Below are positions 1 to 64,000 of a stretch of DNA of 64,000 bases, piece after piece; within the stretch, counting starts at the first letter, position 1, and each line of letters starts with the position of its first letter. The notes beneath the pieces are model-generated. The model ran no database searches. It worked only from the letters and a program-made list of their open reading frames with translations, and was not told where the DNA came from. The DNA is from Thiofilum sp. (GTDB taxonomy: Bacteria > Pseudomonadota > Gammaproteobacteria > Thiotrichales > Thiotrichaceae), in contig NZ_JADJTF010000001.1 of assembly GCF_016711335.1 (NCBI RefSeq), forward strand, positions 2,321,401 to 2,385,400, in the 5' to 3' direction. Position numbers and translations under genes: made by a program.

Positions 1-105
1 AATAGAAATAGCCCCCGCTTTATGACCAGCTAAAAAGGCCTCCTCACTGCGACAATCGATGCTTGCTAGCACTCCACTGGAGGTGGATTGTGATATACTT
101 GGCAT
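1..105 (-). CDS. Rhodanese-like domain protein, N-terminal part (5' partial; start codon at 105..103)
   Basis: Minus-strand translation from ATG at 105: MPSISQSTSSGVLASIDCRSEEAFLAGHKAGAISI, a rhodanese-type D.R...F..GH..GA.NI motif. The ORF runs off the window edge. Confidence 0.4.
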   Translation of the reverse strand, partial: MPSISQSTSSGVLASIDCRSEEAFLAGHKAGAISI

Positions 106-132
106 AGTGTTTTGAAAGCCTCTTATGGATGA

Positions 133-363
133 GTGTTAAGCCCTATGCTAATACGAATTGGTTTGCCTGTGTTGCTAGTTTGTAGTCTTACTGCATGTGC
201 TAACCCTGCGGTCAAACCGTGGGAGCGTGGTGTATTAGCCGAACCTGCAATGACGTTTGGACATGATGCGCTCAAGGACAGTATTGCGGATCATGTGTAT
301 TTTTCTAAAGAGGCGACCAGTGGTGGACGCTCTATTGCCGGAGGAGGCTGTGGATGCAATTAA
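133..363 (+). CDS. DUF4266-type small lipoprotein
   Basis: 76-aa ORF with lipobox LLVCSLTAC and a Gly/Cys-rich tail. It lies immediately upstream of a DUF3570 barrel gene and overlaps it by 10 nt, the canonical DUF4266/DUF3570 pairing. Confidence 0.55.
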   Translation: MLSPMLIRIGLPVLLVCSLTACANPAVKPWERGVLAEPAMTFGHDALKDSIADHVYFSKEATSGGRSIAGGGCGCN

Positions 364-1568
364 GCACTTGGCAATCATTAGCACTCGCCGCCGCTAGTTT
401 AGTAGGCACATCGAGCGTGCAAGCCGCCCAATGGGAGCATGATGCAGCCTTATTATATTACGGTGAATCCGATGAGCGCGTGCAGGCAGGTAGTATTAAA
501 TACCAAGGCAAACGTGGAGCTGATGAAGATGATAAATTCACCGTTACCGCTGGGGTAGATGCTTTAACCGGAGCTTCGCCTTTAGGGGTTGCACCGAGTT
601 ATAACGCCCAAACCATGACCAGCCCTTCGGGTAAAACCATTCAAATTCCCGCCGGACAACTTCCCCTCGATGATAGTTTTAAAGATGTACGGGTATCCGG
701 TGCATTGCAATGGGATAAAGGCATTAATGAGCAGTGGCGGCATAATAGCGGTGTGACTTTTTCCAAAGAGTATGACTATTTACACACGGGAGTAAACAGT
801 ACCCTAAGTCGTAATGTTAATAATAAAAACACAACGCTCAGTGCTGGAGTGGCCTTAGGTTATGATCAAGTACAGGCTATTGAGGGTAAACCGGTTCCTT
901 TAACGCTAGCAGGTAGTGCGCGCGCGGGCGATGGGACAAAAAAGAATGCTGAAGTGATGCTAGGGGTGACTCAAGTTTTGTCTAAACGAGCGATTGCCCA
1001 GCTTAATTACAGCTATAGCCAAGCCTCTGGTTATCTCAATGATCCGTATAAATATATCAGTATTACCACCCCAGCGGGTGTAGTGAACGAGAACCGCTAT
1101 GAGGCTCGCCCTGATACGCGCAAAGGTCATACTGTTTACGCAGCGCTCAAATATAAAGCGAATGATAAAACCACACTCACCAGTAGTGTACGCTTACAGC
1201 AAAACGATTGGGGTACGGATTCATTCACGGCTGAACAAGCAGTGCGCTTTGATTTAGGCAATGAGCGCAGTATTGAGCCAAGCGTGCGCTTTTATCATCA
1301 GAAAGCGGCTGATTTTTATAAGCCACAACTCTTAACTACGGAAGCATTACCGCACTATGCCTCAGCCGATTATCGCTTGGCTGAGTTTAATGCTTATACG
1401 GTGGGAGCCACCTACCGCTGGAAAGGCAGCAAAAACAAAGAGTGGCGCATCACAGGTGAGTACTATAAACAAAAGCCTAAAGCTGTTGCCTTGACAGCAG
1501 GACAAGCAGGTTTGAATGCGAATCCGGGGTTTGAGGCGGTCATGGTATCGCTAGGTGTGAAGTTTTAA
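354..1568 (+). CDS. DUF3570-family putative outer-membrane beta-barrel protein
   Basis: 404-aa ORF with a signal peptide (ALAAASLVGTSSVQAAQ). Alternating beta-strand-like composition, aromatic-rich throughout, ends ...VSLGVKF. Sits next to DUF4266 and ApbE genes. Confidence 0.55.
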   Translation: MQLSTWQSLALAAASLVGTSSVQAAQWEHDAALLYYGESDERVQAGSIKYQGKRGADEDDKFTVTAGVDALTGASPLGVAPSYNAQTMTSPSGKTIQIPAGQLPLDDSFKDVRVSGALQWDKGINEQWRHNSGVTFSKEYDYLHTGVNSTLSRNVNNKNTTLSAGVALGYDQVQAIEGKPVPLTLAGSARAGDGTKKNAEVMLGVTQVLSKRAIAQLNYSYSQASGYLNDPYKYISITTPAGVVNENRYEARPDTRKGHTVYAALKYKANDKTTLTSSVRLQQNDWGTDSFTAEQAVRFDLGNERSIEPSVRFYHQKAADFYKPQLLTTEALPHYASADYRLAEFNAYTVGATYRWKGSKNKEWRITGEYYKQKPKAVALTAGQAGLNANPGFEAVMVSLGVKF

Positions 1569-1570
1569 AG

Positions 1571-2458
1571 GTGACTTTGCAGCTACAAGCAACTGAGCAC
1601 GGTTGGGCTGGCTATTTTCAGGCAATGGCTAGCCCTTGTATGATTTTACTAGAGCAAGCTCTGCCCTATGAGCAGGCTTATCAAAACCTAATGCACCTCG
1701 CTCAAGAGGTGTGGCGCATTGAGCATAAATATTCACGTTATCAATCTGATTCGGTATTAAGCCATATTAATCAAAATGCAGGTCAAGTGACGGCTATTGA
1801 TACTGAAACCTATCAACTCCTGTTTGTAGCTCAACTATTATGGCAATTAAGCGCGGGGCGTTTTGATGCTACCAGTGGCGTATTGCGTCGTGTGTGGCGC
1901 TTTAAGGGACAAAACTCTATCCCCACTCAAGAGCAAATTAATGAGCTATTGCCTTTTGTTGGCTGGGATAAGGTCAAATTAACTACCGAGCATATTAAGT
2001 TACAAAGGGGTATGCAGCTTGATTTAGGTGGGGTAGGGAAAGAGTACGCCGCAGATCGCTGTGCTCATTTAGCGGGTGAGTTAGGTTTAGACCATTGTTT
2101 AATCAATCTGGGGGGAGATATTGCTACTGATGGTCGACGTGCTAATGGCGAGGCGTGGCAGATTGGGATTGAAGATAGTCAGCAAGTGGGGAAAGTAGGG
2201 CAAACTGTACCGCTCTTGCAAGGCGGAATGGCTACCAGTGGTGATAGTTTTCGTTTTGTCGAAGTGGGGGGACAGCGTTATAGCCATATACTAGATGCAC
2301 GCACGGGCTGGCCTGTAACGGGTGCACCGCGCTCAGTCACAGTAGCTGCTCCTAATTGCACCGAGGCGGGCATGTTAAGCACTTTAGCGCTATTACATGA
2401 CGCAGCAGCAGAGCCTTTTTTAAAGCAAAGCGGGCGTCCCTTTTGGTTGCAGTGGTAG
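1571..2458 (+). CDS. apbE: ApbE-family FAD:protein FMN transferase
   Basis: 295-aa ORF with FQAMASPCMILLE (the ApbE F.AMGT..I motif), GGVGKEYAADR and later ATSGD motifs. Downstream of DUF3570. Confidence 0.7.
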   Translation: MTLQLQATEHGWAGYFQAMASPCMILLEQALPYEQAYQNLMHLAQEVWRIEHKYSRYQSDSVLSHINQNAGQVTAIDTETYQLLFVAQLLWQLSAGRFDATSGVLRRVWRFKGQNSIPTQEQINELLPFVGWDKVKLTTEHIKLQRGMQLDLGGVGKEYAADRCAHLAGELGLDHCLINLGGDIATDGRRANGEAWQIGIEDSQQVGKVGQTVPLLQGGMATSGDSFRFVEVGGQRYSHILDARTGWPVTGAPRSVTVAAPNCTEAGMLSTLALLHDAAAEPFLKQSGRPFWLQW

Positions 2459-2472
2459 CGCTTAGGATTGCT

Positions 2473-3009
2473 CTAAGATTGTTCTAAACAGGGATGCTCC
2501 GCATTAAAGGCTTTGACAGGTTTTTGCGGTAATTGATTGAGAGGCCAATGTTCTGGAAAGGTATAACCCTCACCACTGAGTTGTTTGCGTTCTTCCCAAA
2601 TCTTTTTACCGCGACTGGAAAAATAAATACGGTATTCATAGGTAGTATTATTCACTGCACTCGCTCGCACAAAGGCAAAGCGTAGACGGCTTTTGATGTC
2701 ATAATATAAATCAGTCTGTACCACCGAATCATCTGAGCCACCAGCAAAAGTATATAACTGTGCTATGCCTTGTGAGTTGCTATATAAATGGCGCTCACCG
2801 TCAGCGTGAGGTTGACAGTATTCAAAAATCCGACTTTTTTTATTAAGTTGTCCCGCCTGTTTAGCATTTTGAATACTATTAAAAATGCCACGTATGGTGA
2901 CAATATCAGGATGATTAAACCAATTATTAGCCGTAATAGGCTCCGCTTGAATAGTTAAGCTCAAGCTCATTAGCAACATACCGCCACTGATTACTGCTAA
3001 AGGTTTCAT
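2473..3009 (-). CDS. Secreted hypothetical protein
   Basis: 178-aa ORF with N-terminal signal peptide MKPLAVISGGMLLMSLSLTIQA. No recognisable domain. Confidence 0.5.
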   Translation of the reverse strand: MKPLAVISGGMLLMSLSLTIQAEPITANNWFNHPDIVTIRGIFNSIQNAKQAGQLNKKSRIFEYCQPHADGERHLYSNSQGIAQLYTFAGGSDDSVVQTDLYYDIKSRLRFAFVRASAVNNTTYEYRIYFSSRGKKIWEERKQLSGEGYTFPEHWPLNQLPQKPVKAFNAEHPCLEQS

Positions 3010-3019
3010 AGTGTCGTCT

Positions 3020-3361
3020 CTACGCTTTCTTCACAAACTCTGATTTTAATTGCATTGCGCCGATGCCTTCAATCTTGCAATCAATATTATGATCGCCTTC
3101 GACTAAACGAATATTTTTTACTTTAGTACCCACTTTCACTACTAAAGACGAGCCTTTGACTTTGAGATTTTTAATCACGGTCACGCTATCGCCATCTTGT
3201 AGGGGATTACCATTTGCATCAATCACTTGCAACGCTGCGTCACTGGTTTCAACCGGTGCGTCTTTTGACCATTCGTGTCCACATTCAGGGCAAATGTATT
3301 GATTGTTATCCTCGTAAGTATAGGTCGAGTGGCATTGAGGGCAGGGTGGAAAATCATTCAT
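3020..3361 (-). CDS. phnA: PhnA/YjdC-family zinc-ribbon protein
   Basis: Internal ATG at 3361 gives a 113-aa protein starting [31 protein letters not shown] followed by a C-terminal beta-domain, matching the PhnA-family hallmark. The longer ORF to 3457 adds a non-conserved leader. Confidence 0.75.
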
Positions 3362-3429
3362 CTTAAATCCTTCAGGGGCTAAAGCAGGCAAAAATGGGGC
3401 GAAGTGTAGCAGATAACTTGATTTAGACG

Positions 3430-3999
3430 TTAAAGAGTTTGTTGTCCTAAAATCCAAGGCAGTAATCTCGCCATATTACGCGCATCATCAATACCGCGAT
3501 GATGAGTGCCTTGTAGCGTTAGTCGCGCTAACCTTAGCGCATAATTCATCCCATACGCTTTAGGTAATTGCTGAGTGGTGGAAAAGAGCTTTTTAATATT
3601 TACATGCGGTGCGTCTATGGGAAAGGGTAACTGATGATACTCACTATCTTGTCTTAATTGGTTATAGTCGTAATCACCCCAAGAACAAAATACTATATTT
3701 TCATAAGGTTGCAACCAGTGCTGCAAGGTTTGAATCGCTTCAGGATAGGTGGGGGCGCTATCCACATCGGTTTGCTCAATCGTGGTTAAGGTGGTGCAAA
3801 ACGGTGTGAGAATCGGGTGGCGCATAGGCTTAATAAAGGTATTAAACTCAGCGACTATTTGTAAAGAGGAGGCGTCAACCATCACTGCACCGATCTCAAT
3901 GGTTTCCATCGCTTTGCGCGGCACAGTATTTTGATCGCAACAAGTGGCTTCTAAATCAATGATTAAGTAATAAGAATAGGGGGATAAAGGATGTGTCAT
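3430..3999 (-). CDS. DEDDh-type 3'-5' exonuclease domain protein
   Basis: 189-aa ORF with LIIDLEATC (Exo I motif), FCSWGDYD (Exo II) and [14 protein letters not shown] (Exo III with His), as in ERI-1/KapD-like exonucleases. Confidence 0.65.
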
Positions 4000-4250
4000 G
4001 TACGTTGTATGTGTTTACCTAGTTTATAATCTACGCTGGTTTGCCATGCATCTTGTTCTTGTGCGATTAAGGCAGGATTAGCATAGCGTTTTAAGCTACC
4101 TCGTAAACTTTTCTTATGAACAATAGTTGGCATAATTTTTTGGGGAGCTGTGAGTACAATAATTTCTACTTCTTGCCCCCAAAACTGTTTAGGTAGTTGG
4201 AGATGGATTTCTCCATTAGCTACGGTTTGAATGCTGCGTAGGGCTTCCAT
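3996..4250 (-). CDS. Small hypothetical protein, translationally coupled to the exonuclease
   Basis: 84-aa ORF whose stop overlaps the exonuclease start by 4 nt. Contains GEIHLQLPKQFWGQEVEIIVL, a swapped-hairpin/AbrB-like motif (inference). Confidence 0.35.
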   Translation of the reverse strand: MEALRSIQTVANGEIHLQLPKQFWGQEVEIIVLTAPQKIMPTIVHKKSLRGSLKRYANPALIAQEQDAWQTSVDYKLGKHIQRT

Positions 4251-4406
4251 TAAGCAATGCCTCTCTAGATAAGTTAGTGCAAGGATAGCATTATGAGTTC
4301 AAGATAGGAGTGATATTCTGAAAATAAGAATATCGGAATAGATACTAAAAAATACCCTGTAAAAATATGTAAAGCTATCCTTATCACTAATCAGCCAGTA
4401 TGGGCA

Positions 4407-4766
4407 TTAAGCGAGCGCTGCATTCACCTTTTGTAGGAATACATTTTCACGGCTATCTTCGCCATCGGCTTTGACGACCGCTTCAAGCATTTTGATACAG
4501 GAGTCTTTTAAATCAGTACCTTTAAAAAATGCACATTGAGTGGTAATAAAGGTATCAAAGGTGGTCTCGCTTTCAATAGCTTTACGGACTGAGGCGGTTT
4601 CGCGCATAGCGAATAAACCGATTTCTTTCATTGAGTCCCATTTCAGAGTATTGAGCAGCTTTTTAAACGCTTCTTCTTCGGCGAGTGATAGACGTTTATC
4701 TTGATAGCGTGCAGCGAGCATGAGTTTAACAAGTGCTTCGTTTTGAGCTTGAGTGAGTGTAGTCAT
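4407..4766 (-). CDS. TerB-like family protein
   Basis: 119-aa ORF with two halves carrying TerB-like motifs (LVKLMLAARYQDKRLSLAEEEAF and LEAVVKADGEDSRENVFLQKV). Confidence 0.4.
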   Translation of the reverse strand: MTTLTQAQNEALVKLMLAARYQDKRLSLAEEEAFKKLLNTLKWDSMKEIGLFAMRETASVRKAIESETTFDTFITTQCAFFKGTDLKDSCIKMLEAVVKADGEDSRENVFLQKVNAALA

Positions 4767-4844
4767 GATTCAGCATTAGCCCTTTATGGATGTGGCAAAA
4801 ATAACACACAATGTAGCTTTGCTTAGCTGAATCGCACCTTGACA

Positions 4845-5279
4845 TTAGGTAGCTTTTGGCAGGCGTTGAATATACTTATAGGAAACCCGTTCAAACCCTA
4901 AATGTTCATAAAAAGCCTGTGCATCAGCACGTTGCAGACCAGTGGTGAGTTCCAATACTTGACAATGTTGCTCTAGAGCCTTTTGTTGTGCCTGTGCCAT
5001 TAATGCTTTACCTATCCCCCACCCGCGCAGTGCTTGATCCACGACTAAGGTCATAATACGACAGTAGCGTTCTGCACTAGGTAAGTAATCAAAGTAAATT
5101 AAGCTCATGACCCCAACCACTTTATTATCTAATATGGCAACATAAATAGCGGGATCATGAGCGGGGTTTAATAGCGGTTTAAGTTTATCCGCAGGGGTTT
5201 GATAGCCTAGTTGAGCCAATAATAAGGAAATAGCGGTAGCATCTTTAAGAGTGGCGGTGCGAATTGATAGAGGCAGCAT
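4845..5279 (-). CDS. GNAT-family N-acetyltransferase
   Basis: Motif A RGWGIGKALM, beta-alpha acetyl-CoA fold pattern. Likely start is ATG at 5279 (MLPLSIRTATL); the ORF-track start at 5294 is a TTG. Confidence 0.8.
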   Translation of the reverse strand: MLPLSIRTATLKDATAISLLLAQLGYQTPADKLKPLLNPAHDPAIYVAILDNKVVGVMSLIYFDYLPSAERYCRIMTLVVDQALRGWGIGKALMAQAQQKALEQHCQVLELTTGLQRADAQAFYEHLGFERVSYKYIQRLPKAT

Positions 5280-5290
5280 GTTTTTAACGG

Positions 5291-5704
5291 TCAATACTTT
5301 TTATTCATATCTACAGTGAGCTTCGCAGAAGCTAACTCATCTTCATCAAAGGTAAAAGCCGATAAATTGATAATAAATTTTGTCAGTGGTATTTCTTTTG
5401 GAAGATCCATCTGCCAGACAAGATCAAAATCACCTTCTGGTTGAGGTAGTGGCTTGCCAATTTTGCCCAAAACTTCATTTAGATCATAGGTTTTCTTCCA
5501 AATACTAACCGAGCCAAGTTTTACTATGACATCTGCATAAGCACCTTCTTCCAGCGATCTTAAGAGACTACCTTGCAGTCTGCACTCAATCGTTTGTCCT
5601 GGATTAATACGAGTAGTTGAAACAGAAAACGAAGTAATTTTTAGCAACTCACAGGAGGCATCGCTAGTAATTGTATAAGACCAATTGCAAGTTTCTTGGG
5701 GCAT
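5291..5704 (-). CDS. Hypothetical protein, possible ML/MD-2-like beta-sandwich lipid-binding fold
   Basis: 137-aa ORF. Two Cys in the N-terminal region and spacing of hydrophobic strands reminiscent of ML-domain proteins (weak inference). Sits between the GNAT gene and a decayed copy of the GNAT 5' end. Confidence 0.4.
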   Translation of the reverse strand: MPQETCNWSYTITSDASCELLKITSFSVSTTRINPGQTIECRLQGSLLRSLEEGAYADVIVKLGSVSIWKKTYDLNEVLGKIGKPLPQPEGDFDLVWQMDLPKEIPLTKFIINLSAFTFDEDELASAKLTVDMNKKY

Positions 5705-5751
5705 AATAAAGTTCTTCAGGGGGGTGAAAAGCTTAAAAATATAACAAACCT

Positions 5752-5826
5752 TAGACCTTTACAAGTAGAGACTGGAAGGCGTCAGCGTCCTTAAAGGTAG
5801 TAGTGCGAATCGATAGAGGCAGCATA
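5752..5826 (-). pseudogene. Decayed duplicate of the GNAT 5' end (encodes MLPLSIRTTTFKDADAFQSLLVKV*)
   Basis: 5776..5817 aligns with 5239..5280. The core gtgcgaat(c/t)gatagaggcagcat is 24/25 identical. The translated stub parallels the GNAT N-terminus MLPLSIRTATLKDATAISLL. Confidence 0.6.
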
Positions 5827-5934
5827 AGATTAGTACTCATACACAGTGATCTCACTATAGTAGCAAAGTAATAGAGTCATTTTTAGGGATAGAGTACTTG
5901 TGTGAGCGCTATGTTTAATGCTACATAACGCTTT

Positions 5935-6279
5935 ATGAAACAGAGTCCTTATTTTTTACGCGGTCGTTTTTGGATTGAAAGCCCTACCGGAACCTTTCTA
6001 GGTCAGGGGCGTGTGGTGCTATTGGAGCATATTCGTACTTATGGTTCGATCAGTGCGGCGGCACGGGTGATGAATATGTCGTATCGTCAAGCATGGCAAT
6101 TAGTCAATACTATGAATAGTCATAGTACCGCGCCTTTGGTGGAAAGTGTGACCGGAGGTAAAGGTGGGGGTGGCGCTATATTAACCGCCACCGGTGAGCG
6201 AGCGATTAGTCTTTATTACGCGGTTAAACAAGATTTTGAGCAGTTTTTAGAGCAGCGTTCACAACAGTTAGACTGGTAA
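5935..6279 (+). CDS. ModE-like molybdate-responsive regulator, N-terminal wHTH domain only
   Basis: 114-aa protein with GSISAAARVMNMSYRQAWQLVNTMN (ModE N-terminal HTH signature) and GGKGGGGAILT. No C-terminal TOBE/Mop domains. Immediately upstream of modAB. Confidence 0.7.
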   Translation: MKQSPYFLRGRFWIESPTGTFLGQGRVVLLEHIRTYGSISAAARVMNMSYRQAWQLVNTMNSHSTAPLVESVTGGKGGGGAILTATGERAISLYYAVKQDFEQFLEQRSQQLDW

Positions 6280-6294
6280 AAAATTTTTGCTCTG

Positions 6295-6318
6295 CGCTAT
6301 ATAAATTTGGGAATAACG
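6295..6318 (+). promoter_or_regulatory. Putative ModE operator upstream of modA
   Basis: cgctatataaatttgggaataacg: imperfect dyad CGCTATAT...(rc)CGTTATT, resembling the ModE-box class CGnTATATA-N-TATATAnCG. About 26 nt upstream of the modA ATG. Confidence 0.3.
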
Positions 6319-6343
6319 TAACCTACTGAAAAGGAATTAATTA

Positions 6344-7135
6344 ATGAAAGTATTATCCTATGCTTTATTGGCACTTACGCTAGGTTTGAGTGCAGTGCAG
6401 GCGGCTGAGGTACAAGTCGCAGTTGCCTCTAATTTTACTAAGCCGATGGAAAAGATTGCTGAGGCGTTTAAAACCAAAACCGGACACGATGCTAAATTAT
6501 CCTTTGGTGCTTCGGGGGCATTTGTGACCCAAATTAAAAATGGTGCGCCGTTTGAAGTGTTTTTATCAGCGGATGATAAAAAAGCAGCGCCTCTAGTAGA
6601 GGAAAAGTTAGCGATTGCGGATACCGCCTTTATTTATGCCCAAGGTAAATTAGCGCTCTGGTCAGCACAGGATAAATTCGTCGATGATCAAGGTAAGGTT
6701 TTAGAAGGTGATACGTTTAAACATATCGCTATTGCTGATCCTAAACTAGCCCCCTATGGTACTGCGGCTATGCAGGTTCTGGATCAATTAAAGCTTACCG
6801 ATAAAGTGAAAGCTAAAATCGTTCAAGGTGAGAATATTGGTCAAACCATGCAATTTGTAAGTACAGGTAATGCCGAATTAGGGTTTGTCGCTTTGTCTCA
6901 AGTTATCGCTGAACCCTCACAAACAGGCTCAGTGTGGATAGTGCCAGACGACCTATATGCTCCGATTAATCAGCAAGCGGTATTACTCACCAAAGGCGAA
7001 AACAATGAAGCTGCTAAAGCCTTAATGGACTTTTTAAAGTCCAATGAAGCCGTTTCGATTATTGAAACCTTTGGCTATAAAGTACCTGCTACAGAAACAC
7101 CTAGCACTACAACGCCTGATGCTCCTAAGTCCTGA
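6344..7135 (+). CDS. modA: Molybdate ABC transporter substrate-binding protein ModA
   Basis: 263-aa ORF with signal peptide, SNFTKPMEKIAEAFK, SFGASGA and FLSADD motifs typical of ModA. Confidence 0.85.
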   Translation: MKVLSYALLALTLGLSAVQAAEVQVAVASNFTKPMEKIAEAFKTKTGHDAKLSFGASGAFVTQIKNGAPFEVFLSADDKKAAPLVEEKLAIADTAFIYAQGKLALWSAQDKFVDDQGKVLEGDTFKHIAIADPKLAPYGTAAMQVLDQLKLTDKVKAKIVQGENIGQTMQFVSTGNAELGFVALSQVIAEPSQTGSVWIVPDDLYAPINQQAVLLTKGENNEAAKALMDFLKSNEAVSIIETFGYKVPATETPSTTTPDAPKS

Positions 7136-7805
7136 GGATTGGTCGGCTATTGGGCTGACCTTACAGTTAGCCCTTGTCACCACTGTTATTTTATTAGTGA
7201 TGGGTACACCGATTGCATGGTGGTTAGCGACTACGCGCTCGCGTCTTAAAGTGCTAATCGGTTCAGTGGTGGCGTTGCCCTTGGTATTGCCGCCTACGGT
7301 ATTGGGCTTTTATTTATTAGTGTTTCTGAGTCCACAAAGTACCTTAGGGCAATGGATGCAAAGTATCGGGCTTAATACTTTGCCTTTTACCTTTGCGGGA
7401 ATGGTGGTGGCCTCAGTTATTTATTCCGCTCCTTTTGTGATTCAGCCCTTACAAAATGCGTTTGAAACGGTGAATCGTCATTATTTAGAGGTAGCCGCTA
7501 CGTTGGGCGCGTCTAAGCAGCGCACTTTTTGGCAGATTGTGTTGCCTTTGTCGCGGCATGGGATTTTAACCGCCTGTGTGTTGGGGTTTGCGCATACGGT
7601 GGGTGAGTTTGGGGTGGTACTCATGATCGGGGGTAATATTCCCGACCGTACTCGTGTGGTATCGATGCAAATTTATAATCATGTTGAGGCGCTCGAATAT
7701 GAGCAAGCGCATACCTTAGCGTTAGGTATGGTGATATTCGCCTTTGTGGTGCTAGTGATGATGTATTGGCTCAATCAATATACTGCGCCACGTAAGAAGT
7801 ATTGA
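7119..7805 (+). CDS. modB: Molybdate ABC transporter permease ModB
   Basis: ATG at 7119 (MLLSPEDWSAIGLTLQLA, typical ModB start) overlapping the modA end by 17 nt. The longer ORF from 7044 is also possible. Carries the EAA-like loop of ABC permeases. No modC follows. Confidence 0.8.
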   Translation: MLLSPEDWSAIGLTLQLALVTTVILLVMGTPIAWWLATTRSRLKVLIGSVVALPLVLPPTVLGFYLLVFLSPQSTLGQWMQSIGLNTLPFTFAGMVVASVIYSAPFVIQPLQNAFETVNRHYLEVAATLGASKQRTFWQIVLPLSRHGILTACVLGFAHTVGEFGVVLMIGGNIPDRTRVVSMQIYNHVEALEYEQAHTLALGMVIFAFVVLVMMYWLNQYTAPRKKY

Positions 7806-7833
7806 GAACTTTGCTTGATCGCCAAGCCTTTGC

Positions 7834-9831
7834 TCAGTCCCCTAATAAAGCGCTTAAGCTTGCTACATAAGCACTCGCTGTAGCTTGTCTTTGTTCGGGG
7901 GTAATGACTTTCTTATCTTGCCATTCAATATGTTCAGTCGGTAATTCATCTAAAAATCGGCTGGGATCACAGGTTTCTGTTTCACCGTATTTAGTGCGCG
8001 TTTTGGCATAGCTAATGGTTAAATGCTGCTGGGCGCGGGTGATGCCTACATAGGCTAAACGCCGCTCCTCTTGAATACCTTGCGCATCTTGGCTATTCAA
8101 ATGCGGTAGCGTGTCATCTTCCATACCCACTAAAAACACTTGAGGAAATTCTAGCCCTTTTGCAGCGTGCAATGTCATTAAAGTCACTGCATCTTGCTCG
8201 GCTTCCTCACTATTGCGCTCTAATAAATCCACTAAGCTCATATGAGCGACCATTTCGCTAATCGACTCTTTACCCTCACCATCGGCATAGAGTTTGTCCA
8301 TCCATTGCACGACTTCATGCACATTTTCCATACGCTTTTCAGCAATTTTGGGTGAATTGCTGCTTTCATGTAACCAATCCTCATAACGCAACTCGCCCAT
8401 TAAACGCTTCACCATTTCAGGAGGGGGCGTATTATCCGCATCACGACGTAATTGATTTACCCAGCCAGTAAAATTATCTAAGCGTTCTGAGGTTTTATTT
8501 CCCACCCGATCCGCAAAACCCATTTCTTGAGCAGCGGTAAATAAACTTACATGGCGTTGATGCGCATACTCACCTAACTTTTCTAAAGTGCTCGTACCTA
8601 TTTCGCGGCGCGGGGTATTAATTACGCGCAAAAAGGCTGTGTCATCATCGGGATTACTCAGTAGGCGCAAATAGGCTAGGGTATCTTTTACTTCAGTACG
8701 CTCAAAAAATGAAGTACCACCCGTTAATTTATATGGGATTTGATTTTCTCGTAAATACTTTTCAAATAGCCTACTTTGATGATTGCTTCGATATAAAATA
8801 GCAAAGTGTTTAAACGGTATTCGATCTCTAAAACGACGCTTTAGCATTTCGCCTATGATCATTTGTGCTTCATGATCAGCAGTACGACAAGGCATAATTA
8901 AAATCGGCTCACCTTCACCCAAAGTACTCCAAAGCTGTTTTTCAAATAGGTGTGGATTATTGCTAATGAGTTTATTGGCACTTTCTAAAATACGCTTAGT
9001 GGAGCGATAGTTTTGTTCTAGTTTAATTACTTGTAGTGTTGGATAGTCGCGTTGTAATTGAATAATATTTTCTGGACGTGCTCCGCGCCATGCATAAATC
9101 GATTGATCATCATCCCCCACTGCCGTAAATGCACCGCGAATACCCGCTAATTGTTTAACTAATTGATATTGGCAGGCATTAGTATCTTGATATTCATCCA
9201 CTAATAAATAGCGCAGTCTATTTTGCCATTTTTGTAGTACTTCAGGATGTTTCTGAAATAAGCGCACTGGTAAAACGATTAAATCATCGAAATCAACGGC
9301 ATTATAGGCTTTAATTTGGCGCTGATAGTGCTCATAAAGTTTAGCGGCTAATAATTCATCTTCATTAATGGCTTGCTGTAAAGCTTGTTCTGGATTAATA
9401 AAATTATTTTTCCAGCGTGAGATAGCATGACGAATACGCTCTACATCACCCGCTTCAAATTTTTCGGCTAATTCGACTAATACGGATTGGCTATCCTGTG
9501 CATCTAAAATACTAAAACCATTTTTATAGCCTAGACGTTTTACTTCTGATTTAAAAATCGAAAGTCCTAAGGTATGAAAGGTGGAAATGGTTAAGCCTTT
9601 ACCTTCACCTGCGCGTAGTAATTTACCAGCGCGTTCTTGCATTTCGCGTGCAGCTTTATTAGTAAAGGTAATCGCGGCAATACTTTTAGGATCGTAATTA
9701 GCTTGGCGAATGAGCCATGCAATTTTTTCGGTAATAACCCGCGTTTTGCCACTACCAGCTCCGGCTAGTACCAGTAAAGGTGAGCCTAAATGCGTTACCG
9801 CTTCGCGTTGTTGAGGATTTAAGCCAGTCAT
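7834..9831 (-). CDS. rep: ATP-dependent DNA helicase Rep (UvrD/Rep family SF1)
   Basis: Start ATG at 9831 (MTGLNPQQREAVTHLGSPLLVLAGAGSGKT, Walker A). Also DEYQDTN, QNYRST and TLHAAKGLEF motifs. The 665-aa length fits Rep better than UvrD. Confidence 0.75.
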   Translation of the reverse strand: MTGLNPQQREAVTHLGSPLLVLAGAGSGKTRVITEKIAWLIRQANYDPKSIAAITFTNKAAREMQERAGKLLRAGEGKGLTISTFHTLGLSIFKSEVKRLGYKNGFSILDAQDSQSVLVELAEKFEAGDVERIRHAISRWKNNFINPEQALQQAINEDELLAAKLYEHYQRQIKAYNAVDFDDLIVLPVRLFQKHPEVLQKWQNRLRYLLVDEYQDTNACQYQLVKQLAGIRGAFTAVGDDDQSIYAWRGARPENIIQLQRDYPTLQVIKLEQNYRSTKRILESANKLISNNPHLFEKQLWSTLGEGEPILIMPCRTADHEAQMIIGEMLKRRFRDRIPFKHFAILYRSNHQSRLFEKYLRENQIPYKLTGGTSFFERTEVKDTLAYLRLLSNPDDDTAFLRVINTPRREIGTSTLEKLGEYAHQRHVSLFTAAQEMGFADRVGNKTSERLDNFTGWVNQLRRDADNTPPPEMVKRLMGELRYEDWLHESSNSPKIAEKRMENVHEVVQWMDKLYADGEGKESISEMVAHMSLVDLLERNSEEAEQDAVTLMTLHAAKGLEFPQVFLVGMEDDTLPHLNSQDAQGIQEERRLAYVGITRAQQHLTISYAKTRTKYGETETCDPSRFLDELPTEHIEWQDKKVITPEQRQATASAYVASLSALLGD

Positions 9832-9847
9832 GTAATTGTTACCTATT

Positions 9848-10786
9848 TTACCGATGTGTCCACAAACCCAATAGCCAGTTTTTACCACTTACTAATAAAA
9901 TACCCAACAGCACTAAGGCAGCACCCATAATAAAATTAATTTCCAGCGGTTCATGCAAAATCAATACACCCGCTAAGACGCCAAACAGCGGAGTCATAAA
10001 AGAAAATACTCCCAATTGTGCGGCAACATATTTTTTAAGTAAGGCGAACCAAGTTAAATAGCTAAAAAAGGACACAATTACTACTTGAAAAGCTAAGCTA
10101 CTGAGCGCTACCGGAGTAGGGTTGAAGTGCCATTGTCCCAATAGCCCCGCAGTGGCTAAGATCATGATAGCGCTGATAGTGAGCTGATATTGTAGCGTCT
10201 GTGTGGCGGGTGCTTGGGCGAGTGTCGAGCAGCGCACGGTGACGGTGGTCGCCGCCCAACTCAGTCCAGCCCCTAAAGCGAGTATATCCCCCCAGAGTTG
10301 TTGAGGTAGTTGAGTCACAGTGGGCGTGTTTTTACCCAAAAATGCTAGAGCTAGACCAATAAAAGCCAAACCAATGCCGGCCCATTGCAATAAATGTAAA
10401 CGCTCGCTCGGCAGAGTCCAATGCAAAGCAAAGGCGACGAAAATAGGGGCGGTGTATAAGAAAACGACGGTATGGGAGGCGGTGGTATAGCGTAATGCTT
10501 CACCCACTAAAACAAATTCTAACCCAAAAAATAACCCTGCTAATACGCCGCCTCGCCAAGTGTCAGCGGTAATAAAACGTTCGCGCCTAACATACATCAC
10601 TAAACCCACTAATACCGCAGCTAACAAGGAGCGCAAGCCAATTTGAAAAGTAGGAGTGAGATCGGGTGCAGCGAGTTTGAGACTAATTTGTTGCCCGCCC
10701 CAAATCATACAAAGGAGTAGCATGGTTGCCATAGCTTGAGCGTCTAGTGAGCGGCGTGTATTCATCATGGTTAAAGTTAATAGCAC
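9848..10786 (-). CDS. DMT-superfamily (EamA-like) transporter
   Basis: 312-aa ORF with about 10 predicted TM helices and two EamA-like halves. Confidence 0.7.
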   Translation of the reverse strand: MLLTLTMMNTRRSLDAQAMATMLLLCMIWGGQQISLKLAAPDLTPTFQIGLRSLLAAVLVGLVMYVRRERFITADTWRGGVLAGLFFGLEFVLVGEALRYTTASHTVVFLYTAPIFVAFALHWTLPSERLHLLQWAGIGLAFIGLALAFLGKNTPTVTQLPQQLWGDILALGAGLSWAATTVTVRCSTLAQAPATQTLQYQLTISAIMILATAGLLGQWHFNPTPVALSSLAFQVVIVSFFSYLTWFALLKKYVAAQLGVFSFMTPLFGVLAGVLILHEPLEINFIMGAALVLLGILLVSGKNWLLGLWTHR

Positions 10787-10972
10787 AGTGAGTAGGCGGC
10801 GGATTGTAAACTAGGCGGTAGATTTTTGCTGCTGCCATTGTGATTTATAAGGCTTAGGCACTAACTCAGCCTCGATTCAGCATTGGTTAGGCAGTAGCTC
10901 AATATGGTATTACTATTCAGCTCGTTGTAAGCAGCTTATTGGTTGCATAAATAAAATAATTAGAGGCTTGGC

Positions 10973-12226
10973 ATGAAAACTATTGCGTCATTGACATCAT
11001 TTAAACGGATTACTACGTTAGCACTGTGTTCGAGCATGGGGTGGGGATTGATCTCCGTAGTAGAGGCTAATGAGCGCTTGCAGGAAATTGCACCCCCTTG
11101 GATGCAGCCCCAAACCGTCGCCCCCCAAATGGTCAGCACTCCAGCACCTGCTACCGCGGCGATTAATAATGTGCTGAAAGCGGCACAACAAGGACATCCA
11201 CGCGCTCAATATGATCTGGCTTTGATGTATCAGACAGGGCAAGGGGTGAAAAGCGACTTAAAGCAATCTACTTACTGGCTTAATCAAGCGGCTCAAGGGG
11301 GTGAGCCTGAGGCTCAATATTTATTAAGCCAATATTATCACCAAGGTACACTGGGTCGTGCGGATATAAAACGTGCTTTGCATTGGGCAACAGAAGCGGC
11401 TAAACGGGGGCATGTGGAAGCACAATATTGGCTGGGTGTGACTTATGTCAATGGGGATGGGGTAAGAGCGGATGTAGATCAAGGGCGCTATTGGCTCAAA
11501 CAGGCAGCACAACGGGGCTTCAAAGAGGCTCAAGTCGCTTTGCAATCAGTTGTAGCACCAGAAGCTCAAGCAGTAGTTTATAAGCGCCCACCTTCTTCAG
11601 CCTCGCCTGTAGAGTTAGCTTTAAATAGCCCTAATATTGAACCCACTACTCCACCTGATTATCCACCCGCTGCGGCTCCTATGCCTGTACAGTTACCAGA
11701 ACCTGATATGGAGGCTATGTTGGCTGCACCTAATACACCCATTCCATCAGCGATTCAGCGTCAAGTACAAGATCAAGCTGAGGCTAGTGGCGGGGCGCGG
11801 ATTAATCTGAATGGTATGAACCCCAATGATATTTTAGAGCTAGCCAATTCAGGGGATCGTTATGCACAGTTTTTGATTGGCGCTTTATACGAGGAAGGTT
11901 CAGGCGGCTTTAGTCAAAGCTATCGTGAGGCGGCGCGTTGGTATCGCAGGGCAGCACGGCAAAACTACCCAAAGGCACAATATAATTTAGCACTGATGTA
12001 TGAGGATGGACGTGGTGTAGAGCAGGATTATAAACAAGCAGGGCAATGGTATGCTCAAGCCGCTAAAGGTGGCTTTACTAAGGCCAAGAATAATTTAGGT
12101 ATTTTATATGTGACGGGGCGAGGGGTGCGCAAAGATCGCAAAACAGCCGAGTATTTATTCAAACAAGCCGCCCAAGAGGGAGATACCGATGCGGCTTATA
12201 ACTTATCACGCTTGGTGAAGGGGTAG
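10973..12226 (+). CDS. Sel1-repeat (TPR-like) protein, secreted
   Basis: Signal peptide, then at least 7 Sel1 repeats (AQYDLALMYQTGQGVKSD...; AQYNLALMYEDGRGVEQDYKQAGQWYAQAA) separated by a Pro-rich linker. Confidence 0.8.
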   Translation: MKTIASLTSFKRITTLALCSSMGWGLISVVEANERLQEIAPPWMQPQTVAPQMVSTPAPATAAINNVLKAAQQGHPRAQYDLALMYQTGQGVKSDLKQSTYWLNQAAQGGEPEAQYLLSQYYHQGTLGRADIKRALHWATEAAKRGHVEAQYWLGVTYVNGDGVRADVDQGRYWLKQAAQRGFKEAQVALQSVVAPEAQAVVYKRPPSSASPVELALNSPNIEPTTPPDYPPAAAPMPVQLPEPDMEAMLAAPNTPIPSAIQRQVQDQAEASGGARINLNGMNPNDILELANSGDRYAQFLIGALYEEGSGGFSQSYREAARWYRRAARQNYPKAQYNLALMYEDGRGVEQDYKQAGQWYAQAAKGGFTKAKNNLGILYVTGRGVRKDRKTAEYLFKQAAQEGDTDAAYNLSRLVKG

Positions 12227-12260
12227 TGGTTCCTTCTTAAAATCACGAGGTTACTTGGTA

Positions 12261-12308
12261 GTTAAACCCTAATATGTTTGAACTAAGTGTAAGTGGTTAG
12301 GGTTTAAC
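12261..12308. terminator. Possible bidirectional hairpin between convergent genes
   Basis: gttaaaccctaa (12261-12272) and ttagggtttaac (12297-12308) form a 12-bp stem with a 24-nt loop, between the Sel1 gene (+) and the 12304 ORF (-). The loop is long for a canonical terminator. Confidence 0.3.
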
Positions 12309-13300
12309 TGTTTTGTAATAGTTGGGCTAAATCAGAGCGTTTAATTTGGTTTAATGCAGTCGATAATTCACTTAGTTGCTGACGACATTCTAACCATTCC
12401 CATACGCCCTGAGGTTCTAACCCGTGTTTGAATCGGCGGCGATCAGCAACGGGAATTTCAAAAAGATCGGCTAATTTTATCCAGTCATCTTGCAAGCGTT
12501 CACATAGCTGTATTTTGGCTAAACCACTGTAGTTGAGTGTTTGTTGTACAGGGGAGTTTACCCCGATTTGAACCTCAATAACGGTTCGAGTCTGAGCAGC
12601 AATGACTTCATCTTCTTGAAAAGCACTGACCAATAAAGTTTTCTTACCGCACTCAGAACAAGTGACTTGAAAATACTTGGGTTCTGTGTTCTCACCACGT
12701 TTCAAAAGAAATACATAAAAAGGTGGAGTAATTTTACAGTTATCACCCGATGCTTCTACTCGGTAGCGAATGATAGTTTCACTTTCGGGACGGTAAACGT
12801 GTCCCAGTGCAGATTGAGCTTTGGGTAAGTCTGCTAATAGAGTGACAGGTGAATTTGGCTGTTTAATTGAAACAGCTAGGTCAAATGCCTTATTAATAAA
12901 AACTTGTTCTGGACTAGAAACATCTAAACGTATTTTTTCTTCGGGAAAGTGATAGTTATTTTTTATAAATTTATTTGCTTTCTGTGATCCTTTGAACTTA
13001 TTAAATAGCCAAGAGATAGGGCTGATTGAGACTTGCATAATAGCAGAAATAATACTATGGGAAGGTGTGGTGGGATTTTGAATAGTAATAGCATCAAATT
13101 TTGTACCTTGATTTATAGAGATTTCCTCAGAGGAAGCAGCATTAGAACTAATGAGCTCCGTAGATTCCTTAATAAGATCAGCAGATTCCTTTAATGGGGG
13201 GTTTTCACTTCGAGCTTGAATGAGTGTTTTCTCAGTCTCAGCAATGATCGCCTCCAAACGCATTTTTTCCTCAACGCGAGTTTCTAAATCATAGCTTTTA
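12304..13300 (-). pseudogene. 3' portion (about 329 aa) of a TIR-domain gene split by an IS insertion: coiled coil, unknown middle domain, C-terminal helical EAD/death-like region
   Basis: The reading frame continues seamlessly from the TIR ORF at 14573..15202 once the IS and one copy of the target duplication are removed (...LRALYKS|YDLETRVEEKMRLEAIIAE...). The ORF-track start at 13311 is a GTG inside the IS inverted repeat. Confidence 0.7.
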
Positions 13301-14572
13301 TCTCTGTACACGACAAAACCACTAACTTATTGATTTAGCATGTTTGTCATGGAGATGGTGAAAGTCCACCGCTCCTATGTTTTACTCTCTAGTTACCACA
13401 CAGGAGAGCAAAATGGATCTGAGCGATGGACTACGTGACAGTTTAAAAGCCCACTTGAGTTGGGGCAAGCCCCGTTTGGATTGTTTTGTGGGAATGCTGC
13501 ATACTTTGCTGAGTGCGCGACAAATGAATTTGGCGTTGTTGGCGGTACACATAGATTCTGACACCGACATTGGTTCCCGCTATCGACGGATGCAACGCTT
13601 TTTTAGCCAAGTGTTCTTTAATTACAATGACATTGCCCATTTTCTTATGGGAATGTTCGCCTTTAGTGGTCAACAATACTACCTCACACTCGACAGAACC
13701 AACTGGAAATGGGGCAAATCCAACCTCAATCTCCTGACTTTGGCGGTTGTTTACCAAGGTGCGGCTATCCCCGTTTACTGGATGGTGTTGAACAAACGCG
13801 GTAATTCTAACCAACGTGAACGTATTGCCCTGCTGCAACGATTTATCAGCCAATTCGGGCGCAACAACATCTTGGGTGTGTTGGCTGACCGTGAGTTTAT
13901 TGGTGGTCAATGGTGGAAGTGGTTGTCTTCCAAAGAGATTCCCTACTTGATTCGTATCAAGGGTAATCAGTTGATGACCGACAAACACAAAAAAGAGGCG
14001 CATGTCCGCTCGCTGTTTGCCAACCTCAAGCCGGGTAAACGGCGCGTTCTCCGTCACCGTCGCGACGTTAGCGGGGAATGGGTTTGGCTCAGTGGCTCAA
14101 AGCTGCCCAGTGGTGAGTTGTTGATTATCGCCAGCAACCACTACACGGCTGATCCCATTGGCACTTATCGGCTACGTTGGGAAATTGAAAACCTGTTCCA
14201 ATGCTTGAAAGGGCGTGGTTTTCACATGGAAGCCACTCACTTCACCAAACCCCTCGCATCAAAAAGATGATGGCGTTGCTTGCCATTGGCTTCTGTTGGG
14301 CGCACAAAGTCGGCGAATGGAAGGAAAAAGCCGTCAAGCCTTTGAAGACGAAAAAACATGGACGCAAAGAGCAAAGTGTCTTCCGTTACGGCTTGGACTA
14401 CTTGACCGATTTATTGAATGGAAGGGTACGGGAAAAAGTGGATAGGCTTAGGCTGCTGCTTCTGTTCCTTTGTCCACCACAATTCATGGCGATCGAGGAT
14501 GGACGGATGAAACTCAGGCGATTTTCTTTTGAAAAAGATTCAATGAGTTAAGCGAATTGTCGTGTACAGAGA
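13301..14572 (+). mobile_element. IS4-family insertion sequence (1272 bp) with terminal inverted repeats and a 7-bp target-site duplication
   Basis: Perfect 16-bp terminal inverted repeats tctctgtacacgacaa (13301-13316; reverse complement of 14557-14572), extendable to about 26 bp with mismatches. Flanking direct repeat gctttta at 13294-13300 and 14573-14579. Internal transposase has the Y(2)R(3)E(6)K motif. Confidence 0.85.
13377..14551 (+). CDS. IS4-family DDE transposase (split into two frames by a 1-nt indel at the C4 run 14250-14253)
   Basis: ORFs 13377..14270 and 14201..14551 are consecutive parts of one transposase: LADREF (DDE Asp region) and YRLRWEIENLFQCLK (IS4 Y-2-R-3-E-6-K signature). 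Adding one C in cccc restores ...THFTKPPRIKKMMALLAIGFCWAH... Confidence 0.8.
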
Positions 14573-15202
14573 GCTTTTATATAGAGCACGTAGTTTTTCT
14601 TCGAGCCGTGCTCGGCGCTCAGCATTGATGCTAGTCAGTGCACTAGAGCTATTAGGTGCTGGCGGTGGTGAAGTGTTGTTTTGATTAAGAGTGCTGCTAG
14701 AAGTATTGCCTAAAGGTGGGAGTACTTTTTTCGAGCCTAATGGTGGTGGTATATAAGCAGGTTGTTTAGTCAAATAGCGGTATAAATTATCGTAATCATC
14801 GGGTAGGCGGTAACAGTTATAGGCTTTCAAAGGCAACGGAACATGATCTAGGTTGCCCTCATGTGGAATCACCGGAATAAATTTATCGTTACTCTGAAAC
14901 GCATCATATAAAGTTTGTGAAATCACCACACCTTCAAAACTTACACCTCGACCCTTTTCTAAGTCCTGCCCACGATAGCGCTGCAAATAAATCGGGGTAC
15001 ACATCAGCAAAACAAAATCAGCCGTTTCAATCTGCTGCTCCATCCATTTAATCCAACCTTCACGGGGTGAGCCATTAAGGTATTGATCAATTAAAGCCTC
15101 AATGCCATCCGTGCGTAACTGATCCGCAATAGAGCGCACAAAATCACGGTGAGCTGGTGAGTCATGGCTGTAACTAATGAATACTTTGGGGCTAACAGTC
15201 AT
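14573..15202 (-). pseudogene. 5' portion of the IS-split gene: TIR domain plus Pro/Ser-rich linker
   Basis: KVFISYSHDSPAHRDFVRSIADQL is the bacterial TIR hallmark FISYSHD, followed by a linker PPPLGSKKVLPPLGNTSSSTLNQNNTSPPPAPNSSS. The current ORF ends with 10 IS-encoded codons (SLYTTIRLTH*). Confidence 0.75.
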
Positions 15203-15370
15203 AAACAGTACCTAGTTAGGGGATGCTAGCTAATTATACATAACTTTAAACCAATAGTGCCTTATATAATCCCTAAAAGAGTCAATAGAGTAGGTTTAGG
15301 TAACTGTTAGAATGGCATTGTATAATCTAAGACAAACACTATTTTGACGAGTTGCTTAGGAGCCTATCCC

Positions 15371-16090
15371 ATGAAAGCCGTTGCTTCACTGCGCTATGGA
15401 GTGATTTTCAAAAAAGCCTTTTCTCGACCGGAGATTTTCAAAGCCTTTGTCAAAGATATTCTAGGGATCGAGCTACAAATCGATCAGGTAGAAACAGAAA
15501 AATCCTTTGAGCGTCCTATCGGCTCTGTTGATAGCCGTTTTGATCTATTTGCCGAGGATGAAGATATGCTCCAAATCGAATTCGACCCTAAAAATCGTCA
15601 TGGCAAAGGAGTCGGCGAAATTCCACATAAAATCCTCTATTTATGCCCCAAGTATGTCAACGACGAAACGCCTGAAGCATGGCGCGAATGGCTTTTAGCG
15701 ATTAATGATAGCCTTGATGGGGAGGTCAACGAAGCTGATTACCAAAATGCTTGCGTGCAACGTGTCTTACAACTTATTGAAAAAGACCATATCACCCCTG
15801 CTGAATATGCGCGTATGAAAGATGAATACAGCGAGGAACAATTACGCATCAAAGAATGGGAAGAAGCGATAGAGAAAAGCAAAGCTGAAGGTATGCAGCT
15901 TGGAGTGGAAAAGGGTAAGAGTGAGGAAAAATATGAGGTAGCACGACGTATGTTAGCTAAAGGTTTGGATGTTAGTTTAGTCGCAGAGCTAACGGGTTTG
16001 GAGTTGAGTTTGTGCAGGCATTGGTGTAATGAAAAAGTACCCTCTGATTATTTACAATCAGAGAGCATTTTGTCTTTAATGCGGTTTTAG
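15371..16090 (+). CDS. Rpn-family recombination-promoting nuclease / putative transposase (PD-(D/E)XK, YhgA-like)
   Basis: N-terminal LRYGVIFKKAFSRPEIFKAFVKDILGIEL (Rpn/Transposase_31 signature). The RFDLFAEDEDMLQIEFDPK region matches the PD-(D/E)XK pattern. C-terminal EKGKSEEKYEVARRMLAKGLDVSLVAELTGL is the typical Rpn tail. Confidence 0.6.
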   Translation: MKAVASLRYGVIFKKAFSRPEIFKAFVKDILGIELQIDQVETEKSFERPIGSVDSRFDLFAEDEDMLQIEFDPKNRHGKGVGEIPHKILYLCPKYVNDETPEAWREWLLAINDSLDGEVNEADYQNACVQRVLQLIEKDHITPAEYARMKDEYSEEQLRIKEWEEAIEKSKAEGMQLGVEKGKSEEKYEVARRMLAKGLDVSLVAELTGLELSLCRHWCNEKVPSDYLQSESILSLMRF

Positions 16091-16098
16091 GTGGTGTG

Positions 16099-16287
16099 CT
16101 AACGCGCCTCAGTCTTGGTCACGCCGCAGCGCTTACATTTATATAAGGTAATGAGTCTACCCAAGCGTACATCAAATTGTTTTTCTTGCACCAGTTCCCA
16201 TTTGTGAAACTTGCTTTTGCACAGCATTAGCCCTTCACCTTGATCAGCGTCGACACTTTTGCGACGAAACGGAAGTACTTCACCCAT
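16099..16287 (-). CDS. Small hypothetical protein (62 aa), overlaps the bolA stop by 8 nt
   Basis: ORF only. Contains KCKRCG. Co-oriented and overlapping with BolA, which suggests co-transcription. Confidence 0.3.
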   Translation of the reverse strand: MGEVLPFRRKSVDADQGEGLMLCKSKFHKWELVQEKQFDVRLGRLITLYKCKRCGVTKTEAR

Positions 16288-16594
16288 GTTGAGAGCCTCC
16301 CATACATAAAGGCGAATCGGCTACCTTGCCCGCACGAGCAAAATACTCCTCCGGTGTTAAAGTGTGCAACGCTAAAGCGTGGATTTGGGGCAATTCATCC
16401 CTTAAAGCTTGATTGACAAGTCGGTGTCGAGCTACTAATTTCTTGTCTGCAAATTGCTCACTCACGATAGTCACTTTAAAATGCGACTCCGAGCCTTGCG
16501 GGACATTGTGCATATGGCTTTCATTGTCCACCTGCAAAAAGTCAGGAACAAAGGTCGCTTGTAAAGTTGACTCGATCTGAGCTTGGATGCGCAT
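16280..16594 (-). CDS. bolA: BolA-family transcriptional regulator
   Basis: HFKVTIVSEQFADKKLVARHRLVNQALRDELPQIHALALHTLTPEE matches the BolA signature (HF...V.S..F.G...V.RH..V...L......IHAL.....TP.E). Confidence 0.8.
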   Translation of the reverse strand: MRIQAQIESTLQATFVPDFLQVDNESHMHNVPQGSESHFKVTIVSEQFADKKLVARHRLVNQALRDELPQIHALALHTLTPEEYFARAGKVADSPLCMGGSQHG

Positions 16595-16771
16595 AATTAA
16601 CCTCTGAAAACTTGCATATCAATCAATAGTGCGTATATTCCATCATACACATTTAAATGGCTTTTGAGCATGTTTCAATCTACGTCCATCAGGGCGAATT
16701 TGGAAGAGGTTAAAGCTCTCCCCAGCCAGTATATCCCCCTAAAGTGACGGGGTTCAACCAGAGAATTTCTG

Positions 16772-17743
16772 ATGAATCAAAAACAAAATTTTGACAATTT
16801 GGCCCATTATCTCAGCAGTAAAATCATCGGTCAGAGCCAACTCATCAATCGTTTGCTCATTGCCCTCTTAGCCGATGGGCACTTATTAGTAGAGGGTGCA
16901 CCTGGGCTGGCTAAAACACGAGCCATTCAAATACTGGGTCAGGGCATAGAGGGGGATTTTCACCGTGTGCAATTTACTCCCGATCTATTACCCGCTGACA
17001 TCACGGGAACTGAAGTATTTTATCCCAGTGATAGCAGCTTTAAATTTCAAAAAGGTCCACTTTTTCATAATCTGATTCTGGCGGATGAGATCAACCGTGC
17101 GCCTGCTAAGGTACAGTCTGCCCTTTTAGAGGCGATGGCGGAGCGGCAGATTACGGTAGCCGGTACTACATGGAAGCTACCTGAACCTTTTTTAGTCATG
17201 GCCACTCAAAATCCAATTGAGCAAGAGGGTACTTACCAATTACCTGAGGCGCAATTAGACCGCTTTTTAATGCATGTATTGGTCGATTACCCAAACGTGG
17301 ATGAGGAGTACCAAATACTGCAATTGGCTCGCCAAGAAGCGCTCCAGCAAGTACGTCATGACACTAAAGTAAAGCAAGTACTGGTGACACAAGCGGATAT
17401 ATTTGCAGCACGGCAACAAGTATTGAGCCTCTATATGGCACAAAATGTAGAGCAATATATCGTGCAATTAGTCATGGCAACCCGTAAACCCGGACCTTAT
17501 GGTGGATTGCTTAAGGGTAGTATTGCCTTTGGAGCGAGTCCGCGTGCAACTCTAGCCTTAGATCGTTGTTCGCGTGCCTATGCGTGGCTCAAAGGACGTG
17601 ATTTTGTCAGTCCTGAAGACGTTCAAGCAATCGCTCACGATGTGTTGCGTCATCGTATTATTATGACTTTTGAAGCTGAAGCCGACGGTATGACACGCCA
17701 AGGCTTAGTTACTGAATTACTCAATGTGGTGGCAGTACCCTAA
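16772..17743 (+). CDS. MoxR-family AAA+ ATPase
   Basis: Walker A GAPGLAKT, Walker B LILADEINRA, sensor ATQNPIEQEGTYQLPEAQLDRF. First gene of a Bat-like operon. Confidence 0.85.
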   Translation: MNQKQNFDNLAHYLSSKIIGQSQLINRLLIALLADGHLLVEGAPGLAKTRAIQILGQGIEGDFHRVQFTPDLLPADITGTEVFYPSDSSFKFQKGPLFHNLILADEINRAPAKVQSALLEAMAERQITVAGTTWKLPEPFLVMATQNPIEQEGTYQLPEAQLDRFLMHVLVDYPNVDEEYQILQLARQEALQQVRHDTKVKQVLVTQADIFAARQQVLSLYMAQNVEQYIVQLVMATRKPGPYGGLLKGSIAFGASPRATLALDRCSRAYAWLKGRDFVSPEDVQAIAHDVLRHRIIMTFEAEADGMTRQGLVTELLNVVAVP

Positions 17744-18661
17744 ATGCAAGCGGGTGACGGTATTGTTTATAGCTCTTTAAACACCCTTATTCGTTTAAAA
17801 GCACAGGTCGCAGCCTTACAACGCGCTAAAAAACACGCTAAGGCGAGTACGTCGGGTGGGTATCGCACGGTATTTAAAGGGCGCGGGATGGATTTTGCTG
17901 AATCACGCCCTTATCAAGCAGGCGATGATATTCGTACCATTGATTGGCGCGTGACAGCCCGTAGCGGCAAGGTGCATACCAAAGTCTTCCAAGAGGAGCG
18001 TGAACGTCCGGTCATGCTCTGGGTGGATATGCGCCCCTCGATGTATTTTGCTACGCGGGGACGGTTTAAAAGTGTCTTAGCCGCTGAGGTAGCCGCCTTA
18101 TTGGTATGGAAAACCATTGAAGCGGGTGATCGAGTCGGGGGCTTTGTGCAAAGTAGTCACCACTGCGGAGAATTAAAGCCTAGTCATACGCGGGGTGCGG
18201 CCTTGCATTTATTGCGCAGTATTGCGGATACCACCCAATTACAGCCCACTGCTCAGACGGCATTAAATCTATTAGATGATAGTTGGGGGCGTTTAAGGCG
18301 AGTGGCTAGTGCTGGTACTCAAGTACTGATCATTAGTGATTTTAGACAGACTACTCCGGCTGCTTTACGTCAATTAGCTTTAATGTCACAGCATTGTGAG
18401 CTAGGTTTGATTCATATCCAAGACCCCTTTGAAGCACAAATGCCCGCTAATCTGAATGGTAAACTACGCCTCACCGATGGGCGTAATAGTTTATGGATGT
18501 TATTGCAACAACGTTTTCGGGAACGTTATGCTGAGCGCTCTAGTCTACAACTCAAGCAATTAAAACAATTTGCTAGACGGTATCGTATGAGCTTTTTGAC
18601 GTTAAGTACTGATATGAATACTACCGAGCGCCTACGTTTATTAGCGCGGGGTATTGCATGA
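17744..18661 (+). CDS. DUF58 domain protein (VWA-like, MoxR partner)
   Basis: FKGRGMDFAESRPYQAGDDIRTIDWRVTAR is the DUF58 signature. Position directly after MoxR. Confidence 0.8.
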   Translation: MQAGDGIVYSSLNTLIRLKAQVAALQRAKKHAKASTSGGYRTVFKGRGMDFAESRPYQAGDDIRTIDWRVTARSGKVHTKVFQEERERPVMLWVDMRPSMYFATRGRFKSVLAAEVAALLVWKTIEAGDRVGGFVQSSHHCGELKPSHTRGAALHLLRSIADTTQLQPTAQTALNLLDDSWGRLRRVASAGTQVLIISDFRQTTPAALRQLALMSQHCELGLIHIQDPFEAQMPANLNGKLRLTDGRNSLWMLLQQRFRERYAERSSLQLKQLKQFARRYRMSFLTLSTDMNTTERLRLLARGIA

Positions 18662-19149
18662 CCCCCAATACCGCAGAATTACCGCTACGCCCGATTCATT
18701 TTCCTGATCCCGTGGGTTGGTGGCCTCCTGCAATGGGGTGGTGGTTACTATTGGCTTTAATACTGGTAACTATCGGTGCTTTGTTGGTGTGGTATTTCAA
18801 GCGCCAACACAACCAGCAACGCTTGGCTATTCAACAGGCACTTAAAGAATTAGACACCATTGAACAACACTATCAAAACGATAAGCGTCAATTAGTACAG
18901 CACATTTCAGCCTTATTGCGGCGGGTCGCTATGCAGCAATATGGACGTACTGCAACGGCGGGTTTAGCGGGTACGGCTTGGGCAACCTTTTTGCAGCAAG
19001 CAGGCAAGCAAGGTATGAATCCTGATTTAGCCAAAGCATTAAGCGAAATGCCCTATCGCCCGGTGGAAGATGTCAATACTAAGCAATTAGTTGCGCAAGT
19101 ACGTAGTTGGATTAATGCCCAACTCAAACCCCATTTGAGGAGGGCGTAG
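18658..19149 (+). CDS. DUF4381-type membrane protein
   Basis: 163-aa ORF with a single TM helix (WWLLLALILVTIGALLVWYF). Conserved position between DUF58 and BatA in Bat operons. Confidence 0.55.
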   Translation: MTPNTAELPLRPIHFPDPVGWWPPAMGWWLLLALILVTIGALLVWYFKRQHNQQRLAIQQALKELDTIEQHYQNDKRQLVQHISALLRRVAMQQYGRTATAGLAGTAWATFLQQAGKQGMNPDLAKALSEMPYRPVEDVNTKQLVAQVRSWINAQLKPHLRRA

Positions 19150-19150
19150 T

Positions 19151-20131
19151 ATGTACGAACTCTTATGGTGGTGGGCGCTGGCTTTATTACCTTTGCCGCT
19201 AGTGGTGTACTGGTTGTTTCCCAAAATTAGCGCGGACAATACGCTAGCCTTAAAAGTGCCGAGCTTGACTGAGTTTGAATTAGGGGAGTGGGTGGAGCAA
19301 AGTACATGGAGTAGTCGCCTAAAATTATTATTAGCAGGCATGATCTGGGGCACTTTAGTGCTCGCATTAGCGCGTCCGGTTTGGATTGGAGAACCGGTGT
19401 CATTACCGTTTAGTGGGCGTGATTTAATGCTTGCAGTGGATCTGTCTGGCAGTATGCGTGAAGAGGATTTTGAACTAAATGGTCGAGTGGTAGATCGATT
19501 AACAGCGACCCAATGGGTAGCTAGTGATTTCATTCAAAGGCGCCAAGGCGACCGTTTAGGACTGATCGTATTTGCAGATCAAGCCTATTTACAGGTTCCG
19601 CTCACCTTTGATACCGCAACTGTTAGACGTTTAATGCGTGAATCCTTTATTGGTTTAGCGGGCGAGCGCACCGCGATTGGCGATGCGATTGGTCTAGCCC
19701 TCAAACGTTTAAAAGATAATCCTGAAAAAAATCGTGTGCTGATTCTAATGACGGATGGAGCTAATACCGCAGGCTCGGTTAATCCGGCGGAGGCATCTGA
19801 TATGGCGGCAAAGTCGGGATTAAAAATCTATACAGTAGGTATTGGCTCCGAGGCGAATGCAGTGAGAAGTGCGTTTGGATTTTCCTTAACTAATCCTTCG
19901 GCTGACTTGGATGAGGGCTTATTAAAGCTGATTGCCAGTAAAACCGGAGGGCAATATTTCCGTGCACGCGATACCACCGAATTTGAGCGCATCTATACTG
20001 AACTAGATCGTTTAGAGCCGATTGAGCAAGAAGGCAAACAATGGCGACCGCAGCGTGAGTTATTTACTTGGCCTTTGGCACTAGCCTTGTTTCTAGGTGT
20101 GGGTCTATTAGTGTGGAGGCGCATGGAATAA
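19151..20131 (+). CDS. batA: VWA domain protein BatA
   Basis: N-terminal TM helix, VWA MIDAS (LMLAVDLSGSM ... MTDGANT) and C-terminal TM helix. Start overlaps the previous stop. Confidence 0.8.
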   Translation: MYELLWWWALALLPLPLVVYWLFPKISADNTLALKVPSLTEFELGEWVEQSTWSSRLKLLLAGMIWGTLVLALARPVWIGEPVSLPFSGRDLMLAVDLSGSMREEDFELNGRVVDRLTATQWVASDFIQRRQGDRLGLIVFADQAYLQVPLTFDTATVRRLMRESFIGLAGERTAIGDAIGLALKRLKDNPEKNRVLILMTDGANTAGSVNPAEASDMAAKSGLKIYTVGIGSEANAVRSAFGFSLTNPSADLDEGLLKLIASKTGGQYFRARDTTEFERIYTELDRLEPIEQEGKQWRPQRELFTWPLALALFLGVGLLVWRRME

Positions 20132-20132
20132 A

Positions 20133-21938
20133 GTGGACTGGTCTGAATTGCACTTTTTATATCCTTGGTGGCTGGTGTTATTAGTAGCACTCCCTTTAGT
20201 GTTATGGCTGATCTATGCGCCTAAACAAACGCAATGGCAACACTGGATCGATGACAAACTAGCGCCCTTTGTGCTCACTGGAAAAATGGCAGAGTCACAA
20301 CGCTGGTCACTAATACTATTAGGTTTAGCTTGGGTATTAGCGGTAGTAGCTTTAGCGGGTCCTACTTGGCAAAAGCGTGAAGTACCCGTGTATAACAATC
20401 CGCATGCGTTAGTGATTGGTTTAGATTTGTCTATTTCGATGTGGGCTAAAGATGTAGCGCCAGATCGCCTGAATCAAGCCCGTTTTAAAATATTAGATAT
20501 TTTAAAGCAGCGCAAAGACGGACAAACCGCTTTGATTGTGTTCGCAGGTGATGCGTTTGTGGTAACACCTCTGACGACTGATACCGTCACTATTGCGGAA
20601 CAAATTAAAAATTTAACGCCCGATATTATGCCCGCATTAGGTAGTCGTTTTGCCCCTGCCATTACCCAAGCGCAGCAATTACTCACTCAAGCCAATGCGC
20701 AACAAGGCGATATTTTATTAGTGACGGATGGCGTTGATGATGCAGCACTGGCTGTAGAGGCAGCACAAGTCGCACGAAGTGCAGGTTTTATGGTATCCAC
20801 TTTAGCGATAGGCACTGAAAAGGGCGCACCTATTCCTATTCCGAATCAAAGTTTTCTTAAAGATGATCAAGGTCGCACCGTCATGGCTGAAGTCAATAAA
20901 ACGGCCATTGCAGCAGTCGCTACGGCAGGACAAGGTTTAGCCTTAGAAACCACGATTAATGATAGTGAAATTGCGCAACTACAAGCTTTCTGGGAGCAGC
21001 ATATTCAAGCTCAAGCGCCGCAATTACAAAATCAACAGGTAGAAGTTTGGTTAAATGCAGGCTATTGGTTTCTGATTCCACTCATTCCATTAGTGTTGGG
21101 TATTTTTAGGCGTGGTTGGCTAGTGCTAGCGGTGGCTTTGCTACTAAGTGCTCGTCCAGAACCAGTGTTGGCTGTGGAATTGGCGCATTTATTTCAAACG
21201 CCAGATCAACAGGCGATGCAAGCCATGCAGCAGCAGGATTTTAAACAAGCCGAGCAACAGTTCGAGCGTCCCGATTGGAAAGCTGCCGCAGCCTATGAAG
21301 GAAAAAATTGGGCAGCAGCAGAGCAATATTATAAAAACCAGACTGCGCTTACAGATCGCTATAATTATGCTAATGCTCTAGCCAAGCAAGGTAAGCTGCA
21401 AGAAGCCTTAAATGCTTATGATCAAGTATTAAACCAAGATCCTCAACATCAGGATGCACTGTATAATCGTAAAGTGGTTGAGGACGAGTTAAAAAAACAG
21501 CAACAAGCCCAGCAAAATCAACAACAGAATCAGAACCAACAAGAACAGCAGCAAAACCAAAACTCATCACAGTCCTCTGACCCTCAATCAGGTGCATCTG
21601 ATCAACAGCAGAATCAAAACGCGGAGCAAGCCGGAGACAGTCAAGGGCAAAGCGACCAACAGCCTAAATCTCAAGACCCAGCCGCAGCTAAGGACACCCA
21701 ACCAGAGGCTGCTGAACCAGAGCCAAAAGAGACGCGACCAGAGTCACAACAGTCACCTAATACCGCTCAGACTAATAGTGCTCCTACACCCGAATCCAGT
21801 GAGCAAAGTCGCGAGCAACAACAAGCGACCGAGCAATGGTTGAGACGGATTCCCGATGATCCGGCAGAATTATGGCGACGTAAGTTTTTATATCAATATC
21901 AACAGCGTGCTCCACAACAGCAGGGTTCACAATGGTAA
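20133..21938 (+). CDS. batB: VWA plus TPR protein BatB-like with a long Q/N/acidic low-complexity tail
   Basis: TM helices, VWA MIDAS (LVIGLDLSISM ... VTDGVDD), TPR-like segment (ALAKQGKLQEALNAYDQVLNQDPQHQDALYNRK), then about 150 aa of QQNQQQNQNQQEQQQ, acidic and Pro-rich sequence. Confidence 0.8.
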   Translation: MDWSELHFLYPWWLVLLVALPLVLWLIYAPKQTQWQHWIDDKLAPFVLTGKMAESQRWSLILLGLAWVLAVVALAGPTWQKREVPVYNNPHALVIGLDLSISMWAKDVAPDRLNQARFKILDILKQRKDGQTALIVFAGDAFVVTPLTTDTVTIAEQIKNLTPDIMPALGSRFAPAITQAQQLLTQANAQQGDILLVTDGVDDAALAVEAAQVARSAGFMVSTLAIGTEKGAPIPIPNQSFLKDDQGRTVMAEVNKTAIAAVATAGQGLALETTINDSEIAQLQAFWEQHIQAQAPQLQNQQVEVWLNAGYWFLIPLIPLVLGIFRRGWLVLAVALLLSARPEPVLAVELAHLFQTPDQQAMQAMQQQDFKQAEQQFERPDWKAAAAYEGKNWAAAEQYYKNQTALTDRYNYANALAKQGKLQEALNAYDQVLNQDPQHQDALYNRKVVEDELKKQQQAQQNQQQNQNQQEQQQNQNSSQSSDPQSGASDQQQNQNAEQAGDSQGQSDQQPKSQDPAAAKDTQPEAAEPEPKETRPESQQSPNTAQTNSAPTPESSEQSREQQQATEQWLRRIPDDPAELWRRKFLYQYQQRAPQQQGSQW

Positions 21939-23667
21939 AGCGTATTATAATAGTTAGCTTATTATGGCTAATGATGGTTAATCTGAGTTGGGCGACGGTC
22001 AGTAGTAGTGTCGATCAAACGGAATTGACTTATGGAGATGCGTTACAACTCACCATTACCGCCAACCACGGTACAGGGGTTGCGCCTGATTTGTCGGTGC
22101 TGAATGATGATTTTGAAATTGCCTCGCAGCGCCATGAAAGCCAGTTTAGTTTAATTAATGGGACTAGCTCGCAAACCTCACGCTGGATTTTATCTCTCTA
22201 TCCACGCAAGTCTGGAAAATTAGTGATTCCCGCTATTACGGTGGGAGCAGAAATAACAGATCCGATTGTGCTCACCATTAATGACGATACTACCCCCAAC
22301 AGCACTAATAATGATAAAGGCAAATCTACCTCAGCGGATGTGTTAATCGAATTTGAAATAGAGCCAAAAAATCCACTAGTACAGCAGCAAATTATTTTAA
22401 CTCAGCGCTTATTAGCGAGTGTGCGTCTGGATAATACCCAAGCTTCCTTAACGCTACCACAAATTGAGCAGGGTAAAGGTCTAGTACGCCAACTCGGTTC
22501 ACCCACAGCGCATAATAGGGTAATACAAGGTAAGCGCTATGATGTAATTGAACGTAAATTTGCTTTAATGTCCCAGCAAAGTGGCACTTTAACCATTGGG
22601 CGTACTATTTTTGATGGGGTGATTCCAGATGCTAATGCTAATAATGACCCATTAGGACACTATTTTGCTTTTAGTTTGGGGGGGAAGAGCGTCCGGCGTT
22701 TTTCTAAACCGTTTGATATTACCATCGCCCCACAAGATCCGAATTACACCGGACAATATTGGTTACCCGCTAAAAATATTAGTTTAAATGCTTCATGGGA
22801 TAAACCTTTAGATCAGCTCAAAGCGGGTGAACCAGTCACCTTAACCATTGCGATTATGGCGGAAGGTTTAGCGGCAGAGCAGTTACCTGCATTGACTATT
22901 CCAGTGCCAGTAGGTATGAAGGCATATAGTGATCAGCCCTTATTCAATGACCAAGTGCGCGACGATGGAGTGATTGGTATTCGTCAGGAGAAATGGGTAT
23001 TTATAGCCTCTGGTGGTGGAGAGTTTACCATTCCTGAAATTACTTTGGATTGGTGGAATACTAAAACACAACAGCAAGAATTGGCGCGTTTAGATGCTAC
23101 ACAATTTAAAGTAGGGGGCGAACCTTTGGTTGTGAATACTCCCGATCCTGCTACAGTCGCCAAACCTGAACCTCAACATAGCGCCCAGCTCCCTAGCGCA
23201 CAACCCTCAAGCGACACCAGACCTCAACACACTATGCCTTGGTGGTTGTGGGCGGTTTTATTAGTGTTAATGGGGGAGTGATTGCAGCACTTGCCTATCG
23301 CCGAGGTAAGTATAAGGCTCAGTCTATGAGTAGTATGCAGGAAAGCTTGCAGCGCGGTAGTTTAAATCAACTCATTAGCGCCTGCGCTCAACATGATAAA
23401 CAAGGGGCGCAATTAGGCTTAACCGCATGGGCACGAGATGTCTTAGCTGTGCCGAGTCCGCAATGGGTGAATCTGCGTGCCATAGCCACCCCTGAATTAA
23501 AAGCAGCTATGGATAGTTTAGAGCAAGCCCTGTATAGCAAAGACGCCTCCAGCAAAAAGTGGGATGGATCAGCACTGATCAAAGCCGTAAAAGCCTTTAA
23601 ATATCCACTGAATCGGCATGAGACAACAACGCATTTGATGCCTTTATATCCTTTAGCAGATAAATAA
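21932..23667 (+). CDS. batD: BatD-family protein (reading frame broken at the G5 run 23272-23276; full length about 591 aa if one G is added)
   Basis: ORFs 21932..23281 and 23239..23667 are consecutive. With G6 the TM helix reads PWWLWAVLLVLMGGVIAALAYRRGKYK (a classic stop-transfer) followed by the usual BatD cytoplasmic tail. Confidence 0.7.
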
Positions 23668-23677
23668 GAGTTTTTAT

Positions 23678-24796
23678 ATGCAACTTGCTCATGAAGATAA
23701 TTTGCGCCTCAATGTGCTTTTCGCCCAGCCGGTACAGGCTATTCGCATCGATGAATCCAACCTAACCTTGTATGCCCTGACGCCTAAAGGTGAAGCCAAA
23801 ATCAGACTAAACCCCACGACGCGTGATGAACAGTATTTGCGCTGGATACGGGAGTGGTTGTCGTTAAAAGTGACAGGTTCGCCCGGCGGCTATCCGGTGT
23901 TTTTACGTCGTTGGACGCGCACCGGACATGCCCGCAATAATCTAGAGCAGATGCTGTTATTGGGTGAGCCGGAGGCTATTGTAGCAGTCGTGCATAATCC
24001 AGAGTTAAGTCATGATTTAGCCCGTCGTGCATGGTGGGCTTATCCCAATGCTGATACAGCACGGCGTTTATTGGAAAAATCGGTAGTAGTGCAGGGCGAG
24101 CTGGGTAAGGAATTAGTAGCTTATTTGATTGAATTTTTGCCTTTTGAAGAGGTGGCGTTAGATATAGTCGATACGGTGCGTTTGTGTTTACAGGGCGAGT
24201 TATTAGACGGTAGTGAGCGCGAAAAGCTCTGGAATCGTGCTAAGCGCAAAAATGCATTTTATGTTGGATTTCTTCATGCCGATGCAGCCCACATTCCGCT
24301 CCCTGTGCCAGCGCACCCGTTAGCAGTAAGTATTAGGGAAAGCTTGAGTGAACTATTAGCAGCTAATAATCCTTTTGCTAATGTGTTAGAGCATACATTA
24401 AGTGAGGGCGGACAAAAGTGGTTACAGGCATTACTGCTAGCTTTAGATAAGCCCACCGATCAAGAGGTGGTGATTTCGCTATTTCGCGCGATTCAGAAAC
24501 GTTTTAATGTGCCATTTCCTGAAGCTAGAGGGGTGACTATTGAGGTGGCATTGATGCGGGCGGATGAGTATTGTCAAGGGGTGGGGACACCGGAGGCATT
24601 GGTCGAGGTATTGCAGGTATTGCCTCGTGAGTATCAGGAGTATCTGCGCTCTATTTTGGTGTTAGCACAGTTGGGTGAGGATAGTTTGAATCCGATTTTT
24701 GGCGGGAGTGATGCGGTGGGTTCGGTGATGCGTAAGCATTTGGAGCCTTTGACGAAGATGATTCAACAAGCGGCTAAGGCTTTGCTAGGCAAGTAA
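23678..24796 (+). CDS. Hypothetical alpha-helical protein (372 aa)
   Basis: ORF with coding-like composition and an RBS. No domain confidently recognised from sequence alone. Follows the Bat operon with a 10-nt gap. Confidence 0.45.
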   Translation: MQLAHEDNLRLNVLFAQPVQAIRIDESNLTLYALTPKGEAKIRLNPTTRDEQYLRWIREWLSLKVTGSPGGYPVFLRRWTRTGHARNNLEQMLLLGEPEAIVAVVHNPELSHDLARRAWWAYPNADTARRLLEKSVVVQGELGKELVAYLIEFLPFEEVALDIVDTVRLCLQGELLDGSEREKLWNRAKRKNAFYVGFLHADAAHIPLPVPAHPLAVSIRESLSELLAANNPFANVLEHTLSEGGQKWLQALLLALDKPTDQEVVISLFRAIQKRFNVPFPEARGVTIEVALMRADEYCQGVGTPEALVEVLQVLPREYQEYLRSILVLAQLGEDSLNPIFGGSDAVGSVMRKHLEPLTKMIQQAAKALLGK

Positions 24797-24837
24797 GTTA
24801 ATAAGCTATAGAAATTGTTAGTCTTACCTAAGAGATT

Positions 24838-25293
24838 TTAAATTTGATTGCTTTGGTTTCTTTCAAAGATATATTTTTTAACCCAAGCGATTTGCTCCTC
24901 TGTATCAGGGACTACAATATTTCGGGCTTTACTCAGTATAGGGAAGATATTTTCAAAGGGAGTGTTCAATTGATGTAAAAGGCAAGCTGCAAATAATCCT
25001 GATCGACCTATTCCTGCACGACAATGAATAGCAACAGATTTATTTTGCATAAGCACATCATAAGCCTGATCAAGTATTAATGAAAATTCATTAATAGATG
25101 TCGGAGTGCCTCTATCAGCGATAGGTAATGAGAGAAACTTGATATTCACCTCGGCGCATAAATAGGGTTCTTGTTTTAACTCTAGCTCTCTAACCTCCTG
25201 CGGTTCAAGTAATGAAACTACGCAATCAATAGAGTTAGCTTTCCAAGCCATGATTTCTTCTTTTAACCACTCACCACCTTTTGGACGTGGCAT
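24838..25293 (-). CDS. Dual-specificity/protein-tyrosine phosphatase-like protein (CX5R)
   Basis: Active-site P-loop VAIHCRAGIGRSG (HCX5R(S/T)). Start placed at ATG 25293 (MPRPKGGEWLK); the longer ORF to 25407 is possible. Confidence 0.6.
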   Translation of the reverse strand: MPRPKGGEWLKEEIMAWKANSIDCVVSLLEPQEVRELELKQEPYLCAEVNIKFLSLPIADRGTPTSINEFSLILDQAYDVLMQNKSVAIHCRAGIGRSGLFAACLLHQLNTPFENIFPILSKARNIVVPDTEEQIAWVKKYIFERNQSNQI

Positions 25294-25417
25294 AATAGCT
25301 AAGCGGAGCGGTTGAATATCGTTAATCCAATAGATAGAGGGAGAAAACACTATTTTTAACTCATAATAGTAGGTCTTTAAGAAAAATATACTGCTTATAG
25401 GCAGCATTTCAAAGTAT

Positions 25418-26713
25418 TCAATTCAACTGCACCCTAATTCCCCAAGGTACTCCCGCACTTCCTTTTACCAACCACAACACTGGATAATGCGGTACTATCT
25501 GCGGGAAAAAGCCCTGTGCATCAGTAAAGTAAATTACTATATCCGGCATGCGATCCTGTCGATTTACCCATTCAAACACTGGACGAAAATCAGTTGTTCC
25601 GCCCCCCGCAATCTCCGCAGGCAATACCACTTCCTCCCAAGGCTCAAATTGACGCGGAAACCCCGCCACTATCTCAGCATCACACGCAATCAGCGTAATT
25701 CCCGCCCGAATCTGCCCCTTTAGCGCATTAAGCTCGGCTAAACATTCCTGCAATTGCTCATGACTAATCGAGCCACTCACATCTACCGCTACCACTGCAT
25801 TAATCTGCTGACTTTTGAGACTCGGAAAAATCGCTGGATTTCCGCGCCGTGTCGAGGGACGAGTATAGCTATAGTCATCTCTCGCCATTCCGGTTAGATA
25901 ATGCGCTAACACACTGCGCCACGGTAAACGCGGTCGTAGCATCTCCTCAACTAAACGCTTCATCACTCCACTAAGCTTTCCGGCTTGCTCGGCTTGTTGA
26001 GCCGCTCCTGCTAGACGTTGTTGCCATTGCAGCGCCAGCTCTTCTACCTCGGCAGGGGTTAAAGGCGGTGGAGGATTGCCACCTAATGCCGAGGGATCAA
26101 ATTCAGGCGGTTGTTGCGAGCGTGCCGAGGGTGGATTAGGTTGTTCACCTTGTTCAGTGTCTTGCTTAGAAGGTGTTTGAGGTTTAGGTTGAGTATTGCG
26201 TTGATCGAGTGGATTAGATTGTGAGTGTTGACCCCCTTCATTAGGATTATCCTCTTTATCGTATAAATGCTGATCTAGCGTCTCAGACCTATCGTTATCG
26301 GCGATACAGGGATAAATCTCCTCGGCGGTCATTCCCACATATTGCTTAAGCATGATCATGCCGGGGGGCGGCTTTAAACCTTCATCCAGTAAAATCGGAT
26401 TGAGTGCATAATCACACGCTAAGTCCCAACGATGCTTCACGCGATGCTGGCGTCGTGCAAAATGCCCTAAAGCACAATGCAAGGCTTCATGCGCTAGCAC
26501 AAATTGCATTTCATCGGGGCGCAGCTCGGCAATATAGGCAGGGTTATAATAAAACTTACGTGCATCGGTTCCGGTGGTGACACACCATGAAGGATCGGCT
26601 GCTTGTAAGGGCAGGCGTAGCACTAAAGCACCTAAGAAGGGTTTATCTAAAATTAAACGGGTACGCGCTGCGACGATTTTGTCTTCAATGGCTTGGGGGG
26701 TGAGATCAGTCAT
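25418..26713 (-). CDS. DUF2201-type protein: N-terminal putative HExxH metallopeptidase domain plus C-terminal VWA-like domain
   Basis: VLAHEALHCALGH (HExxH), central Pro/Gln-rich linker, C-terminal VAVDVSGSI (MIDAS-like DxSxS). Start at ATG 26713, 2 nt after the stop of the upstream AAA+ gene. Confidence 0.65.
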   Translation of the reverse strand: MTDLTPQAIEDKIVAARTRLILDKPFLGALVLRLPLQAADPSWCVTTGTDARKFYYNPAYIAELRPDEMQFVLAHEALHCALGHFARRQHRVKHRWDLACDYALNPILLDEGLKPPPGMIMLKQYVGMTAEEIYPCIADNDRSETLDQHLYDKEDNPNEGGQHSQSNPLDQRNTQPKPQTPSKQDTEQGEQPNPPSARSQQPPEFDPSALGGNPPPPLTPAEVEELALQWQQRLAGAAQQAEQAGKLSGVMKRLVEEMLRPRLPWRSVLAHYLTGMARDDYSYTRPSTRRGNPAIFPSLKSQQINAVVAVDVSGSISHEQLQECLAELNALKGQIRAGITLIACDAEIVAGFPRQFEPWEEVVLPAEIAGGGTTDFRPVFEWVNRQDRMPDIVIYFTDAQGFFPQIVPHYPVLWLVKGSAGVPWGIRVQLN

Positions 26714-27749
26714 AGAGCATGACATCGCCGATGGTTTCAGCCCATTGTGCAAAAGCAGGCACTGCAAAAATGCTATCACCCACTGCACGGAACATATCAG
26801 ACACCAACATCACCCCCATTTCACGTAAAGGTAGGGTTTTAGCATAAGTCAAAATATGTCCGTAGACTTCCAGCGCTGAGCTACTCCCTTTAGCGCGAAT
26901 CGCTCGCCCCACTAAAGCCGATGCAATGGCATATTGTAAATCAACCTCTTTAGGCGTTTTTACCGTTTCGCCGCGTAAAATAGCATCAAGATTGGGCATA
27001 TGATCAAGGTGATCAATAAAGGCTTTGAGTTCAATTCCAGCCGCTTGACCAATACAAGCTTGTAGAGTGGGGAGTAATAATTGCGGCGAGTGGGCAAACT
27101 TTTGTAAAGCGCGATGCGCAAATTCCCACGAGCGCGGGGTAGGGAAGGCTACGGGATTTTGGGCTGGATCAAATTTAAATAGTAATTCAGGGCGAAAACG
27201 TAAAAAGCCAATAATGCGTTCGTCTATACCACTGTGATACGCCCATGCCACCCAATCATCCAGATTAATATCCACTTCAAAATGTGAAAAACGATTAGCG
27301 AGGGGGGCGGGCATAGTATAGGTCACACCTCTATCACCCTGACGATTACCCGCCGCAAAAATAGCCCAACCTTCCGGCACAGTATAATCACCTAAACGTC
27401 GATCTAAGATTAGCTGATAAGCGGCGGCTGAGACACTCGGTACAGCGGAAGTAATTTCATCTAAGAATAAAATACCTTGTGCACCATGACGTTGTGTATT
27501 AGGGAGCATGGCAGGAATTGCCCATTCCACTAGCCCCTGCTCACGAAATGGAATACCCCGCAGATCACTAGGCTCCATTTGTGAGAGACGAATATCAATC
27601 ACAGCCACCTGATGGCGCTGTCCCACTTGTGCTACGATTTGCGATTTACCTACGCCGGGCGGTCCCCACAGCATCACCGGAGTATGACTACCGTGCAGGG
27701 TGGCCTCAAATTCTTTATCAAGTACTGCACTGAGCAATAATGGGCGCAT
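26706..27749 (-). CDS. AAA+ ATPase, MoxR/CbbQ-like (AAA_5)
   Basis: Walker A LWGPPGVGKS, Walker B ILFLDEITSA, sensor AAGN. Paired with the VWA/peptidase gene. Confidence 0.75.
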   Translation of the reverse strand: MRPLLLSAVLDKEFEATLHGSHTPVMLWGPPGVGKSQIVAQVGQRHQVAVIDIRLSQMEPSDLRGIPFREQGLVEWAIPAMLPNTQRHGAQGILFLDEITSAVPSVSAAAYQLILDRRLGDYTVPEGWAIFAAGNRQGDRGVTYTMPAPLANRFSHFEVDINLDDWVAWAYHSGIDERIIGFLRFRPELLFKFDPAQNPVAFPTPRSWEFAHRALQKFAHSPQLLLPTLQACIGQAAGIELKAFIDHLDHMPNLDAILRGETVKTPKEVDLQYAIASALVGRAIRAKGSSSALEVYGHILTYAKTLPLREMGVMLVSDMFRAVGDSIFAVPAFAQWAETIGDVMLYD

Positions 27750-28106
27750 GAATAATCCTTTAGCGAGTGGTCGGTAGCAGGTTTGAAGTTCGAGTATAAG
27801 CGTTGAGGGACAACGGTTGAAGTAAGCCCTTGGTAGAGTGCTCTATCCATTAGAGATAGTAAGTTTGAGTTAAAAGTAATCGTGTGTTTTTGGAGCAGTC
27901 TTGGCGGTAAGGATGCCGCCTTGAAGCGTACAAGGACGTATTTACAGCGTCTGCGGAGGAAATGCACGATTACTTTAGCTGGATACTTAGAAACAGTGTA
28001 AATCTATTGATCCAAGCTTTAAATAATGGACTTTGCCTGCAATATGTAGTGTGCTTTGGTATGCTTAATAGCGCTAGGCGTTAGAGCCTTTGTTTTAGGA
28101 TCGAGA

Positions 28107-28454
28107 ATGAAGCTAACACCAATCATATTATGGGTGTTGGGGATTGTGCTGTTTGTATTTAGTATTCGGATTTGGGTAGGGTCGGGAAGCTATCCTGAAA
28201 TCTGGGAATTAGAGCAGCGTATTCAAACCCAACAAGATGAAAATCAGCAATTAGCCGAGCGTAATCGCCAATTACAAGCCGATGTCACCAGTATTACGCA
28301 AGATAATGACACGATTGAGGATTATGCACGCAGTGAGTTAGGGATGGTTAAACAAAGCGAAACATTTTATCAGGTGATTCTTAAAAACCAGCCTGAAACC
28401 CCAATGTTAGCGCCTGCTCCTACCAATACCACTACTGGAGTACGTGTTGAGTAA
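28107..28454 (+). CDS. ftsB: Cell division protein FtsB
   Basis: ATG at 28107 preceded by agga. TM helix, then coiled coil LEQRIQTQQDENQQLAERNRQLQADV and the FtsB C-terminal motif DYARSELGMVKQSETFYQVI. Confidence 0.8.
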   Translation: MKLTPIILWVLGIVLFVFSIRIWVGSGSYPEIWELEQRIQTQQDENQQLAERNRQLQADVTSITQDNDTIEDYARSELGMVKQSETFYQVILKNQPETPMLAPAPTNTTTGVRVE

Positions 28455-29160
28455 TACTAAAGCATGGGTAGTGATTCCCGCTGCGGGGGTCGGTAAGCGT
28501 ATGCAAGCGGATCGTCCCAAACAATACTTAACCCTGCGCGGCAAAACGGTGCTAGAGCACACACTCGATTGTTTTGTCGAGCATGCAGTCATTGCCGGAA
28601 TCGTGGTCGTGGTCAGTGCGGATGATCCGTATTGGGGGCACTTAGAATTTGGGCACACCATTACACCGATTTTTCGTGCTGAAGGCGGTAAGGAGCGAGC
28701 CGATTCAGTGCTAAGTGGTTTGCGCTATTTAAGCGAGGTATTGCATCTAGAAGATGAAACCCTAGTATTAGTACATGATGCGGCACGTCCTTGCTTGAGC
28801 CAGACCGATCTCAATCACTTGGTAGCAGTAGCACAGCAAAACCCAGCGGGTGCATTATTAGGCTATCCAGTACGTGACACTATGAAGCGAGCGACAGAGC
28901 AGAGTTTAGTAGTACATACCGAACCTAGAGACAGACTATGGCATGCTTTGACCCCACAAGCCGCTCCTTTAGGGGTAATCAAACAAGCATTGGAACAGGG
29001 CTTAGCGGCGGGAACAGCGATTACGGATGAAGCCTCAGCGCTAGAGTCTTTAGGCTTAAAGCCCCAGCTAGTGGAGGGCGATGCTTGGAATATTAAAATT
29101 ACTCGCCCTAGTGATTTAGCTTTAGCAGAAATATTGCTGCAATTAAGAGAAGGGGACTAA
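28444..29160 (+). CDS. ispD: 2-C-methyl-D-erythritol 4-phosphate cytidylyltransferase IspD
   Basis: VIPAAGVGKRM (IspD P-loop-like motif), VHDAARPC. Classic position after ftsB. Confidence 0.85.
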   Translation: MLSNTKAWVVIPAAGVGKRMQADRPKQYLTLRGKTVLEHTLDCFVEHAVIAGIVVVVSADDPYWGHLEFGHTITPIFRAEGGKERADSVLSGLRYLSEVLHLEDETLVLVHDAARPCLSQTDLNHLVAVAQQNPAGALLGYPVRDTMKRATEQSLVVHTEPRDRLWHALTPQAAPLGVIKQALEQGLAAGTAITDEASALESLGLKPQLVEGDAWNIKITRPSDLALAEILLQLREGD

Positions 29161-30113
<953 letters not shown>

Positions 30114-30130
30114 CAAGATGTAGGTGCAGT

Positions 30131-30604
30131 ATGAGAATAGGACATGGTTATGATGTACACGCTTTTAGGGAGGGAGATTTTATTGTCTTAGGTGGGGTGC
30201 AAATACCCCATACTCATGCTTTTAAAGCACATTCTGATGGTGATGTATTAATTCATGCCATTTGTGATGCTTTATTAGGAGCTTGTGCTTTAGGGGATAT
30301 TGGCAAACATTTTCCTGATACCGCGAGTGAATATAAAAATATTGATAGCCGTATTTTATTACGCCATGTGTTTAGTTTGGTACAGGAAAAAGGTTATAAG
30401 CTAGGTAATTTAGACGGCACTATTATTGCCCAAGCCCCTAAAATGGCTCCGCATATTAATGCTATGCGAGAGAGTTTAGCGGCTGATTTGCAATGCTCGA
30501 TTGAGCAAATTAATGTTAAAGCTACTACGACGGAGCGTTTGGGATTTGAAGGACGGAAGGAAGGTATTTCAGCTCATGCAGTGGTTTTATTATTAATCAC
30601 TTGA
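30131..30604 (+). CDS. ispF: 2-C-methyl-D-erythritol 2,4-cyclodiphosphate synthase IspF
   Basis: [12 protein letters not shown]...[17 protein letters not shown] matches the IspF zinc-binding and catalytic motifs. Confidence 0.85.
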
Positions 30605-30655
30605 GCTATGGAATGTTCTACCTAGTTGAATAGATAGAACATTCAATCAGTGTGA

Positions 30656-31117
30656 TTATTGAGCCGCGTAAGCGCCTACACCACAGAAAAAGCCTTTATC
30701 GTTTTTCATTACATAGCTTTTCTTAGCTTTTAGGTCTTCAGTTCCGGGATAAGGCCATTTGTATTCAACCCAGCCTTTGCCCGCTTCGGATTTAGCCATA
30801 TCGATCATATTGAGGAACAGTTTATCGCCGTATTTATCGAAGTCTTTCATATTTTGACCGACTAATTCAGGCTTTACTGCATGAGATAACATTTTGCCTT
30901 CTAAATCCATACAAAATACGTATAGATCTTTTTCTTGATAGCCACCCGCTTTATCAGCGAATACAGTGAAAGCTTCTTCACCTTTTTCATTCACTAATGT
31001 AGCGGCTTTTTCACTCATCGCTTGCGCTTCAGCTTCCGTACCCATTTCATCCGCAGCTAACACATTAAGACTGAATGCAGTTAATGCAACACCTAAAACA
31101 TAGGTCAGTTTTTTCAT
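30656..31117 (-). CDS. Periplasmic Cache-like (sCache_2-type) sensor-domain protein
   Basis: Signal peptide, then YVFCMDLEGKMLSHAVKPELVGQN ... GWVEYKWPYPGTEDLKAKKSYV ... FFCGVGAY, the single-Cache pattern. No transmitter domain. Confidence 0.45.
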   Translation of the reverse strand: MKKLTYVLGVALTAFSLNVLAADEMGTEAEAQAMSEKAATLVNEKGEEAFTVFADKAGGYQEKDLYVFCMDLEGKMLSHAVKPELVGQNMKDFDKYGDKLFLNMIDMAKSEAGKGWVEYKWPYPGTEDLKAKKSYVMKNDKGFFCGVGAYAAQ

Positions 31118-31414
31118 TAGAAGGCTCCTCCTTCAGTTAATCAATCCTACTAGCAGCACTACACCACTACAGTGCAATGCCTAAAAAACTCTCTCTCAAG
31201 TCTTGAACAGAGTGTAGCGTAGTTTAGATTTTTTTAAAGAGGAATTACCTGAAATAGTCGACAATTTTATTAATTGGTTAATTATTAAAACCTATGGAAG
31301 GGCTTTGGAAAGAGCTTAGTTGATTTTGCAAGGGAGTACATCAAAAATATTGTCAACAATAACCGTAACTATTGAGACAAGAGCTAGTCCTCAAAGTAGG
31401 CTAGCTCCTGAGTT

Positions 31415-32587
31415 TTACGGTGTTTTGGTAGTGTCAGTCAGATGCACCATTTGATGCATCACACTATCTAAGCCGCCATACACATTAAGATTTTGCACAT
31501 TCGCGGTAATTTTTTCTAAAATTTCCAGCTCTTTCAAGCGCAATAGAATCGGATTACCTTCCATGACTTTGGCGGTGTTATGCAAGGAGCGCGTAGCCTG
31601 AGTTTCTTCACGACGTTTAATTAAATTAGCCTCAGCCTTTTTCTGTGCTTCCACTACTTCAGCTAAAATCGCTTTCATATCACCGGGTAAAATAATATCG
31701 CGTGCCCCAACACTTTTTAAGTTAAGACCGTACTCAGTGCATTTACTGCTGGCAATAGTGAGCACCTGTTGATTTAATAGATTTTTATCTTCTAATAACT
31801 CGTCCAAAGTTTGCGTTGATACCACACTGCGCAAAGCTAATTGCAATTCACGATATAAAAAGTCATGGACGTCAGCTAAGGCGGTTTTTACCAGCATAGG
31901 TTCTTGGATTAACCAAGTAGCTGATAAATTAATGCGTAAGCTCACTCGATCCTTAGTCAAAATTTCTTGACCATTGATTTCCATATTTTGCAGGCGCAAG
32001 TCCATTTGTTGCACTACTAAGCGTCGATTGAATGTCCACCATGCATGTTGACCACTCTTGAGAATGCTATATTGTTGTCCGTCAACCTCCAAAAATCCCA
32101 TGTGACCTTCTGGAATAATGGTGGATTGCACAGCCATATTAGCGGCACGCATGACTATAGTATCTTTGCTACTTAAAATCAGACGCGCTAAAGAGGGCGG
32201 AATAGTAAATTCATCTGTAATATCCAACCATTCAAAGGTTATAGGCTTATTAGGTTTCCAATAAGCGCCTTGACGTGCGGGAGGCAATAAGTCTTTCAGT
32301 ACTTTATTTTGATACACTAGCCCTACTTGGTGCATAGTGGTTGACCACTCAACCACATAATCTTTGAAAGCACTAGGGTAGTGAGCCATCAGATCTAACA
32401 CTTTTTCATCCGTAATCGGCTTTAAAGCTCCGCTAGTATCATAGAGTTGCAGGCTATAGTTGCCCTCCCAGAACCAAAAACTATAAACGCCAGACGTTAA
32501 AATACGTTGAAATTGTTGATCACGATACAAAAGACCTAACTGTCCTTCCGGCACAGTTACCTGTTGTTTTAATTGTAAAAAGCTCAT
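31415..32587 (-). CDS. SPFH/Band-7 domain protein (cytoplasmic, slipin-like)
   Basis: C-terminal DIILPGDMKAILAEVVEAQKKAEANLIKRREETQA plus heptad tail, typical of SPFH proteins. Duplicated N-terminal beta-rich modules (VPEGQLGLL / IPEGHMGFL). Confidence 0.55.
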   Translation of the reverse strand: MSFLQLKQQVTVPEGQLGLLYRDQQFQRILTSGVYSFWFWEGNYSLQLYDTSGALKPITDEKVLDLMAHYPSAFKDYVVEWSTTMHQVGLVYQNKVLKDLLPPARQGAYWKPNKPITFEWLDITDEFTIPPSLARLILSSKDTIVMRAANMAVQSTIIPEGHMGFLEVDGQQYSILKSGQHAWWTFNRRLVVQQMDLRLQNMEINGQEILTKDRVSLRINLSATWLIQEPMLVKTALADVHDFLYRELQLALRSVVSTQTLDELLEDKNLLNQQVLTIASSKCTEYGLNLKSVGARDIILPGDMKAILAEVVEAQKKAEANLIKRREETQATRSLHNTAKVMEGNPILLRLKELEILEKITANVQNLNVYGGLDSVMHQMVHLTDTTKTP

Positions 32588-32893
32588 GTTTGATTCCTTA
32601 ACAACACTTAGGCAAGTTTATGTTTGTCCTAGCTGTAAAATAATAATGTTTGAAGGAATATAAGCAGATGTCGTGCCAATGGTTATTGGTTAGTAATCAT
32701 AGACTGATAAGTAGTTGTTTACTTAGGGTATATTTATTTGTATGGGAAAATGATTAGGGTATTTTAGTGCTAAAGACTATTAGCAAGAAAGCTTTAAGCT
32801 ATCTTAAAAGATAGCAGCTATTTGAAAGACCATAGAAAGGACAGGTGAGAGGAGGAGAGCAAGAGTATAACTACAAGGTAGCGCAAAAACGCA

Positions 32894-34285
32894 CTACCTG
32901 TCGTCGTCATCATGATGATGGTGATGGTTAGAGGCTAGTTGAGCGCGACTGGGTAATTTTAAAAATAGCCCCGCTAAAAAGGCTAAAAACATAGCGTTAG
33001 CAGGCGTATGAGAGGTGAATTCTAAAATAGCATGCAGCATGAATAACAAAATCCCAATACCCGCCGCCACTTTAATAATTCGCTCCCGATCCCAGCGAGT
33101 ACCCCACATAGCCACCCAGCCCATGATATACACCACTAAAGTGAGCAAGAGTAAGACAATACCCAAAGCACCTATCTCTAGAATTAGCTCCAGATAGTCA
33201 TTGTGAGCATGGTTAATAAAATGTAATTGTTCGACTGGCTGGAAACTACGATAAATTTCTTGGAAAGTACTAGGCCCCGATCCTACTGGAAAGAATTCTT
33301 TAATAGCCTTAATAGTAGTTGCAAACATGCGCCAGCGCTCATCTTCTGCGGGGCTAGCTACAATAAAACGATTTAGGACTGGAACTAGACCTATACTAGC
33401 TAATAAAGCTGATCCTAATCCCAAAATACTAGCCACTACTCCAAAAGTTTTGCGTCCCCCCATATGAGGTGCAAAGGTAGGTAGGGTAATTAGAAGAGCC
33501 AAAATAGTAAGTAGTACACCTGCACGAGAACGCGTAAATACCGCACCCACTAAAATAATTAGTAATAAAACTAAATAAAATAGGGTAGTGCTGATACGCC
33601 ATTCATGAGTTTCTCGATGTTCATGATCTCTAGTTTTAAGCCCAATACTATAAATTGTCAGCCCTATTGCGATGGGTAAGCAGATGACCAGAAAGGTAGC
33701 TAGATGATCACGGTTACGATAAGTACCTTGTGAGCTGCGGCCAGTATCGGCAGAGAGCCATTTCAATACCTCTGCATTAGGATTGGTATATTGCATAAGT
33801 GCAAGCACAGCTTGGAAGCTAGCTAGTACTAACAATAAGATAACTAAATAATAACGTTGTTTGGCATTTAAGGTAGTAGTAGCGACTACAATAGCTATTA
33901 AAGGGAGCATAGCTAAAAAAGCATGCACTGTTTTATAAGGTATAACACTAATAGCTAAATAAGGCTTAAGATTGGCTTGTTGAGTTAACCATTGTAATGA
34001 TGCTTGATAACGTTCTCTACCTGGTAGCTCTATCCACCACTCATAAGGCAGGGGAATTAAATACACCAAAGGTGTAATAAAAATTAAAAACAATAATAAT
34101 AGGCTTAGTTTACTAATATGAGTGCGCCAATTATTCGTCCAAAATACCAGTAGTAATAATATTAAAGCCGCCGCTTCTAGAATGAATAATGACTCTAAAG
34201 TGCGGCCACTATATAAAATAGGAATAGCTAAAAATAGTAAGGTGATAATACCGGTAGTTAGCCATTGGGTTTTAGTAACACTCAT
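32894..34285 (-). CDS. O-antigen ligase-family (Wzy_C) membrane protein with a C-terminal H5D4 tail
   Basis: About 12 TM helices and a large loop carrying Wzy_C-type conserved R/H residues. Ends ...ASNHHHHHDDDDR. Confidence 0.65.
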   Translation of the reverse strand: MSVTKTQWLTTGIITLLFLAIPILYSGRTLESLFILEAAALILLLLVFWTNNWRTHISKLSLLLLFLIFITPLVYLIPLPYEWWIELPGRERYQASLQWLTQQANLKPYLAISVIPYKTVHAFLAMLPLIAIVVATTTLNAKQRYYLVILLLVLASFQAVLALMQYTNPNAEVLKWLSADTGRSSQGTYRNRDHLATFLVICLPIAIGLTIYSIGLKTRDHEHRETHEWRISTTLFYLVLLLIILVGAVFTRSRAGVLLTILALLITLPTFAPHMGGRKTFGVVASILGLGSALLASIGLVPVLNRFIVASPAEDERWRMFATTIKAIKEFFPVGSGPSTFQEIYRSFQPVEQLHFINHAHNDYLELILEIGALGIVLLLLTLVVYIMGWVAMWGTRWDRERIIKVAAGIGILLFMLHAILEFTSHTPANAMFLAFLAGLFLKLPSRAQLASNHHHHHDDDDR

Positions 34286-35604
34286 TCTTGGGGAATTCCA
34301 TTAGCATCTATAGGCACTATACTTAAATCGTCGAACCAAAGAGTACCATTAAACGTCTGTTTATTAGCATAGGGGCTAGCTGCTTCTAAGCGAATCAGTT
34401 GAGCTTTACAGGTTTCCTCTTCAGGAACAGTAAACCTTATACTCAAAGTACTCCATGCAGTCCGATCTTTAAGTGGAGTACTTTCTCCTAGCAAAGTTTG
34501 TTTAGCGTCCATACAGCGAATACGCCAACTTAAGCCCTCAGCCGTATCAAGTTTATCTATTTTATAAGCGAGCTTCAGCTCATAAAGCTTAGGTTCTAAT
34601 ACTAAAAACTGACTAATATGTTGAAATTTTATCGGCTCTACCGAGTTGCGTAGATTAATCCTAAGGGCTTTGGAACCCTTCATACCCTGTGTAATATTAG
34701 GTTCTATAGTAAATAATTTATGTTTTACTATACGCCAGTAAAATCCCCCCTTGTTATAATTACTATCTTCAAATCCACCATCGTATATATTACCGCCTAG
34801 TTTTACCTGATAATTCACTAAACTTTCTGTCCAAGCGAGTTTTGCTTCAGGCCAAAAGCCGTCTTTTATTAGACGCTCTACATAAATACTTAATTCGCGT
34901 ACTGTCAAAGCACTGTCTGAGGTGCGTCGAGTTTCAAATAATAGATCTAATAAATCACCATGCTCTGGCGATTGAGCAACAAAAGCAAAAAAGCGCTCCC
35001 ACCAAGGTGGTGGCTGTTGTATAAATGGTAAAAGCAAATGTTGAGCATTAGGATCGGCTGCTATTTGGAGTAGCACGGGGAATAGTTTTTTAGACAGATT
35101 AGGATCGCGAATCAGTAAAATATTCCATTCTTGGAGTAGCTTTTCTAAATTATTGCGCCTAGTCCAATAATCCGCTAGGTAAGCACGGTTTTGTGGATGA
35201 GCAGGCCATAATGCTGAAGCTATATCGGCTAGTTGGCTAGCGGTATCCATATCTTGTAGCTTTTCATAAATCCCTAGTAATTGAGCAAATCCATTACCAA
35301 AAGTGATATCTTGCTCTAGGGCTTTTAGGGCAAGCGTTTTAGCCTGCACTAATTGCTCGTCATTGACCGTTTGATTAATGTCGCCACTATAAAAGGTACG
35401 TGACTGCTCCCATAACGCTTGGCTACGTTGTACTTGCCAAGACTCTATCGGAGGAAATAAACCTTCCATCCCTTTGAAATCGGTTTCAGTATAGTCTGGA
35501 TAAGTAAAATCATTAGGTCCTACCCCTCCTAGGCGATAGGTTAATATTAAGTAGCCTAGACCTAAAAGGATTGCAATGAGAAAACTACGCCACAGCCAAA
35601 TCAT
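34282..35604 (-). CDS. Membrane-anchored hypothetical protein (helical repeat region plus C-terminal beta-rich domain)
   Basis: N-terminal TM helix, TPR-like helical middle, C-terminal beta-rich segment. Its stop overlaps the Wzy_C start, so it is likely co-transcribed within the polysaccharide locus. Confidence 0.45.
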   Translation of the reverse strand: MIWLWRSFLIAILLGLGYLILTYRLGGVGPNDFTYPDYTETDFKGMEGLFPPIESWQVQRSQALWEQSRTFYSGDINQTVNDEQLVQAKTLALKALEQDITFGNGFAQLLGIYEKLQDMDTASQLADIASALWPAHPQNRAYLADYWTRRNNLEKLLQEWNILLIRDPNLSKKLFPVLLQIAADPNAQHLLLPFIQQPPPWWERFFAFVAQSPEHGDLLDLLFETRRTSDSALTVRELSIYVERLIKDGFWPEAKLAWTESLVNYQVKLGGNIYDGGFEDSNYNKGGFYWRIVKHKLFTIEPNITQGMKGSKALRINLRNSVEPIKFQHISQFLVLEPKLYELKLAYKIDKLDTAEGLSWRIRCMDAKQTLLGESTPLKDRTAWSTLSIRFTVPEEETCKAQLIRLEAASPYANKQTFNGTLWFDDLSIVPIDANGIPQE

Positions 35605-38600
35605 TAGGCATTACTCGGCAAACGTTTACGACTGCTCTTAGCACCATAACTGTAATAATAATCATAGTTATAACCGTAACTAGAGCCTGTTTTCATCTTA
35701 GTCATAATGACACCAATCAAATTAGCATTCGCCTGACGTAAACGCTGATACGCATCTTCCAATGGACGTTTTTTACTTTGCGCATGTGCGGCTACTAAGA
35801 TAGTAGCACTAGCTCGGTTGGCAATAATCAATGCATCCGCTAGACCCATAACAGGGGGGGAATCAATGATAATCATATCAAAGCGATTAGGGGCTAAAGC
35901 AAAGAGTTCATCCATACGTTCACTGGAAAGCAGTTCAGCAGGGTTCGGCGCAAGTGGTCCTGCAGTAATAGCAAAGACGCCTTTCATAGGAGTATCTTGA
36001 ATCACTTCTTCAATGGTAGCTTGATGAGTCAAATAAGTACTCATTCCAATGCTATTATCAAGGCTCAAGCGCTTATGTAGGGTGGGTTTACGTAAGTCAC
36101 AATCTACCACTAGGATTTGTTTACCAGATTGAGCAAACACTGCAGCTAAGTTAGTACAAGTACTGGATTTTGCTTCACTAGGCATCGAGCTAGTAATAGC
36201 TAAAGTCAGAGGTGCGCCATGACTCGTGGAAAATAATAGATTAGTTCTCAGCGAGCGGAATGCCTCAGCCATGGCAGAGGTAGGATCTTGATAGCTAATT
36301 AAAGCCACGTCTTTATCAGCATGATGCTTAATGAGTGGTGTAATGCCTAATAAAGGTAGTTTAACAACCTTTTCTAAATCATTGGTGGTTTTAACGCGAT
36401 CATCAAGAAACTCTAATAAGAACGCCAATACCGTACCTAAAAATAAACCTAGCACTAAACCTAAGGCTAAATTGAGTTTAGTATTAGGTTTATGCTTTGC
36501 AAAAGGTATCACTGCGGGGTCAACTACGGATATATTATTGGCCTTGATACCGCCTGCTACACCAATCTCTTTAATACGCTGTAATAAGGCGTCATATAAA
36601 TTACGGTTGGTTTCCACCTCACGTTTGAGAGTGTTATAGCCAACACTTTTATCATTAAGTTCGGTTAATTCAGCTTTTTGCTTTTCCAAGTCTGCTCTTA
36701 AAGCGGCTTCGCGTTGTTGTGCTGCCTTAAGGGCGGACTCTAATTCATCGGTGCTGGTTTGCGTAATTTTATTAGTTTCATCTTGAATTTGTGCCCGTAG
36801 TCTACCAATACGCTCTTCAAGGTTCTTTAAGGTGGTTTTGGTAATTGTGGAAGATTCTTGAGTAATCTGAGCGCGTAACTGATCAATGCGTTGAGTTAAA
36901 TTATTCACTGTACTTGATTGTACAGTACGCGTTTCAACGGCGATTTGTGCTTCTAACTCACTAATTCTTTGTCTTAGATTATTCAGTGTAGTATTACTGA
37001 CAGTTTGAGTTTCACGTAGAATCTGAGCCTCTAATTCGGCAATTAATTGTTTAAGATTATTAATATTATTACCTTTTACTGTCTGCGTTTCAGCAGTAAT
37101 TTGACTTCTGATAGTATCAATTTTTTGTTTTAATTGTACCATCGTGGGGTAAAGTGGCTTATAGACTTGTAGTTTTTCTTGATATTCGGCTTGTAAAGTT
37201 TGTAGTTGGCGTGTTAAAGCTTGAATAGTAGGATCGGTACTCTGTACCTTGGAGGCTTTAACTTCTGCTTGATAATCACTTTGTAGCTTAGTTAGTTGTT
37301 GGCGTAAGCTAGTCACTACCGGATTATCACGGGCAGTAGAGGCTTTTAATTGGGCTTGATACTCACCTTGTAGCTTAGTTAATTCTTGGCGTAACCCACG
37401 TACCACTGCATTATCACGTGCCGAAGGAACACTTCTTTCAGCAATATAATCGCCCTCCAGTTTAGCTAATTCTTTGCGCAGGTTTTTAACCACTTCGTTA
37501 TCATAGGCAGTGGGAGCGGTTAGTTCAGCTTGATATTGGGTTTCTGCTTGAGCTAACTGTTTTTTAAGCTCTTGGATGGTAGAGTTACTGAGTGTTTTGC
37601 TCGCACCACTACTAGCACGAGTTTTTTCGTATTGACTTTCTGCCTTAATACGCTCGCTTTGAGCGTCTGATAAAGTCTTGGTTAAGTTTAATAGTGTTTG
37701 ACCTACTAAAGTTTGCTTATTTTCTGGGTCGACACTAATAATGCCTTTTTCTTTAGTAAAATCAACCAGTTTGCGCTCAGACTCATCTAGCTTACTTTTT
37801 GCCTTGATTAGTTCCGTATTTAAAAAGCCTTCTGCATAACTAGCCGCTTCACGCCGCCGCTCTAAATTCATTTGAATGAAGTTTTCGGTTAGCGTATTGG
37901 CAATACTAGCGGCTTTGACAGGATCAATATGGTCGTAGGAAACGGTGACAATTTGTGAGTTTTTGACAGGCGATACCGTTAAGCCTGCTAGAAACTTGTT
38001 CTCTAGAGGCGGTGCACCCAATTTTTTTGCTAACTCTTCAGGATTAGGCTTAGTGTTGGGTATAACAATATTGTTATTAGTTTCATCGACAATCTCAGTA
38101 TCACTGTTCTCAGAAACCGTATTGGTAGTACCACCGAATAGAGCTTTGACTTCATCTAGGGTTTCTGCAAAGAAAGGTTTAGCTAATTGTTCACCTGTTA
38201 AGTCACTTTCTAAGTTTAACGTATCAATAGTACGTCTAGCTAAGTTACGGCTTTGCAATAACTCATATTGAGTTTGATAAAAATCTTTATCATTGACACG
38301 AGTATCTTGTGCTTCAACACCGAACTCTAATAATTTACCGGAAGTCTCTGGCTGAATTTGCAGAGTGGCACTGGCTCGATAAATAGGCGTCATCATTAAA
38401 GTGGCAATAAGTGCTACCATAAACACTAGAGCAGCTATGGATATAATTAAGCCTTTACGTCTAACAATGACTTGCCACAATTCACGTAAATCAATTTCAT
38501 CATCCGCTTCATCATTACTAGGCTCTTGATAAGAGGCCGTAATGACTTGTTGGTTAGCTTGGGAGGGAAAAGCTTGGCGTCGCCCATACTCTGGCGCATT

Positions 38601-38615
38601 TAACTCGGCATTCAT
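35604..38615 (-). CDS. Polysaccharide co-polymerase / tyrosine autokinase (Wzc-like), 1003 aa with an expanded repeat coiled coil
   Basis: N-terminal Wzz-type TM region, very long periplasmic coiled coil with two families of tandem repeats, second TM, then C-terminal BY-kinase domain (Walker A TSSMPSEAKSST, DCDLRKP) and Tyr-rich tail SSYGYNYDYYYSYG. Confidence 0.8.
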   Translation of the reverse strand: MNAELNAPEYGRRQAFPSQANQQVITASYQEPSNDEADDEIDLRELWQVIVRRKGLIISIAALVFMVALIATLMMTPIYRASATLQIQPETSGKLLEFGVEAQDTRVNDKDFYQTQYELLQSRNLARRTIDTLNLESDLTGEQLAKPFFAETLDEVKALFGGTTNTVSENSDTEIVDETNNNIVIPNTKPNPEELAKKLGAPPLENKFLAGLTVSPVKNSQIVTVSYDHIDPVKAASIANTLTENFIQMNLERRREAASYAEGFLNTELIKAKSKLDESERKLVDFTKEKGIISVDPENKQTLVGQTLLNLTKTLSDAQSERIKAESQYEKTRASSGASKTLSNSTIQELKKQLAQAETQYQAELTAPTAYDNEVVKNLRKELAKLEGDYIAERSVPSARDNAVVRGLRQELTKLQGEYQAQLKASTARDNPVVTSLRQQLTKLQSDYQAEVKASKVQSTDPTIQALTRQLQTLQAEYQEKLQVYKPLYPTMVQLKQKIDTIRSQITAETQTVKGNNINNLKQLIAELEAQILRETQTVSNTTLNNLRQRISELEAQIAVETRTVQSSTVNNLTQRIDQLRAQITQESSTITKTTLKNLEERIGRLRAQIQDETNKITQTSTDELESALKAAQQREAALRADLEKQKAELTELNDKSVGYNTLKREVETNRNLYDALLQRIKEIGVAGGIKANNISVVDPAVIPFAKHKPNTKLNLALGLVLGLFLGTVLAFLLEFLDDRVKTTNDLEKVVKLPLLGITPLIKHHADKDVALISYQDPTSAMAEAFRSLRTNLLFSTSHGAPLTLAITSSMPSEAKSSTCTNLAAVFAQSGKQILVVDCDLRKPTLHKRLSLDNSIGMSTYLTHQATIEEVIQDTPMKGVFAITAGPLAPNPAELLSSERMDELFALAPNRFDMIIIDSPPVMGLADALIIANRASATILVAAHAQSKKRPLEDAYQRLRQANANLIGVIMTKMKTGSSYGYNYDYYYSYGAKSSRKRLPSNA

Positions 38616-38633
38616 TGGTTCTATTATCCCTGT

Positions 38634-39368
38634 TTAGTTAATTAATGTATTGAGGGCATTAATAGGGCTGATAAATGATGCAGCCTCTTTGATCCAATAA
38701 CGGCTATCAGAACGATGTACTACAATCCTATCATCATTTTGTAAATAAGGATCATTAAGCTGACCATTGCGAATCGCAGTAAGGTTGAGGCGGTAAGCTT
38801 TCACTTTATTATTAGGTAGGGTACGAAATAGTATCACTTTATCTTTAGAGGCTAAGGTAGTGGGGCCACCTGCTTGTGCAATAGCTTGCATTACGGTCAT
38901 AGCGCCTTCAATAGCATATACATTGGGCTTGGTGACCTCACCTTCAACAGTCACGCGCTGATTAGCTGCTTCTTTAACCAAAACGGTAATTTTGGGATTA
39001 TTTAAGCCTTCGGGATGATTGGAGTAGGCTTGCTCGAGCGCACGAGCTAATTCTTGCTGAGTCAAACCTTGGGCTTTGATTTCTTTAATGATTTGTAAAG
39101 CAATATAGCCACGCGAGTCGACTCTTACCTCTTGGTTTAAGCCTTCAGCAGGGAAGATTGTAATGGCTAATAAATCTGAGGCTCCAATCCGATATTCAGT
39201 TTGAGGAGGAACATAGCTCAACTCATTAATATTGGAAAAAATTTGGTTTCCATTATTCGTCGCAGGACCTGATGTAACAGGAAGACCACCACCTGTGCTA
39301 CAGCCTGCTAGGGCTAGACAGCATACAATAGATGTGAGATTTAGTTTTAGTTTGTTCATCATATCCAA
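38634..39368 (-). CDS. Polysaccharide export lipoprotein (Wza-like, Poly_export plus SLBB)
   Basis: Lipobox LALAGCS. Poly_export motif YRIGASDLLAITIF. A second SLBB-like domain follows. Confidence 0.75.
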   Translation of the reverse strand: MDMMNKLKLNLTSIVCCLALAGCSTGGGLPVTSGPATNNGNQIFSNINELSYVPPQTEYRIGASDLLAITIFPAEGLNQEVRVDSRGYIALQIIKEIKAQGLTQQELARALEQAYSNHPEGLNNPKITVLVKEAANQRVTVEGEVTKPNVYAIEGAMTVMQAIAQAGGPTTLASKDKVILFRTLPNNKVKAYRLNLTAIRNGQLNDPYLQNDDRIVVHRSDSRYWIKEAASFISPINALNTLIN

Positions 39369-39391
39369 ATTTACTATTCAATCGAAAATCA

Positions 39392-40225
39392 TTAATGGCG
39401 ACCAAAAAGACGCTGCAAGAAAGTTTTAGACTTAGGACTGTCATTGGCAGCAGGTCGCAAAGGCGTTTTCAGTGGGTCGATGCGTAGGGCAGGTATTGTA
39501 GGTACTGAGCTAGGCGCAAGGTTATCCACGATGGCCAAAGGGCGCTCCCACACGCAATAATGGGCTTCTTGTTCACCTACAAGCAATGCAGCAGCTTTAA
39601 TGCCTTCAGATAAAATAGGCGGACGACGTTCTACTCCATGCGCATCGGTCGCTATTATATGCACATAACCGTCTTGTAGGAATTGTTCCGCATATTTTTT
39701 AGCACTGCGTCCAAATTGTCCCGTAATAGCACCCGCTGTAATTTGAATCCAAGCCCCCATACGAGCCGCATCAGTAAACTGCTGGTAGTGCTCGCCTACC
39801 CAAGTTAAACGTTCGGGGTGAGTAATCAGTGGAACATATCCCGCATTTAAAAAATTTTCTACTTGTCCCAGAAAATCATTAACCGGAACATGATGTGAAG
39901 GCTCTAGGAGAAAATAGCGTGAATGATTAAGCGTTGGAATACGCCCCGTTTTTAACCCCCGCATAACATCCGGGACCATATGGGTATCTGCACCAATCAA
40001 TAACTTGAGTGGGATTTGAGCAAGATCTAACTGAGTTTGTAATGCATCCAGAGCCGGTGCAATCGTATTTGCACTATTTTCGTATAATCCCGGATAGATA
40101 TGAGGCGTACAGGCTAAATGCGTAATACCGTCTGCAACTGCCATACGCGCCATGGTCAGTGAGGTTTCTAGATCCTGCGACCCATCACATAGGGCGGGGA
40201 GTATGTGGCTATGTAAATCAATCAT
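39392..40225 (-). CDS. PHP-family protein-tyrosine phosphatase (CpsB/YwqE-like)
   Basis: ATG at 40225: MIDLHSHILPALCDG, then HLACTPH, ADTHM, ATDAHG metal-binding motifs. Cognate phosphatase of the BY-kinase. Confidence 0.7.
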   Translation of the reverse strand: MIDLHSHILPALCDGSQDLETSLTMARMAVADGITHLACTPHIYPGLYENSANTIAPALDALQTQLDLAQIPLKLLIGADTHMVPDVMRGLKTGRIPTLNHSRYFLLEPSHHVPVNDFLGQVENFLNAGYVPLITHPERLTWVGEHYQQFTDAARMGAWIQITAGAITGQFGRSAKKYAEQFLQDGYVHIIATDAHGVERRPPILSEGIKAAALLVGEQEAHYCVWERPLAIVDNLAPSSVPTIPALRIDPLKTPLRPAANDSPKSKTFLQRLFGRH

Positions 40226-40483
40226 ATAAGATTTTTGTAACACCAATTGGGGAAGCAAACCTTAGGCTAGTATAGCGCAACTTCTGTGTGAAGCGTTATA
40301 AATCTTATTTGGGTTTGAATTTAAAGTTAATGTCGATATTTTACTTGGCTTTGTAATAAGTAATTAATTTTATTATAATTTTAAAGAGTGGGTACAGTGT
40401 TTAGTATTTGTTAGAGGGTAGACACTTAGGTCTACCCCTACATTTTGTTGTTAAATATAACTACAGAGTTGAATTTAACAACT

Positions 40484-40867
40484 TTAAGATTTTGGTGTGG
40501 TTTTATCTACTTTTGCGGGTTGTTTAGTCGTTTCTGATGGTGGTGTATCTTTGGATAGGTTGGTTGGAGCTGGAGTACTGGTTTGAGTACTACCCAGTCC
40601 CTCGGTTAAAGAAATATCAGCTTTGATTTTCTCAAATAATTTAGGGCCAATGCCTTTCACTTCCTGAATTTCTTCTAGGGTTTTAAAACCACCCTTTTCA
40701 GTACGATAATCAATAATGGCTTGAGCTTTTTTCTCCCCTACACCTTTAAGCTGTTCTTGTAGAACCTTAATGTCTGCGGTATTGATATTGACTAACTCAG
40801 CTAAGACGGTTGAAGAAGAAATGAGACTCATAGCTAAGACAGTGGCTTTTATTAGTTGTTTTATCAT
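40484..40867 (-). CDS. comEA: ComEA-family helix-hairpin-helix DNA-binding protein
   Basis: Signal peptide, then VNINTADIKVLQEQLKGVGEKKAQAIIDYRTEKGGFKTLEEIQEVKGIGPKLFEKIK (HhH), then a Thr/Pro-rich tail. Confidence 0.75.
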   Translation of the reverse strand: MIKQLIKATVLAMSLISSSTVLAELVNINTADIKVLQEQLKGVGEKKAQAIIDYRTEKGGFKTLEEIQEVKGIGPKLFEKIKADISLTEGLGSTQTSTPAPTNLSKDTPPSETTKQPAKVDKTTPKS

Positions 40868-41037
40868 GGGGTTTACCTGAGTAGTTTATTATTATGGTTG
40901 ATTCAACCGTAAAGAAATTTATTATTTATTTTTATATGAAGCTAATTTTTCTGTATTAACGGTTGGTTTAGAGTGCTCCTTCTAAGGTGTAGGTAAAAGC
41001 TCGTTTTAGGTTATGTTGACATTTAATAAGCTCAAAT

Positions 41038-41137
41038 GTAGAGGTTTTGATCATAGGTGGTTTGGTTCATGGTGCTACCTGTGTATTGGAAGAGATAGCC
41101 ATCGAAGGGGATGTAGGTTTGTGTTAAAGCTGGCATT
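41038..41137 (-). pseudogene. Decayed stub: 5' end of a Uma2-like gene (MPALTQTYIPFDGY...) joined to the 5' end of a DUF29-like gene (MNQTTYDQNLY...)
   Basis: 41093-41140 is about 88 % identical to 44921-44970 (the Uma2 no. 2 start region). 41038-41090 is about 89 % identical to 44206-44258 (the DUF29 start region). Confidence 0.6.
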
Positions 41138-41144
41138 GCCATTC

Positions 41145-41744
41145 CTACTTAAAATCAACGTCTTCATAAAAATCGGTAATTGGGCAGCATAAGCCTACAC
41201 AGGTGAGTTCTACGTTGCTATTCTCGCCTGCAAAGCTAAATAGTTCCCATCGGTGGTTTTCGTTGAGGCGAAAAACTTGTACAAGGTATTGCGTAGGGTC
41301 AATTAACACATATTCACGCAGACTGGTTAGCTGGCGATAGGCATCAAATTTACCACCTTTGTCATAGTCTTTGGTACTTTCCGAGAGTACTTCAATCACT
41401 AGAATAGGTGCATATTTAGTGGTGTTGTGCTCGCGGTCATTGGGGTTGCAGGTGACCATGACATCAGGGTAGAAATAGGCTTTATCGTTGGCGTCGATTT
41501 TGAGGCGCATATCAGACATGTAAAGGCTACAGCCTGAGCCGCGAAGATGTGTTTTTAGTGCGTAGTGTACATTGCCTGTCACTTTAACATGCGCATCGGT
41601 AGCCCCCGCCATATTGGTGATAGGATTCCAATGTAAAGGGTAGACAAAGCCATTCAGGTACTCGTGTTTCTCGGTGGCAACTGTTTCAGTAGCTAAGTAA
41701 TCAGCTTCGGTGATAACAGGCTGTTCAGCGAGGTTGCGACTCAT
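41145..41744 (-). CDS. Uma2-family (DUF820) putative PD-(D/E)XK endonuclease, copy 1
   Basis: 199-aa ORF: EYLNGFVYPL ... YPDVMVTC ... ILVIEVLSESTKDYDKGGKFDAYRQLTSLREYVLID are the Uma2 family motifs. Confidence 0.75.
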   Translation of the reverse strand: MSRNLAEQPVITEADYLATETVATEKHEYLNGFVYPLHWNPITNMAGATDAHVKVTGNVHYALKTHLRGSGCSLYMSDMRLKIDANDKAYFYPDVMVTCNPNDREHNTTKYAPILVIEVLSESTKDYDKGGKFDAYRQLTSLREYVLIDPTQYLVQVFRLNENHRWELFSFAGENSNVELTCVGLCCPITDFYEDVDFK

Positions 41745-41834
41745 GACATATACCTATGTTTTATTGGAGTTAGGTGTCGAGTATAGCAGTTTAGCGTTGG
41801 AGTTGCAGATAGGCTTGGGCGCTTAGTTCAGTCC

Positions 41835-43844
41835 TTAACTCGAAGAGGCTTGTTTTAGGGGAAAGGGGATAATGATGTTAGGGAGAAGGGTAGTAGCTTG
41901 AGAAACATTTGAGGGAGGAGCGTGGTGTTCATTACTAGCGGGTAATGATAACTCGGTTGGGAGGTGAGTGGGTTTGAAACCATTAACATGTTGTAATAGT
42001 AGTTGATAAATCGTATGCAAATCACGTTGGGAGCAGGCGTATTGTAGTGAGTTAATCACTTGTTGGATTTTAGGCCAAGTTAAGTAGTCTTCATAGGCTT
42101 GGCGGATGCGAGGGTGTTGTGTGGTTTGCGCATTATCATCAATCAGTAACTCTTCATAAAGTTTTTCGCCCGGTCTTAAGCCACTAAACTCAATAGCAAT
42201 ATCGCCGTAAGGGTTGGTTTCATCCTTAACCGATAAGCCCTTCAAGTGAATCATGCGCCGCGCTAGATCGACAATTTTAACAGGCTCACCCATATCCAAT
42301 AAGAACACTTCCCCTCCCTTAGCTAAAGCACCTGCTTGGATCACTAACTGTGCTGCTTCAGGAATGGTCATAAAATAACGAATAATGTCAGGATGGGTGA
42401 CAGTAATCGGGCCACCTTGCTGGATTTGTTTGCGGAATAAGGGGACGACTGAACCGGACGAGCCTAATACATTGCCAAAACGTACCATGCTAAATTGAGT
42501 ATATTGGGATTGCTCGGAGATACCCTGTAATACTAATTCAGCCATGCGTTTGCTAGCGCCCATGACATTAGTGGGGCGCACAGCTTTGTCAGTAGAAATT
42601 AATACAAAGTGCTTGACCTTATGAGCGAGTGCTGCCTGTGCAGTATGATAAGTGCCTAAAGTATTATTGCGTATGCCCTCAATCGGGTTGTGCTCAACGA
42701 GGGGAACATGCTTATAAGCGGCGGCATGGTAGAGCGTTTGAATCTGGTGGGTTTTAATGGTTTCATCAAGTCGCTGGCGGTCTTGTACCGAACCTAACAC
42801 TGGGGTAATAGGGATAGTTAAACCTTCACTGCGATTAATTTCCAAAAGTTCATGTTCAATTTGATACAGGGCATATTCACTCAGTTCGTAAAGCACGATA
42901 GAGCTAGGTTGTTGACGGATAATTTGGCGGCAGAGTTCTGATCCTATAGAGCCACCCGCACCCGTGACCATGACATGGTGATGGTGGATACATTGGCTTA
43001 GTAACTCTTGATTGGGTGCTACTGCTTCACGCCCCAGTAGCTCATCTATATCAATCTCGCGTACTTCCTCAATGGAACGCTGCCCGGATAATAGCTCAGT
43101 CATGCTAGGTATAGTGCGTACATGTACCGGCAGTGGCTCTAAGGCTTGGATAATTTGGCGCTTGCGGGTGTGAGAGATGAGTGGCATGGCTAAGAAGATG
43201 TGTTTCACCCCATAATGTTCAATCAAATGTGTCGCTTGTTCGGGTGAGTGAATAGATAAGCCCTGAATTAGAGACTTATGTAGGCTGGGATTATCATCTA
43301 AAAAAGCTACTGCACGATAATGTTCGCTATGTTCTAGGGCTGAGGCTAGTTGTGCGCCTGATTGTCCAGCGCCGTAGATAATAATGGAGGCGCGTTGTTG
43401 TTGGTGTTGTCGTGAGTTGAGTAGTTGATAATAGCGGCGCATCAGGTAGCGACTACCACCAGTAAATAATAAAGCGGTTCCCCAGTAGATAGGGTAAATA
43501 GATTGAGGGATGCCTTTCCAATTGGCAAGCGTTGCTATGACCCAGAGCACCAATGTGCTTAAGGTTACCCCTATAATCACTGATTGTAAGGCGCGTACTC
43601 CCATAAAACGGATAATAGAGCGATAGAGTCCGAGCCTAGTAAAGATGATCAACGTCACTAGGGGAGCAACTAGCATAAGCCAAAGTCCATCATTGAGCTT
43701 GGGTGTCCAAGTGCTAAGACGTAGGGCAAAGCTAACCCAAATGGCAAAAGGGAGTATGAGCAGATCTGCACCAAGCATGATGATGCGTTTTTGCCAGCGG
43801 GGTAGGGCGAATAGGGTATGTAGGGATTGAGGTGGATTAAACAT
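41835..43844 (-). CDS. Membrane-bound UDP-N-acetylglucosamine 4,6-dehydratase-type polysaccharide biosynthesis protein (PglF/WbpM/CapD family)
   Basis: Four N-terminal TM helices, a first Rossmann domain (IIYGAGQSG), and an SDR catalytic domain (VMVTGAGGSIGSEL ... YHAAAYKHVPL ... TDKAV). Confidence 0.8.
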   Translation of the reverse strand: MFNPPQSLHTLFALPRWQKRIIMLGADLLILPFAIWVSFALRLSTWTPKLNDGLWLMLVAPLVTLIIFTRLGLYRSIIRFMGVRALQSVIIGVTLSTLVLWVIATLANWKGIPQSIYPIYWGTALLFTGGSRYLMRRYYQLLNSRQHQQQRASIIIYGAGQSGAQLASALEHSEHYRAVAFLDDNPSLHKSLIQGLSIHSPEQATHLIEHYGVKHIFLAMPLISHTRKRQIIQALEPLPVHVRTIPSMTELLSGQRSIEEVREIDIDELLGREAVAPNQELLSQCIHHHHVMVTGAGGSIGSELCRQIIRQQPSSIVLYELSEYALYQIEHELLEINRSEGLTIPITPVLGSVQDRQRLDETIKTHQIQTLYHAAAYKHVPLVEHNPIEGIRNNTLGTYHTAQAALAHKVKHFVLISTDKAVRPTNVMGASKRMAELVLQGISEQSQYTQFSMVRFGNVLGSSGSVVPLFRKQIQQGGPITVTHPDIIRYFMTIPEAAQLVIQAGALAKGGEVFLLDMGEPVKIVDLARRMIHLKGLSVKDETNPYGDIAIEFSGLRPGEKLYEELLIDDNAQTTQHPRIRQAYEDYLTWPKIQQVINSLQYACSQRDLHTIYQLLLQHVNGFKPTHLPTELSLPASNEHHAPPSNVSQATTLLPNIIIPFPLKQASSS

Positions 43845-43998
43845 AGTTATAGGCTCTGAGGCTGTTTATAGTGCTTGTATGTAGCCGGTTTTTAAGAAAG
43901 TTATGAGATTATTAGAGTTATTGTACTACCCGATCTCTTTGTCCTTAAAAGTATGGGTGAGCCGACGGTTAAGCCGAAGGCAGAAAAATGAGTTTAGC

Positions 43999-44238
43999 TT
44001 ACATTATAATATTATTAAGAATCAGCACCCGGTAGGCGGGTTGGTATTGCCATTTCAGCAGGTGCATGAGCAGAGTTTCCAAAAAGGATTGCAAGGCACG
44101 CTTTTCGGATTTACTCATGTCCTCGATTTCCTCGATGATGTGTTCCCAATCTACTTGATCGAATTTGCGTTCGCGCAGGAGTTGTGCTTGTTGTAATGAC
44201 CAAGTGTAGAGGTCTTGGTCGTAGGTGGCTTGGTTCAT
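43999..44238 (-). CDS. DUF29-family protein
   Basis: 79-aa ORF MNQATYDQDLYTWSLQQAQLLRERKFDQVDWEHIIEEIEDMSKSEKRALQSFLETLLMHLLKWQYQP, the canonical DUF29 helix bundle. Confidence 0.7.
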   Translation of the reverse strand: MNQATYDQDLYTWSLQQAQLLRERKFDQVDWEHIIEEIEDMSKSEKRALQSFLETLLMHLLKWQYQPAYRVLILNNIIM

Positions 44239-44364
44239 GGTGCTACCTGTGTATTGGGTGGGATAGATAAGCGGGCGGGTTCGCCGTGCCTACTTGCGCC
44301 GTAGATGTAGTTACGTTTTCCCTGCATATTATCAGGTCAACTCATTGGGGCGATGCTGTAGTGT

Positions 44365-44970
44365 TTATCCGTTTTTTTGCATGGGGAATGGAACATCTAA
44401 CCCGACTTCACGCCTGACTCTGCGGTAGATATGGTGTACGGCTATTTCTAAACCAACCGATTCCAGCATTAGGGTGTCTTCGGCGTAATAGGATTCTAAT
44501 TGCCAATGGGTGCGGCGGCGGTAAACCCGTAGATAGGGCGTTTCTTGCGAAACCACGACGTATTCCAGCAGGGTAGGAATTTGGGTGTAATTATCGAATT
44601 TTTCTTTGAGGTCAACCCGCTTGGTTGAGCCAGATAGCACTTCGACAATCAGTATGGGGTTAGTGCGGTAATACGGGTCGTCAGTATTTTCACCACAAGC
44701 TGCCATGATGTCAGGGTAATAGGAAAACGGTTTGTTGTCGCGGGTTTTTCCAATCACTTTCATGTCAGATTGCCAGACGCGACAGGTGTCTTTCAGGGCA
44801 TTATCGATAGCAGAACCAAGTGTATGAGCGATGGTGTTATGGGTTTCACTAGCGCCTGCCATGGCGTAGATTTCACCCTCCACGTATTCGCTGCGGGTAT
44901 CTACGTCGCGTTCGCCTTCCAGATAGTCATCGAAGGGGATGTAAGTTTGTTTTAAAGCTTGCATTACCAT
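44365..44970 (-). CDS. Uma2-family (DUF820) putative endonuclease, copy 2
   Basis: EYVEGEIYAM ... YPDIMAACG ... ILIVEVLSGSTKRVDLKEKFDNYTQIPTLLEYVVV, paralogous to 41145..41744. Confidence 0.75.
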   Translation of the reverse strand: MVMQALKQTYIPFDDYLEGERDVDTRSEYVEGEIYAMAGASETHNTIAHTLGSAIDNALKDTCRVWQSDMKVIGKTRDNKPFSYYPDIMAACGENTDDPYYRTNPILIVEVLSGSTKRVDLKEKFDNYTQIPTLLEYVVVSQETPYLRVYRRRTHWQLESYYAEDTLMLESVGLEIAVHHIYRRVRREVGLDVPFPMQKNG

Positions 44971-45010
44971 AGGATTGCTTCCGCTCTACTGTGTTGATTT
45001 AGTAAATATT

Positions 45011-45284
45011 TCAACAAGTATAGCAAATTAGCGCTGGTTTTGCTGGTAGGCTTGGGCGGTCTGGTGTAGGGCTTTGTCGACGCTGACGGGGGGCAAGCCA
45101 AGCAAGTCGCGGGTTTTGCTGATGTCGATTTGTAGGTGGTCGCAGAAGTGTTGGGTGATGGCGTGCGTGCCCATTAGGATTAGTGCGGTTTCTAGCCAGC
45201 CTTGGGGGATGGGGAGTAAGCGTGCAGGTTTGCCTAAGGCGTAGCTGAGGCATTGCAGGAGTTCGGTGATGGAAAGGTCTTCGC
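45011..45284 (-). pseudogene. C-terminal roughly 90-aa remnant of an NAD-dependent sugar epimerase/dehydratase (GalE/WbpV-like), lacking its N-terminus
   Basis: Minus-strand frame reads [85 protein letters not shown], a typical epimerase C-terminus. No upstream continuation. The ORF-track 80-aa Pro/Arg-rich ORF is in a different frame. Confidence 0.55.
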
Positions 45285-45878
45285 CTAGCTCACAATGGCT
45301 CTAAACGTGCGCATGATCAGTATGAGGTCTAACAGTACGTTGTGGTTGGTGGCATATTGAGTGTAATAGCGAAGCTTAATCGGCAGTATGGTTTCTTTGT
45401 AAGTTTGTTCGGGATTATCAGATTGCCCTAGCAGGGTATTTTCATTTTTGAATTCGATGGATGCTAGATCCGTAATGCCGGGTTTAACGGAGAGTACGAC
45501 TTCACGCAGGTGCTCTGGGTAACAGGCGACGTATTTGGGGACTTCGGGGCGAGGACCGACTAAACTCATCTTGCCGATGACAACATCGATCAGTTGTGGG
45601 AGTTCGTCGAGCTTATAGTAGCGCAGAAACGCACCGGAGCGAGTGATGCGGCTGTCATTGCCAACCGTAATTTGCAGGCCACGCTTTTCTGCATCCGTTA
45701 CCATAGTGCGGAATTTGTGGATGCGGAAGGTTTTGCCGAATTGTCCAACTCGTTCTTGGCGAAAGAAAATGGGACCGAGAGAATCCCACTTAATCCAGAC
45801 TGCAATTATCAGAAAAAGTGGGCTAAGTAAAATTAAACCTACAGTGGCAAAGAAAAAGTCGAAGAGTCGTTTTGACAT
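45285..45878 (-). CDS. Bacterial sugar transferase (PglC / WbaP C-terminal-like initiating phosphoglycosyl transferase)
   Basis: Single re-entrant helix ([19 protein letters not shown]), [10 protein letters not shown], and the [22 protein letters not shown] catalytic motif. Confidence 0.8.
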
Positions 45879-47038
45879 TCTTGTAGAATTCCCTTAATGG
45901 CGTTGATAACTCTTGTTTGGTCTTCATCTGTCATTTTGGTGTAGAGAGGCAAACTCACCGCTTGTTCATACGTTGCTAGACTATAAGGGAAATCTTGTGG
46001 TTGTAAGTGATAGCTATCACGCCAATAGGGATGTAGGTGTAAAGGGATGAAATGAACACTGCAACCAATGCCATGTTCTGCCATCGCTTCGATAAATTGG
46101 TTACGCTCGATACCCATTTGTGGGGTTAAGCGTAGCACATATAAATGCCAAGCGTGTAAATCGCCATCCAGTGCGCTAGGTGGGAAGAGCAGGGGTAAGT
46201 CTGCGAGTTCACGGGTGTAGCGTTCTGCCATTTCCTGACGACGTTGTTGGAAACGGTTAGCTTTCTGTAATTGATGGATACCAAGTGAAGAAGCTAAATC
46301 AGTAAGATTGTATTTGAAGCCGGGGGCTACCACTTCATAATGCCAAGCGGGTTTGTTGGAGGTGTAGCGGTCGAAAGCATCGCGGCTAATACCATGTAAG
46401 CGCATGATTTTGCAGCGGGCGGCTATTTCTGGGTTGCGTGTCACGATCATGCCGCCTTCGCCGGTGGTGATGGTTTTGGTGGCGTAGAAGCTGAAAACGG
46501 TGACATCGCTATCCAGTGAGCCAATTAGCTGATCTTGGTAGCGCGTGGGAAGAGCGTGGGCGGCATCTTCCACTACTTTGAGGTTGTGTTTACGGGCAAT
46601 CGTTAAAATGCTCGTCATATCACAGGCTAAACCGGCGAAGTGGACGGGGATGATCGCTTTGGTTTTAGGGGTAATGGCTGCTTCAATTTTGTTGGGGTCG
46701 ATATTGAAGGTGTTGGGGGCAATATCAACAAAGACAGGGTGTGCGCCTAAGTACCGGATGACTTCGGCGGTGGCTGTGAAGGTGTAGGGTGTGGTGATGA
46801 CTTCATCGCCTGCGCTGATACCGATAGCTTCGAGTGCTAAATGCAAGCCAGCAGTGGCAGAGTTGACGGAAATGGCTTCACAATTACCACCGATGAATTC
46901 AGCGAAGTCGGATTCAAAGCGTTTGGTTTTGGGACCGGTTGTTACCCAGCCTGAGCGCAGAGAGTCAATAACTTCGTTAATTTCAGCTTCGTCAATATCA
47001 GGTAGGGCAAAAGGCAAGAAGTTATTGAGGTTGTTCAT
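45839..47038 (-). CDS. DegT/DnrJ/EryC1/StrS-family PLP aminotransferase (PglE-like sugar 4-aminotransferase)
   Basis: [23 protein letters not shown] (PLP Lys region), and a GxxGxxG-like N-terminus. Confidence 0.8.
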
Positions 47039-47625
47039 GTTTTATTCTCTAATTGCTTTTCCATATAATATTGTCCCTTGATATACCCTGTGATTATGAA
47101 GCCTGATTTTATGTAAAAATTAATAGCTACTAAGTTAGAGCAGGTGACATATAAGCCGAGTCTTTTAATTTGGTTGTGTCTACAGTATTCAAAAGCCCAC
47201 TCCATTAAACAGGTTCCAACTCCCTTGGTATCAGGGCGAGCTGCAATAGATAAGATAATATCACTAGCTTCAACAAATGATTCACTATGTTGAAAACTGT
47301 GCTTGAGTTTTTTTAATAAAATTTTAAGTAGCAGCTTGGGTTTAAAAATAAAGTAAAAGAATAATTCCACTCTTTCCTTTTGTTTGAATTGACTGATTTT
47401 TGATGGCAAATCTTTTCCAAAAAAAAGGAAGCCAAGCAAGTTGTTTTTTTGTTGGTTAAGACAAGCTATGGAAACAACATCATTACTTAAAAATAAGGAG
47501 TAGTATTTTTCTAATAGTTTTTGACTAAGACTTCCTGAAAGATGATCTTTTGGATAGCTTTCTCTATGAGTTTTAGCGACTTCGCTTATCTGGTCTTTTG
47601 TTATCGGCTCAACTAAATACTTCAT
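47035..47625 (-). CDS. GNAT-family N-acetyltransferase (AT-rich, possibly WecD-like sugar N-acetyltransferase)
   Basis: 196-aa ORF with acetyl-CoA motif A region ([16 protein letters not shown]). Low GC matches the following O-antigen block. Confidence 0.55.
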
Positions 47626-48746
47626 TGATTTATCTCGAATGAATTTACTACTGAACTAATTAGCATGGCTTGATCTGTTGTTAGAGTAGGTGATATTGGC
47701 AGACTTATTACTTGACGATGTATCTGTTCTGTCAATAAATATTCATGATTGTTCCACTGCTTAAAGGCTTGTTGTTGGTGAGGTGCTATAGGATAATGAA
47801 TGAGTGTTTGTATGCCAGCAATATTTAAATGTTTTTGTAATGATTCGCGATTTGATGTTCGGATGACATATAGATGAAAAACATGTCCATCTAGTGATTC
47901 TAATGTGCTTTCTAAAGAAATGGGTGTCTGAATGTCTTTATGGTTAATATGCTTGGTGTAAGCAAGTGCAACCTCTTTACGATGTTTTATTTCTTTATCA
48001 AGATACTTGAGTTTTACTCGCAATATAGCCGCCTGCATTTCATCGAGTCGGCTATTTAGACCCTGATAGATATTTTCATATTTTTTATGACTGCCGTAGT
48101 TGCCAATAGCTCTGACCGTATTAGCTAACTCATCATCGTTAGTCGTAACCGCACCTGCATCACCTAATGCACCTAAGTTCTTACCAGGGTAGAAACTAAA
48201 ACCTGAAGCATCCCCCCAGCTACCTGCTCTTTTCCCATTAAGAGATGCTCCATGGGCTTGAGCAGAGTCTTCTAGAACTAACAAGTTGTGAGTTTTAGCT
48301 ATAGCAATAATTTCAGGCATTGGAGCAAGCTGACCGTATAAATGTACCGCGAGTATGGCTTTTGTGTTAGGCGTAATTGCTTGTTCAATTAGATCTGGAT
48401 TGATATTGTAAGTAGTAATGTCAGGCTCTACTAATATAGGTATTAGTCTGTTCTCCGTGATAGCCAATATAGAAGCAATGTAAGTATTTGCTGGAACAAT
48501 AATCTCATCACCTTCCTTAAGCTTTCCTAGTTCTTTCCAAGCTCGTAATACTAGAATGAGAGCATCTAAGCCATTGGCAACACCGATGCAATGTTTAGTT
48601 CCACAATAGTCAGAAAATTCACGCTCAAAGCTGTACACTTGCTCACCTTGAATATACCAGCCAGAGTCAATAACCTGCCTAACTGCTTCTGTTAATTCAT
48701 CCTTGTATTGTGAATTAACTGCTTTTAGATCTAAAAAATTAATCAA
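47622..48746 (-). CDS. DegT-family aminotransferase (FdtB/QdtB-like dTDP-3-keto-6-deoxyhexose 3-aminotransferase)
   Basis: PLP motifs ([18 protein letters not shown]). Sits between FdtC-like and GNAT genes, downstream of FdtA. Confidence 0.7.
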
Positions 48747-49306
48747 GTTGCTTGCCTATTTAAAGTATTTTCGTTAAGTTGATAACCTGCCAAGCAGGCT
48801 GGACACGTATAATTTTCCAGTTTTGTACCACATTCACAAACATATCCATATTGTTTTGCAGGGTTACCATATACTAATGCATAAGGTACGATATTTTTAG
48901 TGACTACACTACCTGCACCTACCATGGCATAAGCTCCGATTTCAATACCACCAATGATCGTAGAGTTCGCTCCAATAGATGCGTGATGATTAATAACTGT
49001 TGATAAAAAGCTGATGGGGCGTTGTTTAGAGCGTGGTGTGAAATCATTGGTGAAAGTTACATTTGGACCAATAAAGACATTATTCCCAACTCGCAGACCA
49101 TCCCATAATTGAACGCCTGATTTTATAGTAACATTATCACCGATCACGACATCATTTTCGATTAATGTTAAAGCATTGATGTTGCAATTATTCCCGATTT
49201 TTGCTTTTGCTAAAATAACGCTGAATTGCCAAATTGTAGTATTTTCACCAATATGGCTAGTTTGCACATCTGCTAGAGGATGAATGTTAGAATTGGTTAG
49301 TGACAT
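48743..49306 (-). CDS. Left-handed beta-helix (hexapeptide) N-acetyltransferase, FdtC/QdtC-like, with a C-terminal CxxC...CxxC tail
   Basis: Hexapeptide repeats ([25 protein letters not shown]...). Ends [17 protein letters not shown]. Confidence 0.65.
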
Positions 49307-49691
49307 TTAAAAACTCTTGATAGTCACGAATATAATCGTTTTCATCGTAGTATTGGTTAGCTAGAACCATCAGTACGCAATCTGAGGTAAAGTTGTGCAT
49401 CTCTCTCCAAGTCAAGTCCTCAATAATTAAACCAACAGTGGAGTTATCGAGCGTGATTTCCTCTCGCTGTTTTCCATTGTCTAATATAAATTGACAAGAA
49501 CCCGTAACACATACAGCTAGTTGTTTTAGATTCCTATGTGCATGAAAGCCACGTGATACACCATGTTTTGTTCCAAAAATATAGTAAACGCGCTTTATTT
49601 CAAAGGGTACACTTTTATTAGCTTCCAGCGCGACTAATGAACCACGTTCATCACCAAGCGGTTTAAAATTTACAGTTTTTATTAAACTCAT
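49287..49691 (-). CDS. dTDP-4-keto-6-deoxyglucose 3,4-ketoisomerase (FdtA/QdtA, WxcM-like cupin)
   Basis: [14 protein letters not shown] ... [25 protein letters not shown] is the FdtA signature. Confidence 0.7.
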
Positions 49692-50587
49692 AGACTTTGC
49701 TCCACTAAACCTATCAAATATTGTCCATAGCTATTTTTGGATAAATTATTTGCAGCCTGCATTACTTGCTCTTGTGTAAGCCAGCCATTTCGCCACGCTA
49801 TTTCTTCTAAGCAGGCTACCTTATAACCCTGACGTTTTTCAATGGTTTCTACAAACATCGCTGCTTCTAACAGACTTTCATAAGTACCTGTATCTAGCCA
49901 AGCAAAACCACGACCTAAAAGTTCAATATTTAAACTACCACGTTCAAGATATAATTGATTTAATGTGGTTATTTCTAACTCCCCTCGATGTGAAGGTTTT
50001 ATCTGTTTAGCAAGTTCAACTACATCACTATCGTAAAAGTATAAACCAGTAACCGCATAGCTGGATTTAGGTTTCGTGGGTTTTTCTTCTATGCTGATAA
50101 CTTTCTTGTTTTTATCAAATTCTACAACACCAAAACGTTCTGGGTCTTTAACTTGATAGCCAAATACAGTGGCACCCATTTTACGGTTGGATGCGCGTTG
50201 CAGAATAGGCGTGAAACCTTGTCCCCAAAAAATATTGTCACCTAAAATTAAGCACACATTATCTCTTCCAATAAAGCTTTCTCCGATGATGAAGGCTTGT
50301 GCTAATCCATCTGGACTAGGTTGAATGGCATAGCTAAGTTGAATTCCGAAATTATTGCCGTCACCTAATAGTTTTGTAAAATTAGGTAAATCTTCCGGGG
50401 TGGAAATGATTAATATTTCACGAATGCCTGCTAACATTAACACAGATAGCGGATAGTAGATCATGGGTTTATCGTAAATAGGCAGTAACTGCTTAGATAC
50501 GCCCTTGGTAATTGGGTACAAGCGAGTACCAGTACCACCAGCTAAAATAATACCTTTCATTTTGTTGCTACTCTTGATTGGTTTCAC
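49688..50587 (-). CDS. rmlA: Glucose-1-phosphate thymidylyltransferase RmlA
   Basis: [18 protein letters not shown] ... LGDNIF ... EKP motifs. Confidence 0.85.
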
Positions 50588-51647
50588 CGAGCCGAGTCAA
50601 CTGGTAATCACCATTCAAGACTCTTTGCCACCATATGGTATTATCTAAATACCACTGTACTGTTTTCTTCATACCACTTTCAAAACTTTCTTTTGGTTTC
50701 CAGTGTAGTTCACGTTCGATTTTACTAGCATCAATGGCATAGCGGCGATCATGGCCAGGGCGGTCTTTTACGAAAGTAATCAGGTCTTCGTAGCGTGCTT
50801 CTTGTGGGCGCAGCTCTTGCAGAATAGTGCATAGTGTTTTCACCACTTGAATATTCTGTTTTTCATTATGACCGCCGATATTGTAAGTTTCGCCAATCCG
50901 TCCCTTGGTTACAACCTGATAAAGAGCATGGGCATGATCTTCTACATACAGCCAGTCACGAATTTGGTCACCTGTACCGTATATGGGGAGAGGTTTGCCA
51001 TGCAGAGCATTCAGGATAATATGTGGTATTAACTTTTCGGGGAAATGATAAGGTCCGTAGTTGTTGGAACAGTTGGTAATAATCGTCGGCAACCCATAGG
51101 TTTTACGCCACGCACGAACGAGGTGGTCGGAGCTGGCCTTACTGGCTGAGTAAGGACTGCTGGGTTCATAAGCCGTACTTTCGGTAAACAGGTGTTTTAG
51201 TGCTTGTCCGTTTTCATTAGGATGAGGTAAATCACCATAGACTTCATCAGTGGATATATGGTGAAAGCGAAAGGTCTGTTTACGCATTTCGTCCAAACCT
51301 TGCCAATAAGCACGAGCCACTTCTAGCAGTTTATAAGTACCAATGATGTTAGTTTCAATAAAGGCAGAAGGACCATCAATGGAACGATCTACATGACTTT
51401 CTGCCGCTAAATGCATAATGGAATCAGGCTGATGTTGGCGAAAGACGCGCTCTAATTCAGTGCGATTACAAATATCCACTTGTTCAAAAAAATAGCGATT
51501 TGAATCACTAACCTTTATGAGGTTTTCAAGATTACCTGCGTAGGTTAACTTGTCCAGATTGATAACACTATCATCAGTATTTTGAATAATGTAGCGAATA
51601 ACTGCTGAGCCAATAAAGCCCGCACCACCAGTAATTAATATTTTCAT
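50568..51647 (-). CDS. rmlB: dTDP-glucose 4,6-dehydratase RmlB
   Basis: [14 protein letters not shown] ... [12 protein letters not shown] (YxxxK) ... [18 protein letters not shown]. Confidence 0.85.
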
Positions 51648-52447
51648 AAAAATCTTTTAATGAACTTAAAATCGGAAATTTTTGAAATGATGTGATCGTA
51701 AAAATAATGAAGCAAAATAGCTCTTAACCATACATTAGGGCTGACCAGATGGTAATTTTTTGCAAGAATAAAAGCTTTCTGTTGAAAAATTTTTCTTCTT
51801 CCAGCAGTTATCATCGTATTTTGATTATGAGTCCTGTACATTAAAAGAGGCTCTGCAACATGTGTAAATTCAGTTTCGGCAGCGGCACGTATAACAAAAT
51901 CCCAATCCTCCTCACGTAGATTCTCATCAAAACCACCTATTTCATCATAAAGTTTTCTTGAGAAAAGCATACTGCCAGCAGGGACATGTTGCCTGATGAA
52001 AACAGAATTTAAAATTTTTCCCGACAATGGCTTGGCAGGAAAAAGACGAATAATTTTCCCTGAGTCAGAAACGAATTCCTGGGCCTGAGAAAAGCAAAAA
52101 TGAGAGTTTCTATTATTTTTTAGCACTTCAATCTGTTTTTCAATTTTAGTTGGTTGCCAATAATCATCTGATGCCAGTAATGCCACATAGTCACCTTTTG
52201 ATAGTTCACGTATACCACGATTTAGTGTTTTGCATACGCCAATGTTACTTTGTGAAATAAAGTGAAAAGATTTTTTTTCGGCTAATTCAGTCAATAATTC
52301 AATAGAGCCATCTCTTGAACCATCATCAATAACTATTAGTTCAATATTTTGATAGGTTTGACTAATTACGCTGTCAATGGCATTAATAATGTATTTCTCA
52401 TGGTTATAAGACGGTATAATGACACTGACTAAAGGATTCTTATTCAT
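51644..52447 (-). CDS. Family 2 glycosyltransferase
   Basis: [14 protein letters not shown] ... IDDGSRD ... LASDDYWQP (DxD) motifs. Confidence 0.75.
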
Positions 52448-52449
52448 TT

Positions 52450-53568
52450 TTATTCTGCTAAGATAGATTGGTAAAATTTCAGTAGTTTATTGCTTTCTGA
52501 AGACCAATTGTATTTTTCAATAACAGCCTGTCGAGCATTTTTCCCCATTTCTAGCATAAGATTAGGATTAGATAGCAGTTGTTCGAGTGCTTGGCTAATA
52601 TCCTTAGCTGATTCAGGATTGACACAAATTCCACAATTGTTGTCTTCTATTATTTCCTTCCATAGTGGAAAGTTGGATGCAACAATTGGAAGACCAGCAC
52701 TCATGTATTCAAACATTTTATTGGGTTGCGATTCGATGTGATTTGGTGCAGGGAGAAAAGTAACAGCAGCTACTCTCGATTGAGACAGTAGTTTTGCTAT
52801 CGTTTCACGATTTACTTGACCAAAATAATCTACACAAGACCAACCCATACTTGTTTTTAGCTTTTCTTCGATAGCTTTATTTGCAAAAGTACCTGCTATA
52901 GCCATAGATTTTTGAGAGCCTAATGCACAAGCATCCACAAGAAAAGAAACCCCTCTTATTTCAGATATTGCTCCAATGTAAATAATATCGTATTGCTTGC
53001 TGTGCTGTTCTATTGAATTAAAGTTTAGTTCGTCCACAAAAGGATAGTTATTTATGTCGATAGACTTTGCACCTGCATTACAGAAATGATGATTAATAGA
53101 TGGTGTGGCAGCAATAATTCCATCAAGCTTTCGTATTGATTTTTTTTCATAATATTTGTATGCAGCAGCGATTAATGCTCTAAAATATTTTGGTATATAT
53201 GGCTTTTCACTAATATCGTCGGCATAGTTTTCATGTGAATCAAAAATAACTTTAGAGCCGGGAAATTTACTTTTTATTTTTAGACCAATGTGAATCAATT
53301 CTGGATCATGAAAATGATAAATATCAGCACGCAAATTTGATGCCATGCGATAGACTTTTTTTGTAGAAAAAAACATGCGAGCCAAGCGATTTCCTGCAGG
53401 TTTTCCAGCATCAATAATATTTACACCTTGCTTGACCTCGTTACCTAAACCATCTGCTACAACAAAAGTAACATCGTAGCCATGTTGAGCAAGTGTGACA
53501 CACTCTTTCAAAAATATTCTTATGTCATATCTTTGGTGAACGGATGAAAAGTGAACTATTTTTTTCAA
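52450..53568 (-). CDS. Family 4 (GT-B) glycosyltransferase
   Basis: C-terminal EYMSAGLPIVASN plus E-x7-E-like motif. Confidence 0.75.
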   Translation of the reverse strand: MKKIVHFSSVHQRYDIRIFLKECVTLAQHGYDVTFVVADGLGNEVKQGVNIIDAGKPAGNRLARMFFSTKKVYRMASNLRADIYHFHDPELIHIGLKIKSKFPGSKVIFDSHENYADDISEKPYIPKYFRALIAAAYKYYEKKSIRKLDGIIAATPSINHHFCNAGAKSIDINNYPFVDELNFNSIEQHSKQYDIIYIGAISEIRGVSFLVDACALGSQKSMAIAGTFANKAIEEKLKTSMGWSCVDYFGQVNRETIAKLLSQSRVAAVTFLPAPNHIESQPNKMFEYMSAGLPIVASNFPLWKEIIEDNNCGICVNPESAKDISQALEQLLSNPNLMLEMGKNARQAVIEKYNWSSESNKLLKFYQSILAE

Positions 53569-54638
53569 GACGAAATCCTTTCACGCAAATGTTGCACAAT
53601 TCTTAATGAAGCTTGACCTCCACCATATAATTGATGGGGATCCTGCACTTTTCTACCGATGTTACGTATCACTGCATCAGCGATTTTTAGGTTATCCGCG
53701 CCAACTAACTCGTTGACACCCATTTCAATGAGTTCTACCCATTCAGTTTGATCACGCATAGTGATGCAGGCTTTGCCAAAAAAGAATGCTTCCTTTTGTA
53801 CTCCACCACTATCAGTGAGTACTAATTGACACTTATCCAATAGCCAGACCATTTCAAAATATCCTACTGGATCGACCAAGCGAACATTCAGTTTTAGCCC
53901 TTGCTGTGTAATGAGTTTTCGTGTGCGGGGATGCAAGGGTAAGATAACGGGTACTTGTTCTCGATGAATCTGATTAAGAGCTAGTACAATATTAGCTAAA
54001 CGTTCTGGATTATCAGTATTTTCAGCTCGATGAAGAGTGGCTAGAACGAATTGTTCTGGTAGAGAAATATTAGGTGGCGCAATAGCATTCTTGGAGAATA
54101 GCAGAGCAGCATCTTGCATAACATCGCCAACTTTTAACACTTCCACATTTTTTGTAGCAAAGCCTTCATTATTCAAGTTTTTAACAGCAGTATCAGTGGG
54201 GCAAAACAGCAAATCACTAATTTGATCCGTCAATATTCTGTTGATCTCTTCAGGCATTTGCATATTGAAGCTCCGCAACCCTGCTTCTACATGAGCCACC
54301 GGAATATGCAGTTTGGCGGCAGCTAATGCACCTGCTAACGTGGAATTAGTGTCGCCATACACCAGTACGCGATCAGGTTTGTGGGATAATAATGCCTGTT
54401 CGATTTCGGCAAGCATACGACCAGTCATTTCCCCATGACTACTACTGTTGATATTTAGTTTAATGTCTGGTTTCGGAATGCCAAGCTGATTGAAGAAAAT
54501 ATCTGACATATTAGCATCGAAGTGTTGACCGGTATGTAGCATAATTTCTTTGATGCCACTGGTTTTTCGAATAGCATGAGAAATCACACTGGCTTTGATA
54601 AATTGAGGGCGTGCCCCAATAATGGTGATTATTTTCAT
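53565..54638 (-). CDS. wecB: UDP-N-acetylglucosamine 2-epimerase (non-hydrolysing) WecB
   Basis: MKIITIIGARPQFIK ... HVEAGLRS ... TDSGGVQKEA. Confidence 0.8.
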   Translation of the reverse strand: MKIITIIGARPQFIKASVISHAIRKTSGIKEIMLHTGQHFDANMSDIFFNQLGIPKPDIKLNINSSSHGEMTGRMLAEIEQALLSHKPDRVLVYGDTNSTLAGALAAAKLHIPVAHVEAGLRSFNMQMPEEINRILTDQISDLLFCPTDTAVKNLNNEGFATKNVEVLKVGDVMQDAALLFSKNAIAPPNISLPEQFVLATLHRAENTDNPERLANIVLALNQIHREQVPVILPLHPRTRKLITQQGLKLNVRLVDPVGYFEMVWLLDKCQLVLTDSGGVQKEAFFFGKACITMRDQTEWVELIEMGVNELVGADNLKIADAVIRNIGRKVQDPHQLYGGGQASLRIVQHLRERISS

Positions 54639-54693
54639 AAATAATACTCTTGAATTCAATTATCAATTTCATTCTATCGAAAAGTTGTATGCA

Positions 54694-55974
54694 TTAACGG
54701 AAAAATGAATGCAGATGAGAGGTAGATTTTTTGAGGTTAGTATATTTTATTAGCACATTTCGATTTTGTTTTTCATGTAATACACAAGTGATATTAAGTA
54801 GGACAATGATTGACATCAATTGATACCCTGAAAAAATATTATTTGTCGTCATGGTTACACAAGAAAAAATAATAAAAATGAACAGTGTTATGCCCCACTG
54901 GGATGAAATATTACGCATTGCAAGGCGTAAAAGATAAATTATATAAAATCCAAATAGAAAAATACCTAAAATTCCATACCTTTGAATTATCAAAGCGTAT
55001 TCAGAGTCTATAACAGTTGAAAATTCAGACTTGGCTGGTCCCATACCAAATAATGGTGATTCATAAAAACGTTCTATGGCTAAGGAGAAATTATCTAATC
55101 TAATGTTCAAACTTTCATTTTCCCCCTCAGATGTTAGTTGAGCACCCAAATAAATATACTGTAGCTCCAATGAAAATACTAAGAAAATGATTGAGGTAAT
55201 GAGTAATGTAAGTAAAATAATTTTAATTATGAAATTTAATTTATAGAAGAATAAAAAATAGAAACTGAATGTTGATAGAAATGCACCCAAAATGGTTCTA
55301 CTTTGAGTTGACAATATCAAAAAGGAAAATAGCAATGCAAAAATTAAGTATTTATATGTTTTTTCTTTTAAAAATAATGTGGTAAAGTAAATACTAAAAA
55401 AGCTAGCAATGACTGCGCCGATATTAGGATCAGAGCCAGTAATGGTTATTCGATATCCAGCAAGAGCAGATGCCAAATGTGAACTATCCGCACCTAAGTA
55501 TTTCTTCAGGAGCCATTCCGCAAGGAAAGGTATATTTAGAACTTGAATGTAGCCGATCAATAAAACAAGTATGGCAGACCAAAATAGTAATTTATGGAGA
55601 TGTGATAAGCTCGCTATTCCAATAAAAGTTATAGCCATCATGTAAGGTACAAACTGTAAGTATTTTATTGACTCAATAATATCCCCAGAAACAGGCGATG
55701 AATAACCAGCCGCCCAAGAAAATAAAGCAGAAATCATAACCATTAACCCTAATGCTAATGGCATAAGTGATGCAGTATTAAAAAAAGATTTCTTTGATAA
55801 ATGTAATAAAATTATTAAGAAAACTATGGGGCTTATGAGTGTGACGAGATAAATATGTATATCACCAAAGGCTATGGAGGGTAATGTAATTGAGGATAGT
55901 AGCCCTAAAAATAGTAAATTAACCATTAATTTATTTGGCCGAGTTGTTTTCTTGATATTTTTATCGTACTGCAT
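54694..55974 (-). CDS. O-antigen polymerase (Wzy-like) multi-TM protein
   Basis: 426-aa, very AT-rich, 10-12 TM helices with a large periplasmic loop. Located between wecB and wzx. Confidence 0.5.
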   Translation of the reverse strand: MQYDKNIKKTTRPNKLMVNLLFLGLLSSITLPSIAFGDIHIYLVTLISPIVFLIILLHLSKKSFFNTASLMPLALGLMVMISALFSWAAGYSSPVSGDIIESIKYLQFVPYMMAITFIGIASLSHLHKLLFWSAILVLLIGYIQVLNIPFLAEWLLKKYLGADSSHLASALAGYRITITGSDPNIGAVIASFFSIYFTTLFLKEKTYKYLIFALLFSFLILSTQSRTILGAFLSTFSFYFLFFYKLNFIIKIILLTLLITSIIFLVFSLELQYIYLGAQLTSEGENESLNIRLDNFSLAIERFYESPLFGMGPAKSEFSTVIDSEYALIIQRYGILGIFLFGFYIIYLLRLAMRNISSQWGITLFIFIIFSCVTMTTNNIFSGYQLMSIIVLLNITCVLHEKQNRNVLIKYTNLKKSTSHLHSFFR

Positions 55975-56068
55975 TTTAATTTAAGTGGACTTTATGGGGA
56001 TTTAAATAAATTAACTTTTGATTTTTTAATTTTACAAAAAAGTGTTTCTGTATTACTTGAGTGTGATT

Positions 56069-57469
56069 TTACGTAAATGTAAAATTTATTGCTTGTCGTG
56101 CAATGTCACGAAAAATGAACAAAGCAAATACTAATAAAACACCCCATAACACCATAAGCATTACAACATGGCTTTCACCCAATAAGCTAGCAGCAATAGC
56201 TAACATCACGCACATAAGAGAGAAAAAATAGAGTGCTAATCTGGGTATTGGTTGCCACACCAATATGGCAAATTCAGTGCGGCATACAAAGAATATCCAG
56301 AAAGAAGCACAAGTACTCGCTGCTGCACCCGCTGCACCGTAATGGGGAATCAACAGGTAATTTCCTATAAGATTTGAAATTAAAGCGATTACTGAAGCAG
56401 CTAGCGCAAAAAGCGTTTTCTTAGTGATACCAATACCTACAACCGTAGTTTCAGACAGGGTATAAAGCAATGGAAATCCAAGACAAGCGGCAATAATGTA
56501 CTGTATGTTATGATAAGCATCTGGCAAGATAAGGTTTATCACCCATGAAAATAGCCCAACAAAGCAAAAGATCAATATTACAATAAATAACACATAATTC
56601 GTAACTTGCTGCACTTTATCCAAATTTTTTCCTGAACTTACCCACTTATAAACAGTGGGAGCCCATACTGTCGTGAAAATACTTTGAAAAATAGTCGCTA
56701 CTGCGGCAAAACTTACGGCGACTGAATAAATACCTAGTTCTTCATAGCTAGATAAAGCACGTAAGAAAACTTTATCTACTGAGATTAACCCCCAATAAGC
56801 TAATCCTCCAAAAATAAGTGGGATGGAATAGCGTAACATGCTAAGAATTTTTTCGTTATCAAATTTTTTCGGAATAGCTGCTAAAATTTCTTTGCGTGTA
56901 TTCCATCCATAAATTATGCAGACTAATAAAATAGATAGAGTGTGTGCTGCGATAATTTGCAGGGTTGTGAAGTTAGAGTCTAGTAATACATATGAACTAA
57001 TTAGGAAAAGAAAAAACACTTTTGGTAGAACTTGGCTCATTGAAAAAGCCAGCCCTCTTTCTTGCATTCGTAATATCAGGGATAAAAAGCGAGAAATAAA
57101 TGAGGCTAGCAGGCAGAGCAAGATTAAGATGCCTAAATGCTTATCATCCAAATTAAATAGCCATATCGATATTTTTTCTGGTTGAAATGAAAAGATCACA
57201 AGTGTAAATGAAAGTAGTAAAAAGCCAACTCCTATAGTGTTTTTTAGTAGCAAGGGTGTATTGTTGGATTCATGAAACTCGCGAACGTAGGCTTGATCTA
57301 GTCCTAAGCTGAAAATTAATAGTACAAAACTAATGGTTACTTGCAGCATAGACAAGCGACCAATGTCATCTGGCGAAAAAAACCATGTAATAACAGGTAA
57401 GGTAATTAGACCTATTGCTGCTGAACCAATAGGTCCAATAGAAAAATGTAAAATCTTTTTAGTGTTCAA
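56069..57469 (-). CDS. wzx: Wzx-type O-unit flippase (MOP/oligosaccharide flippase family)
   Basis: 466-aa ORF with 12-14 TM helices and polysaccharide-biosynthesis-protein topology. Confidence 0.7.
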   Translation of the reverse strand: MNTKKILHFSIGPIGSAAIGLITLPVITWFFSPDDIGRLSMLQVTISFVLLIFSLGLDQAYVREFHESNNTPLLLKNTIGVGFLLLSFTLVIFSFQPEKISIWLFNLDDKHLGILILLCLLASFISRFLSLILRMQERGLAFSMSQVLPKVFFLFLISSYVLLDSNFTTLQIIAAHTLSILLVCIIYGWNTRKEILAAIPKKFDNEKILSMLRYSIPLIFGGLAYWGLISVDKVFLRALSSYEELGIYSVAVSFAAVATIFQSIFTTVWAPTVYKWVSSGKNLDKVQQVTNYVLFIVILIFCFVGLFSWVINLILPDAYHNIQYIIAACLGFPLLYTLSETTVVGIGITKKTLFALAASVIALISNLIGNYLLIPHYGAAGAAASTCASFWIFFVCRTEFAILVWQPIPRLALYFFSLMCVMLAIAASLLGESHVVMLMVLWGVLLVFALFIFRDIARQAINFTFT

Positions 57470-57512
57470 CTAAAGACCTTGAGTAAGTATTTTTTACGCT
57501 TTTGATTGGGCT

Positions 57513-58643
57513 TCATGCGAAAAACTCGCTAACCGCTTGAGTAACAGCTTGTTGAGTTTTACGTTCCATTCCAAACCAAATAGGTAGTCTGACTAAGCGT
57601 TCGCTGTCTTGCGTTGTATAGCGGTCAGTACCATGAAACCGCCCAAACTGCTTACCCGCTGGTGCACTGTGCAATGGAATATAATGGAATACAGAAAGAA
57701 TATTGTTTTTACTCATATGTGCTAAGAATGCTGAGCGTTGCTCTATATCTCTGCATTTGAGGTAAAACATATGCCCGTTTTGCTGGCATTCGGCTGGAGT
57801 AATGGGGAGTGAAAGTATCCCGTGCTGTTGCAAATCATTGAAAGCAGTATAGTAGTGATCCCACGTAGTTAAGCGATTGTTATTGATAACTTCTGCACGT
57901 TCAAGTTGTCCCCAAAGGTAAGCTGCTTGGATTTCTGAGGGTAGGTAACTACTGCCAATATCAACCCAAGTATACTTATCTACCATGCCACGAAAGAAGA
58001 GACTACGGTTTGTGCCTTTTTCGCGTATGATTTCAGCACGCTCTATAAACCGCTCATCATTGATTAATAGTAAGCCACCTTCACCGCCGCTGGTATAGTT
58101 CTTGGTTTCATGGAAACTGTATGTGCCGATATGTCCAATTGTGCCTAAAGGTTTGCCTTTATAGGTTGCCATCATGCCTTGAGCAGCATCTTCAACAACA
58201 AACAAATTATGACGCTGGGCAATGTCCATGATGGTGTCCATTTCACACCCAACGCCTGCATAGTGTACGGGGACAATGGCTTTTGTTTTGGGAGTAATTG
58301 CCGTTTCAATAAGGGTCTCGTCAATATTCATGGTATCAGGGCGAATATCCACGAAAACGATCTTCGCCCCTCTTAGCACAAAAGCATTGGCAGTACTTAC
58401 AAAAGTATAGCTAGGCATGATGACTTCATCGCCGGGTTCAATACCGATGAGGATAGCCGCCATTTCCAGCGCATGTGTGCAGGAGGTCGTAAGCAAAGCT
58501 TTTTTGCAGCCCGTTGTCTCCTCAAACCAGCGATGGCAACGTTTGGTGAATTCGCCGTCACCTGAGATTTTCGAGCTTTTCATTGCTTCCAGAACATATT
58601 GCTCTTCATTTCCTGTCAGAGGTGGTTTGTTAAATGGAATCAT
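57513..58643 (-). CDS. dTDP-4-amino-4,6-dideoxyhexose aminotransferase (WecE/VioA-like, DegT family)
   Basis: SYTFVSTANAFVLRGAKIVFVDI ... YSFHETKNYTSGGEGG, related to the WecE family. Confidence 0.75.
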   Translation of the reverse strand: MIPFNKPPLTGNEEQYVLEAMKSSKISGDGEFTKRCHRWFEETTGCKKALLTTSCTHALEMAAILIGIEPGDEVIMPSYTFVSTANAFVLRGAKIVFVDIRPDTMNIDETLIETAITPKTKAIVPVHYAGVGCEMDTIMDIAQRHNLFVVEDAAQGMMATYKGKPLGTIGHIGTYSFHETKNYTSGGEGGLLLINDERFIERAEIIREKGTNRSLFFRGMVDKYTWVDIGSSYLPSEIQAAYLWGQLERAEVINNNRLTTWDHYYTAFNDLQQHGILSLPITPAECQQNGHMFYLKCRDIEQRSAFLAHMSKNNILSVFHYIPLHSAPAGKQFGRFHGTDRYTTQDSERLVRLPIWFGMERKTQQAVTQAVSEFFA

Positions 58644-59203
58644 TTTTGATACTCCTCAAGAAATTGTTTTTCCAGAACTAATAGTTCTTTACTGCGATCT
58701 TTAATTTTTTTAGCGGGATTGCCAACATAGATGCTCCATGCTTCAGTTGACTGACGCACTAACGACATTGCGCCCACTGATGTTCCTTCGGCTAAGGTAA
58801 CGCCGGGCATTATCATTGAGCCAGCTCCAACAATAGAGTGTTCGGCAATGTTAACTGTTGATATAAACTCATTTTTATATTTTTTAGATATATTAGAGTT
58901 TGTCATGGTCATTCCACTGTAATCGTCCGACTGTGTGAATATTTTTACGCCGTATGCAAAAGTACAAAAATCACCCACTTTCATGCCTAGTTGACCGCCT
59001 GCAAATAAACACATTGGTGTTATGTGTACAAATCTTCCGATTTTGATTTTTCCAGAAATTACACAAAAATCATCTATTCTTGAGTTGTCACCAATTTCTA
59101 TTTGATTATGATTATAGATGCTGGCTTTTTTGCTGATTTTTACGTTTTTACCGATTTTCTTAAAGCCAAGTTCTAATAGTTCTTGTTCAGTGTAATAAGC
59201 CAT
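58640..59203 (-). CDS. Hexapeptide-repeat sugar N-acetyltransferase (VioB/WeeI-like)
   Basis: LbH repeats IGDNSRIDDFCVISGKIKIGRFVHI... Overlaps the stop/start of flanking genes (operon). Confidence 0.65.
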   Translation of the reverse strand: MAYYTEQELLELGFKKIGKNVKISKKASIYNHNQIEIGDNSRIDDFCVISGKIKIGRFVHITPMCLFAGGQLGMKVGDFCTFAYGVKIFTQSDDYSGMTMTNSNISKKYKNEFISTVNIAEHSIVGAGSMIMPGVTLAEGTSVGAMSLVRQSTEAWSIYVGNPAKKIKDRSKELLVLEKQFLEEYQK

Positions 59204-59207
59204 GGCT

Positions 59208-60266
59208 TTAATCCTCGAAAATTTTTTGTAACTGTGATTTGAGCGTTTCTTTGTTAAAATAATTTTTTATAATTTCAGAGTTCTTCAGAGATTGCTCTGA
59301 ACTCAGGCTAGTCAGATTTTCTTCTGAACCAATGTTGTCAAAATTAAAAATTTTAAGGTTCATTTCTGAAAGGGTTTGCCAAGGTGTTATATCATTGCGC
59401 ATATAGACCTTCTTACCTAAGCCCAACAGCGAGATGGTGTTACCCATTGCTTGCTGGCGTTTGTGTGCGAAAATCGCGATGTCTATATTGGCAAGAAGCT
59501 CTAAATATTTATCGAATGGCATAAATTCTGTGAGGGGAATGAATTTTTCACCAAAAATTGCTTTACCTTTTTCGATAATCTGTTTGGCATGGTTTTGATC
59601 ACCGTAAGAGAGTGGGCAGTATATTTTTATATCTTCGTTCTTGTAAGGAACTAACTTTTCAAGAATTTCTTCATGGTTGTTGCTGGGATCGGCGGAGTTT
59701 CCTATCAATATATTGGTACTTTGATCATGTCTTGGGGGCAGATCGTAATCAGTAAAAGTATTGCTAAGATACATGATGCACTCATGATATTTACCTTTTG
59801 TACCGTACCATTGTTGTGCTAGGTGATAATCGCCTTCAATGTAAGTTACAAAATTACCTATACGTTTTATGATAAAACTGCGAAGTAGCTCTTTTAGTTT
59901 ATAGTTTCTGTCATTATTGCCTAATTGATGGTAGTAAAGATCACCACCCCACATAACCCAGTAGCATTTTTTTAGAATCCAAGGTGTAAAAAACAATAAG
60001 ATAACTAACTTTATATCAAATAAACCATGCAGAATAACTTTATCAGCTTGATGTATTTTCAGTAGAGCTTGGAGATAATATGAAAGCCCATGTCTAACTG
60101 TTTTCTTCGCAATATATATATTTTTATCTTTTTTTATAAGCTCTTCTTCCATGCCGCTAGTGAGTAGAAAGAAATGCTTATAATAATCAAAATTTTCTTT
60201 GATTAGATTAATGAATTTCGGAGAAAAAGTGTTGCAAGGTAGAATGTGAAGGATTTTTTTTGGCAT
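59208..60266 (-). CDS. GT56 4-alpha-L-fucosyltransferase-like (WecF family, dTDP-Fuc4NAc:lipid transferase)
   Basis: VMWGGDLYY, ILIGNSADPSNNHEEILEKL, PLSYGD; the equivalent E. coli WecF segments are HIWGADLY, ILVGNSGDRSNEHIAAL and PMGY (from memory). Confidence 0.6.
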   Translation of the reverse strand: MPKKILHILPCNTFSPKFINLIKENFDYYKHFFLLTSGMEEELIKKDKNIYIAKKTVRHGLSYYLQALLKIHQADKVILHGLFDIKLVILLFFTPWILKKCYWVMWGGDLYYHQLGNNDRNYKLKELLRSFIIKRIGNFVTYIEGDYHLAQQWYGTKGKYHECIMYLSNTFTDYDLPPRHDQSTNILIGNSADPSNNHEEILEKLVPYKNEDIKIYCPLSYGDQNHAKQIIEKGKAIFGEKFIPLTEFMPFDKYLELLANIDIAIFAHKRQQAMGNTISLLGLGKKVYMRNDITPWQTLSEMNLKIFNFDNIGSEENLTSLSSEQSLKNSEIIKNYFNKETLKSQLQKIFED

Positions 60267-60305
60267 TTGGCGACTAGTTAATTTTAGGTTTGAGGTTGGC
60301 TTTAT

Positions 60306-61883
60306 TTATTTGCTCAAGATTATCTGTACATAATCCTGTTGAATGGCTGTCAAATCCGCCCCCATCGGCAAACTCATCACACGCTGCGCTCTATCCTTCG
60401 CAATCGGCGTACAATCCCCACAACACAAATCCCGATAAGCAGGCTGTTCATTCAAAGGCACAGGATAATGCACCGCTGTTGGAATCCCAGCTTCCCTAAA
60501 CCGCGCTTCCACCTCACTGCGGTTTTCCACCAACACCGTATACTGCGCAAACACACTCGTCCGATCATCCCGCTGCTGTATTCGCTGCACCCCAGCCTCA
60601 TCCATTAAGGCATTATACCGCTGCCCAATGACAACCCGCTGCTCCACTTCCCAATCAAACCGTTCCAGCTTCGCCAGCACCACCGCACATTGCAGCGTAT
60701 CCATCCGCCCACCCACACCCACACGGGTATGGTAATAACGCCGACTCTGCCCATGAATCCGAATCTCCCGACAAGCCTGATAAATGGCATCATCATCGGT
60801 AAAAATCGCCCCACCATCCCCATAACAACCCAAGGGCTTACTCGGAAAAAAACTAGTACAACCAATCGTAGAAAGATGACAACTCTTCCTACCCTTATAC
60901 GTCGCCCCGAAACTCTGCGCTGCATCCTCAATCACTGGCAAATTATACTTCGCCGCAATCGCATTAATCTCATCCATATCCGCAGGTTGACCATACAAAC
61001 TCACTGGCATAATCGCCTTAGTCCGTTCAGTAATTTTAGCCTCAATCAAACCCGCATCCATATTACAAGTATCTGGCTCAATATCCACAAACACCGGCTT
61101 TGCACCCAACAACACAATCACCTCAGCCGTCGCCACAAAGGTAAACGGCGTGGTAATCACCTCATCCCCCGCACCAATCCCCAATGCCATCAAGCTGATC
61201 AACAAGGCTTCCGTGCCACTGGCCACCGTAATGCAATGCTTCGCACCCGTATAAGCGGCGAGCTTCTTTTCCAGTAGTTCCACTTCTGGCCCCATGATAT
61301 ACGTGCCATGTTGCAAAACCGCATGAATATTACGCTGTAATTGCGGACGGATGGCACGTTGCTGGACAGCCAAATCAATAAACGGCATCTTTTCTGGCTT
61401 TTTTGACCATGCTGCCAAACCTTGCTCCAGTAACTCTTTCGGATGCAAGGCAAGTATCTTTGAGGATTTCAAAAACCACTTATCACGGGTGATAATGACC
61501 GGGTTAGGCAAATACTGCTCTGCCAGAAAACCAATTAACTGATCTTCCAGATCATCCCCGACCTCAGCATCCAGCGTAGCCAACTCATCCCCCACTTGTG
61601 GCAGTGGCTTGAGCAAGCTACTCAATTCTTGTAACAAGACACGAGCCGCCTGAATCGATTCACGCCGATTCTGAGCATCTTTTGCCAAGGCACGCTCAAG
61701 CAAGTAATACACCGTACTCAAGGTATGGGGTGCATACCAAGCCTCTACTTCACCATTACGTACCAACTCCAGCACGCTCACCGCATCTGCGTAATAAGCC
61801 CCGCGTGCAGCCAAAGCATCAACCAAGACATTGGTATCAAAAACGAGCTGTATTTGAGTGTGTTTATAGCTATTAACGACCAA
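60306..61883 (-). CDS. In-frame fusion ORF: N-terminal PIN-domain (VapC-like) plus C-terminal WbpE-like UDP-2-acetamido-2-deoxy-3-oxo-D-glucuronate aminotransferase
   Basis: N-terminus LVFDTNVLVDAL...LEDQLIGFLAEQ...ITRDKWFLK (four PIN acidic positions). From MPFIDLAVQQRAI onward near-colinear with WbpE (LQHGTYIMGPEVELLEKKLAAYTGAKHC ... DAAQSFGATYKGRKSC ... FFPSKPLGCYGDGGAIFT). The junction contains a T6 run (61399-61404); one extra base would create a stop just after the WbpE ATG. Confidence 0.6.
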   Translation of the reverse strand: MVVNSYKHTQIQLVFDTNVLVDALAARGAYYADAVSVLELVRNGEVEAWYAPHTLSTVYYLLERALAKDAQNRRESIQAARVLLQELSSLLKPLPQVGDELATLDAEVGDDLEDQLIGFLAEQYLPNPVIITRDKWFLKSSKILALHPKELLEQGLAAWSKKPEKMPFIDLAVQQRAIRPQLQRNIHAVLQHGTYIMGPEVELLEKKLAAYTGAKHCITVASGTEALLISLMALGIGAGDEVITTPFTFVATAEVIVLLGAKPVFVDIEPDTCNMDAGLIEAKITERTKAIMPVSLYGQPADMDEINAIAAKYNLPVIEDAAQSFGATYKGRKSCHLSTIGCTSFFPSKPLGCYGDGGAIFTDDDAIYQACREIRIHGQSRRYYHTRVGVGGRMDTLQCAVVLAKLERFDWEVEQRVVIGQRYNALMDEAGVQRIQQRDDRTSVFAQYTVLVENRSEVEARFREAGIPTAVHYPVPLNEQPAYRDLCCGDCTPIAKDRAQRVMSLPMGADLTAIQQDYVQIILSK

Positions 61884-62181
61884 AATAACGTTCCTCTAGG
61901 GCATCCTGTAACATTTGCTCATCATCACCAATACTAGAGCTAGGGCGCGTCAAAGCTAATCTACCCAACAGTTGATTTAACCGCTCCTGAAGACTTCCGG
62001 GCTTTGCTGGCGGTACTTTTCCTAATGTTTCAGGTACAGGCAAATCGACGAACCAATCGCGAGCTTCCAGAAGTGCCTCGTCCGGTATTTCCACCTGGTA
62101 GCGCATGGGGGCATCGGGTTTTAAATAAATCGGATGTACAAACTTTACCTGACCGTGTTGAACAATAATTTCTGCTTGCAT
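61873..62181 (-). CDS. DUF104-like putative antitoxin (upstream partner of the PIN domain)
   Basis: ATG at 62181: MQAEIIVQHGQVKFVHPIYLKPDAPMRYQVEIPDEALLE resembles DUF104 antitoxins (VYENGVLKPLE..L.EG..V.V.I). Overlaps the PIN start by 11 nt. Confidence 0.45.
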   Translation of the reverse strand: MQAEIIVQHGQVKFVHPIYLKPDAPMRYQVEIPDEALLEARDWFVDLPVPETLGKVPPAKPGSLQERLNQLLGRLALTRPSSSIGDDEQMLQDALEERYFGR

Positions 62182-62191
62182 GGTATTATCC

Positions 62192-62767
62192 TTACGTTGT
62201 GACCTGACCCGCTTTAAGCATATAGGCTTTGCCGGTATGCGGGCAAATTGCCATCCCGTCACCGGTCAGTGGCAAATCCAGTTTTTCACCGTGTTCGCTC
62301 ATCCAGCCAATCTGTTTGGCAGGTACACCCACCATCAGCGCGTAAGCAGGTACATCTTTGTTAACAACAGTACCTGCACCGATAAAGGCAAATTCTCCAA
62401 TGGTAACACCACAAACGATGGTACAGTTAGCCCCTAACGTTGCACCACGTTTGACTAGGGTATTGCGGTATTCATCCTTACGCTCCACTAATGCCCGTGG
62501 GTTATAAACATTGGTAAATACCATGCTAGGGCCGCAAAACACTCCATCTTCCAGTATTACATTGTCATACACAGAGACATTGTTCTGCACTTTGCATTGA
62601 TTGCCGATCACGACCTTGTTGCCAACGAAGACATTTTGCCCTAGGGATACACCATTACCAATACGAGCACCTCCGCATACATGTGCCCAGTGCCAAACCC
62701 GACTACCGGAACCAATTTGAGCACCTTCATCAACGATAGCAGTGGGGTGGATAAAAATGTCATTCAC
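62192..62767 (-). CDS. wbpD: UDP-2-acetamido-3-amino-2,3-dideoxy-D-glucuronate N-acetyltransferase (WbpD-like, LbH)
   Basis: [49 protein letters not shown] is close to P. aeruginosa WbpD. Confidence 0.75.
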
Positions 62768-62769
62768 AC

Positions 62770-63836
62770 CTAAAACTCCAATGGCAAAGAGATAGTCTTA
62801 CCATCACGTGCCGACAAATAAGCTGCAATCAATAGTTCCAGCGACTTTAGACCTTCACGCCCATCCGTCTCAGGTTCAGCATGACCACGCATTACCTCTA
62901 CTATATTGTTGTAATACAGCGGATGCCCAAAGCCATACACCGAAGTGGTTTCATAATTGGCACTCTGAATGTGTGCATCATAATCACGTGGTTCGTCAAA
63001 CTGCCATAGCTGAATGTCGTTAACCGCAACTCCACCAATGCGTACTGTGCCTTTATCACCTAAGATCGTGATTGAACCTTCTAAGTTTTTGGGATAAGTC
63101 AGCATAGTAACTGCCATAGAACCTAGTACCCATTGCGCCAGCGCACGTTTAATACGCCCGTATCTTCCACCTCAATATCACGGGTGGTGCTGGTCATGGC
63201 TTGAACTTTATCTACTGGACCTATGAGCCAATCTAATAAATCAACATAATGGCTAGCTTGATTCATGAATGCACCGCCATCGAATTCCCATGTACCTCGC
63301 CAGCCATTACCTTGGTCATAGTAGGATTGAGGACGCGTCCAAAATACATTGAGATGCACCATGTGAATTTTGCCGAAACGTCTTTCCTCAGTGGCGCGTT
63401 TGAGTAATTGTAAGGTGGTATTGCGGCGGTTCTGCTTGACTACAAATAACCGAACGCCTGCCTCATCACAGGCTTTTACCATGCGTACCCCATCAGACCA
63501 ACGAGTAGCCATCGGCTTTTCAGTGATGACATGTACACCGTATTTGGCAGCTAATACAGCTTGGTCGGGATGTAGACCACTGGGTGTACATAACGCCACC
63601 AGATCAGGTTGGTGGCGCTGTAACATGTCTTCCATACGAAGGTACGCGGGTACATCGAAGCGCTCTGCATAAGGAGCTGATTGAGTAGGATCAATATCAC
63701 AAACAGCGACTAGCTCCAGATCTTGTTGATGCTGCTCAATAGAGCCAAAATGATTTTTGGCAATACGCCCGCAACCTACAACAGCTATGCGGATTTTACG
63801 GTCAGTAATGGTAGGGAACATAGTTATAGACGCCAT
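62770..63836 (-). CDS. wbpB: UDP-N-acetyl-2-amino-2-deoxy-D-glucuronate oxidase (WbpB-like, Gfo/Idh/MocA); frame broken near 63130-63135
   Basis: N-terminal [16 protein letters not shown] (Rossmann); C-terminal [30 protein letters not shown] ... [13 protein letters not shown] ... [22 protein letters not shown]. The two ORFs (63123..63836 and 62770..63117) join as RWRNG|[14 protein letters not shown] if one G is added at the ggg run. Confidence 0.7.
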
Positions 63837-64000
63837 ACGGTAATGTGAAGTGCCTGCAAAGCAGCAGGATCGTATAGAGATTTGATGTCAGTGAGTACCG
63901 GTTTACTACCCCGTAGCAATGCATGCAATTCTTGTGGCTTCAGTTTAGTAAATTCTTGGTGCGCTACAGCAACAATTAAGGCATCAACAGGAGCTTGAGG
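63824..64000 (-). CDS. wbpA: UDP-N-acetyl-D-glucosamine 6-dehydrogenase (WbpA-like) C-terminus (3' partial in window)
   Basis: Minus-strand translation ...[58 protein letters not shown] is a typical nucleotide-sugar dehydrogenase C-terminal tail. Stop overlaps the wbpB start by 13 nt. Confidence 0.6.
   Translation of the reverse strand, partial: PQAPVDALIVAVAHQEFTKLKPQELHALLRGSKPVLTDIKSLYDPAALQALHITVWRL

Follow-up and report, generated by a model that had tools for sequence, protein, structure and literature searches.

Genes and gene remnants on either side of PglF

The locus described here lies in a 64-kb stretch of Thiofilum sp. (Thiotrichales) DNA, the window, and consists of a PglF-like gene with small genes and gene remnants on both sides:

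40868..41032 (-), spacer to a ComEA-like gene
41033..41098 (-), DUF29 relic: 28-nt leader plus codons 1-12 (ATG at 41070-41068)
41093..41142 (-), relic of the Uma2 no. 2 type, codons 1-17, its start 2 nt past the Uma2 no. 1 stop
41145..41744 (-), Uma2 no. 1, intact, first gene of a tandem cassette (leader 41745-41779)
41780..41821 (-), copy 1 of repeat D3: 31-nt epimerase-tail relic (AQAYLQLQR-stop), then TAA-N3-TGCTATACT
41835..43844 (-), PglF/CapD-like UDP-sugar 4,6-dehydratase, between two cassette arrays
43946..43992 (-), possible remnant of an ancestral Bac_transf N-terminus, reading ..FSAFGLTVGSPILL..
43999..44238 (-), truncated DUF29 gene, 79 aa of about 149
44365..44970 (-), Uma2 no. 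2, intact gene of the PD-(D/E)XK nuclease type (57-nt leader 44971-45027)
45017..45058 (-), copy 2 of repeat D3: epimerase tail (AQAYQQNQR-stop), then TAA-N3-TGCTATACT
45028..45285 (-), epimerase pseudogene fragment, last 85 codons of an NAD-dependent epimerase

The two Uma2 genes and the DUF29 gene stand where an earlier sequence-only reading had placed them, and profile searches agree with its family assignments: Uma2 no. 1 and no. 2 match Pfam PF05685 with 99 and 93.5 bits (cut-off 27), and DUF29 matches PF01724 over profile positions 2-66 of 138. That reading had linked both families to cyanobacteria and large sulfur bacteria; the host is neither a cyanobacterium nor a giant sulfur bacterium. 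Judged from their sequences, neither Uma2 gene is damaged, both evolve under purifying selection (dN/dS about 0.06-0.12, about 0.07 for Uma2 no. 1), and both proteins keep all family-invariant residues. At 32% identity to each other they are old paralogues and not recent duplicates. Further copies of Uma2 or DUF29 were not detected in the 64-kb window by tblastn or blastn. DUF29, which had been taken as intact, is itself truncated: its homology to full-length relatives stops near 44031, at codon 69 (blastn against L003), and a full-length cluster mate (P0140, at least 90% identical) has 149 aa. PglF matches Pfam Polysacc_synt_2 (419 bits) and shares 54-79% amino acid identity with its relatives, synonymous sites being saturated or close to it. 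The order PglF-Uma2#1-ComEA is backed by the accession numbering of two NCBI assemblies, and two assemblies of the same strain from short reads are interrupted at 41717-41723, a possible sign of a repeat or of heterogeneity in the population.

Immediately behind Uma2 no. 1, a repeat search and in-window blastn both recovered the short similarities of the stub. Its Uma2 part (41093-41142) aligns with 44921-44970 over 50 nt at 90% (E 1e-12), its DUF29 part (41033-41098) with 44201-44266 over 66 nt at 88% (E 1e-17), and both peptide fragments were also recovered by tblastn. The earlier description of two fused 5' ends thus stands, but their extent is 17 Uma2 codons and 12 DUF29 codons plus the 28-nt leader, and not about 15 and about 11. 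Changes in the stub are mostly non-synonymous (four of five in the Uma2 part), four of the five differences of the Uma2 relic from the resident intact copy fall at second codon positions (direct reading), and codon 12 of the DUF29 part has become a stop codon (TGG to TGA). The two pieces overlap in a 5-nt GATAG microhomology (41094-41098); the same five letters stand at the two parental sites, 44262-66 and 44922-26, and the join therefore equals a 660-bp microhomology deletion. By chance the two fragments are in frame, giving a 35-codon ORF.

On the other side of PglF, the proposed truncated epimerase was readily recognised: 45046-45285 is 80% identical in nucleotides and 76.5% in amino acids to the 3' end of the intact L002 epimerase, and the fragment is collinear with T. 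unzii (L020 7683-8600). A pN/pS of about 0.6 against L021 suggests relaxed constraint. The locus's own Bac_transf (45285-45878) and variable genes have taken the place of the gene's whole upstream part. A third repeat, D3, had been overlooked; it lies upstream of both Uma2 genes (41780-41821 versus 45017-45058, 42 nt, 83%, E 1e-5). Copy 1 begins 14 nt past the PglF stop codon and is collinear with the epimerase end and Uma2#1 leader of L021 and L029. A regular expression for tail plus motif gave just two matches in the whole window; TGCTATACT is part of an extended -10-like motif. Between DUF29 and PglF, 43946-43992 aligns with codons 5-22 of the Bac_transf genes of T. unzii (L020 8607 onwards) and L002; this short similarity could mark a sugar transferase remnant, the least certain part of the annotation.

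The same slot in relatives

The variable position is a slot in the exopolysaccharide operon of Thiotrichales, between the 3' end of the epimerase gene and the Bac_transf/PglF genes. In relatives this slot is empty or holds Uma2#2, Uma2#1 plus Uma2#2, DUF29 or other small accessory genes. It is empty in L002, where the epimerase and Bac_transf genes overlap by 17 nt. T. unzii (L020) has epimerase-Uma2#2-Bac_transf-PglF, with 930 nt collinear with window positions 45285-44365, and the Thiothrix-type loci L021-L028 have epimerase-Uma2#1-Uma2#2-Bac_transf-PglF-CpsB-Wza, both Uma2 genes being 90% identical to ours; in L021, an intact Uma2#2 orthologue fills the position of the Uma2 relic. DUF29 occupies the slot in L034 and L036 (epimerase-DUF29-Bac_transf), and L032 has epimerase-X-second tail-DUF29-Bac_transf-PglF, X being an unknown 260-aa protein. 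In L029, a second epimerase tail lies ahead of Uma2#1 (95% identical), which is followed by that locus's own Uma2#2 5' stub, comprising the first 9-10 codons and about 94% identical to the Uma2 part of the window stub; it ends elsewhere and runs on into an unrelated gene fragment, and the same slot also holds AAA ATPase and BrnA antitoxin genes with the same tail. Orthologues of Uma2 no. 2 (88-95% amino acid identity) lie directly upstream of PglF/Bac_transf in L003, L009, L010, L020 and L021, and an L015-type orthologue (81%) lies upstream of an intact epimerase.

Every cassette or cassette group is preceded by the last 19 to at least 50 nt of the epimerase gene and then by the TGCTATACT motif, and this combination was found at cassette left ends only, in the relatives in L003, L020, L021, L029 (twice) and L032 (twice). 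The tails vary in length (31, about 24, about 19 and at least 50 nt), favouring illegitimate joins over a fixed recombination core, and some tail remnants follow unrelated genes, for example DegT (L003, L010). Nowhere is the region better conserved than in the 3' third of the epimerase, with pS down to 0.21-0.30 in some pairs versus 0.5 in the 5' part of that gene.

Intact arrays in relatives, together with the deletion signature at the join, support the reading of the ~110-bp stub as a remnant of a second Uma2-DUF29 module, as had been proposed. In the Thiofilum genome, the slot content is present in two versions that flank PglF. Upstream stand the epimerase fragment, Uma2#2 and a DUF29 gene whose 3' half is missing, and hardly anything is left of the old Bac_transf. 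Downstream, Uma2#1 is retained; 660 bp (from Uma2#2 codon 17 to the DUF29 leader) and everything past DUF29 codon 12 are gone.

The claim that the modules are mobile also held: the same orthologues are permuted or absent at the slot in relatives, and their synonymous divergence is mostly far below that of the flanks. Uma2 dS is 0.35-0.9 for the closer relatives (0.35-0.57 for Uma2#1, 0.43-0.86 for Uma2#2) and up to 1.9 (1.5-1.9 for Uma2#2 versus L015 and L010), compared with a pS of 0.67-0.83, at or near saturation, in PglF, CpsB and Wza. This difference indicates that Uma2 cassettes were exchanged across genera, relative to a baseline made up of polysaccharide genes only, which can carry anciently diverged alleles; for L010 (Uma2#2 dS 1.9, near flank level) the contrast with the flanks fails. 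Relatives with intact genes mark the spot as a probable swap-site: small genes enter it, pass from one genus to another and disappear again. Close relatives of the cassette nucleases were not found in viral contigs.

Origin of the two arrays

We consider it probable that the stub is the dead relic of genes 2 and 3 of an array epimerase tail-Uma2#1-Uma2#2-DUF29 from this operon slot. The second version would have arrived through recombination of two diverged alleles of the locus, in a manner like homology-facilitated illegitimate recombination: homologous crossover at one end, illegitimate joining at the other. Redundant parts would have been deleted afterwards. The Uma2 genes would be functional solo PD-(D/E)XK nucleases of the toxin or defence-candidate kind, an activity predicted from their family, and would persist as selfish or defensive cassettes that move between genera with the adjoining epimerase tail. 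This two-allele model predicts a second PglF remnant, which is weakly detectable: 40926-40978 in the spacer resembles the PglF stop codon and downstream sequence of L002 (local alignment score 27, reached by 8 of 500 shuffles, p about 0.02), and may, suggestively at most, mark where a second, now lost PglF gene ended.

How the second array reached its place downstream of PglF has been reconstructed and not observed, and in-situ tandem duplication plus deletions fits almost as well. Here a segment comprising the epimerase tail, Uma2, DUF29 and PglF would have been duplicated head to tail. PglF and most of Uma2#2 and DUF29 would then have disappeared from the second copy, and one copy would have acquired Uma2#1, or the other lost it. 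Such an event would account for three direct repeats in the same order on either side of PglF, for the derived position of DUF29 behind Uma2#2 in both copies, where 19 nt of leader are the same, and for the PglF-end-like sequence downstream of the stub. Nevertheless, the two copies differ by about 13% (20/158 nt), the Uma2 part of the stub is closer or equal to foreign alleles (95% to L009, about 94% to the L029 stub, 92% to T. unzii) compared with 90% to the resident gene, and copy 1 is collinear with the L021/L029-type array while copy 2 is collinear with the T. unzii type. These are small numbers and not decisive, and we regard a tandem duplication as possible, though the less likely course.

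A homing-like drive appears rather unlikely. In such a scheme, Uma2 would have cut the empty epimerase/Bac_transf junction, or a site nearby, and been copied in during repair, so that the Uma2 genes would themselves bring about the rearrangements and the swapping of the locus's variable half. It would explain why an ORF with a nuclease fold sits exactly between two genes whose ends share 17 nt at the empty site, why its presence varies at this one site among relatives, why its ancestry is mostly far more recent than that of the flanks under strong purifying selection, and why epimerase similarity climbs toward the junction like a co-conversion tract. However, nuclease-free cassettes (DUF29, the 260-aa protein of L032, the AAA ATPase and BrnA of L029) share the slot and the tail, the variable-length tails, some of them behind DegT, suit illegitimate joins better, and arrays of Uma2 paralogues occur at other kinds of site too (L014, and L111 with four paralogues).

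Uma2 no. 2 and DUF29 are very unlikely to form a toxin-antitoxin or nuclease-inhibitor module of which the stub is a second example. The two genes are adjacent and co-oriented twice here, and adjacent in reversed order in L003, but the window has DUF29 in truncated form both times and L003 has it frameshifted through a 23-nt duplication, whereas the adjacent Uma2 is intact and constrained. Moreover, Uma2 occurs without DUF29 in T. unzii, L009, L010 and L021, and DUF29 without Uma2 in L034 and L036. Nor are the families often adjacent, as the sequence-only reading had stated: Uma2 was not among the families matched by at least 2 of 133 immediate neighbours of DUF29 genes at 80 metagenome loci. 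DUF29 would rather be an independent cassette than a partner of Uma2.

A functional stub (a 35-codon ORF translationally coupled to Uma2#1 from 2 nt past its stop, a regulatory leader of the ComEA-like gene, or a terminator), to which the retention of the first 9-10 Uma2#2 codons behind Uma2#1 in L029 might also point, is largely refuted by its mostly non-synonymous changes and stop codon, by the different truncation point and following gene fragment in L029, by the PglF-ComEA interval of L002, where stub-like sequence is absent, and by a fold z-score of -1.2 (not unusual) without Rfam, promoter or terminator matches within the stub.

Comparison with known systems

Junctions of O-antigen and capsule clusters carry gene remnants and accessory DNA left by inter-strain recombination. 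The present locus resembles them in its truncated epimerase and sugar-transferase remnants and in the duplicated gene ends at a variable-conserved border, but no IS element or transposase is involved, and it holds constrained nuclease genes rather than junk alone. Free-standing homing endonuclease genes of phages, such as the T4 seg and mob genes, spread by intronless homing. Similarly, the Uma2 ORFs lie between conserved genes, vary in presence, are younger than their flanks and adjoin a flank of higher similarity; unlike the phage genes, they share their slot with non-nuclease cassettes, have illegitimate-looking joins, no known target cleavage and a chromosomal host. In integron cassette arrays and CALIN elements, too, small ORFs with unknown or toxin-like functions are stacked in one orientation at a single site; their order varies, and each has a recurring sequence at one end, but the recurring sequence is here a variable-length gene tail and not an attC hairpin, and no integrase was seen among the scanned ORFs.

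Both Uma2 proteins match the PADLOC models PDC-S03 (E 1e-24 to 1e-29), a phage-defence candidate, and neighbours in relatives include a Schlafen/AlbA_2 ATPase, Fic and AAA ATPases; PDC-S03 is itself no more than a candidate system.

The Uma2 family (PF05685, DUF820, COG4636) comprises predicted PD-(D/E)XK nucleases, described as cyanobacteria-specific, and is regarded as a likely solo toxin that 'mostly forms cassettes of paralogous genes' (Makarova et al. 2009, PMC2701414). Both genes are members by HMM score and invariant residues, and the tight tandem of distant paralogues, the absence of a recognised antitoxin and the four-paralogue array of L111 agree with that description. In contrast, they are found here in Thiotrichales (Gammaproteobacteria), in one defined operon slot and with signs of exchange between genera. 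DUF820/Uma2 genes also lie inside the Synechocystis hox hydrogenase operon (Kopfmann et al. 2016, PMC4963859), where, as here, a small co-oriented Uma2 gene stands between conserved metabolic operon genes and near genes of the toxin-antitoxin type (BrnA antitoxin in L029, a Fic gene in L111); the operon and the phylum differ, and the present site is polymorphic with duplicated gene-tail remnants. Among solved structures, 3FCN, a helical protein whose function is unknown, comes nearest to DUF29.

The stub and the genes around it

The stub lies among the following features of the polysaccharide operon.

40484-40867, minus strand: ComEA-like gene
41033-41142, minus strand: stub, an approximately 110-bp relic
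41145-41744, minus strand: Uma2 no. 1
41835-43844, minus strand: PglF/CapD-like dehydratase gene (PglF)
43946-43992: remnant of a sugar transferase N-terminus, just downstream of the truncated DUF29 gene, encoding ..FSAFGLTVGSPILL..
43999-44238, minus strand: DUF29 gene
44365-44970, minus strand: Uma2 no. 2
45285-45878, minus strand: Bac_transf sugar transferase gene (Bac_transf)

The order Uma2 no. 2-DUF29-PglF-[Uma2 no. 1]-ComEA is backed by two NCBI assemblies in which the accession numbers run consecutively, and an exact look-up of the Uma2 no. 1 protein gave no match. For the same strain, two short-read assemblies were 100% identical to the window and broken at 41717-41723, within the opening codons of Uma2 no. 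1, where contigs L001, L018 (GCA_049643105.1) and L019 start or end and overlap one another by only 1-7 nt; a repeat at another place in the genome or a heterogeneous population may explain this break. Between PglF and CpsB, the operon contains the ComEA-like gene, which encodes a DNA-binding (competence) protein; L002, the locus of a relative, has it at the same place (4658-5089), and L003, L021 and L029 lack it there. The locus may contain more pseudogenes at its far end: a GFO/IDH/MocA oxidoreductase is apparently split into N-terminal and C-terminal parts in adjacent ORFs (62773-63117 and 63126-63836, minus strand), and the hexapeptide acetyltransferase beside them also seems fragmented (61876-62181 and 62195-62524, minus strand).

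The similarity of the stub to the 5' ends of Uma2 no. 2 and DUF29, noticed in the sequence-only reading, was reproduced by two methods: 41033-41098 matches 44201-44266 (66 nt, 88%, blastn E 1e-17) and 41093-41142 matches 44921-44970 (50 nt, 90%, E 1e-12). The 64-kb window held no further Uma2 or DUF29 copies. On the coding strand, the stub begins 2 nt past the Uma2 no. 1 stop codon and contains, in order, 17 codons of an Uma2 no. 2-type gene, 28 nt of DUF29 leader and DUF29 codons 1-12. The sequence GATAG (41094-41098) is common to both pieces and is also found at the two parental sites (44262-44266 and 44922-44926), so that the join amounts to the deletion of 660 bp at a microhomology of 5 nt. 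In the Uma2 part, second codon positions account for four of the five differences, and codon 12 of DUF29 is now a stop codon; by these substitutions, the stub appears to be in unconstrained decay. A regulatory RNA was unsupported (no match in Rfam; RNA fold z = -1.2, not unusual), as was a promoter or terminator within the stub, for which the scan returned no match. Taken alone, the stub is an ordinary gene relic.

A variable slot in the exopolysaccharide operon

What the stub is a relic of became apparent when the slot, the space between the epimerase gene and Bac_transf/PglF in the exopolysaccharide operon, was compared between relatives. A genome-collection search found L002 as the only relative, and metagenome contigs searched with PglF gave no match. 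Pfam, NCBIfam and PDB sequence searches gave no name to the epimerase fragment of the window; comparison with L002 and Thiothrix unzii did.

Gene order at the slot in relatives (Uma2 no. 1 and no. 2 denote orthologues of the window genes)
L002 (Pseudomonadota MAG; PglF 79% identical in amino acids): glycosyltransferase, intact epimerase, Bac_transf, PglF, ComEA, CpsB, Wza
T. unzii (L020; complete genome): epimerase, Uma2 no. 2 (89%), Bac_transf, PglF
L021-L028 (Thiothrix-type): epimerase, Uma2 no. 1 (90%), Uma2 no. 2 (90%), Bac_transf, PglF, CpsB, Wza (Wzc in L021)
L003 type: DegT, DUF29, Uma2 no. 2, PglF
L009: DegT, Uma2 no. 2, epimerase fragment, PglF
L010 type: DegT, Uma2 no. 2, PglF; a third Uma2 paralogue further upstream
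L034, L036: epimerase, DUF29, Bac_transf
L032: epimerase, 260-aa gene, second epimerase-tail copy, DUF29, Bac_transf, PglF
L029: epimerase fragment, AAA ATPase, BrnA antitoxin, 160-aa Uma2, second epimerase tail, Uma2 no. 1 (95%), 9-10-codon Uma2 no. 2 stub plus unrelated gene fragment, PglF

The slot is empty in L002, where Bac_transf overlaps the epimerase by 17 nt and both Uma2 and DUF29 are absent. In T. unzii, a stretch of 930 nt, from the 3' end of the epimerase through a spacer of 57 nt to Uma2, is collinear with 45285-44365 of the window, and in L021-L028 the two Uma2 genes follow one another with a spacing of 12 nt by the gene calls and ~6 nt by homology. The downstream block of the window (a 31-nt epimerase tail, TGCTATACT, the Uma2 no. 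1 leader, Uma2 no. 1 and the stub) is collinear with the L021/L029-type array, and in L021 an intact Uma2 no. 2 orthologue occupies the exact position of the stub. Because of this position and collinearity, the stub is assigned as the relic of the second (Uma2 no. 2-type) and third (DUF29) genes of such an array. The proposal that it derives from a deleted second Uma2-DUF29 module was thus right, as judged by the microhomology join and the intact arrays of relatives.

Altogether, these comparisons define a slot that filamentous sulfur bacteria (Thiofilum, Thiothrix) have in their polysaccharide operon. Small Uma2 and DUF29 genes enter and leave it, accumulate in it, change their order and pass from genus to genus, each cassette carrying a copy of the upstream gene's tail. 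The slot is a modestly new variant of what is seen in Uma2 paralogue cassettes, accessory-gene hot spots and polysaccharide-locus junction remnants, and it illustrates surface-polysaccharide locus remodelling outside the well-studied enteric bacteria.

Several loci showed further peculiarities. L029 holds a second, independent stub (3709-3760), in which Uma2 no. 2-type codons 1 to 9-10 follow the Uma2 no. 1 orthologue and are fused to a DUF1501 gene fragment; its break point is at most 25 nt from that of the window stub. The 260-aa ORF of L032 (1880-2671), of no assigned family, takes the first cassette position past the epimerase and has a tail plus TGCTATACT left end like other cassettes, with the second tail copy between it and DUF29. 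In L111 (Thiolinea sp., 5712-10833), an island located between recC and the mannose-nucleotide genes at the start of a polysaccharide cluster contains four Uma2 paralogues along with a Schlafen/AlbA_2 ATPase and a Fic gene; an ORF of 82 aa, possibly an antitoxin, precedes Fic.

Cassette ends, probable exchange between genera and origin of the two arrays

Upstream of both Uma2 genes, we found a third direct repeat (41780-41821 versus 45017-45058; 42 nt, 83%, E 1e-5), which consists of the last epimerase codons (AQAYL..R*) followed by TAA-N3-TGCTATACT and forms the left end of the arrays. This pattern had only two matches in the whole window and also matched cassette left ends in L003, L020, L021, L029 (twice) and L032 (twice), with a retained epimerase tail of variable length (31, ~24, ~19 and at least 50 nt). 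By its sequence, TGCTATACT looks like an extended -10 promoter element; it was not reported by a consensus promoter scan that also demands a -35 match. A leader motif, CACAG(G)TAG, recurs ~8-20 nt before the start codons of Uma2 and DUF29 cassettes, at the place expected of a Shine-Dalgarno sequence (window 44971-45000, 44239-44260 and 41071-41092; cassette leaders of L003, L010, L021, L029, L031 and L032).

No strong inverted repeats were found at the cassette boundaries, and spacer DNA folds no more stably than shuffled sequence, except for one small hairpin in the Uma2 no. 2 leader (DNA fold z = -2.4), not kept in T. unzii. An integron cassette array was rejected, attC-like hairpins being absent at cassette boundaries; no integron integrase was present among the ORFs scanned at 30.6-63.8 kb of the window. 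An IS or transposon was likewise rejected, since neither a transposase domain nor terminal inverted repeats nor a target duplication (filled versus empty site) was seen, and a phage origin was dismissed, no close relatives being found in viral contigs. Given the variable tail length and the lack of hairpins, terminal inverted repeats, target duplications and transposases, and of integrases among the scanned ORFs, the cassette joins look illegitimate rather than site-specific.

Divergence from the window was then compared between cassettes and flanks. For Uma2 no. 1, dS was 0.35 (L029) and 0.57 (L021); for Uma2 no. 2, it was 0.43 (L009), 0.55 (T. unzii), 0.85-0.86 (L021, L003), 1.5 (L015) and 1.9 (L010), and dN/dS was ~0.06-0.12 in all these comparisons. 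PglF, CpsB and Wza of the same loci had a pS of 0.67-0.83, at or near saturation, and an amino acid identity of 44-80%. L002 has the flanks most similar to the window, yet lacks the cassettes, and a 90% cluster of Uma2 no. 2 has members in Thiofilum and in four species of Thiothrix. Nowhere in the region is conservation higher than in the last third of the epimerase (78-87% nucleotide identity, versus 28-76% in the rest of the gene, 59-72% in Bac_transf and ~50-70% in most of PglF), with a pS of 0.21-0.30 versus ~0.5 in the 5' part in some pairs; recombination tracts thus end at the slot. We conclude that the Uma2 cassettes and the adjoining epimerase tail were probably exchanged between genera much later than the downstream genes diverged, the baseline being polysaccharide rather than housekeeping genes and the contrast being weak for the most distant Uma2 no. 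2 orthologue (L010).

In the Thiofilum genome, the slot content is present in two versions that flank PglF, the upstream one of the T. unzii type and the downstream one of the L021/L029 type, each with DUF29 in addition. A tandem duplication in situ, followed by the same deletions as set out below, is a serious alternative for this arrangement; nevertheless, the two versions differ by ~13% and the stub is at least as near to other organisms' alleles as to the resident gene, which favours recombination between two diverged alleles of the locus. Such recombination would have combined a homologous crossover with an illegitimate join immediately past the stop codon of PglF. The DNA thus made redundant would later have been lost through the 660-bp microhomology deletion and through a larger one, from DUF29 codon 12 toward the end of a second PglF copy; a weak trace of such an end is found at 40926-40978 (score reached by 8 of 500 shuffles). 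The upstream version would have decayed independently, with the 5' three-quarters of its epimerase replaced by the present variable genes and their own Bac_transf, and the old Bac_transf shrunk to ~15 codons.

The Uma2 and DUF29 genes

Both Uma2 genes match PF05685 with high scores (99.1 and 93.5 bits, cut-off 27), and their proteins share only 32% identity, so that they are old paralogues. Of the residues shared by at least 97% of 235 relatives, Uma2 no. 2 lacks none and Uma2 no. 1 lacks one, at a non-core position with C182 in place of S; both retain the complete core (E28, H, D, Y-P-D, E-V-L-S, D, K, E), which probably corresponds to the PD-(D/E)XK catalytic motif. By their substitution rates, the two genes are under strong purifying selection. 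Both proteins match PADLOC PDC-S03 defence-candidate models (E 4e-29 and 5e-26), and a PDB sequence search with Uma2 no. 2 gave no match. Uma2 is a very large family without established function: its members are predicted PD-(D/E)XK nucleases and likely solo toxins, mostly found in paralogue cassettes (PMC2701414), they bind themselves and paralogues in yeast two-hybrid screens (PMC2779905), and some lie inside another conserved operon in Synechocystis (PMC4963859). Neighbouring genes in relatives include a BrnA antitoxin, Fic, Schlafen/AlbA_2 ATPase and AAA ATPases. The best reading is that the Uma2 genes are selfish or defensive cassettes, each predicted to encode a solo nuclease.

A homing-like role for the putative nucleases is possible but unproven: a nuclease ORF between conserved genes is present or absent at one site, which is empty in L002 and occupied in T. 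unzii, in L021-L028 and in the window. We consider it improbable that Uma2 genes act as site-directed selfish genes, in which case their target would be the conserved epimerase/sugar-transferase junction and break-induced repair would carry them from one genus to another; the breaks would, in addition, promote exchange of the serotype-determining, variable half of the locus, and the epimerase tail travelling with every cassette would be a co-conversion tract. If this is true, a large, uncharacterised family would for the first time have a concrete function, with a defined target in DNA. Constrained orthologues, an empty site, filled sites and natural decay intermediates make Uma2 function directly testable.

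A type II toxin-antitoxin pair of Uma2 and DUF29 was not supported, the two genes not being conserved together. The general adjacency of the two families, put forward in the sequence-only reading, was not supported either: in Pfam scans of 133 immediate neighbours of DUF29 genes at 80 loci (our custom Uma2 HMM being too narrow for distant paralogues), Uma2 was not recurrent, the recurring neighbours being instead a second DUF29, Bac_transf, resolvase and RHH proteins. Nor do the genes behave as a pair, since DUF29 is broken or missing next to intact Uma2 orthologues and is the sole slot occupant in L034 and L036. The DUF29 gene of the window, first presented as intact, is a truncated family member: its PF01724 match (94 bits) covers profile positions 2-66 of 138 only, and it encodes 79 aa versus 149 aa in a cluster mate at ≥90% identity and 141-188 aa, mostly ~145-150, in relatives. 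In L003, DUF29 carries a 23-nt tandem duplication (GCGAACGTATCATTGAGCATCTA, twice; 7730-7775) that shifts the frame, the remainder being readable in another frame, and this reads as an independent inactivation of the gene.

Follow-up and report, generated by a model that had tools for sequence, protein, structure and literature searches.

An AT-rich, probably exchangeable centre in a Wzx/Wzy-type polysaccharide locus of Thiofilum

O-antigen and capsule loci elsewhere show low GC and a pattern of recombination in their flanks. A variable centre between fixed flanking genes is the usual bacterial route to varied surface sugars, and the one described here is a real but ordinary case of it. In the loci of E. 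coli/Salmonella, P. aeruginosa (ending in wbpM) and Acinetobacter (K), co-oriented wzx, wzy, glycosyltransferase and NDP-sugar genes have a GC content below that of the genome, and conserved flanks, with a WbpM/PglF-type dehydratase at the 3' end, enclose unrelated alternative gene sets in relatives. The sugar inventory of E. coli O-antigens is given in PMC7685785. The locus analysed here, within a 64,000-nt stretch of DNA (the window), shares these traits, and its AT-rich block is quite probably the centre that is exchanged and determines the serotype in a Wzx/Wzy-dependent surface-polysaccharide locus of Thiofilum (Thiotrichaceae). At the same time, its host is an uncultured Thiofilum, its frame consists of wbpABDE on one side and aminotransferase, PglC-like and PglF-like genes on the other, and an epimerase lies in the variable region while the rest of its pathway lies in the conserved flank.

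Genes of the cassette and its surroundings

NCBIfam, Pfam and PDB searches established the gene content of the cassette, which comprises 14 co-oriented genes, mostly overlapping or tightly spaced.

47035..60290, minus strand: AT-rich variable central cassette of the Wzx/Wzy-type polysaccharide locus (GC, GC3, ends of homology)
59208..60266, minus strand: WecF-type GT56 glycosyltransferase, TDP-Fuc4NAc transferase family (NF002756, 458.4 bits, only 1.4 bits above the NCBIfam cut-off of 457; PF07429 in the gene calls)
58640..59203, minus strand: AntD-like left-handed beta-helix (LbH) N-acyltransferase (best PDB matches 3VBI-3VBP, 168-173 bits)
57513..58643, minus strand: WecE, dTDP-4-keto-6-deoxyglucose 4-aminotransferase (TIGR02379, 683 bits, cut-off 435; NF008687, 657 bits, cut-off 375)
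56069..57469, minus strand: Wzx flippase (PF01943 Polysacc_synt, E=1e-19)
54694..55974, minus strand: probable Wzy polymerase with Wzy_C domain (PF04932; TIGR04370 below cut-off)
53565..54659, minus strand: 2-epimerase, most likely UDP-GlcNAc3NAcA 2-epimerase of WbpI/WlbD type (PDB 8SXV/8SXY; also above the cut-off of the generic TIGR00236 model)
52450..53568, minus strand: GT4 glycosyltransferase (Glyco_transf_4 and Glycos_transf_1 in the gene calls; weak GT4 matches only in NCBIfam)
51644..52447, minus strand: GT2 glycosyltransferase (GT2-type NCBIfam matches; PF00535 in the gene calls)
50568..51647, minus strand: RmlB, dTDP-glucose 4,6-dehydratase (NF007490, 677 bits, cut-off 649; TIGR01181, 513 bits)
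49688..50587, minus strand: RmlA, glucose-1-phosphate thymidylyltransferase (TIGR01207, 515 bits, cut-off 361)
49287..49691, minus strand: FdtA-type dTDP-4-keto-6-deoxyglucose 3,4-ketoisomerase (PF05523, E=6e-50; PDB FdtA 2PA7 167 bits, WlaRB 5TPU 136, QdtA 4ZU7 119)
48743..49306, minus strand: FdtC/QdtC-class 3-amino-sugar N-acetyltransferase, LbH (PDB 4MZU 198 bits, 7S43 178, 3MQG 112, QdtC 72)
47622..48746, minus strand: FdtB/QdtB-class dTDP-3-keto-6-deoxyhexose 3-aminotransferase (PDB 5U1Z 442 bits, QdtB 3FRK 364)
47035..47625, minus strand: GNAT acetyltransferase (PF00583; weak WecD and PseH matches)

An initial annotation of this DNA had named RmlA and RmlB, FdtA-, FdtC- and FdtB-like enzymes, WecE, WecF, a GNAT, GT2, GT4, Wzx and Wzy, all of which were borne out by homology. 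It had also read the 2-epimerase as WecB, making ManNAc, an assignment that homology does not favour: the protein scores 381 bits against the UDP-2,3-diacetamido-2,3-dideoxy-glucuronic acid 2-epimerases 8SXV/8SXY and 175 against E. coli WecB (1F6D). In M. salsuginis the WbpABDE locus has an epimerase 77% identical to it, and homologues (68-77% identical) occur in Marinobacter-type loci that also bear WbpABDE. Judged by this resemblance, the enzyme most likely serves the flanking WbpABDE pathway as its fifth step instead of making ManNAc, so that several amino-sugar pathways are encoded, as claimed, but are not all independent of the flank.

Other WecF-LbH-WecE modules contain homologues of the WecF-type protein at 45-70% identity, and in the comparison loci L082, L083 and L167 the AntD-like gene is invariably placed between wecF and wecE. 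The acetyltransferase annotated beside WecE and WecF is indeed an LbH acyltransferase; however, it is AntD-like (3VBN is AntD of B. cereus; PMC6031040), and therefore its acyl group need not be acetyl. Its substrate would be the dTDP-4-amino-4,6-dideoxyhexose. The GNAT would probably acylate the UDP-4-amino sugar, since it is the sole acyltransferase otherwise left without an assignment. Wzx is 52-55% identical to that of L166 and L167, while the nearest named homologues of Wzy (49-52% identity) are in Marinobacter and Halomonas, adjoining wzx. The GT4 gene overlaps the epimerase gene by 4 nt, and its homologues (38-47% identity) recur beside WbpBDE or epimerase genes.

Conserved genes lie on both sides of the cassette, followed on one side by an export module.

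63839..64000, minus strand: WbpA-like UDP-sugar 6-dehydrogenase, C-terminal 54 codons, conserved flank (open frame; position, L169)
62770..63836, minus strand: WbpB/WlbA UDP-GlcNAcA 3-dehydrogenase, conserved flank (PDB 3Q2I, 340 bits)
62192..62767, minus strand: WbpD/WlbB UDP-GlcNAc3NA N-acetyltransferase, conserved flank (PDB 3MQG, 330 bits)
60306..61883, minus strand: WbpE/WlbC aminotransferase, conserved flank (PF13470 and PF01041; WbpE 3NU7, 430 bits over residues 167-511)
45839..47038, minus strand: UDP-4-keto-sugar 4-aminotransferase of the ArnB/PseC/PglE class (pglE-like), conserved flank (PseC model, 402 bits, under its 423.5 cut-off; ArnB structures, 311-318 bits)
45285..45878, minus strand: small PglC-type polyprenyl-phosphate sugar-phosphate transferase (initiating enzyme), conserved flank (TIGR03025 C-terminal region, 216 bits; 67-83% identity in relatives)
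41835..43844, minus strand: PglF/WbpM/CapD-type membrane UDP-GlcNAc 4,6-dehydratase, conserved flank (PseB and FnlA domain matches; N-terminal membrane region; 60-64% identity in relatives)
32894..40258, minus strand: downstream export/assembly module (Pfam, NCBIfam)

The WbpABDE set that had been proposed for the flank holds as to families, but only the last 54 codons of wbpA lie inside the window, and wbpB, aligned against the intact L169 gene, has a 1-nt deletion at ~63125 that splits it into two ORFs of 237 and 115 aa (the wbpB products of relatives are all ~350 aa). At the position of the WbpA-like fragment L169 has a 433-aa UDPG_MGDP_dh gene, with DNA identity running to the window end. 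WbpE carries an N-terminal PIN_3-like domain of ~165 aa, fused in frame, a fusion also seen in L169, L081, L165 and no fewer than 11 divergent clusters. The flank also contains inserted Uma2 genes. On the other side, the genes of the suggested bacillosamine-type PglF/PglE/PglC branch are present, but no PglD-type acetyltransferase is, and the aminotransferase (84-95% identity in Thiolinea and Thiothrix MAGs) is nearer ArnB and PseC than C. jejuni PglE.

The export module comprises a CpsB-type phosphatase, a small Wza/EpsE-like exporter, a Wzc-like chain-length/tyrosine-kinase protein of 1003 aa, an unknown 440-aa protein and a second Wzy_C protein. With CpsB, Wza-like and Wzc-like genes immediately downstream, the description of the product as an O-unit is not established; because Wza/Wzc-type genes are adjacent, a capsule or EPS is as likely as an O-antigen. 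The locus may even serve protein O-glycosylation or a sheath/EPS, the block then encoding a glycan variant and not an LPS serotype, which we regard as a possibility falling somewhat short of even. The PglC/E/F-type genes beside the CpsB/Wza/Wzc module agree with this, as do the two Wzy_C-family proteins (the family also covers O-oligosaccharyltransferases and ligases) and the habit of the Thiotrichaceae, many of which are filamentous and some sheathed. Against it, a Wzy beside Wzx in a variable region is typical of polymerised repeat units, and Pfam and NCBIfam yielded no waaL or pglL assignment.

Base composition of the block, flanks and background

The block was said to be more AT-rich than its flanks, and the sliding-window profile confirms this at both edges. 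GC over 47035-60290 is 0.367 against 0.442 in the remainder of the window, of which this is the lowest-GC 13.3-kb stretch. In 400-nt windows GC drops from 0.49-0.53 to 0.32-0.33 at ~47.0 kb and climbs from 0.31-0.34 to 0.47-0.55 at ~60.3 kb; one of these sharp steps coincides with the pglE-like start codon and the other lies just past the wbpE stop. Mean GC3 over the 14 block genes (0.304) is lower than over the 32 ORFs of our 31-kb background sample, 1-31 kb of the window (0.382; Mann-Whitney p=2.7e-4), and lower than over the 8-9 immediate flank genes (0.46-0.47; p=6e-6).

Such a profile could also arise if the block were ancestral and vertically inherited, its AT-richness being intrinsic (membrane proteins, low expression, relaxed selection) with no exchange, but we find this unlikely. 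The Wzy (GC 0.31, the block minimum), Wzx and glycosyltransferase genes are the most AT-rich; the export genes between 31 and 41 kb come close to the block in this respect (GC3 0.32; p=0.36 against it), and many unrelated loci of the same type have AT-rich centres, so that low GC might characterise the gene class as such. However, genes for soluble enzymes in the block (FdtB-like 0.27, FdtC-like 0.26, RmlA 0.29 GC3) lie far below same-family paralogues in the flanks (0.44-0.51): among DegT aminotransferases, FdtB (0.27) and WecE (0.41) compare with the flank pglE-like gene (0.49) and wbpE (0.51), and among LbH acyltransferases the two block genes (0.26 and 0.31) compare with WbpD (0.44). Because the contrast persists within protein families, membrane-protein bias does not explain the low GC3.

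The flanks are themselves GC3-richer than the background (0.46 against 0.38, p=7e-4; GC 0.47 in genes adjacent to the block and 0.44 at 1-31 kb), and therefore the compositional step is two-sided, with unusually GC-rich flanks supplying part of the contrast. It is conceivable, though we hold it to be less than an even chance, that foreign GC-rich flanks cause the contrast as much as the block does, that composition is mosaic throughout the 32-64 kb locus, and that the wbpBDE and pglE/pglC/pglF-like frame itself spread horizontally, the block not being the sole acquired part. Consistent with this, the flank aminotransferase has counterparts of 65-76% identity in Planctomycetes, Nitrospirae, Acidobacteria, Firmicutes and Neisseriales, those of WbpB/D/E in Nitrospirae and Chromobacterium reach 59-81%, and the flank holds the Uma2 insertions. 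The background sample is, however, only 31 kb, and foreign flanks are compatible with cassette exchange. Thiotrichaceae relatives conserve the flanks (77-92% DNA identity) and differ in the centre.

Junctions and alternative centres in relatives

Comparison with genomes of other species or genera, rather than same-species strains, supported the claim of a swapped cassette. The close relative L169 shows 89-92% DNA identity across wbpA-wbpE, from window position 64000 down to 60347, where identity ends ~40 nt before the wbpE stop; beyond the breakpoint it carries a Wzx, an SDR enzyme, a DegT aminotransferase, an Epimerase_2 gene and a NeuB-family gene. L004 has wbpE (81% aa), another 8.3-kb cassette and then the pglE-like gene (88% aa). 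DNA homology to L001-L006 starts at 47020-47041, the pglE-like start codon; these loci keep the pglE-like and pglC-like genes, with different AT-rich centres upstream. Unrelated centres beside flanks of 89-92% DNA identity, with homology stopping abruptly at gene boundaries, argue against an ancestral block, which L169 and L004 together largely refute.

A frame of wbpBDE, a 5-8 kb variable region and pglE-like/pglC-like/pglF-like genes is also present in Nitrospirae, Chromobacterium, Crenobacter, Vogesella and others; in L056 and L163 the centre of this frame is AT-rich. Parts of the cassette also recur: wecF-LbH-wecE in L082 (77% DNA identity), the order WbpABDE-(RmlBA-WecF-LbH-WecE)-Wzx-Wzy-GT4-epimerase in L167 and L166, and FdtC-FdtA-FdtB in L030 and L115, 1.8-2.2 kb upstream of the aminotransferase.

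The source being a MAG, and the wbpB frameshift hinting at some sequence error, the block might come from another organism through metagenome misassembly or binning; we think this most improbable. The upstream junction (wbpD, PIN-wbpE, wecF onward) is 100% identical in the independent Logan assembly L081 and is also present in a separate NCBI assembly (GCA_049643105.1, L165), at the downstream junction the GNAT stop and the pglE-like start overlap by 4 nt (ATGA, read directly), and the cassette epimerase would functionally complement the flank pathway. The other flank is joined through a 39-nt spacer. A search for junction repeats, an integrase or a tRNA found none, nor other mobile-element features. 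No donor lineage emerged: outside this population the closest relatives of cassette genes reach only 45-87% identity, too little to date or orient the transfer.

Predicted repeat unit and known systems

The cassette, as the centre between wbpA-wbpB-wbpD-wbpE (making UDP-GlcNAc3NAcA) upstream and the 4-aminotransferase, PglC-type and PglF/WbpM-type genes downstream, would be replaced via homologous recombination in the flanks. It appears to be a mosaic of at least two modules recurring elsewhere, wecF-LbH-wecE-wzx-wzy-epimerase-GT4 and GT2-rmlB-rmlA-fdtA-fdtC-fdtB-GNAT. Four aminotransferases (WbpE, WecE, FdtB-like, PglE-like) match four acyltransferases (WbpD, AntD-like LbH, FdtC-like, GNAT) one to one, and four sugar pathways face one initiating transferase and three glycosyltransferases. 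From these families we infer which transferase handles which sugar, what acyl groups are attached, in what order the sugars are joined and where the polymer ends up. The product would be a tetrasaccharide repeat of acylamido sugars only. The PglC-like enzyme would place a UDP-2-acetamido-4-acylamido-2,4,6-trideoxyhexose, formed by the PglF-like dehydratase and the aminotransferase and probably acylated by the GNAT, on Und-P; GT4 would add ManNAc3NAcA (from WbpA/B/E/D and the cassette WbpI-type epimerase), WecF a 4-acylamido-4,6-dideoxygalactose (Fuc4NAc type), and GT2 Fuc3NAc (or Qui3NAc). Wzx would then flip the unit and Wzy polymerise it, with possible export of the polymer by the products of the neighbouring Wza/Wzc-type genes. 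Should the wbpB frameshift prove genuine, the ManNAc3NAcA branch is interrupted and the unit predicted here is incorrect; the epimerase could then act on another substrate.

With the E. coli enterobacterial common antigen (ECA, wec) the locus has in common RmlB/RmlA, WecE, an N-acyltransferase, a WecF-family GT56, Wzx, Wzy, a 2-epimerase and a UDP-sugar 6-dehydrogenase, and the analogy suggests that a mannosaminuronic acid would receive the Fuc4NAc-type sugar. Unlike in ECA, the acyltransferase is an AntD-like LbH and not the GNAT WecD, the uronic acid comes from the 2,3-diacetamido (WbpABDEI) version of the pathway, initiation is PglC-type rather than by WecA, and the locus is variable where ECA is conserved. 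The cassette Wzx has no NCBIfam family match at E<=1e-5, WzxE included, and Wzy matches only the generic repeat-unit polymerase model, below cut-off, and not WzyE.

The UDP-ManNAc3NAcA pathway of P. aeruginosa O5 wbp and Bordetella wlb is matched through WlbA-, WlbB- and WbpE-type structures (330-430 bits) and the epimerase (381 bits), but here the epimerase sits apart from the other four genes, inside the AT-rich cassette, WbpE has its PIN-like domain and wbpB is frameshifted. All five enzyme types of the dTDP-Fuc3NAc/Qui3NAc systems (Aneurinibacillus FdtA/B/C, Thermoanaerobacterium QdtA/B/C, C. jejuni WlaR) are contiguous here, namely RmlA, RmlB, isomerase, aminotransferase and LbH acetyltransferase; the product may be Fuc3NAc or Qui3NAc, with the FdtA structure scoring best (167 bits against 119 for QdtA). 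The Marinobacter-type loci L166 (M. salsuginis, GCA_009617795.1) and L167 share the overall order and the PglC/E/F-type end at 44-77% aa identity, but lack the Fdt module, GT2 and GNAT, have a PglD-type acetyltransferase and another aminotransferase lineage (33% identity), and have a GC of ~0.50 with only a mild central dip.

Base composition and gene content of the locus

Sliding-window GC and per-gene GC3 analyses both agreed with the initial annotation in that the locus contains an AT-rich block with sharp edges. The GC content of 47035-60290 is 0.367 vs 0.442 in the remaining window, and the block is the lowest-GC stretch of 13.3 kb anywhere in the window. At the 47.0 kb edge, 400-nt windows step down in GC from 0.49-0.53 to 0.32-0.33, and at the 60.3 kb edge they step up from 0.31-0.34 to 0.47-0.55. 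The 14 block genes have a mean GC3 of 0.304, below both the flank genes (0.46-0.47; p=6e-6) and the 32 ORFs at 1-31 kb (0.382; p=2.7e-4), which as a background represent just 31 kb from the same window. A membrane-protein effect is not the cause of this contrast, because paralogues of the same families are GC-richer in the flanks: the block aminotransferases (FdtB-like, 0.27; WecE, 0.41) and left-handed beta-helix (LbH) acyltransferases (0.26 and 0.31) have flank paralogues with GC3 of 0.44-0.51. The flank genes (41145-47038 and 60306-63836; GC3 0.46) also exceed the 1-31 kb background (0.38; p=7e-4), so the compositional step is two-sided. At the same time, the block is matched in AT-richness, approximately, by the export genes at 31-41 kb (GC3 0.32), and the entire polysaccharide locus is compositionally mosaic.

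Every gene between about 32.9 kb and the end of the window is on the minus strand, and together they make up one large polysaccharide locus. The 14 block genes are co-directional, with overlaps or gaps of at most 95 nt, and include wzx, wzy, glycosyltransferases and dedicated NDP-sugar genes, which is the make-up of a variable centre.

Features of the polysaccharide locus in the order of transcription (all on the minus strand)
62770-63836 (-), WlbA/WbpB-type dehydrogenase (3Q2I, 340 bits)
upstream flank (-), WlbB/WbpD-type acetyltransferase (3MQG, 330 bits)
60306-61883 (-), WbpE-type aminotransferase (3NU7, 430 bits)
block gene 1 (-), WecF-type GT56 transferase (NF002756, 458.4 bits vs a cut-off of 457; marginal)
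block gene 2 (-), LbH acyltransferase (best solved matches: AntD N-acyltransferase entries 3VBI-3VBP, 168-173 bits)
block gene 3 (-), WecE (NF008687, 657 bits, cut-off 375; TIGR02379, 683 bits)
block genes 4-5 (-), Wzx, then a probable polymerase of Wzy_C type
block genes 6-8 (-), 2-epimerase, GT4, GT2
block genes 9-10 (-), RmlB, RmlA
block gene 11 (-), FdtA-type isomerase (FdtA 2PA7, 167 bits; WlaRB, 136; QdtA, 119)
block genes 12-13 (-), FdtC/QdtC-class acetyltransferase, then FdtB/QdtB-class 3-aminotransferase
block gene 14, 47035-47625 (-), GNAT
45839-47038 (-), UDP-4-keto-sugar 4-aminotransferase, pglE-like (nearest to ArnB structures, 311-318 bits; PseC model below cut-off)
downstream flank (-), PglC-type initiating transferase, 197 aa
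downstream flank (-), PglF/WbpM-type dehydratase, 669 aa
32894-40258 (-), export module: CpsB-type phosphatase, Wza/EpsE-like exporter, Wzc-like protein, unknown protein, second Wzy_C protein

The gene list proposed initially held for every block gene except the 2-epimerase, which had been taken as WecB (ManNAc). This protein passes the generic TIGR00236 model at 332 bits, but scores 381 bits against solved UDP-2,3-diacetamido-2,3-dideoxy-glucuronic acid 2-epimerases vs only 175 bits against E. coli WecB, and its homologues at 68-77% identity reside in Marinobacter-type loci also bearing WbpABDE. Considering these structure matches and the context of the homologues, the cassette epimerase is best read as the WbpI/WlbD enzyme of a pathway whose other genes lie in the GC-richer upstream flank. 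On the block WecF, the models for Enterobacterales WecF reach 72-104 bits, far under their cut-offs. One of the structures matched by the LbH acyltransferase, 3VBN, is AntD (PMC6031040).

Alternative cassettes between conserved flanks

Comparison with relatives, which belong to other species or genera rather than to strains of one species, upheld the earlier claim of a swapped cassette, as the relatives share the flanks and differ in the centre. On contig L169 (Logan assembly, DRR424546), wbpA, an intact wbpB (97% aa identity) and wbpD are found, together with the small ORF and the PIN-wbpE fusion seen in the window; DNA identity to the window is 89-92% from 64000 down to 60347 and ends there, about 40 nt ahead of the wbpE stop. 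Beyond the break L169 carries Wzx, an SDR enzyme, a DegT aminotransferase, two unknown genes, an Epimerase_2-family gene and a NeuB-family gene. In locus L004, wbpE (81% aa) and the pglE-like gene (88% aa) enclose another AT-rich cassette, of 8.3 kb, with Wzx, a PF14296-type Wzy, an SDR enzyme, two GT4s, a PglD-like acetyltransferase and a methyltransferase. At the other edge, DNA homology to loci L001-L006 sets in at the pglE-like start codon (47020-47041) and extends through the pglC-like gene, with the 10 kb upstream of the pglE-like gene differing from the window and again AT-rich. The window cassette itself recurs elsewhere: the same 14.8 kb is present at 100% identity in the Logan assembly of SRR28062878 (L081), and the same gene order in GCA_049643105.1 (L165). 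The closest flank homologues come from Thiolinea and Thiothrix MAGs; when metagenomes were scanned with the PglE-like protein, no relative exceeded 85% identity.

At one joint of the cassette, stop and start codons overlap (ATGA); at the other, a spacer of 39 nt separates cassette and flank. Neither repeats nor tRNA or mobility genes were found at the junctions, an Rfam search gave no matches, and 14/14 genes are glycan genes, on which grounds a mobile-element genomic island was rejected. A promoter/terminator scan showed no excess over shuffles. The centre would have been swapped by homologous recombination inside the conserved flanks, which appears to be the most economical exchange mechanism, judging from how O-antigen and capsule loci are known to behave.

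The frame, consisting of wbpB-wbpD-wbpE, a variable region of 5-8 kb, and pglE-like-pglC-like-pglF-like genes, was also seen in a Nitrospirae MAG, Crenobacter, Chromobacterium, Vogesella and others, and its centre is strongly AT-rich in two of these loci (L056 and L163). The frame may itself have spread horizontally, because its GC3 is raised and its homologues are 60-80% identical across several phyla. Six Crenobacter and Chromobacterium loci (L036, L053, L057, L058, L060 and L072) have a more compact frame with uniform GC of ~0.64-0.66 and 5.5-7.2 kb from wbpE to the pglE-like gene, including a GT4 38-40% identical to that of the window; this compact version may be near the minimal form of the locus.

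Parts of the cassette have separate relatives. Metagenomic contig L082 matches the wecF-LbH-wecE module at 77% DNA identity, and the order of this module is kept in Thiomicrospira (L083) and in locus L167. Counterparts of wzx, wzy, GT4 and the epimerase in L166 and L167 are 44-77% identical and run wzx-wzy, then GT4 and epimerase, the last two being reversed in the window. In Desulfogranum (L030) and in L115, genes of the same aminotransferase family have an FdtC-FdtA-FdtB set 1.8-2.2 kb upstream. Among named Wzy homologues, those from Marinobacter and Halomonas come nearest, at 49-52% identity, and no donor lineage can be named.

Located exactly on the recombination boundary are a PIN-like domain and a small upstream ORF: WbpE carries an in-frame PIN_3-like N-terminal domain of about 165 aa, and is preceded by a 102-aa ORF at 61873-62181 (-) without a family match. 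The fusion was also called in L169 (523 aa), L081 and L165, and proteins from at least 11 divergent representative clusters align with PIN-WbpE end to end (40-56% identity, 503-553 aa), with D16, W49 and Q115 almost invariant within the PIN-like domain. An accidental toxin-antitoxin insertion as the origin of the fusion was rejected, since the architecture recurs across many divergent clusters. Judged from these alignments, PIN-WbpE is a recurrent architecture and the most unusual thing seen here, though peripheral. Rather than a passive fusion, the domain together with the small ORF could form a working regulatory or addiction element linked to the glycan pathway.

Predicted sugars and polymer

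The dTDP-Fuc3NAc/Qui3NAc set is complete, comprising RmlA, RmlB, the 3,4-ketoisomerase, the 3-aminotransferase and the 3-N-acetyltransferase. Of the WbpABDE branch proposed initially for the upstream flank, WbpD and WbpE were confirmed by structure matches and, with the epimerase, belong to the UDP-ManNAc3NAcA set; WbpA is partial, with just its 54 C-terminal codons within the window (its L169 counterpart is a UDP-sugar dehydrogenase), and WbpB is recognisable but frameshifted. Relative to the intact L169 gene, a 1-nt deletion at ~63125 breaks wbpB/wlbA into ORFs of 237 aa and 115 aa, while all of the homologues among the matches listed (120/120; 337-359 aa) are unsplit. Either the gene is truly inactivated or the MAG sequence contains an error here. 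Searches for exact sequence matches to the PglE-like, WbpD and truncated WbpB proteins gave none, perhaps due to differing start-codon calls or pseudogene annotation.

For the bacillosamine-type branch suggested for the downstream flank, a PglF-type dehydratase and a PglC-type small phosphoglycosyltransferase are present at the family level. The aminotransferase is nearest ArnB. There is no PglD-type (PglD_N plus LbH) acetyltransferase in the window, whereas L004, L166 and L167 each have one; we infer that the GNAT stands in for the missing PglD. Two Uma2-family genes (PF05685, putative restriction endonuclease) bracket the pglF-like gene, at 44365-44970 (-) and 41145-41744 (-). The one between the pglC-like and pglF-like genes is an insertion in the conserved flank, because these two genes are directly adjacent in L002, L005 and L006. 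A ComEA-type helix-hairpin-helix gene (40484-40867 (-), GC 0.38) separates the pglF-like/Uma2 region from CpsB-Wza-Wzc in a locus that is otherwise glycan-only.

The locus matches four aminotransferases (WbpE, WecE, FdtB-like and PglE-like) with four acyltransferases (WbpD, AntD-like LbH, FdtC-like and GNAT), and four sugar pathways with one initiating transferase plus three glycosyltransferases. From these one-to-one counts, the predicted repeat unit is a tetrasaccharide of acylamido sugars exclusively. The first sugar would be a 2-acetamido-4-acylamido-2,4,6-trideoxyhexose; ManNAc3NAcA would probably be attached by the GT4, whose gene and that of the epimerase overlap, the Fuc4N-acyl sugar by WecF, by analogy with ECA, and Fuc3NAc or Qui3NAc by the GT2. 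AntD is an N-acyltransferase of the anthrose pathway, and the acyl group on the 4-amino sugar may therefore be other than acetyl. A genuine frameshift in wbpB would break the uronic acid branch and invalidate the tetrasaccharide prediction. Each predicted sugar is already known individually; E. coli has D-Fuc4NAc and D-ManNAc3NAcA rarely and Fuc3NAc occasionally (PMC7685785).

The adjoining export module encodes a Wzc-like protein of 1003 aa (unusually long), a Wza/EpsE-like protein of 244 aa, a 440-aa protein without a family match, and the second Wzy_C protein (32894-34285), a candidate ligase, polymerase or oligosaccharyltransferase. A PEP-CTERM/XrtA exopolysaccharide system was rejected for these genes, with every match far below curated cut-offs. 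Because Wza/Wzc-type genes adjoin the locus, the polymer may be capsule or EPS as readily as LPS O-antigen. The product could be an ECA-like polymer outside Enterobacterales, with a Fuc4N(acyl)-ManNAc3NAcA-(2-acetamido-4-acylamido-2,4,6-trideoxyhexose) backbone and a Fuc3NAc extension, exported via Wza/Wzc to form the capsule or sheath of a filamentous sulfur bacterium. Weighed jointly, this exported polymer and, separately, the PIN-like regulatory or addiction element are readings that we regard as quite improbable.

Relation to known systems

Thiotrichaceae are filamentous sulfur bacteria of environmental and industrial relevance, for example in activated-sludge bulking. We know of no work on Thiotrichaceae glycan genetics, and a literature search on Thiothrix sheath polysaccharides found nothing bearing on this locus. 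Our comparisons document a case of probable flank-mediated cassette exchange at a Thiotrichaceae surface-glycan locus. The understanding of how surface-glycan diversity originates is unchanged by it; at the same time, the recurrence in several phyla of a frame of wbpABDE and aminotransferase/PglC-like/PglF-like genes around a variable centre helps to annotate such loci and to predict glycan variants in metagenomes.

With the ECA branch, the locus shares the WecE and WecF types, the WecF match being marginal, but a GNAT-type WecD beside WecE was not found here, and an AntD-like LbH protein takes that place; the block's sole GNAT (47035-47625) scores 29.5 bits against the WecD model, with a cut-off of 219. 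P. aeruginosa O-antigen clusters end in a WbpM/PglF-type gene, as does the locus in the window. Low GC, conserved flanks and alternative cassettes are all shared with variable O-antigen and capsule loci, whose well-known architecture this locus has.

Follow-up and report, generated by a model that had tools for sequence, protein, structure and literature searches.

The 64,000-nt stretch of Thiofilum sp. DNA analysed here (the window) carries, on its minus strand, genes of wbpB and wbpD type that lie upstream of an ORF joining a PIN domain to a WbpE-type aminotransferase (Table 1). Both domains are recognised by Pfam within this one 525-aa ORF, PIN_3 at aa 13-117 and DegT_DnrJ_EryC1 at aa 179-519, in agreement with a first-pass annotation of the same DNA that had described a PIN domain in frame with full-length WbpE, lying between wbpD and wbpE. 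The coordinates given there, and an 11-nt overlap with the ORF upstream, also match our re-reading of the minus strand. The TTG codon is the only start codon in the open frame of the fused ORF, and it and the GAGGA before it both lie where the small upstream ORF ends in a conserved LEERYFGR; at other loci the start is found 11 codons before QLVFDTN, overlapping the stop of the small ORF, and can be TTG, GTG or ATG. The linker between the two domains differs in length and sequence among lineages, with the reading frame maintained.

Table 1. Features of the wbp locus discussed in the text (positions in the window).
Feature	Position	Strand	Details or basis
Fused PIN-WbpE ORF	60306..61883	minus	525 aa, TTG start
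PIN (VapC-like) domain, aa 1-159	61407..61883	minus	Pfam PIN_3, AF2, Foldseek
Linker, aa 160-165	61389..61406	minus	SKKPEK, about 6 aa, includes the A6/T6 run
T6 homopolymer (A6 on the coding strand)	61399..61404		
WbpE-type aminotransferase domain, aa 166-525	60306..61388	minus	DegT Pfam, PDB WbpE
Translation start of the fusion	61881..61896	minus	SD-like GAGGA 61892-61896, 8-nt spacer, TTG 61881-61883
Small partner ORF, putative antitoxin	61873..62181	minus	102 aa plus stop
Exchangeable cassette	61356..62152	minus	blastn; most of small ORF, PIN, linker and first ~11 WbpE codons
wbpD-type hexapeptide acetyltransferase gene	62192..62767	minus	upstream flank of the cassette
wbpB-type Gfo/Idh/MocA dehydrogenase gene	62770..63836	minus	split by a 1-nt frameshift

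The enzyme half matches DegT_DnrJ_EryC1 with an E value of 5.5e-121 and Pseudomonas aeruginosa WbpE (3nu7) with an E value of 1.3e-127 over chain residues 3-345, query residue 167 corresponding to WbpE residue 3, and structure 8e75 is matched over its full length (E 1.2e-133). The likeness to P. aeruginosa WbpE (3nu7, 3nyu), an enzyme of the UDP-ManNAc(3NAc)A pathway, takes in the C-terminal 360 aa, aligned full length, the PLP-lysine motif, which in the window translation reads FFPSKPLG, and the gene order with wbpB and wbpD. In contrast to that enzyme, the window protein is extended at its N-terminus by a 165-aa PIN region, and the fused WbpE of most lineages is without an initiation codon of its own. 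JGI names the homologues 'UDP-2-acetamido-2-deoxy-ribo-hexuluronate aminotransferase', and we infer that the substrate is probably UDP-2-acetamido-2-deoxy-3-oxo-D-glucuronate. Another fusion in the same pathway, WbpB-WbpD, was seen at one further locus (L003).

The N-terminal extension is a confident PIN domain by profile (PIN_3, PF13470; 38.5 bits against a cut-off of 27, E 2.3e-9), and is predicted to have a VapC fold. Its AF2 model has a pLDDT of 89 and a pTM of 0.86, the pLDDT falling only across the final few residues at the linker side, and its top Foldseek matches in the PDB are all VapC or PIN proteins (5x3t_B, 7vwo_A, PAE2754 and VapC20; probability 1.0), the VapC-type matches having target TM-scores of 0.64-0.72 and the alpha/beta/alpha PIN fold. 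In an alignment of 62 fused proteins from all sub-families D16 never varies and conservation of D111, E113, D114 and T132 is 90% or higher; D134 falls below this 90% cut-off across the 62 proteins and is kept in every sub-family-1 locus that has the small ORF. Loss of the acidic PIN residues had been named in the first-pass annotation as grounds for abandoning its reading; as judged from these alignments the acidic active-site residues are intact, and the domain is functional-looking as a putative nuclease. The PIN domain is under purifying selection as strong as that on the enzyme domain, with dN/dS values of 0.07-0.18 and 0.06-0.14 respectively. The nearest stand-alone relative (P0038) belongs to a Phd/YefM-PIN pair of the classical type, and an exhaustive phmmer search places a gap between the fusion family and stand-alone PIN_3 proteins, which are of about 140 aa and about 30% identical. 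A word-index search with the PIN domain alone returned just five fragments, no NCBIfam model matches the domain, and no match was found in plasmid records.

The small ORF begins 10 nt past the wbpD stop and shares its final 11 nt with the start of PIN-WbpE. It encodes 102 aa, not the 103 of the first-pass annotation, and its product matches 'hypothetical protein WAQ53_14020 [Thiofilum sp.]' exactly. Homologues form 25 clusters, all of 102-107 aa and all without a Pfam domain; in about 40 loci the ORF is found immediately before the fusion, and it overlaps the PIN sequence by 4-14 nt in all four PIN sub-families examined. From this arrangement, with the SD-like motif and a weak TTG start inside its end, the small ORF is predicted to be translationally coupled to the PIN-WbpE ORF, and a scan for promoters and terminators around the pair gave nothing above chance, with no promoter of its own evident. 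The AF2 model of the small protein is of low confidence (pLDDT 65), with C-terminal helices at residues 64-75 and 83-100, and in this poor model residues 1-50 have pLDDT values of 39-61 and no predicted strands. Searches of Pfam, NCBIfam, PADLOC and the PDB, including a PDB profile search, gave no match to the small protein, PADLOC gave no relevant match for the small ORFs or for the PIN-WbpE protein, and profiles recognised no antitoxin or DNA-binding domain in the small protein, although it may still bind DNA. By these searches the protein appears to belong to an unnamed family.

The first-pass annotation had called this protein a DUF104-like antitoxin. DUF104/COG2880/AF2212-like antitoxins (PF01954; PDB 2nwt) are partners of PIN toxins (Makarova et al. 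2009, PMC2701414), and by eye the N-terminal ~35 residues are alike (M..E.iy..G.l.l..P..l......v.v.vP). The label found no support in Pfam, hhalign, BLASTP or AF2, and we have dropped it: Pfam returned nothing at E<=10 for 17 members, three relatives from other sub-families or isolated N-terminal peptides, hhalign against AF2212 gave the same register with a probability of 0.2% (E 0.28), and BLASTP against AF2212 found nothing. The small protein is also longer (about 100 aa) than AF2212-like antitoxins, and has a conserved helical C-terminus that is absent from AF2212.

Comparison with the orthologous Thiothrix locus (L018) indicates that the small ORF and the PIN domain have a history apart from that of the genes around them. 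Blastn aligns the two loci only in two blocks with sharp boundaries, at window positions 63821..62153 and 61355..60352; these flanks are 80-89% identical, and the cassette between them has no nucleotide similarity. At the protein level WbpB is 87-90%, WbpD 94% and the aminotransferase 88% identical between the two loci, in contrast to a PIN domain that is only 25% identical and a different small ORF that has no similarity. With WbpD and WbpE 88-94% identical and PIN and small ORF different, the Thiothrix comparison implies that cassettes have been swapped. The decoupling of the two halves of the fused protein is also seen in other homologues, PIN and aminotransferase identities being respectively 22% and 89% in P0199, as against 58% and 62% in P0220, and in a related locus (L056) the wbpD-wbpE site is empty. 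In these comparisons the small ORF and PIN domain co-vary and are exchanged together among operons that are orthologous in other respects, and the cassette behaves like a mobile module. In polymorphic toxin/immunity cassettes the toxin domain varies and is swapped along with its cognate immunity gene, the scaffold that carries it being conserved. The wbp cassette resembles these in that a toxin-like domain and an adjacent small gene are exchanged together, with the rest of the protein and the flanks conserved; it is unlike them in that the variable domain is N-terminal, cytoplasmic and carried on a metabolic enzyme, without a secretion or delivery domain.

The two parts of the cassette also appear to decay together. 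The residues D16, D111, D114 and D134 are kept in 31 of 31 non-redundant intact loci that have the small ORF, and catalytic residues are mutated in all four loci that are without it (TRD to TCG, GDDLED to GERPDS, GDDLED to GGRLDQ and TRD to SKN). The association between presence of the small ORF and intact residues has a Fisher p of 8.5e-5, which is uncorrected for phylogeny, the four antitoxin-less loci representing only about three independent lineages. This co-loss favours a toxin-antitoxin reading of the pair. It would also be expected for a non-toxic two-subunit enzyme. Because catalytically dead PIN domains stay fused, the domain may serve a structural purpose as well.

We regard it as probable that the locus is a toxin-antitoxin-like two-gene cassette, inserted exactly between the wbpD stop and the first wbpE codons, with its PIN domain fused to WbpE. 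The suggestion of such a module in the first-pass annotation gains from comparative evidence (co-loss, swapping and the VapC fold), and loses the DUF104 identity of the partner. The small protein would bind and neutralise the PIN nuclease, its conserved C-terminal helices (SIGDD...LEERYFGR) being the probable point of contact. Among known systems the closest is VapBC of Mycobacterium tuberculosis (5x3t, 7vwo), in which a small upstream gene likewise overlaps the PIN gene; shared with it are the VapC-like fold and acidic residues, and a partner that co-varies with the toxin and is lost along with the toxin active site. The PIN_3/COG1569 group was compared as a VapBC-type relative (Matelska et al. 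2017, PMC5499597). Unlike VapBC, the toxin domain is covalently joined to a 360-aa biosynthetic enzyme, and the partner is without a recognisable DNA-binding or antitoxin domain. In common with type II toxin-antitoxin systems, a small gene and a toxin gene are adjacent, overlap and co-occur; a DNA-binding antitoxin that autoregulates its own promoter, as in those systems, was not found at the locus, and unlike autoregulated type II operons the pair sits in the middle of a polysaccharide operon with no evident promoter of its own.

This mid-operon position without a promoter would also suit a non-toxic accessory module of the pathway, in which the PIN domain might act on the operon mRNA as a processing or tuning RNase, or serve as a scaffold linking WbpE to WbpB and WbpD, and the small protein a regulatory or chaperone subunit. 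The want of a known antitoxin domain in the small protein, the retention of dead PIN domains in the fusion and the existence of other fusions in the pathway, such as WbpB-WbpD, all sit well with a module of this kind, and co-loss of partner and active site fits any obligate two-component function. We nevertheless consider an accessory module rather unlikely. The cassette is replaced wholesale by sub-families that are 20-25% identical, while the flanking enzymes are 88-94% identical, and it is absent from other close relatives, as is usual for conflict or selfish modules but not for a component of a pathway. In addition, the closest structures and closest stand-alone homologues of the PIN domain are toxins of toxin-antitoxin systems, and most WbpE enzymes work without the cassette.

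The fusion of PIN to WbpE is genuine and conserved. Fused homologues, of 488-543 aa, make up 74 of the best 120 database matches, so that among these matches at least 74 protein clusters at 90% identity carry the in-frame fusion; the first-pass annotation, which had proposed looking for fused as against separate homologues, had expected a fusion of this kind to be unprecedented, which public data contradict. The frame reads through the junction in 12 genome loci and 34 metagenome loci (about 45 loci), and no relative has a stop between the PIN and aminotransferase domains. Carriers include a finished genome of Ca. Accumulibacter phosphatis (NC_013194.1), Thiolinea, Dechloromonas, Deltaproteobacteria and Halochromatium; in Halochromatium and one deltaproteobacterial copy the frame is broken later, within the aminotransferase. 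In most lineages the codon at the position of the WbpE "Met" is ATC, ATA, ATT, CTN or GTN, and no homopolymer is found there.

The window, however, has an ATG at this position (61386-61388), as do L006, L007, L022 and a few other lineages. Since its own clade keeps this codon, internal initiation could make some free WbpE, and the A-rich leader could permit some initiation there. That WbpE in the Thiofilum/Thiolinea clade is mainly translated alone from this ATG, with the read-through product being minor, is nonetheless in our judgement distinctly unlikely, as no Shine-Dalgarno motif precedes the ATG (AAGCCAGAAAAGATG), Ile takes the Met position in the close relatives P0182 and P0184, and across most lineages there is no start codon at the junction and in no relative a stop between the domains. 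The first-pass annotation had raised the further concern of a homopolymer artefact at the T6 run, and was correct that one more base would give a frame ending SKKARKDAVY, with a TGA overlapping the WbpE ATG. A true T7, with PIN and WbpE as separate overlapping genes, would yield a plausible two-gene layout, and a likely homopolymer indel lies nearby, wbpB being interrupted at a G3 run (63127-63129) that would bring it back into frame as G4 (window wbpB was compared with that of L006 by tblastn; megablast gave no match), but such an error is barely credible given that the exact 525-aa protein recurs in NCBI assembly GCA_049643105.1 and the Logan assembly of SRR28062878, both from the same population and both matching the window at 100% identity and without gaps across about 10 kb, the T6 run being unchanged, that the same frame is kept in the divergent loci and clusters despite unrelated junction sequences, and that most fused lineages offer no codon at which a separate WbpE could start.

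For a toxin-antitoxin-like cassette, the fusion would have particular consequences. WbpE would stay active as the C-terminal part of one polypeptide with the PIN domain. Given that wbpE in most lineages is without its own start codon, any nonsense or frameshift change within the toxin portion would take WbpE down with it, and missense mutation would be the only way left to disarm the cassette, as the antitoxin-less loci show. In this way the fusion may lock the cassette into the UDP-ManNAc3NAcA operon, which the cassette may stabilise, or to whose shut-off it may respond, like an addiction or abortive-infection module. More tentatively, the wbpD-wbpE junction may possibly be a hotspot for a polymorphic family of PIN toxin/antitoxin cassettes, swapped by recombination, that have become entrenched by loss of the toxin stop codon and takeover of the start of an enzyme on which the surface polysaccharide of the cell depends. 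Fusion would then shield a selfish module from deletion and nonsense inactivation, and release of the RNase may be coupled to shut-off or replacement of the O-antigen or capsule operon, for instance on phage attack or serotype switching. If true, this would be an undescribed way of anchoring a toxin-antitoxin system. Our literature search on PIN or VapC with sugar aminotransferases or O-antigen found no paper describing a PIN-WbpE fusion, and Matelska et al. 2017 (PMC5499597) make no mention of one. The fused proteins now carry no annotation beyond that of an aminotransferase, so that the PIN domain and the family of small partners both go unnoticed in annotated genomes.

Toxin-antitoxin modules are common on chromosomes, and the reason for their persistence is still debated. 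Here, across Gamma-, Beta- and Deltaproteobacteria, a predicted VapC-type domain that has lost its own stop codon forms the N-terminus of a conserved LPS or capsule enzyme, and the putative toxin-partner pair is exchanged like a mobile cassette and decays only by missense mutation after loss of the partner. The system should be tractable by experiment, with naturally 'dead' variants, empty sites and cassettes of several types available to compare. If the PIN domain is an active toxin, the locus would be a natural example of a selfish module entrenched by translational fusion to a useful gene, and would link RNA cleavage to surface-polysaccharide biosynthesis.

On sequence evidence, the best-supported reading of the wbpD-wbpE junction is a VapBC-like cassette of toxin-antitoxin type, made up of a small ORF and a PIN domain, with the PIN domain fused in frame to the aminotransferase WbpE. 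Every gene of the wbp region in the window lies on the minus strand (table). Within the 525-aa ORF, Pfam places PIN_3 at residues 13-117 (38.5 bits against a cut-off of 27) and DegT_DnrJ_EryC1 at residues 179-519 (E 5.5e-121), and P. aeruginosa WbpE (3nu7) aligns end to end with the C-terminal 360 residues (E 1.3e-127). The small ORF overlaps this ORF by 11 nt, as the first-pass annotation had it, and encodes 102 rather than 103 residues. TTG at 61881-61883 is the sole start codon in the open frame, with a GAGGA motif 8 nt upstream, within the final codons of the small ORF. The identical proteins are on record at NCBI from a Thiofilum sp. MAG, under the names 'hypothetical protein' for the small one and 'aminotransferase class I/II-fold PLP-dependent enzyme' for the large one. 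The PIN-WbpE architecture is common in databases, annotated solely as 'aminotransferase'. We found no description of the fusion in a full-text literature search; what comes closest is a table entry of Makarova et al. 2009 (PMC2701414) that places an aminotransferase among frequent PIN neighbours.

Features of the wbp region in the window
Feature	Position	Strand	Assignment
wbpB	62770-63836	-	Gfo/Idh/MocA
wbpD	62192-62767	-	hexapeptide acetyltransferase
Small ORF, 102 aa	61873-62181	-	ORF call
Fused PIN-WbpE ORF, 525 aa	60306-61883	-	ORF call and Pfam
Low-GC block after the 525-aa ORF			GT56 glycosyltransferase, acetyltransferase, WecE-like aminotransferase, flippase

The junction spans a T6 run at 61399-61404, and an extra base there does yield an overlapping two-gene arrangement in silico, from which the fusion had been suspected to be a homopolymer artefact. 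Two further assemblies, GCA_049643105.1 at NCBI and one made independently by Logan from run SRR28062878, however contain the same 525-aa ORF and are identical to the window (100%, gap-free) over ~10 kb including the T6 run, and the frame is kept across divergent homologues whose junctions have no nucleotide-level relatedness between lineages. Screening one genome per species gave 12 loci at which the PIN frame continues directly into the aminotransferase. Eight of them have intact ORFs of ~520-580 aa, among these the loci of the finished genome of Ca. Accumulibacter phosphatis (NC_013194.1) and of Thiolinea, Dechloromonas, Competibacteraceae and a MAG from the Deltaproteobacteria; in the isolate Halochromatium glycolicum DSM 11080 the read-through junction is present and the ORF is broken later, inside the aminotransferase. 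A metagenome scan added a further 34 fusion loci. Far from being unprecedented, fused proteins of 488-543 aa, Thiothrix and Crenothrix polyspora among them, make up 74 of the 120 best hits in a full-protein search for fused and separate homologues (clusters at 90% identity). At the WbpE initiator-Met position most lineages have ATC, ATA, ATT, CTN or GTN, and therefore WbpE is obtainable only as the fusion; the clade of the window and a few more have kept ATG. By these comparisons the PIN-WbpE fusion is real, neither an artefact nor a singular oddity of the Thiofilum genome.

A homopolymer problem in the window does seem genuine at wbpB, and the fusion is not such a case. wbpB is split into ORFs of 237 and 115 aa by a 1-nt frameshift at a G3 run (…AATGGGTACTAGG…, 63123-63131, minus strand), and G4 in its place restores the frame …RNGVLGSMAV… of the intact Thiolinea orthologue; the split is probably an assembly error, a real pseudogene being less likely. 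Two short-read contigs have the fusion, JBARPM010000029.1 at NCBI and SRR28062878_11214 from Logan, and both end within wbpD (62348-62445). An unfused 361-aa WbpE of ~81-85% identity, P0226, is reported from Thiofilum. Taken together, these observations point to a second set of wbp genes at another site in the genome, on which short-read assemblies break. Two more DegT-family aminotransferase genes in the window (45896-46990 and 47679-48743, minus strand) have 35-37% identity to P0226; the WecE-like aminotransferase gene lies at 57513-58643. At ~60300, GC content falls sharply from 46-55% (wbpB, wbpD, cassette and wbpE) to 31-37% in the block that follows, which also holds Wzy (60400-64000 compared with 54400-60399). 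The PIN-WbpE gene is the final gene of the conserved block, adjoining a serotype-specific block that was probably horizontally acquired.

For the PIN domain, an AlphaFold model built from 62 fused homologues has high confidence (pLDDT 89, pTM 0.86), and the PDB structures that it matches best are of VapC toxins (5x3t_B and 7vwo_A from M. tuberculosis VapBC, PAE2754, PAE0151 and VapC20). The conserved acidic residues, on which the first-pass annotation had made its PIN assignment depend, are present: D16 does not vary in any PIN sub-family, and conservation across the sub-families reaches 90% or more for D111, E113, D114 and T132. dN/dS, compared in five pairs of close relatives, takes similar values in the two parts of the protein, 0.07-0.18 for PIN and 0.06-0.14 for the aminotransferase. 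An exhaustive phmmer search left a gap at ~30% identity between the fusion family and the usual ~140-aa stand-alone PIN_3 proteins, which cover query residues 12-154, so that the linker to WbpE is just ~6-10 residues. The best stand-alone relative, P0038, lies in a classical toxin-antitoxin island, downstream of an overlapping Phd/YefM antitoxin gene.

The small-ORF family (102-107 aa) is hypothetical in all sources, with zero matches in Pfam (even at E<=10), NCBIfam, PADLOC or PDB sequences, and its AF2 model is poor (pLDDT 65), two C-terminal helices being the only elements seen. Its earlier assignment as DUF104-like, which rests on an N-terminal pattern read by eye, is not supported: hhalign places AF2212 in the register of that pattern with a probability of 0.2%. 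An ORF of 98-105 aa free of Pfam hits lies immediately upstream of the fusion in all four PIN sub-families examined, overlapping its start by 4-14 nt; these ORFs have a common N-terminal pattern and a partly common C-terminal ...E(E/K)(R/H)..GR end. Divergence runs parallel to that of the PIN domain (33% against 31% identity at locus L021; undetectable against 25% at Thiothrix locus L018). Position, common ends and parallel divergence mark the small ORF as the putative partner of the PIN domain.

The cassette appears to move independently of its surroundings in that PIN and aminotransferase identities are decoupled across 72 fused proteins (22% and 89% in Thiothrix P0199; 58% and 62% in P0220). 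Between the window and L018, WbpB (87-90%), WbpD (94%) and the aminotransferase (88%) are closely similar while the PIN domain is not, and nucleotide similarity ends at 62153 and returns from 61355. Locus L056, from a sister sample, has an empty site, with an ordinary 368-aa wbpE 4 nt after wbpD and flanks 87-92% identical to L018. L048 and L049 are the reverse case, keeping small ORF and PIN and having lost most of the aminotransferase; the intact PIN of ~182 aa still bears the first WbpE residues (…LSFVD; L049, 2223-3705), and the cassette has survived the loss of its enzyme as a stand-alone pair. The main rival reading takes the PIN domain as an accessory RNase or scaffold that is not toxic, and the small protein as its regulatory subunit; this reading is difficult to square with the pattern of presence, absence and swapping. 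Other arrangements were also seen. Deltaproteobacterial loci L010 (3871-5833), L011 and L037 carry a cassette of the same sub-family (PIN 59%, small ORF 50%), but the aminotransferase fused to it is far more divergent, at 50% identity and with an insertion; the gene comes after an ABC-transporter-like cluster, with neither wbpB nor wbpD nearby. Metagenome contig L003 (101-1720) has a WbpB-WbpD fusion of 539 aa directly upstream of small ORF and PIN-WbpE, the aminotransferase part being frameshifted. In H. glycolicum (L014, 493-3632) the order is wbpB, small ORF, PIN, aminotransferase truncated after ~residue 184, wbpD, either a disrupted or rearranged copy or an assembly problem. These wbp clusters often include a further gene, for a DAO-family FAD oxidoreductase (L008 4570-5640; L019, L021, L056), which separates either wbpB from wbpD or wbpD from the cassette.

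Within PIN sub-family 1, D16, D111, D114 and D134 are all kept in 31 of 31 intact, non-redundant loci with the small ORF (one more, a frameshifted contig, is ambiguous and lies outside this count), and all four loci without trace of it have substitutions in this set (TRD to TCG in L012, GDDLED to GERPDS in L013, GDDLED to GGRLDQ in L015, TRD to SKN in L050; Fisher p 8.5e-5 with no phylogenetic correction, ~3 independent events). Between L013 and L015, PIN dN is six times aminotransferase dN; in intact pairs the ratio is close to one.

Unlike textbook type II toxin-antitoxin systems, the toxin-antitoxin-type cassette proposed here has a partner with no recognisable DNA-binding domain, is covalently fused to an enzyme and lacks a promoter of its own, none being found in a promoter scan at the locus. 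Translation of the fusion is coupled to the small ORF through its weak start codon and the Shine-Dalgarno-like motif within the partner gene, and an excess of partner over toxin would therefore be favoured. As WbpE depends on read-through of the PIN domain, the toxin could be disarmed without loss of the enzyme by missense mutations only, which fits the partner-less loci in which a dead PIN domain is retained. The cassette may serve the cell through operon stabilisation, abortive infection or mRNA control; alternatively, the module may serve only itself.
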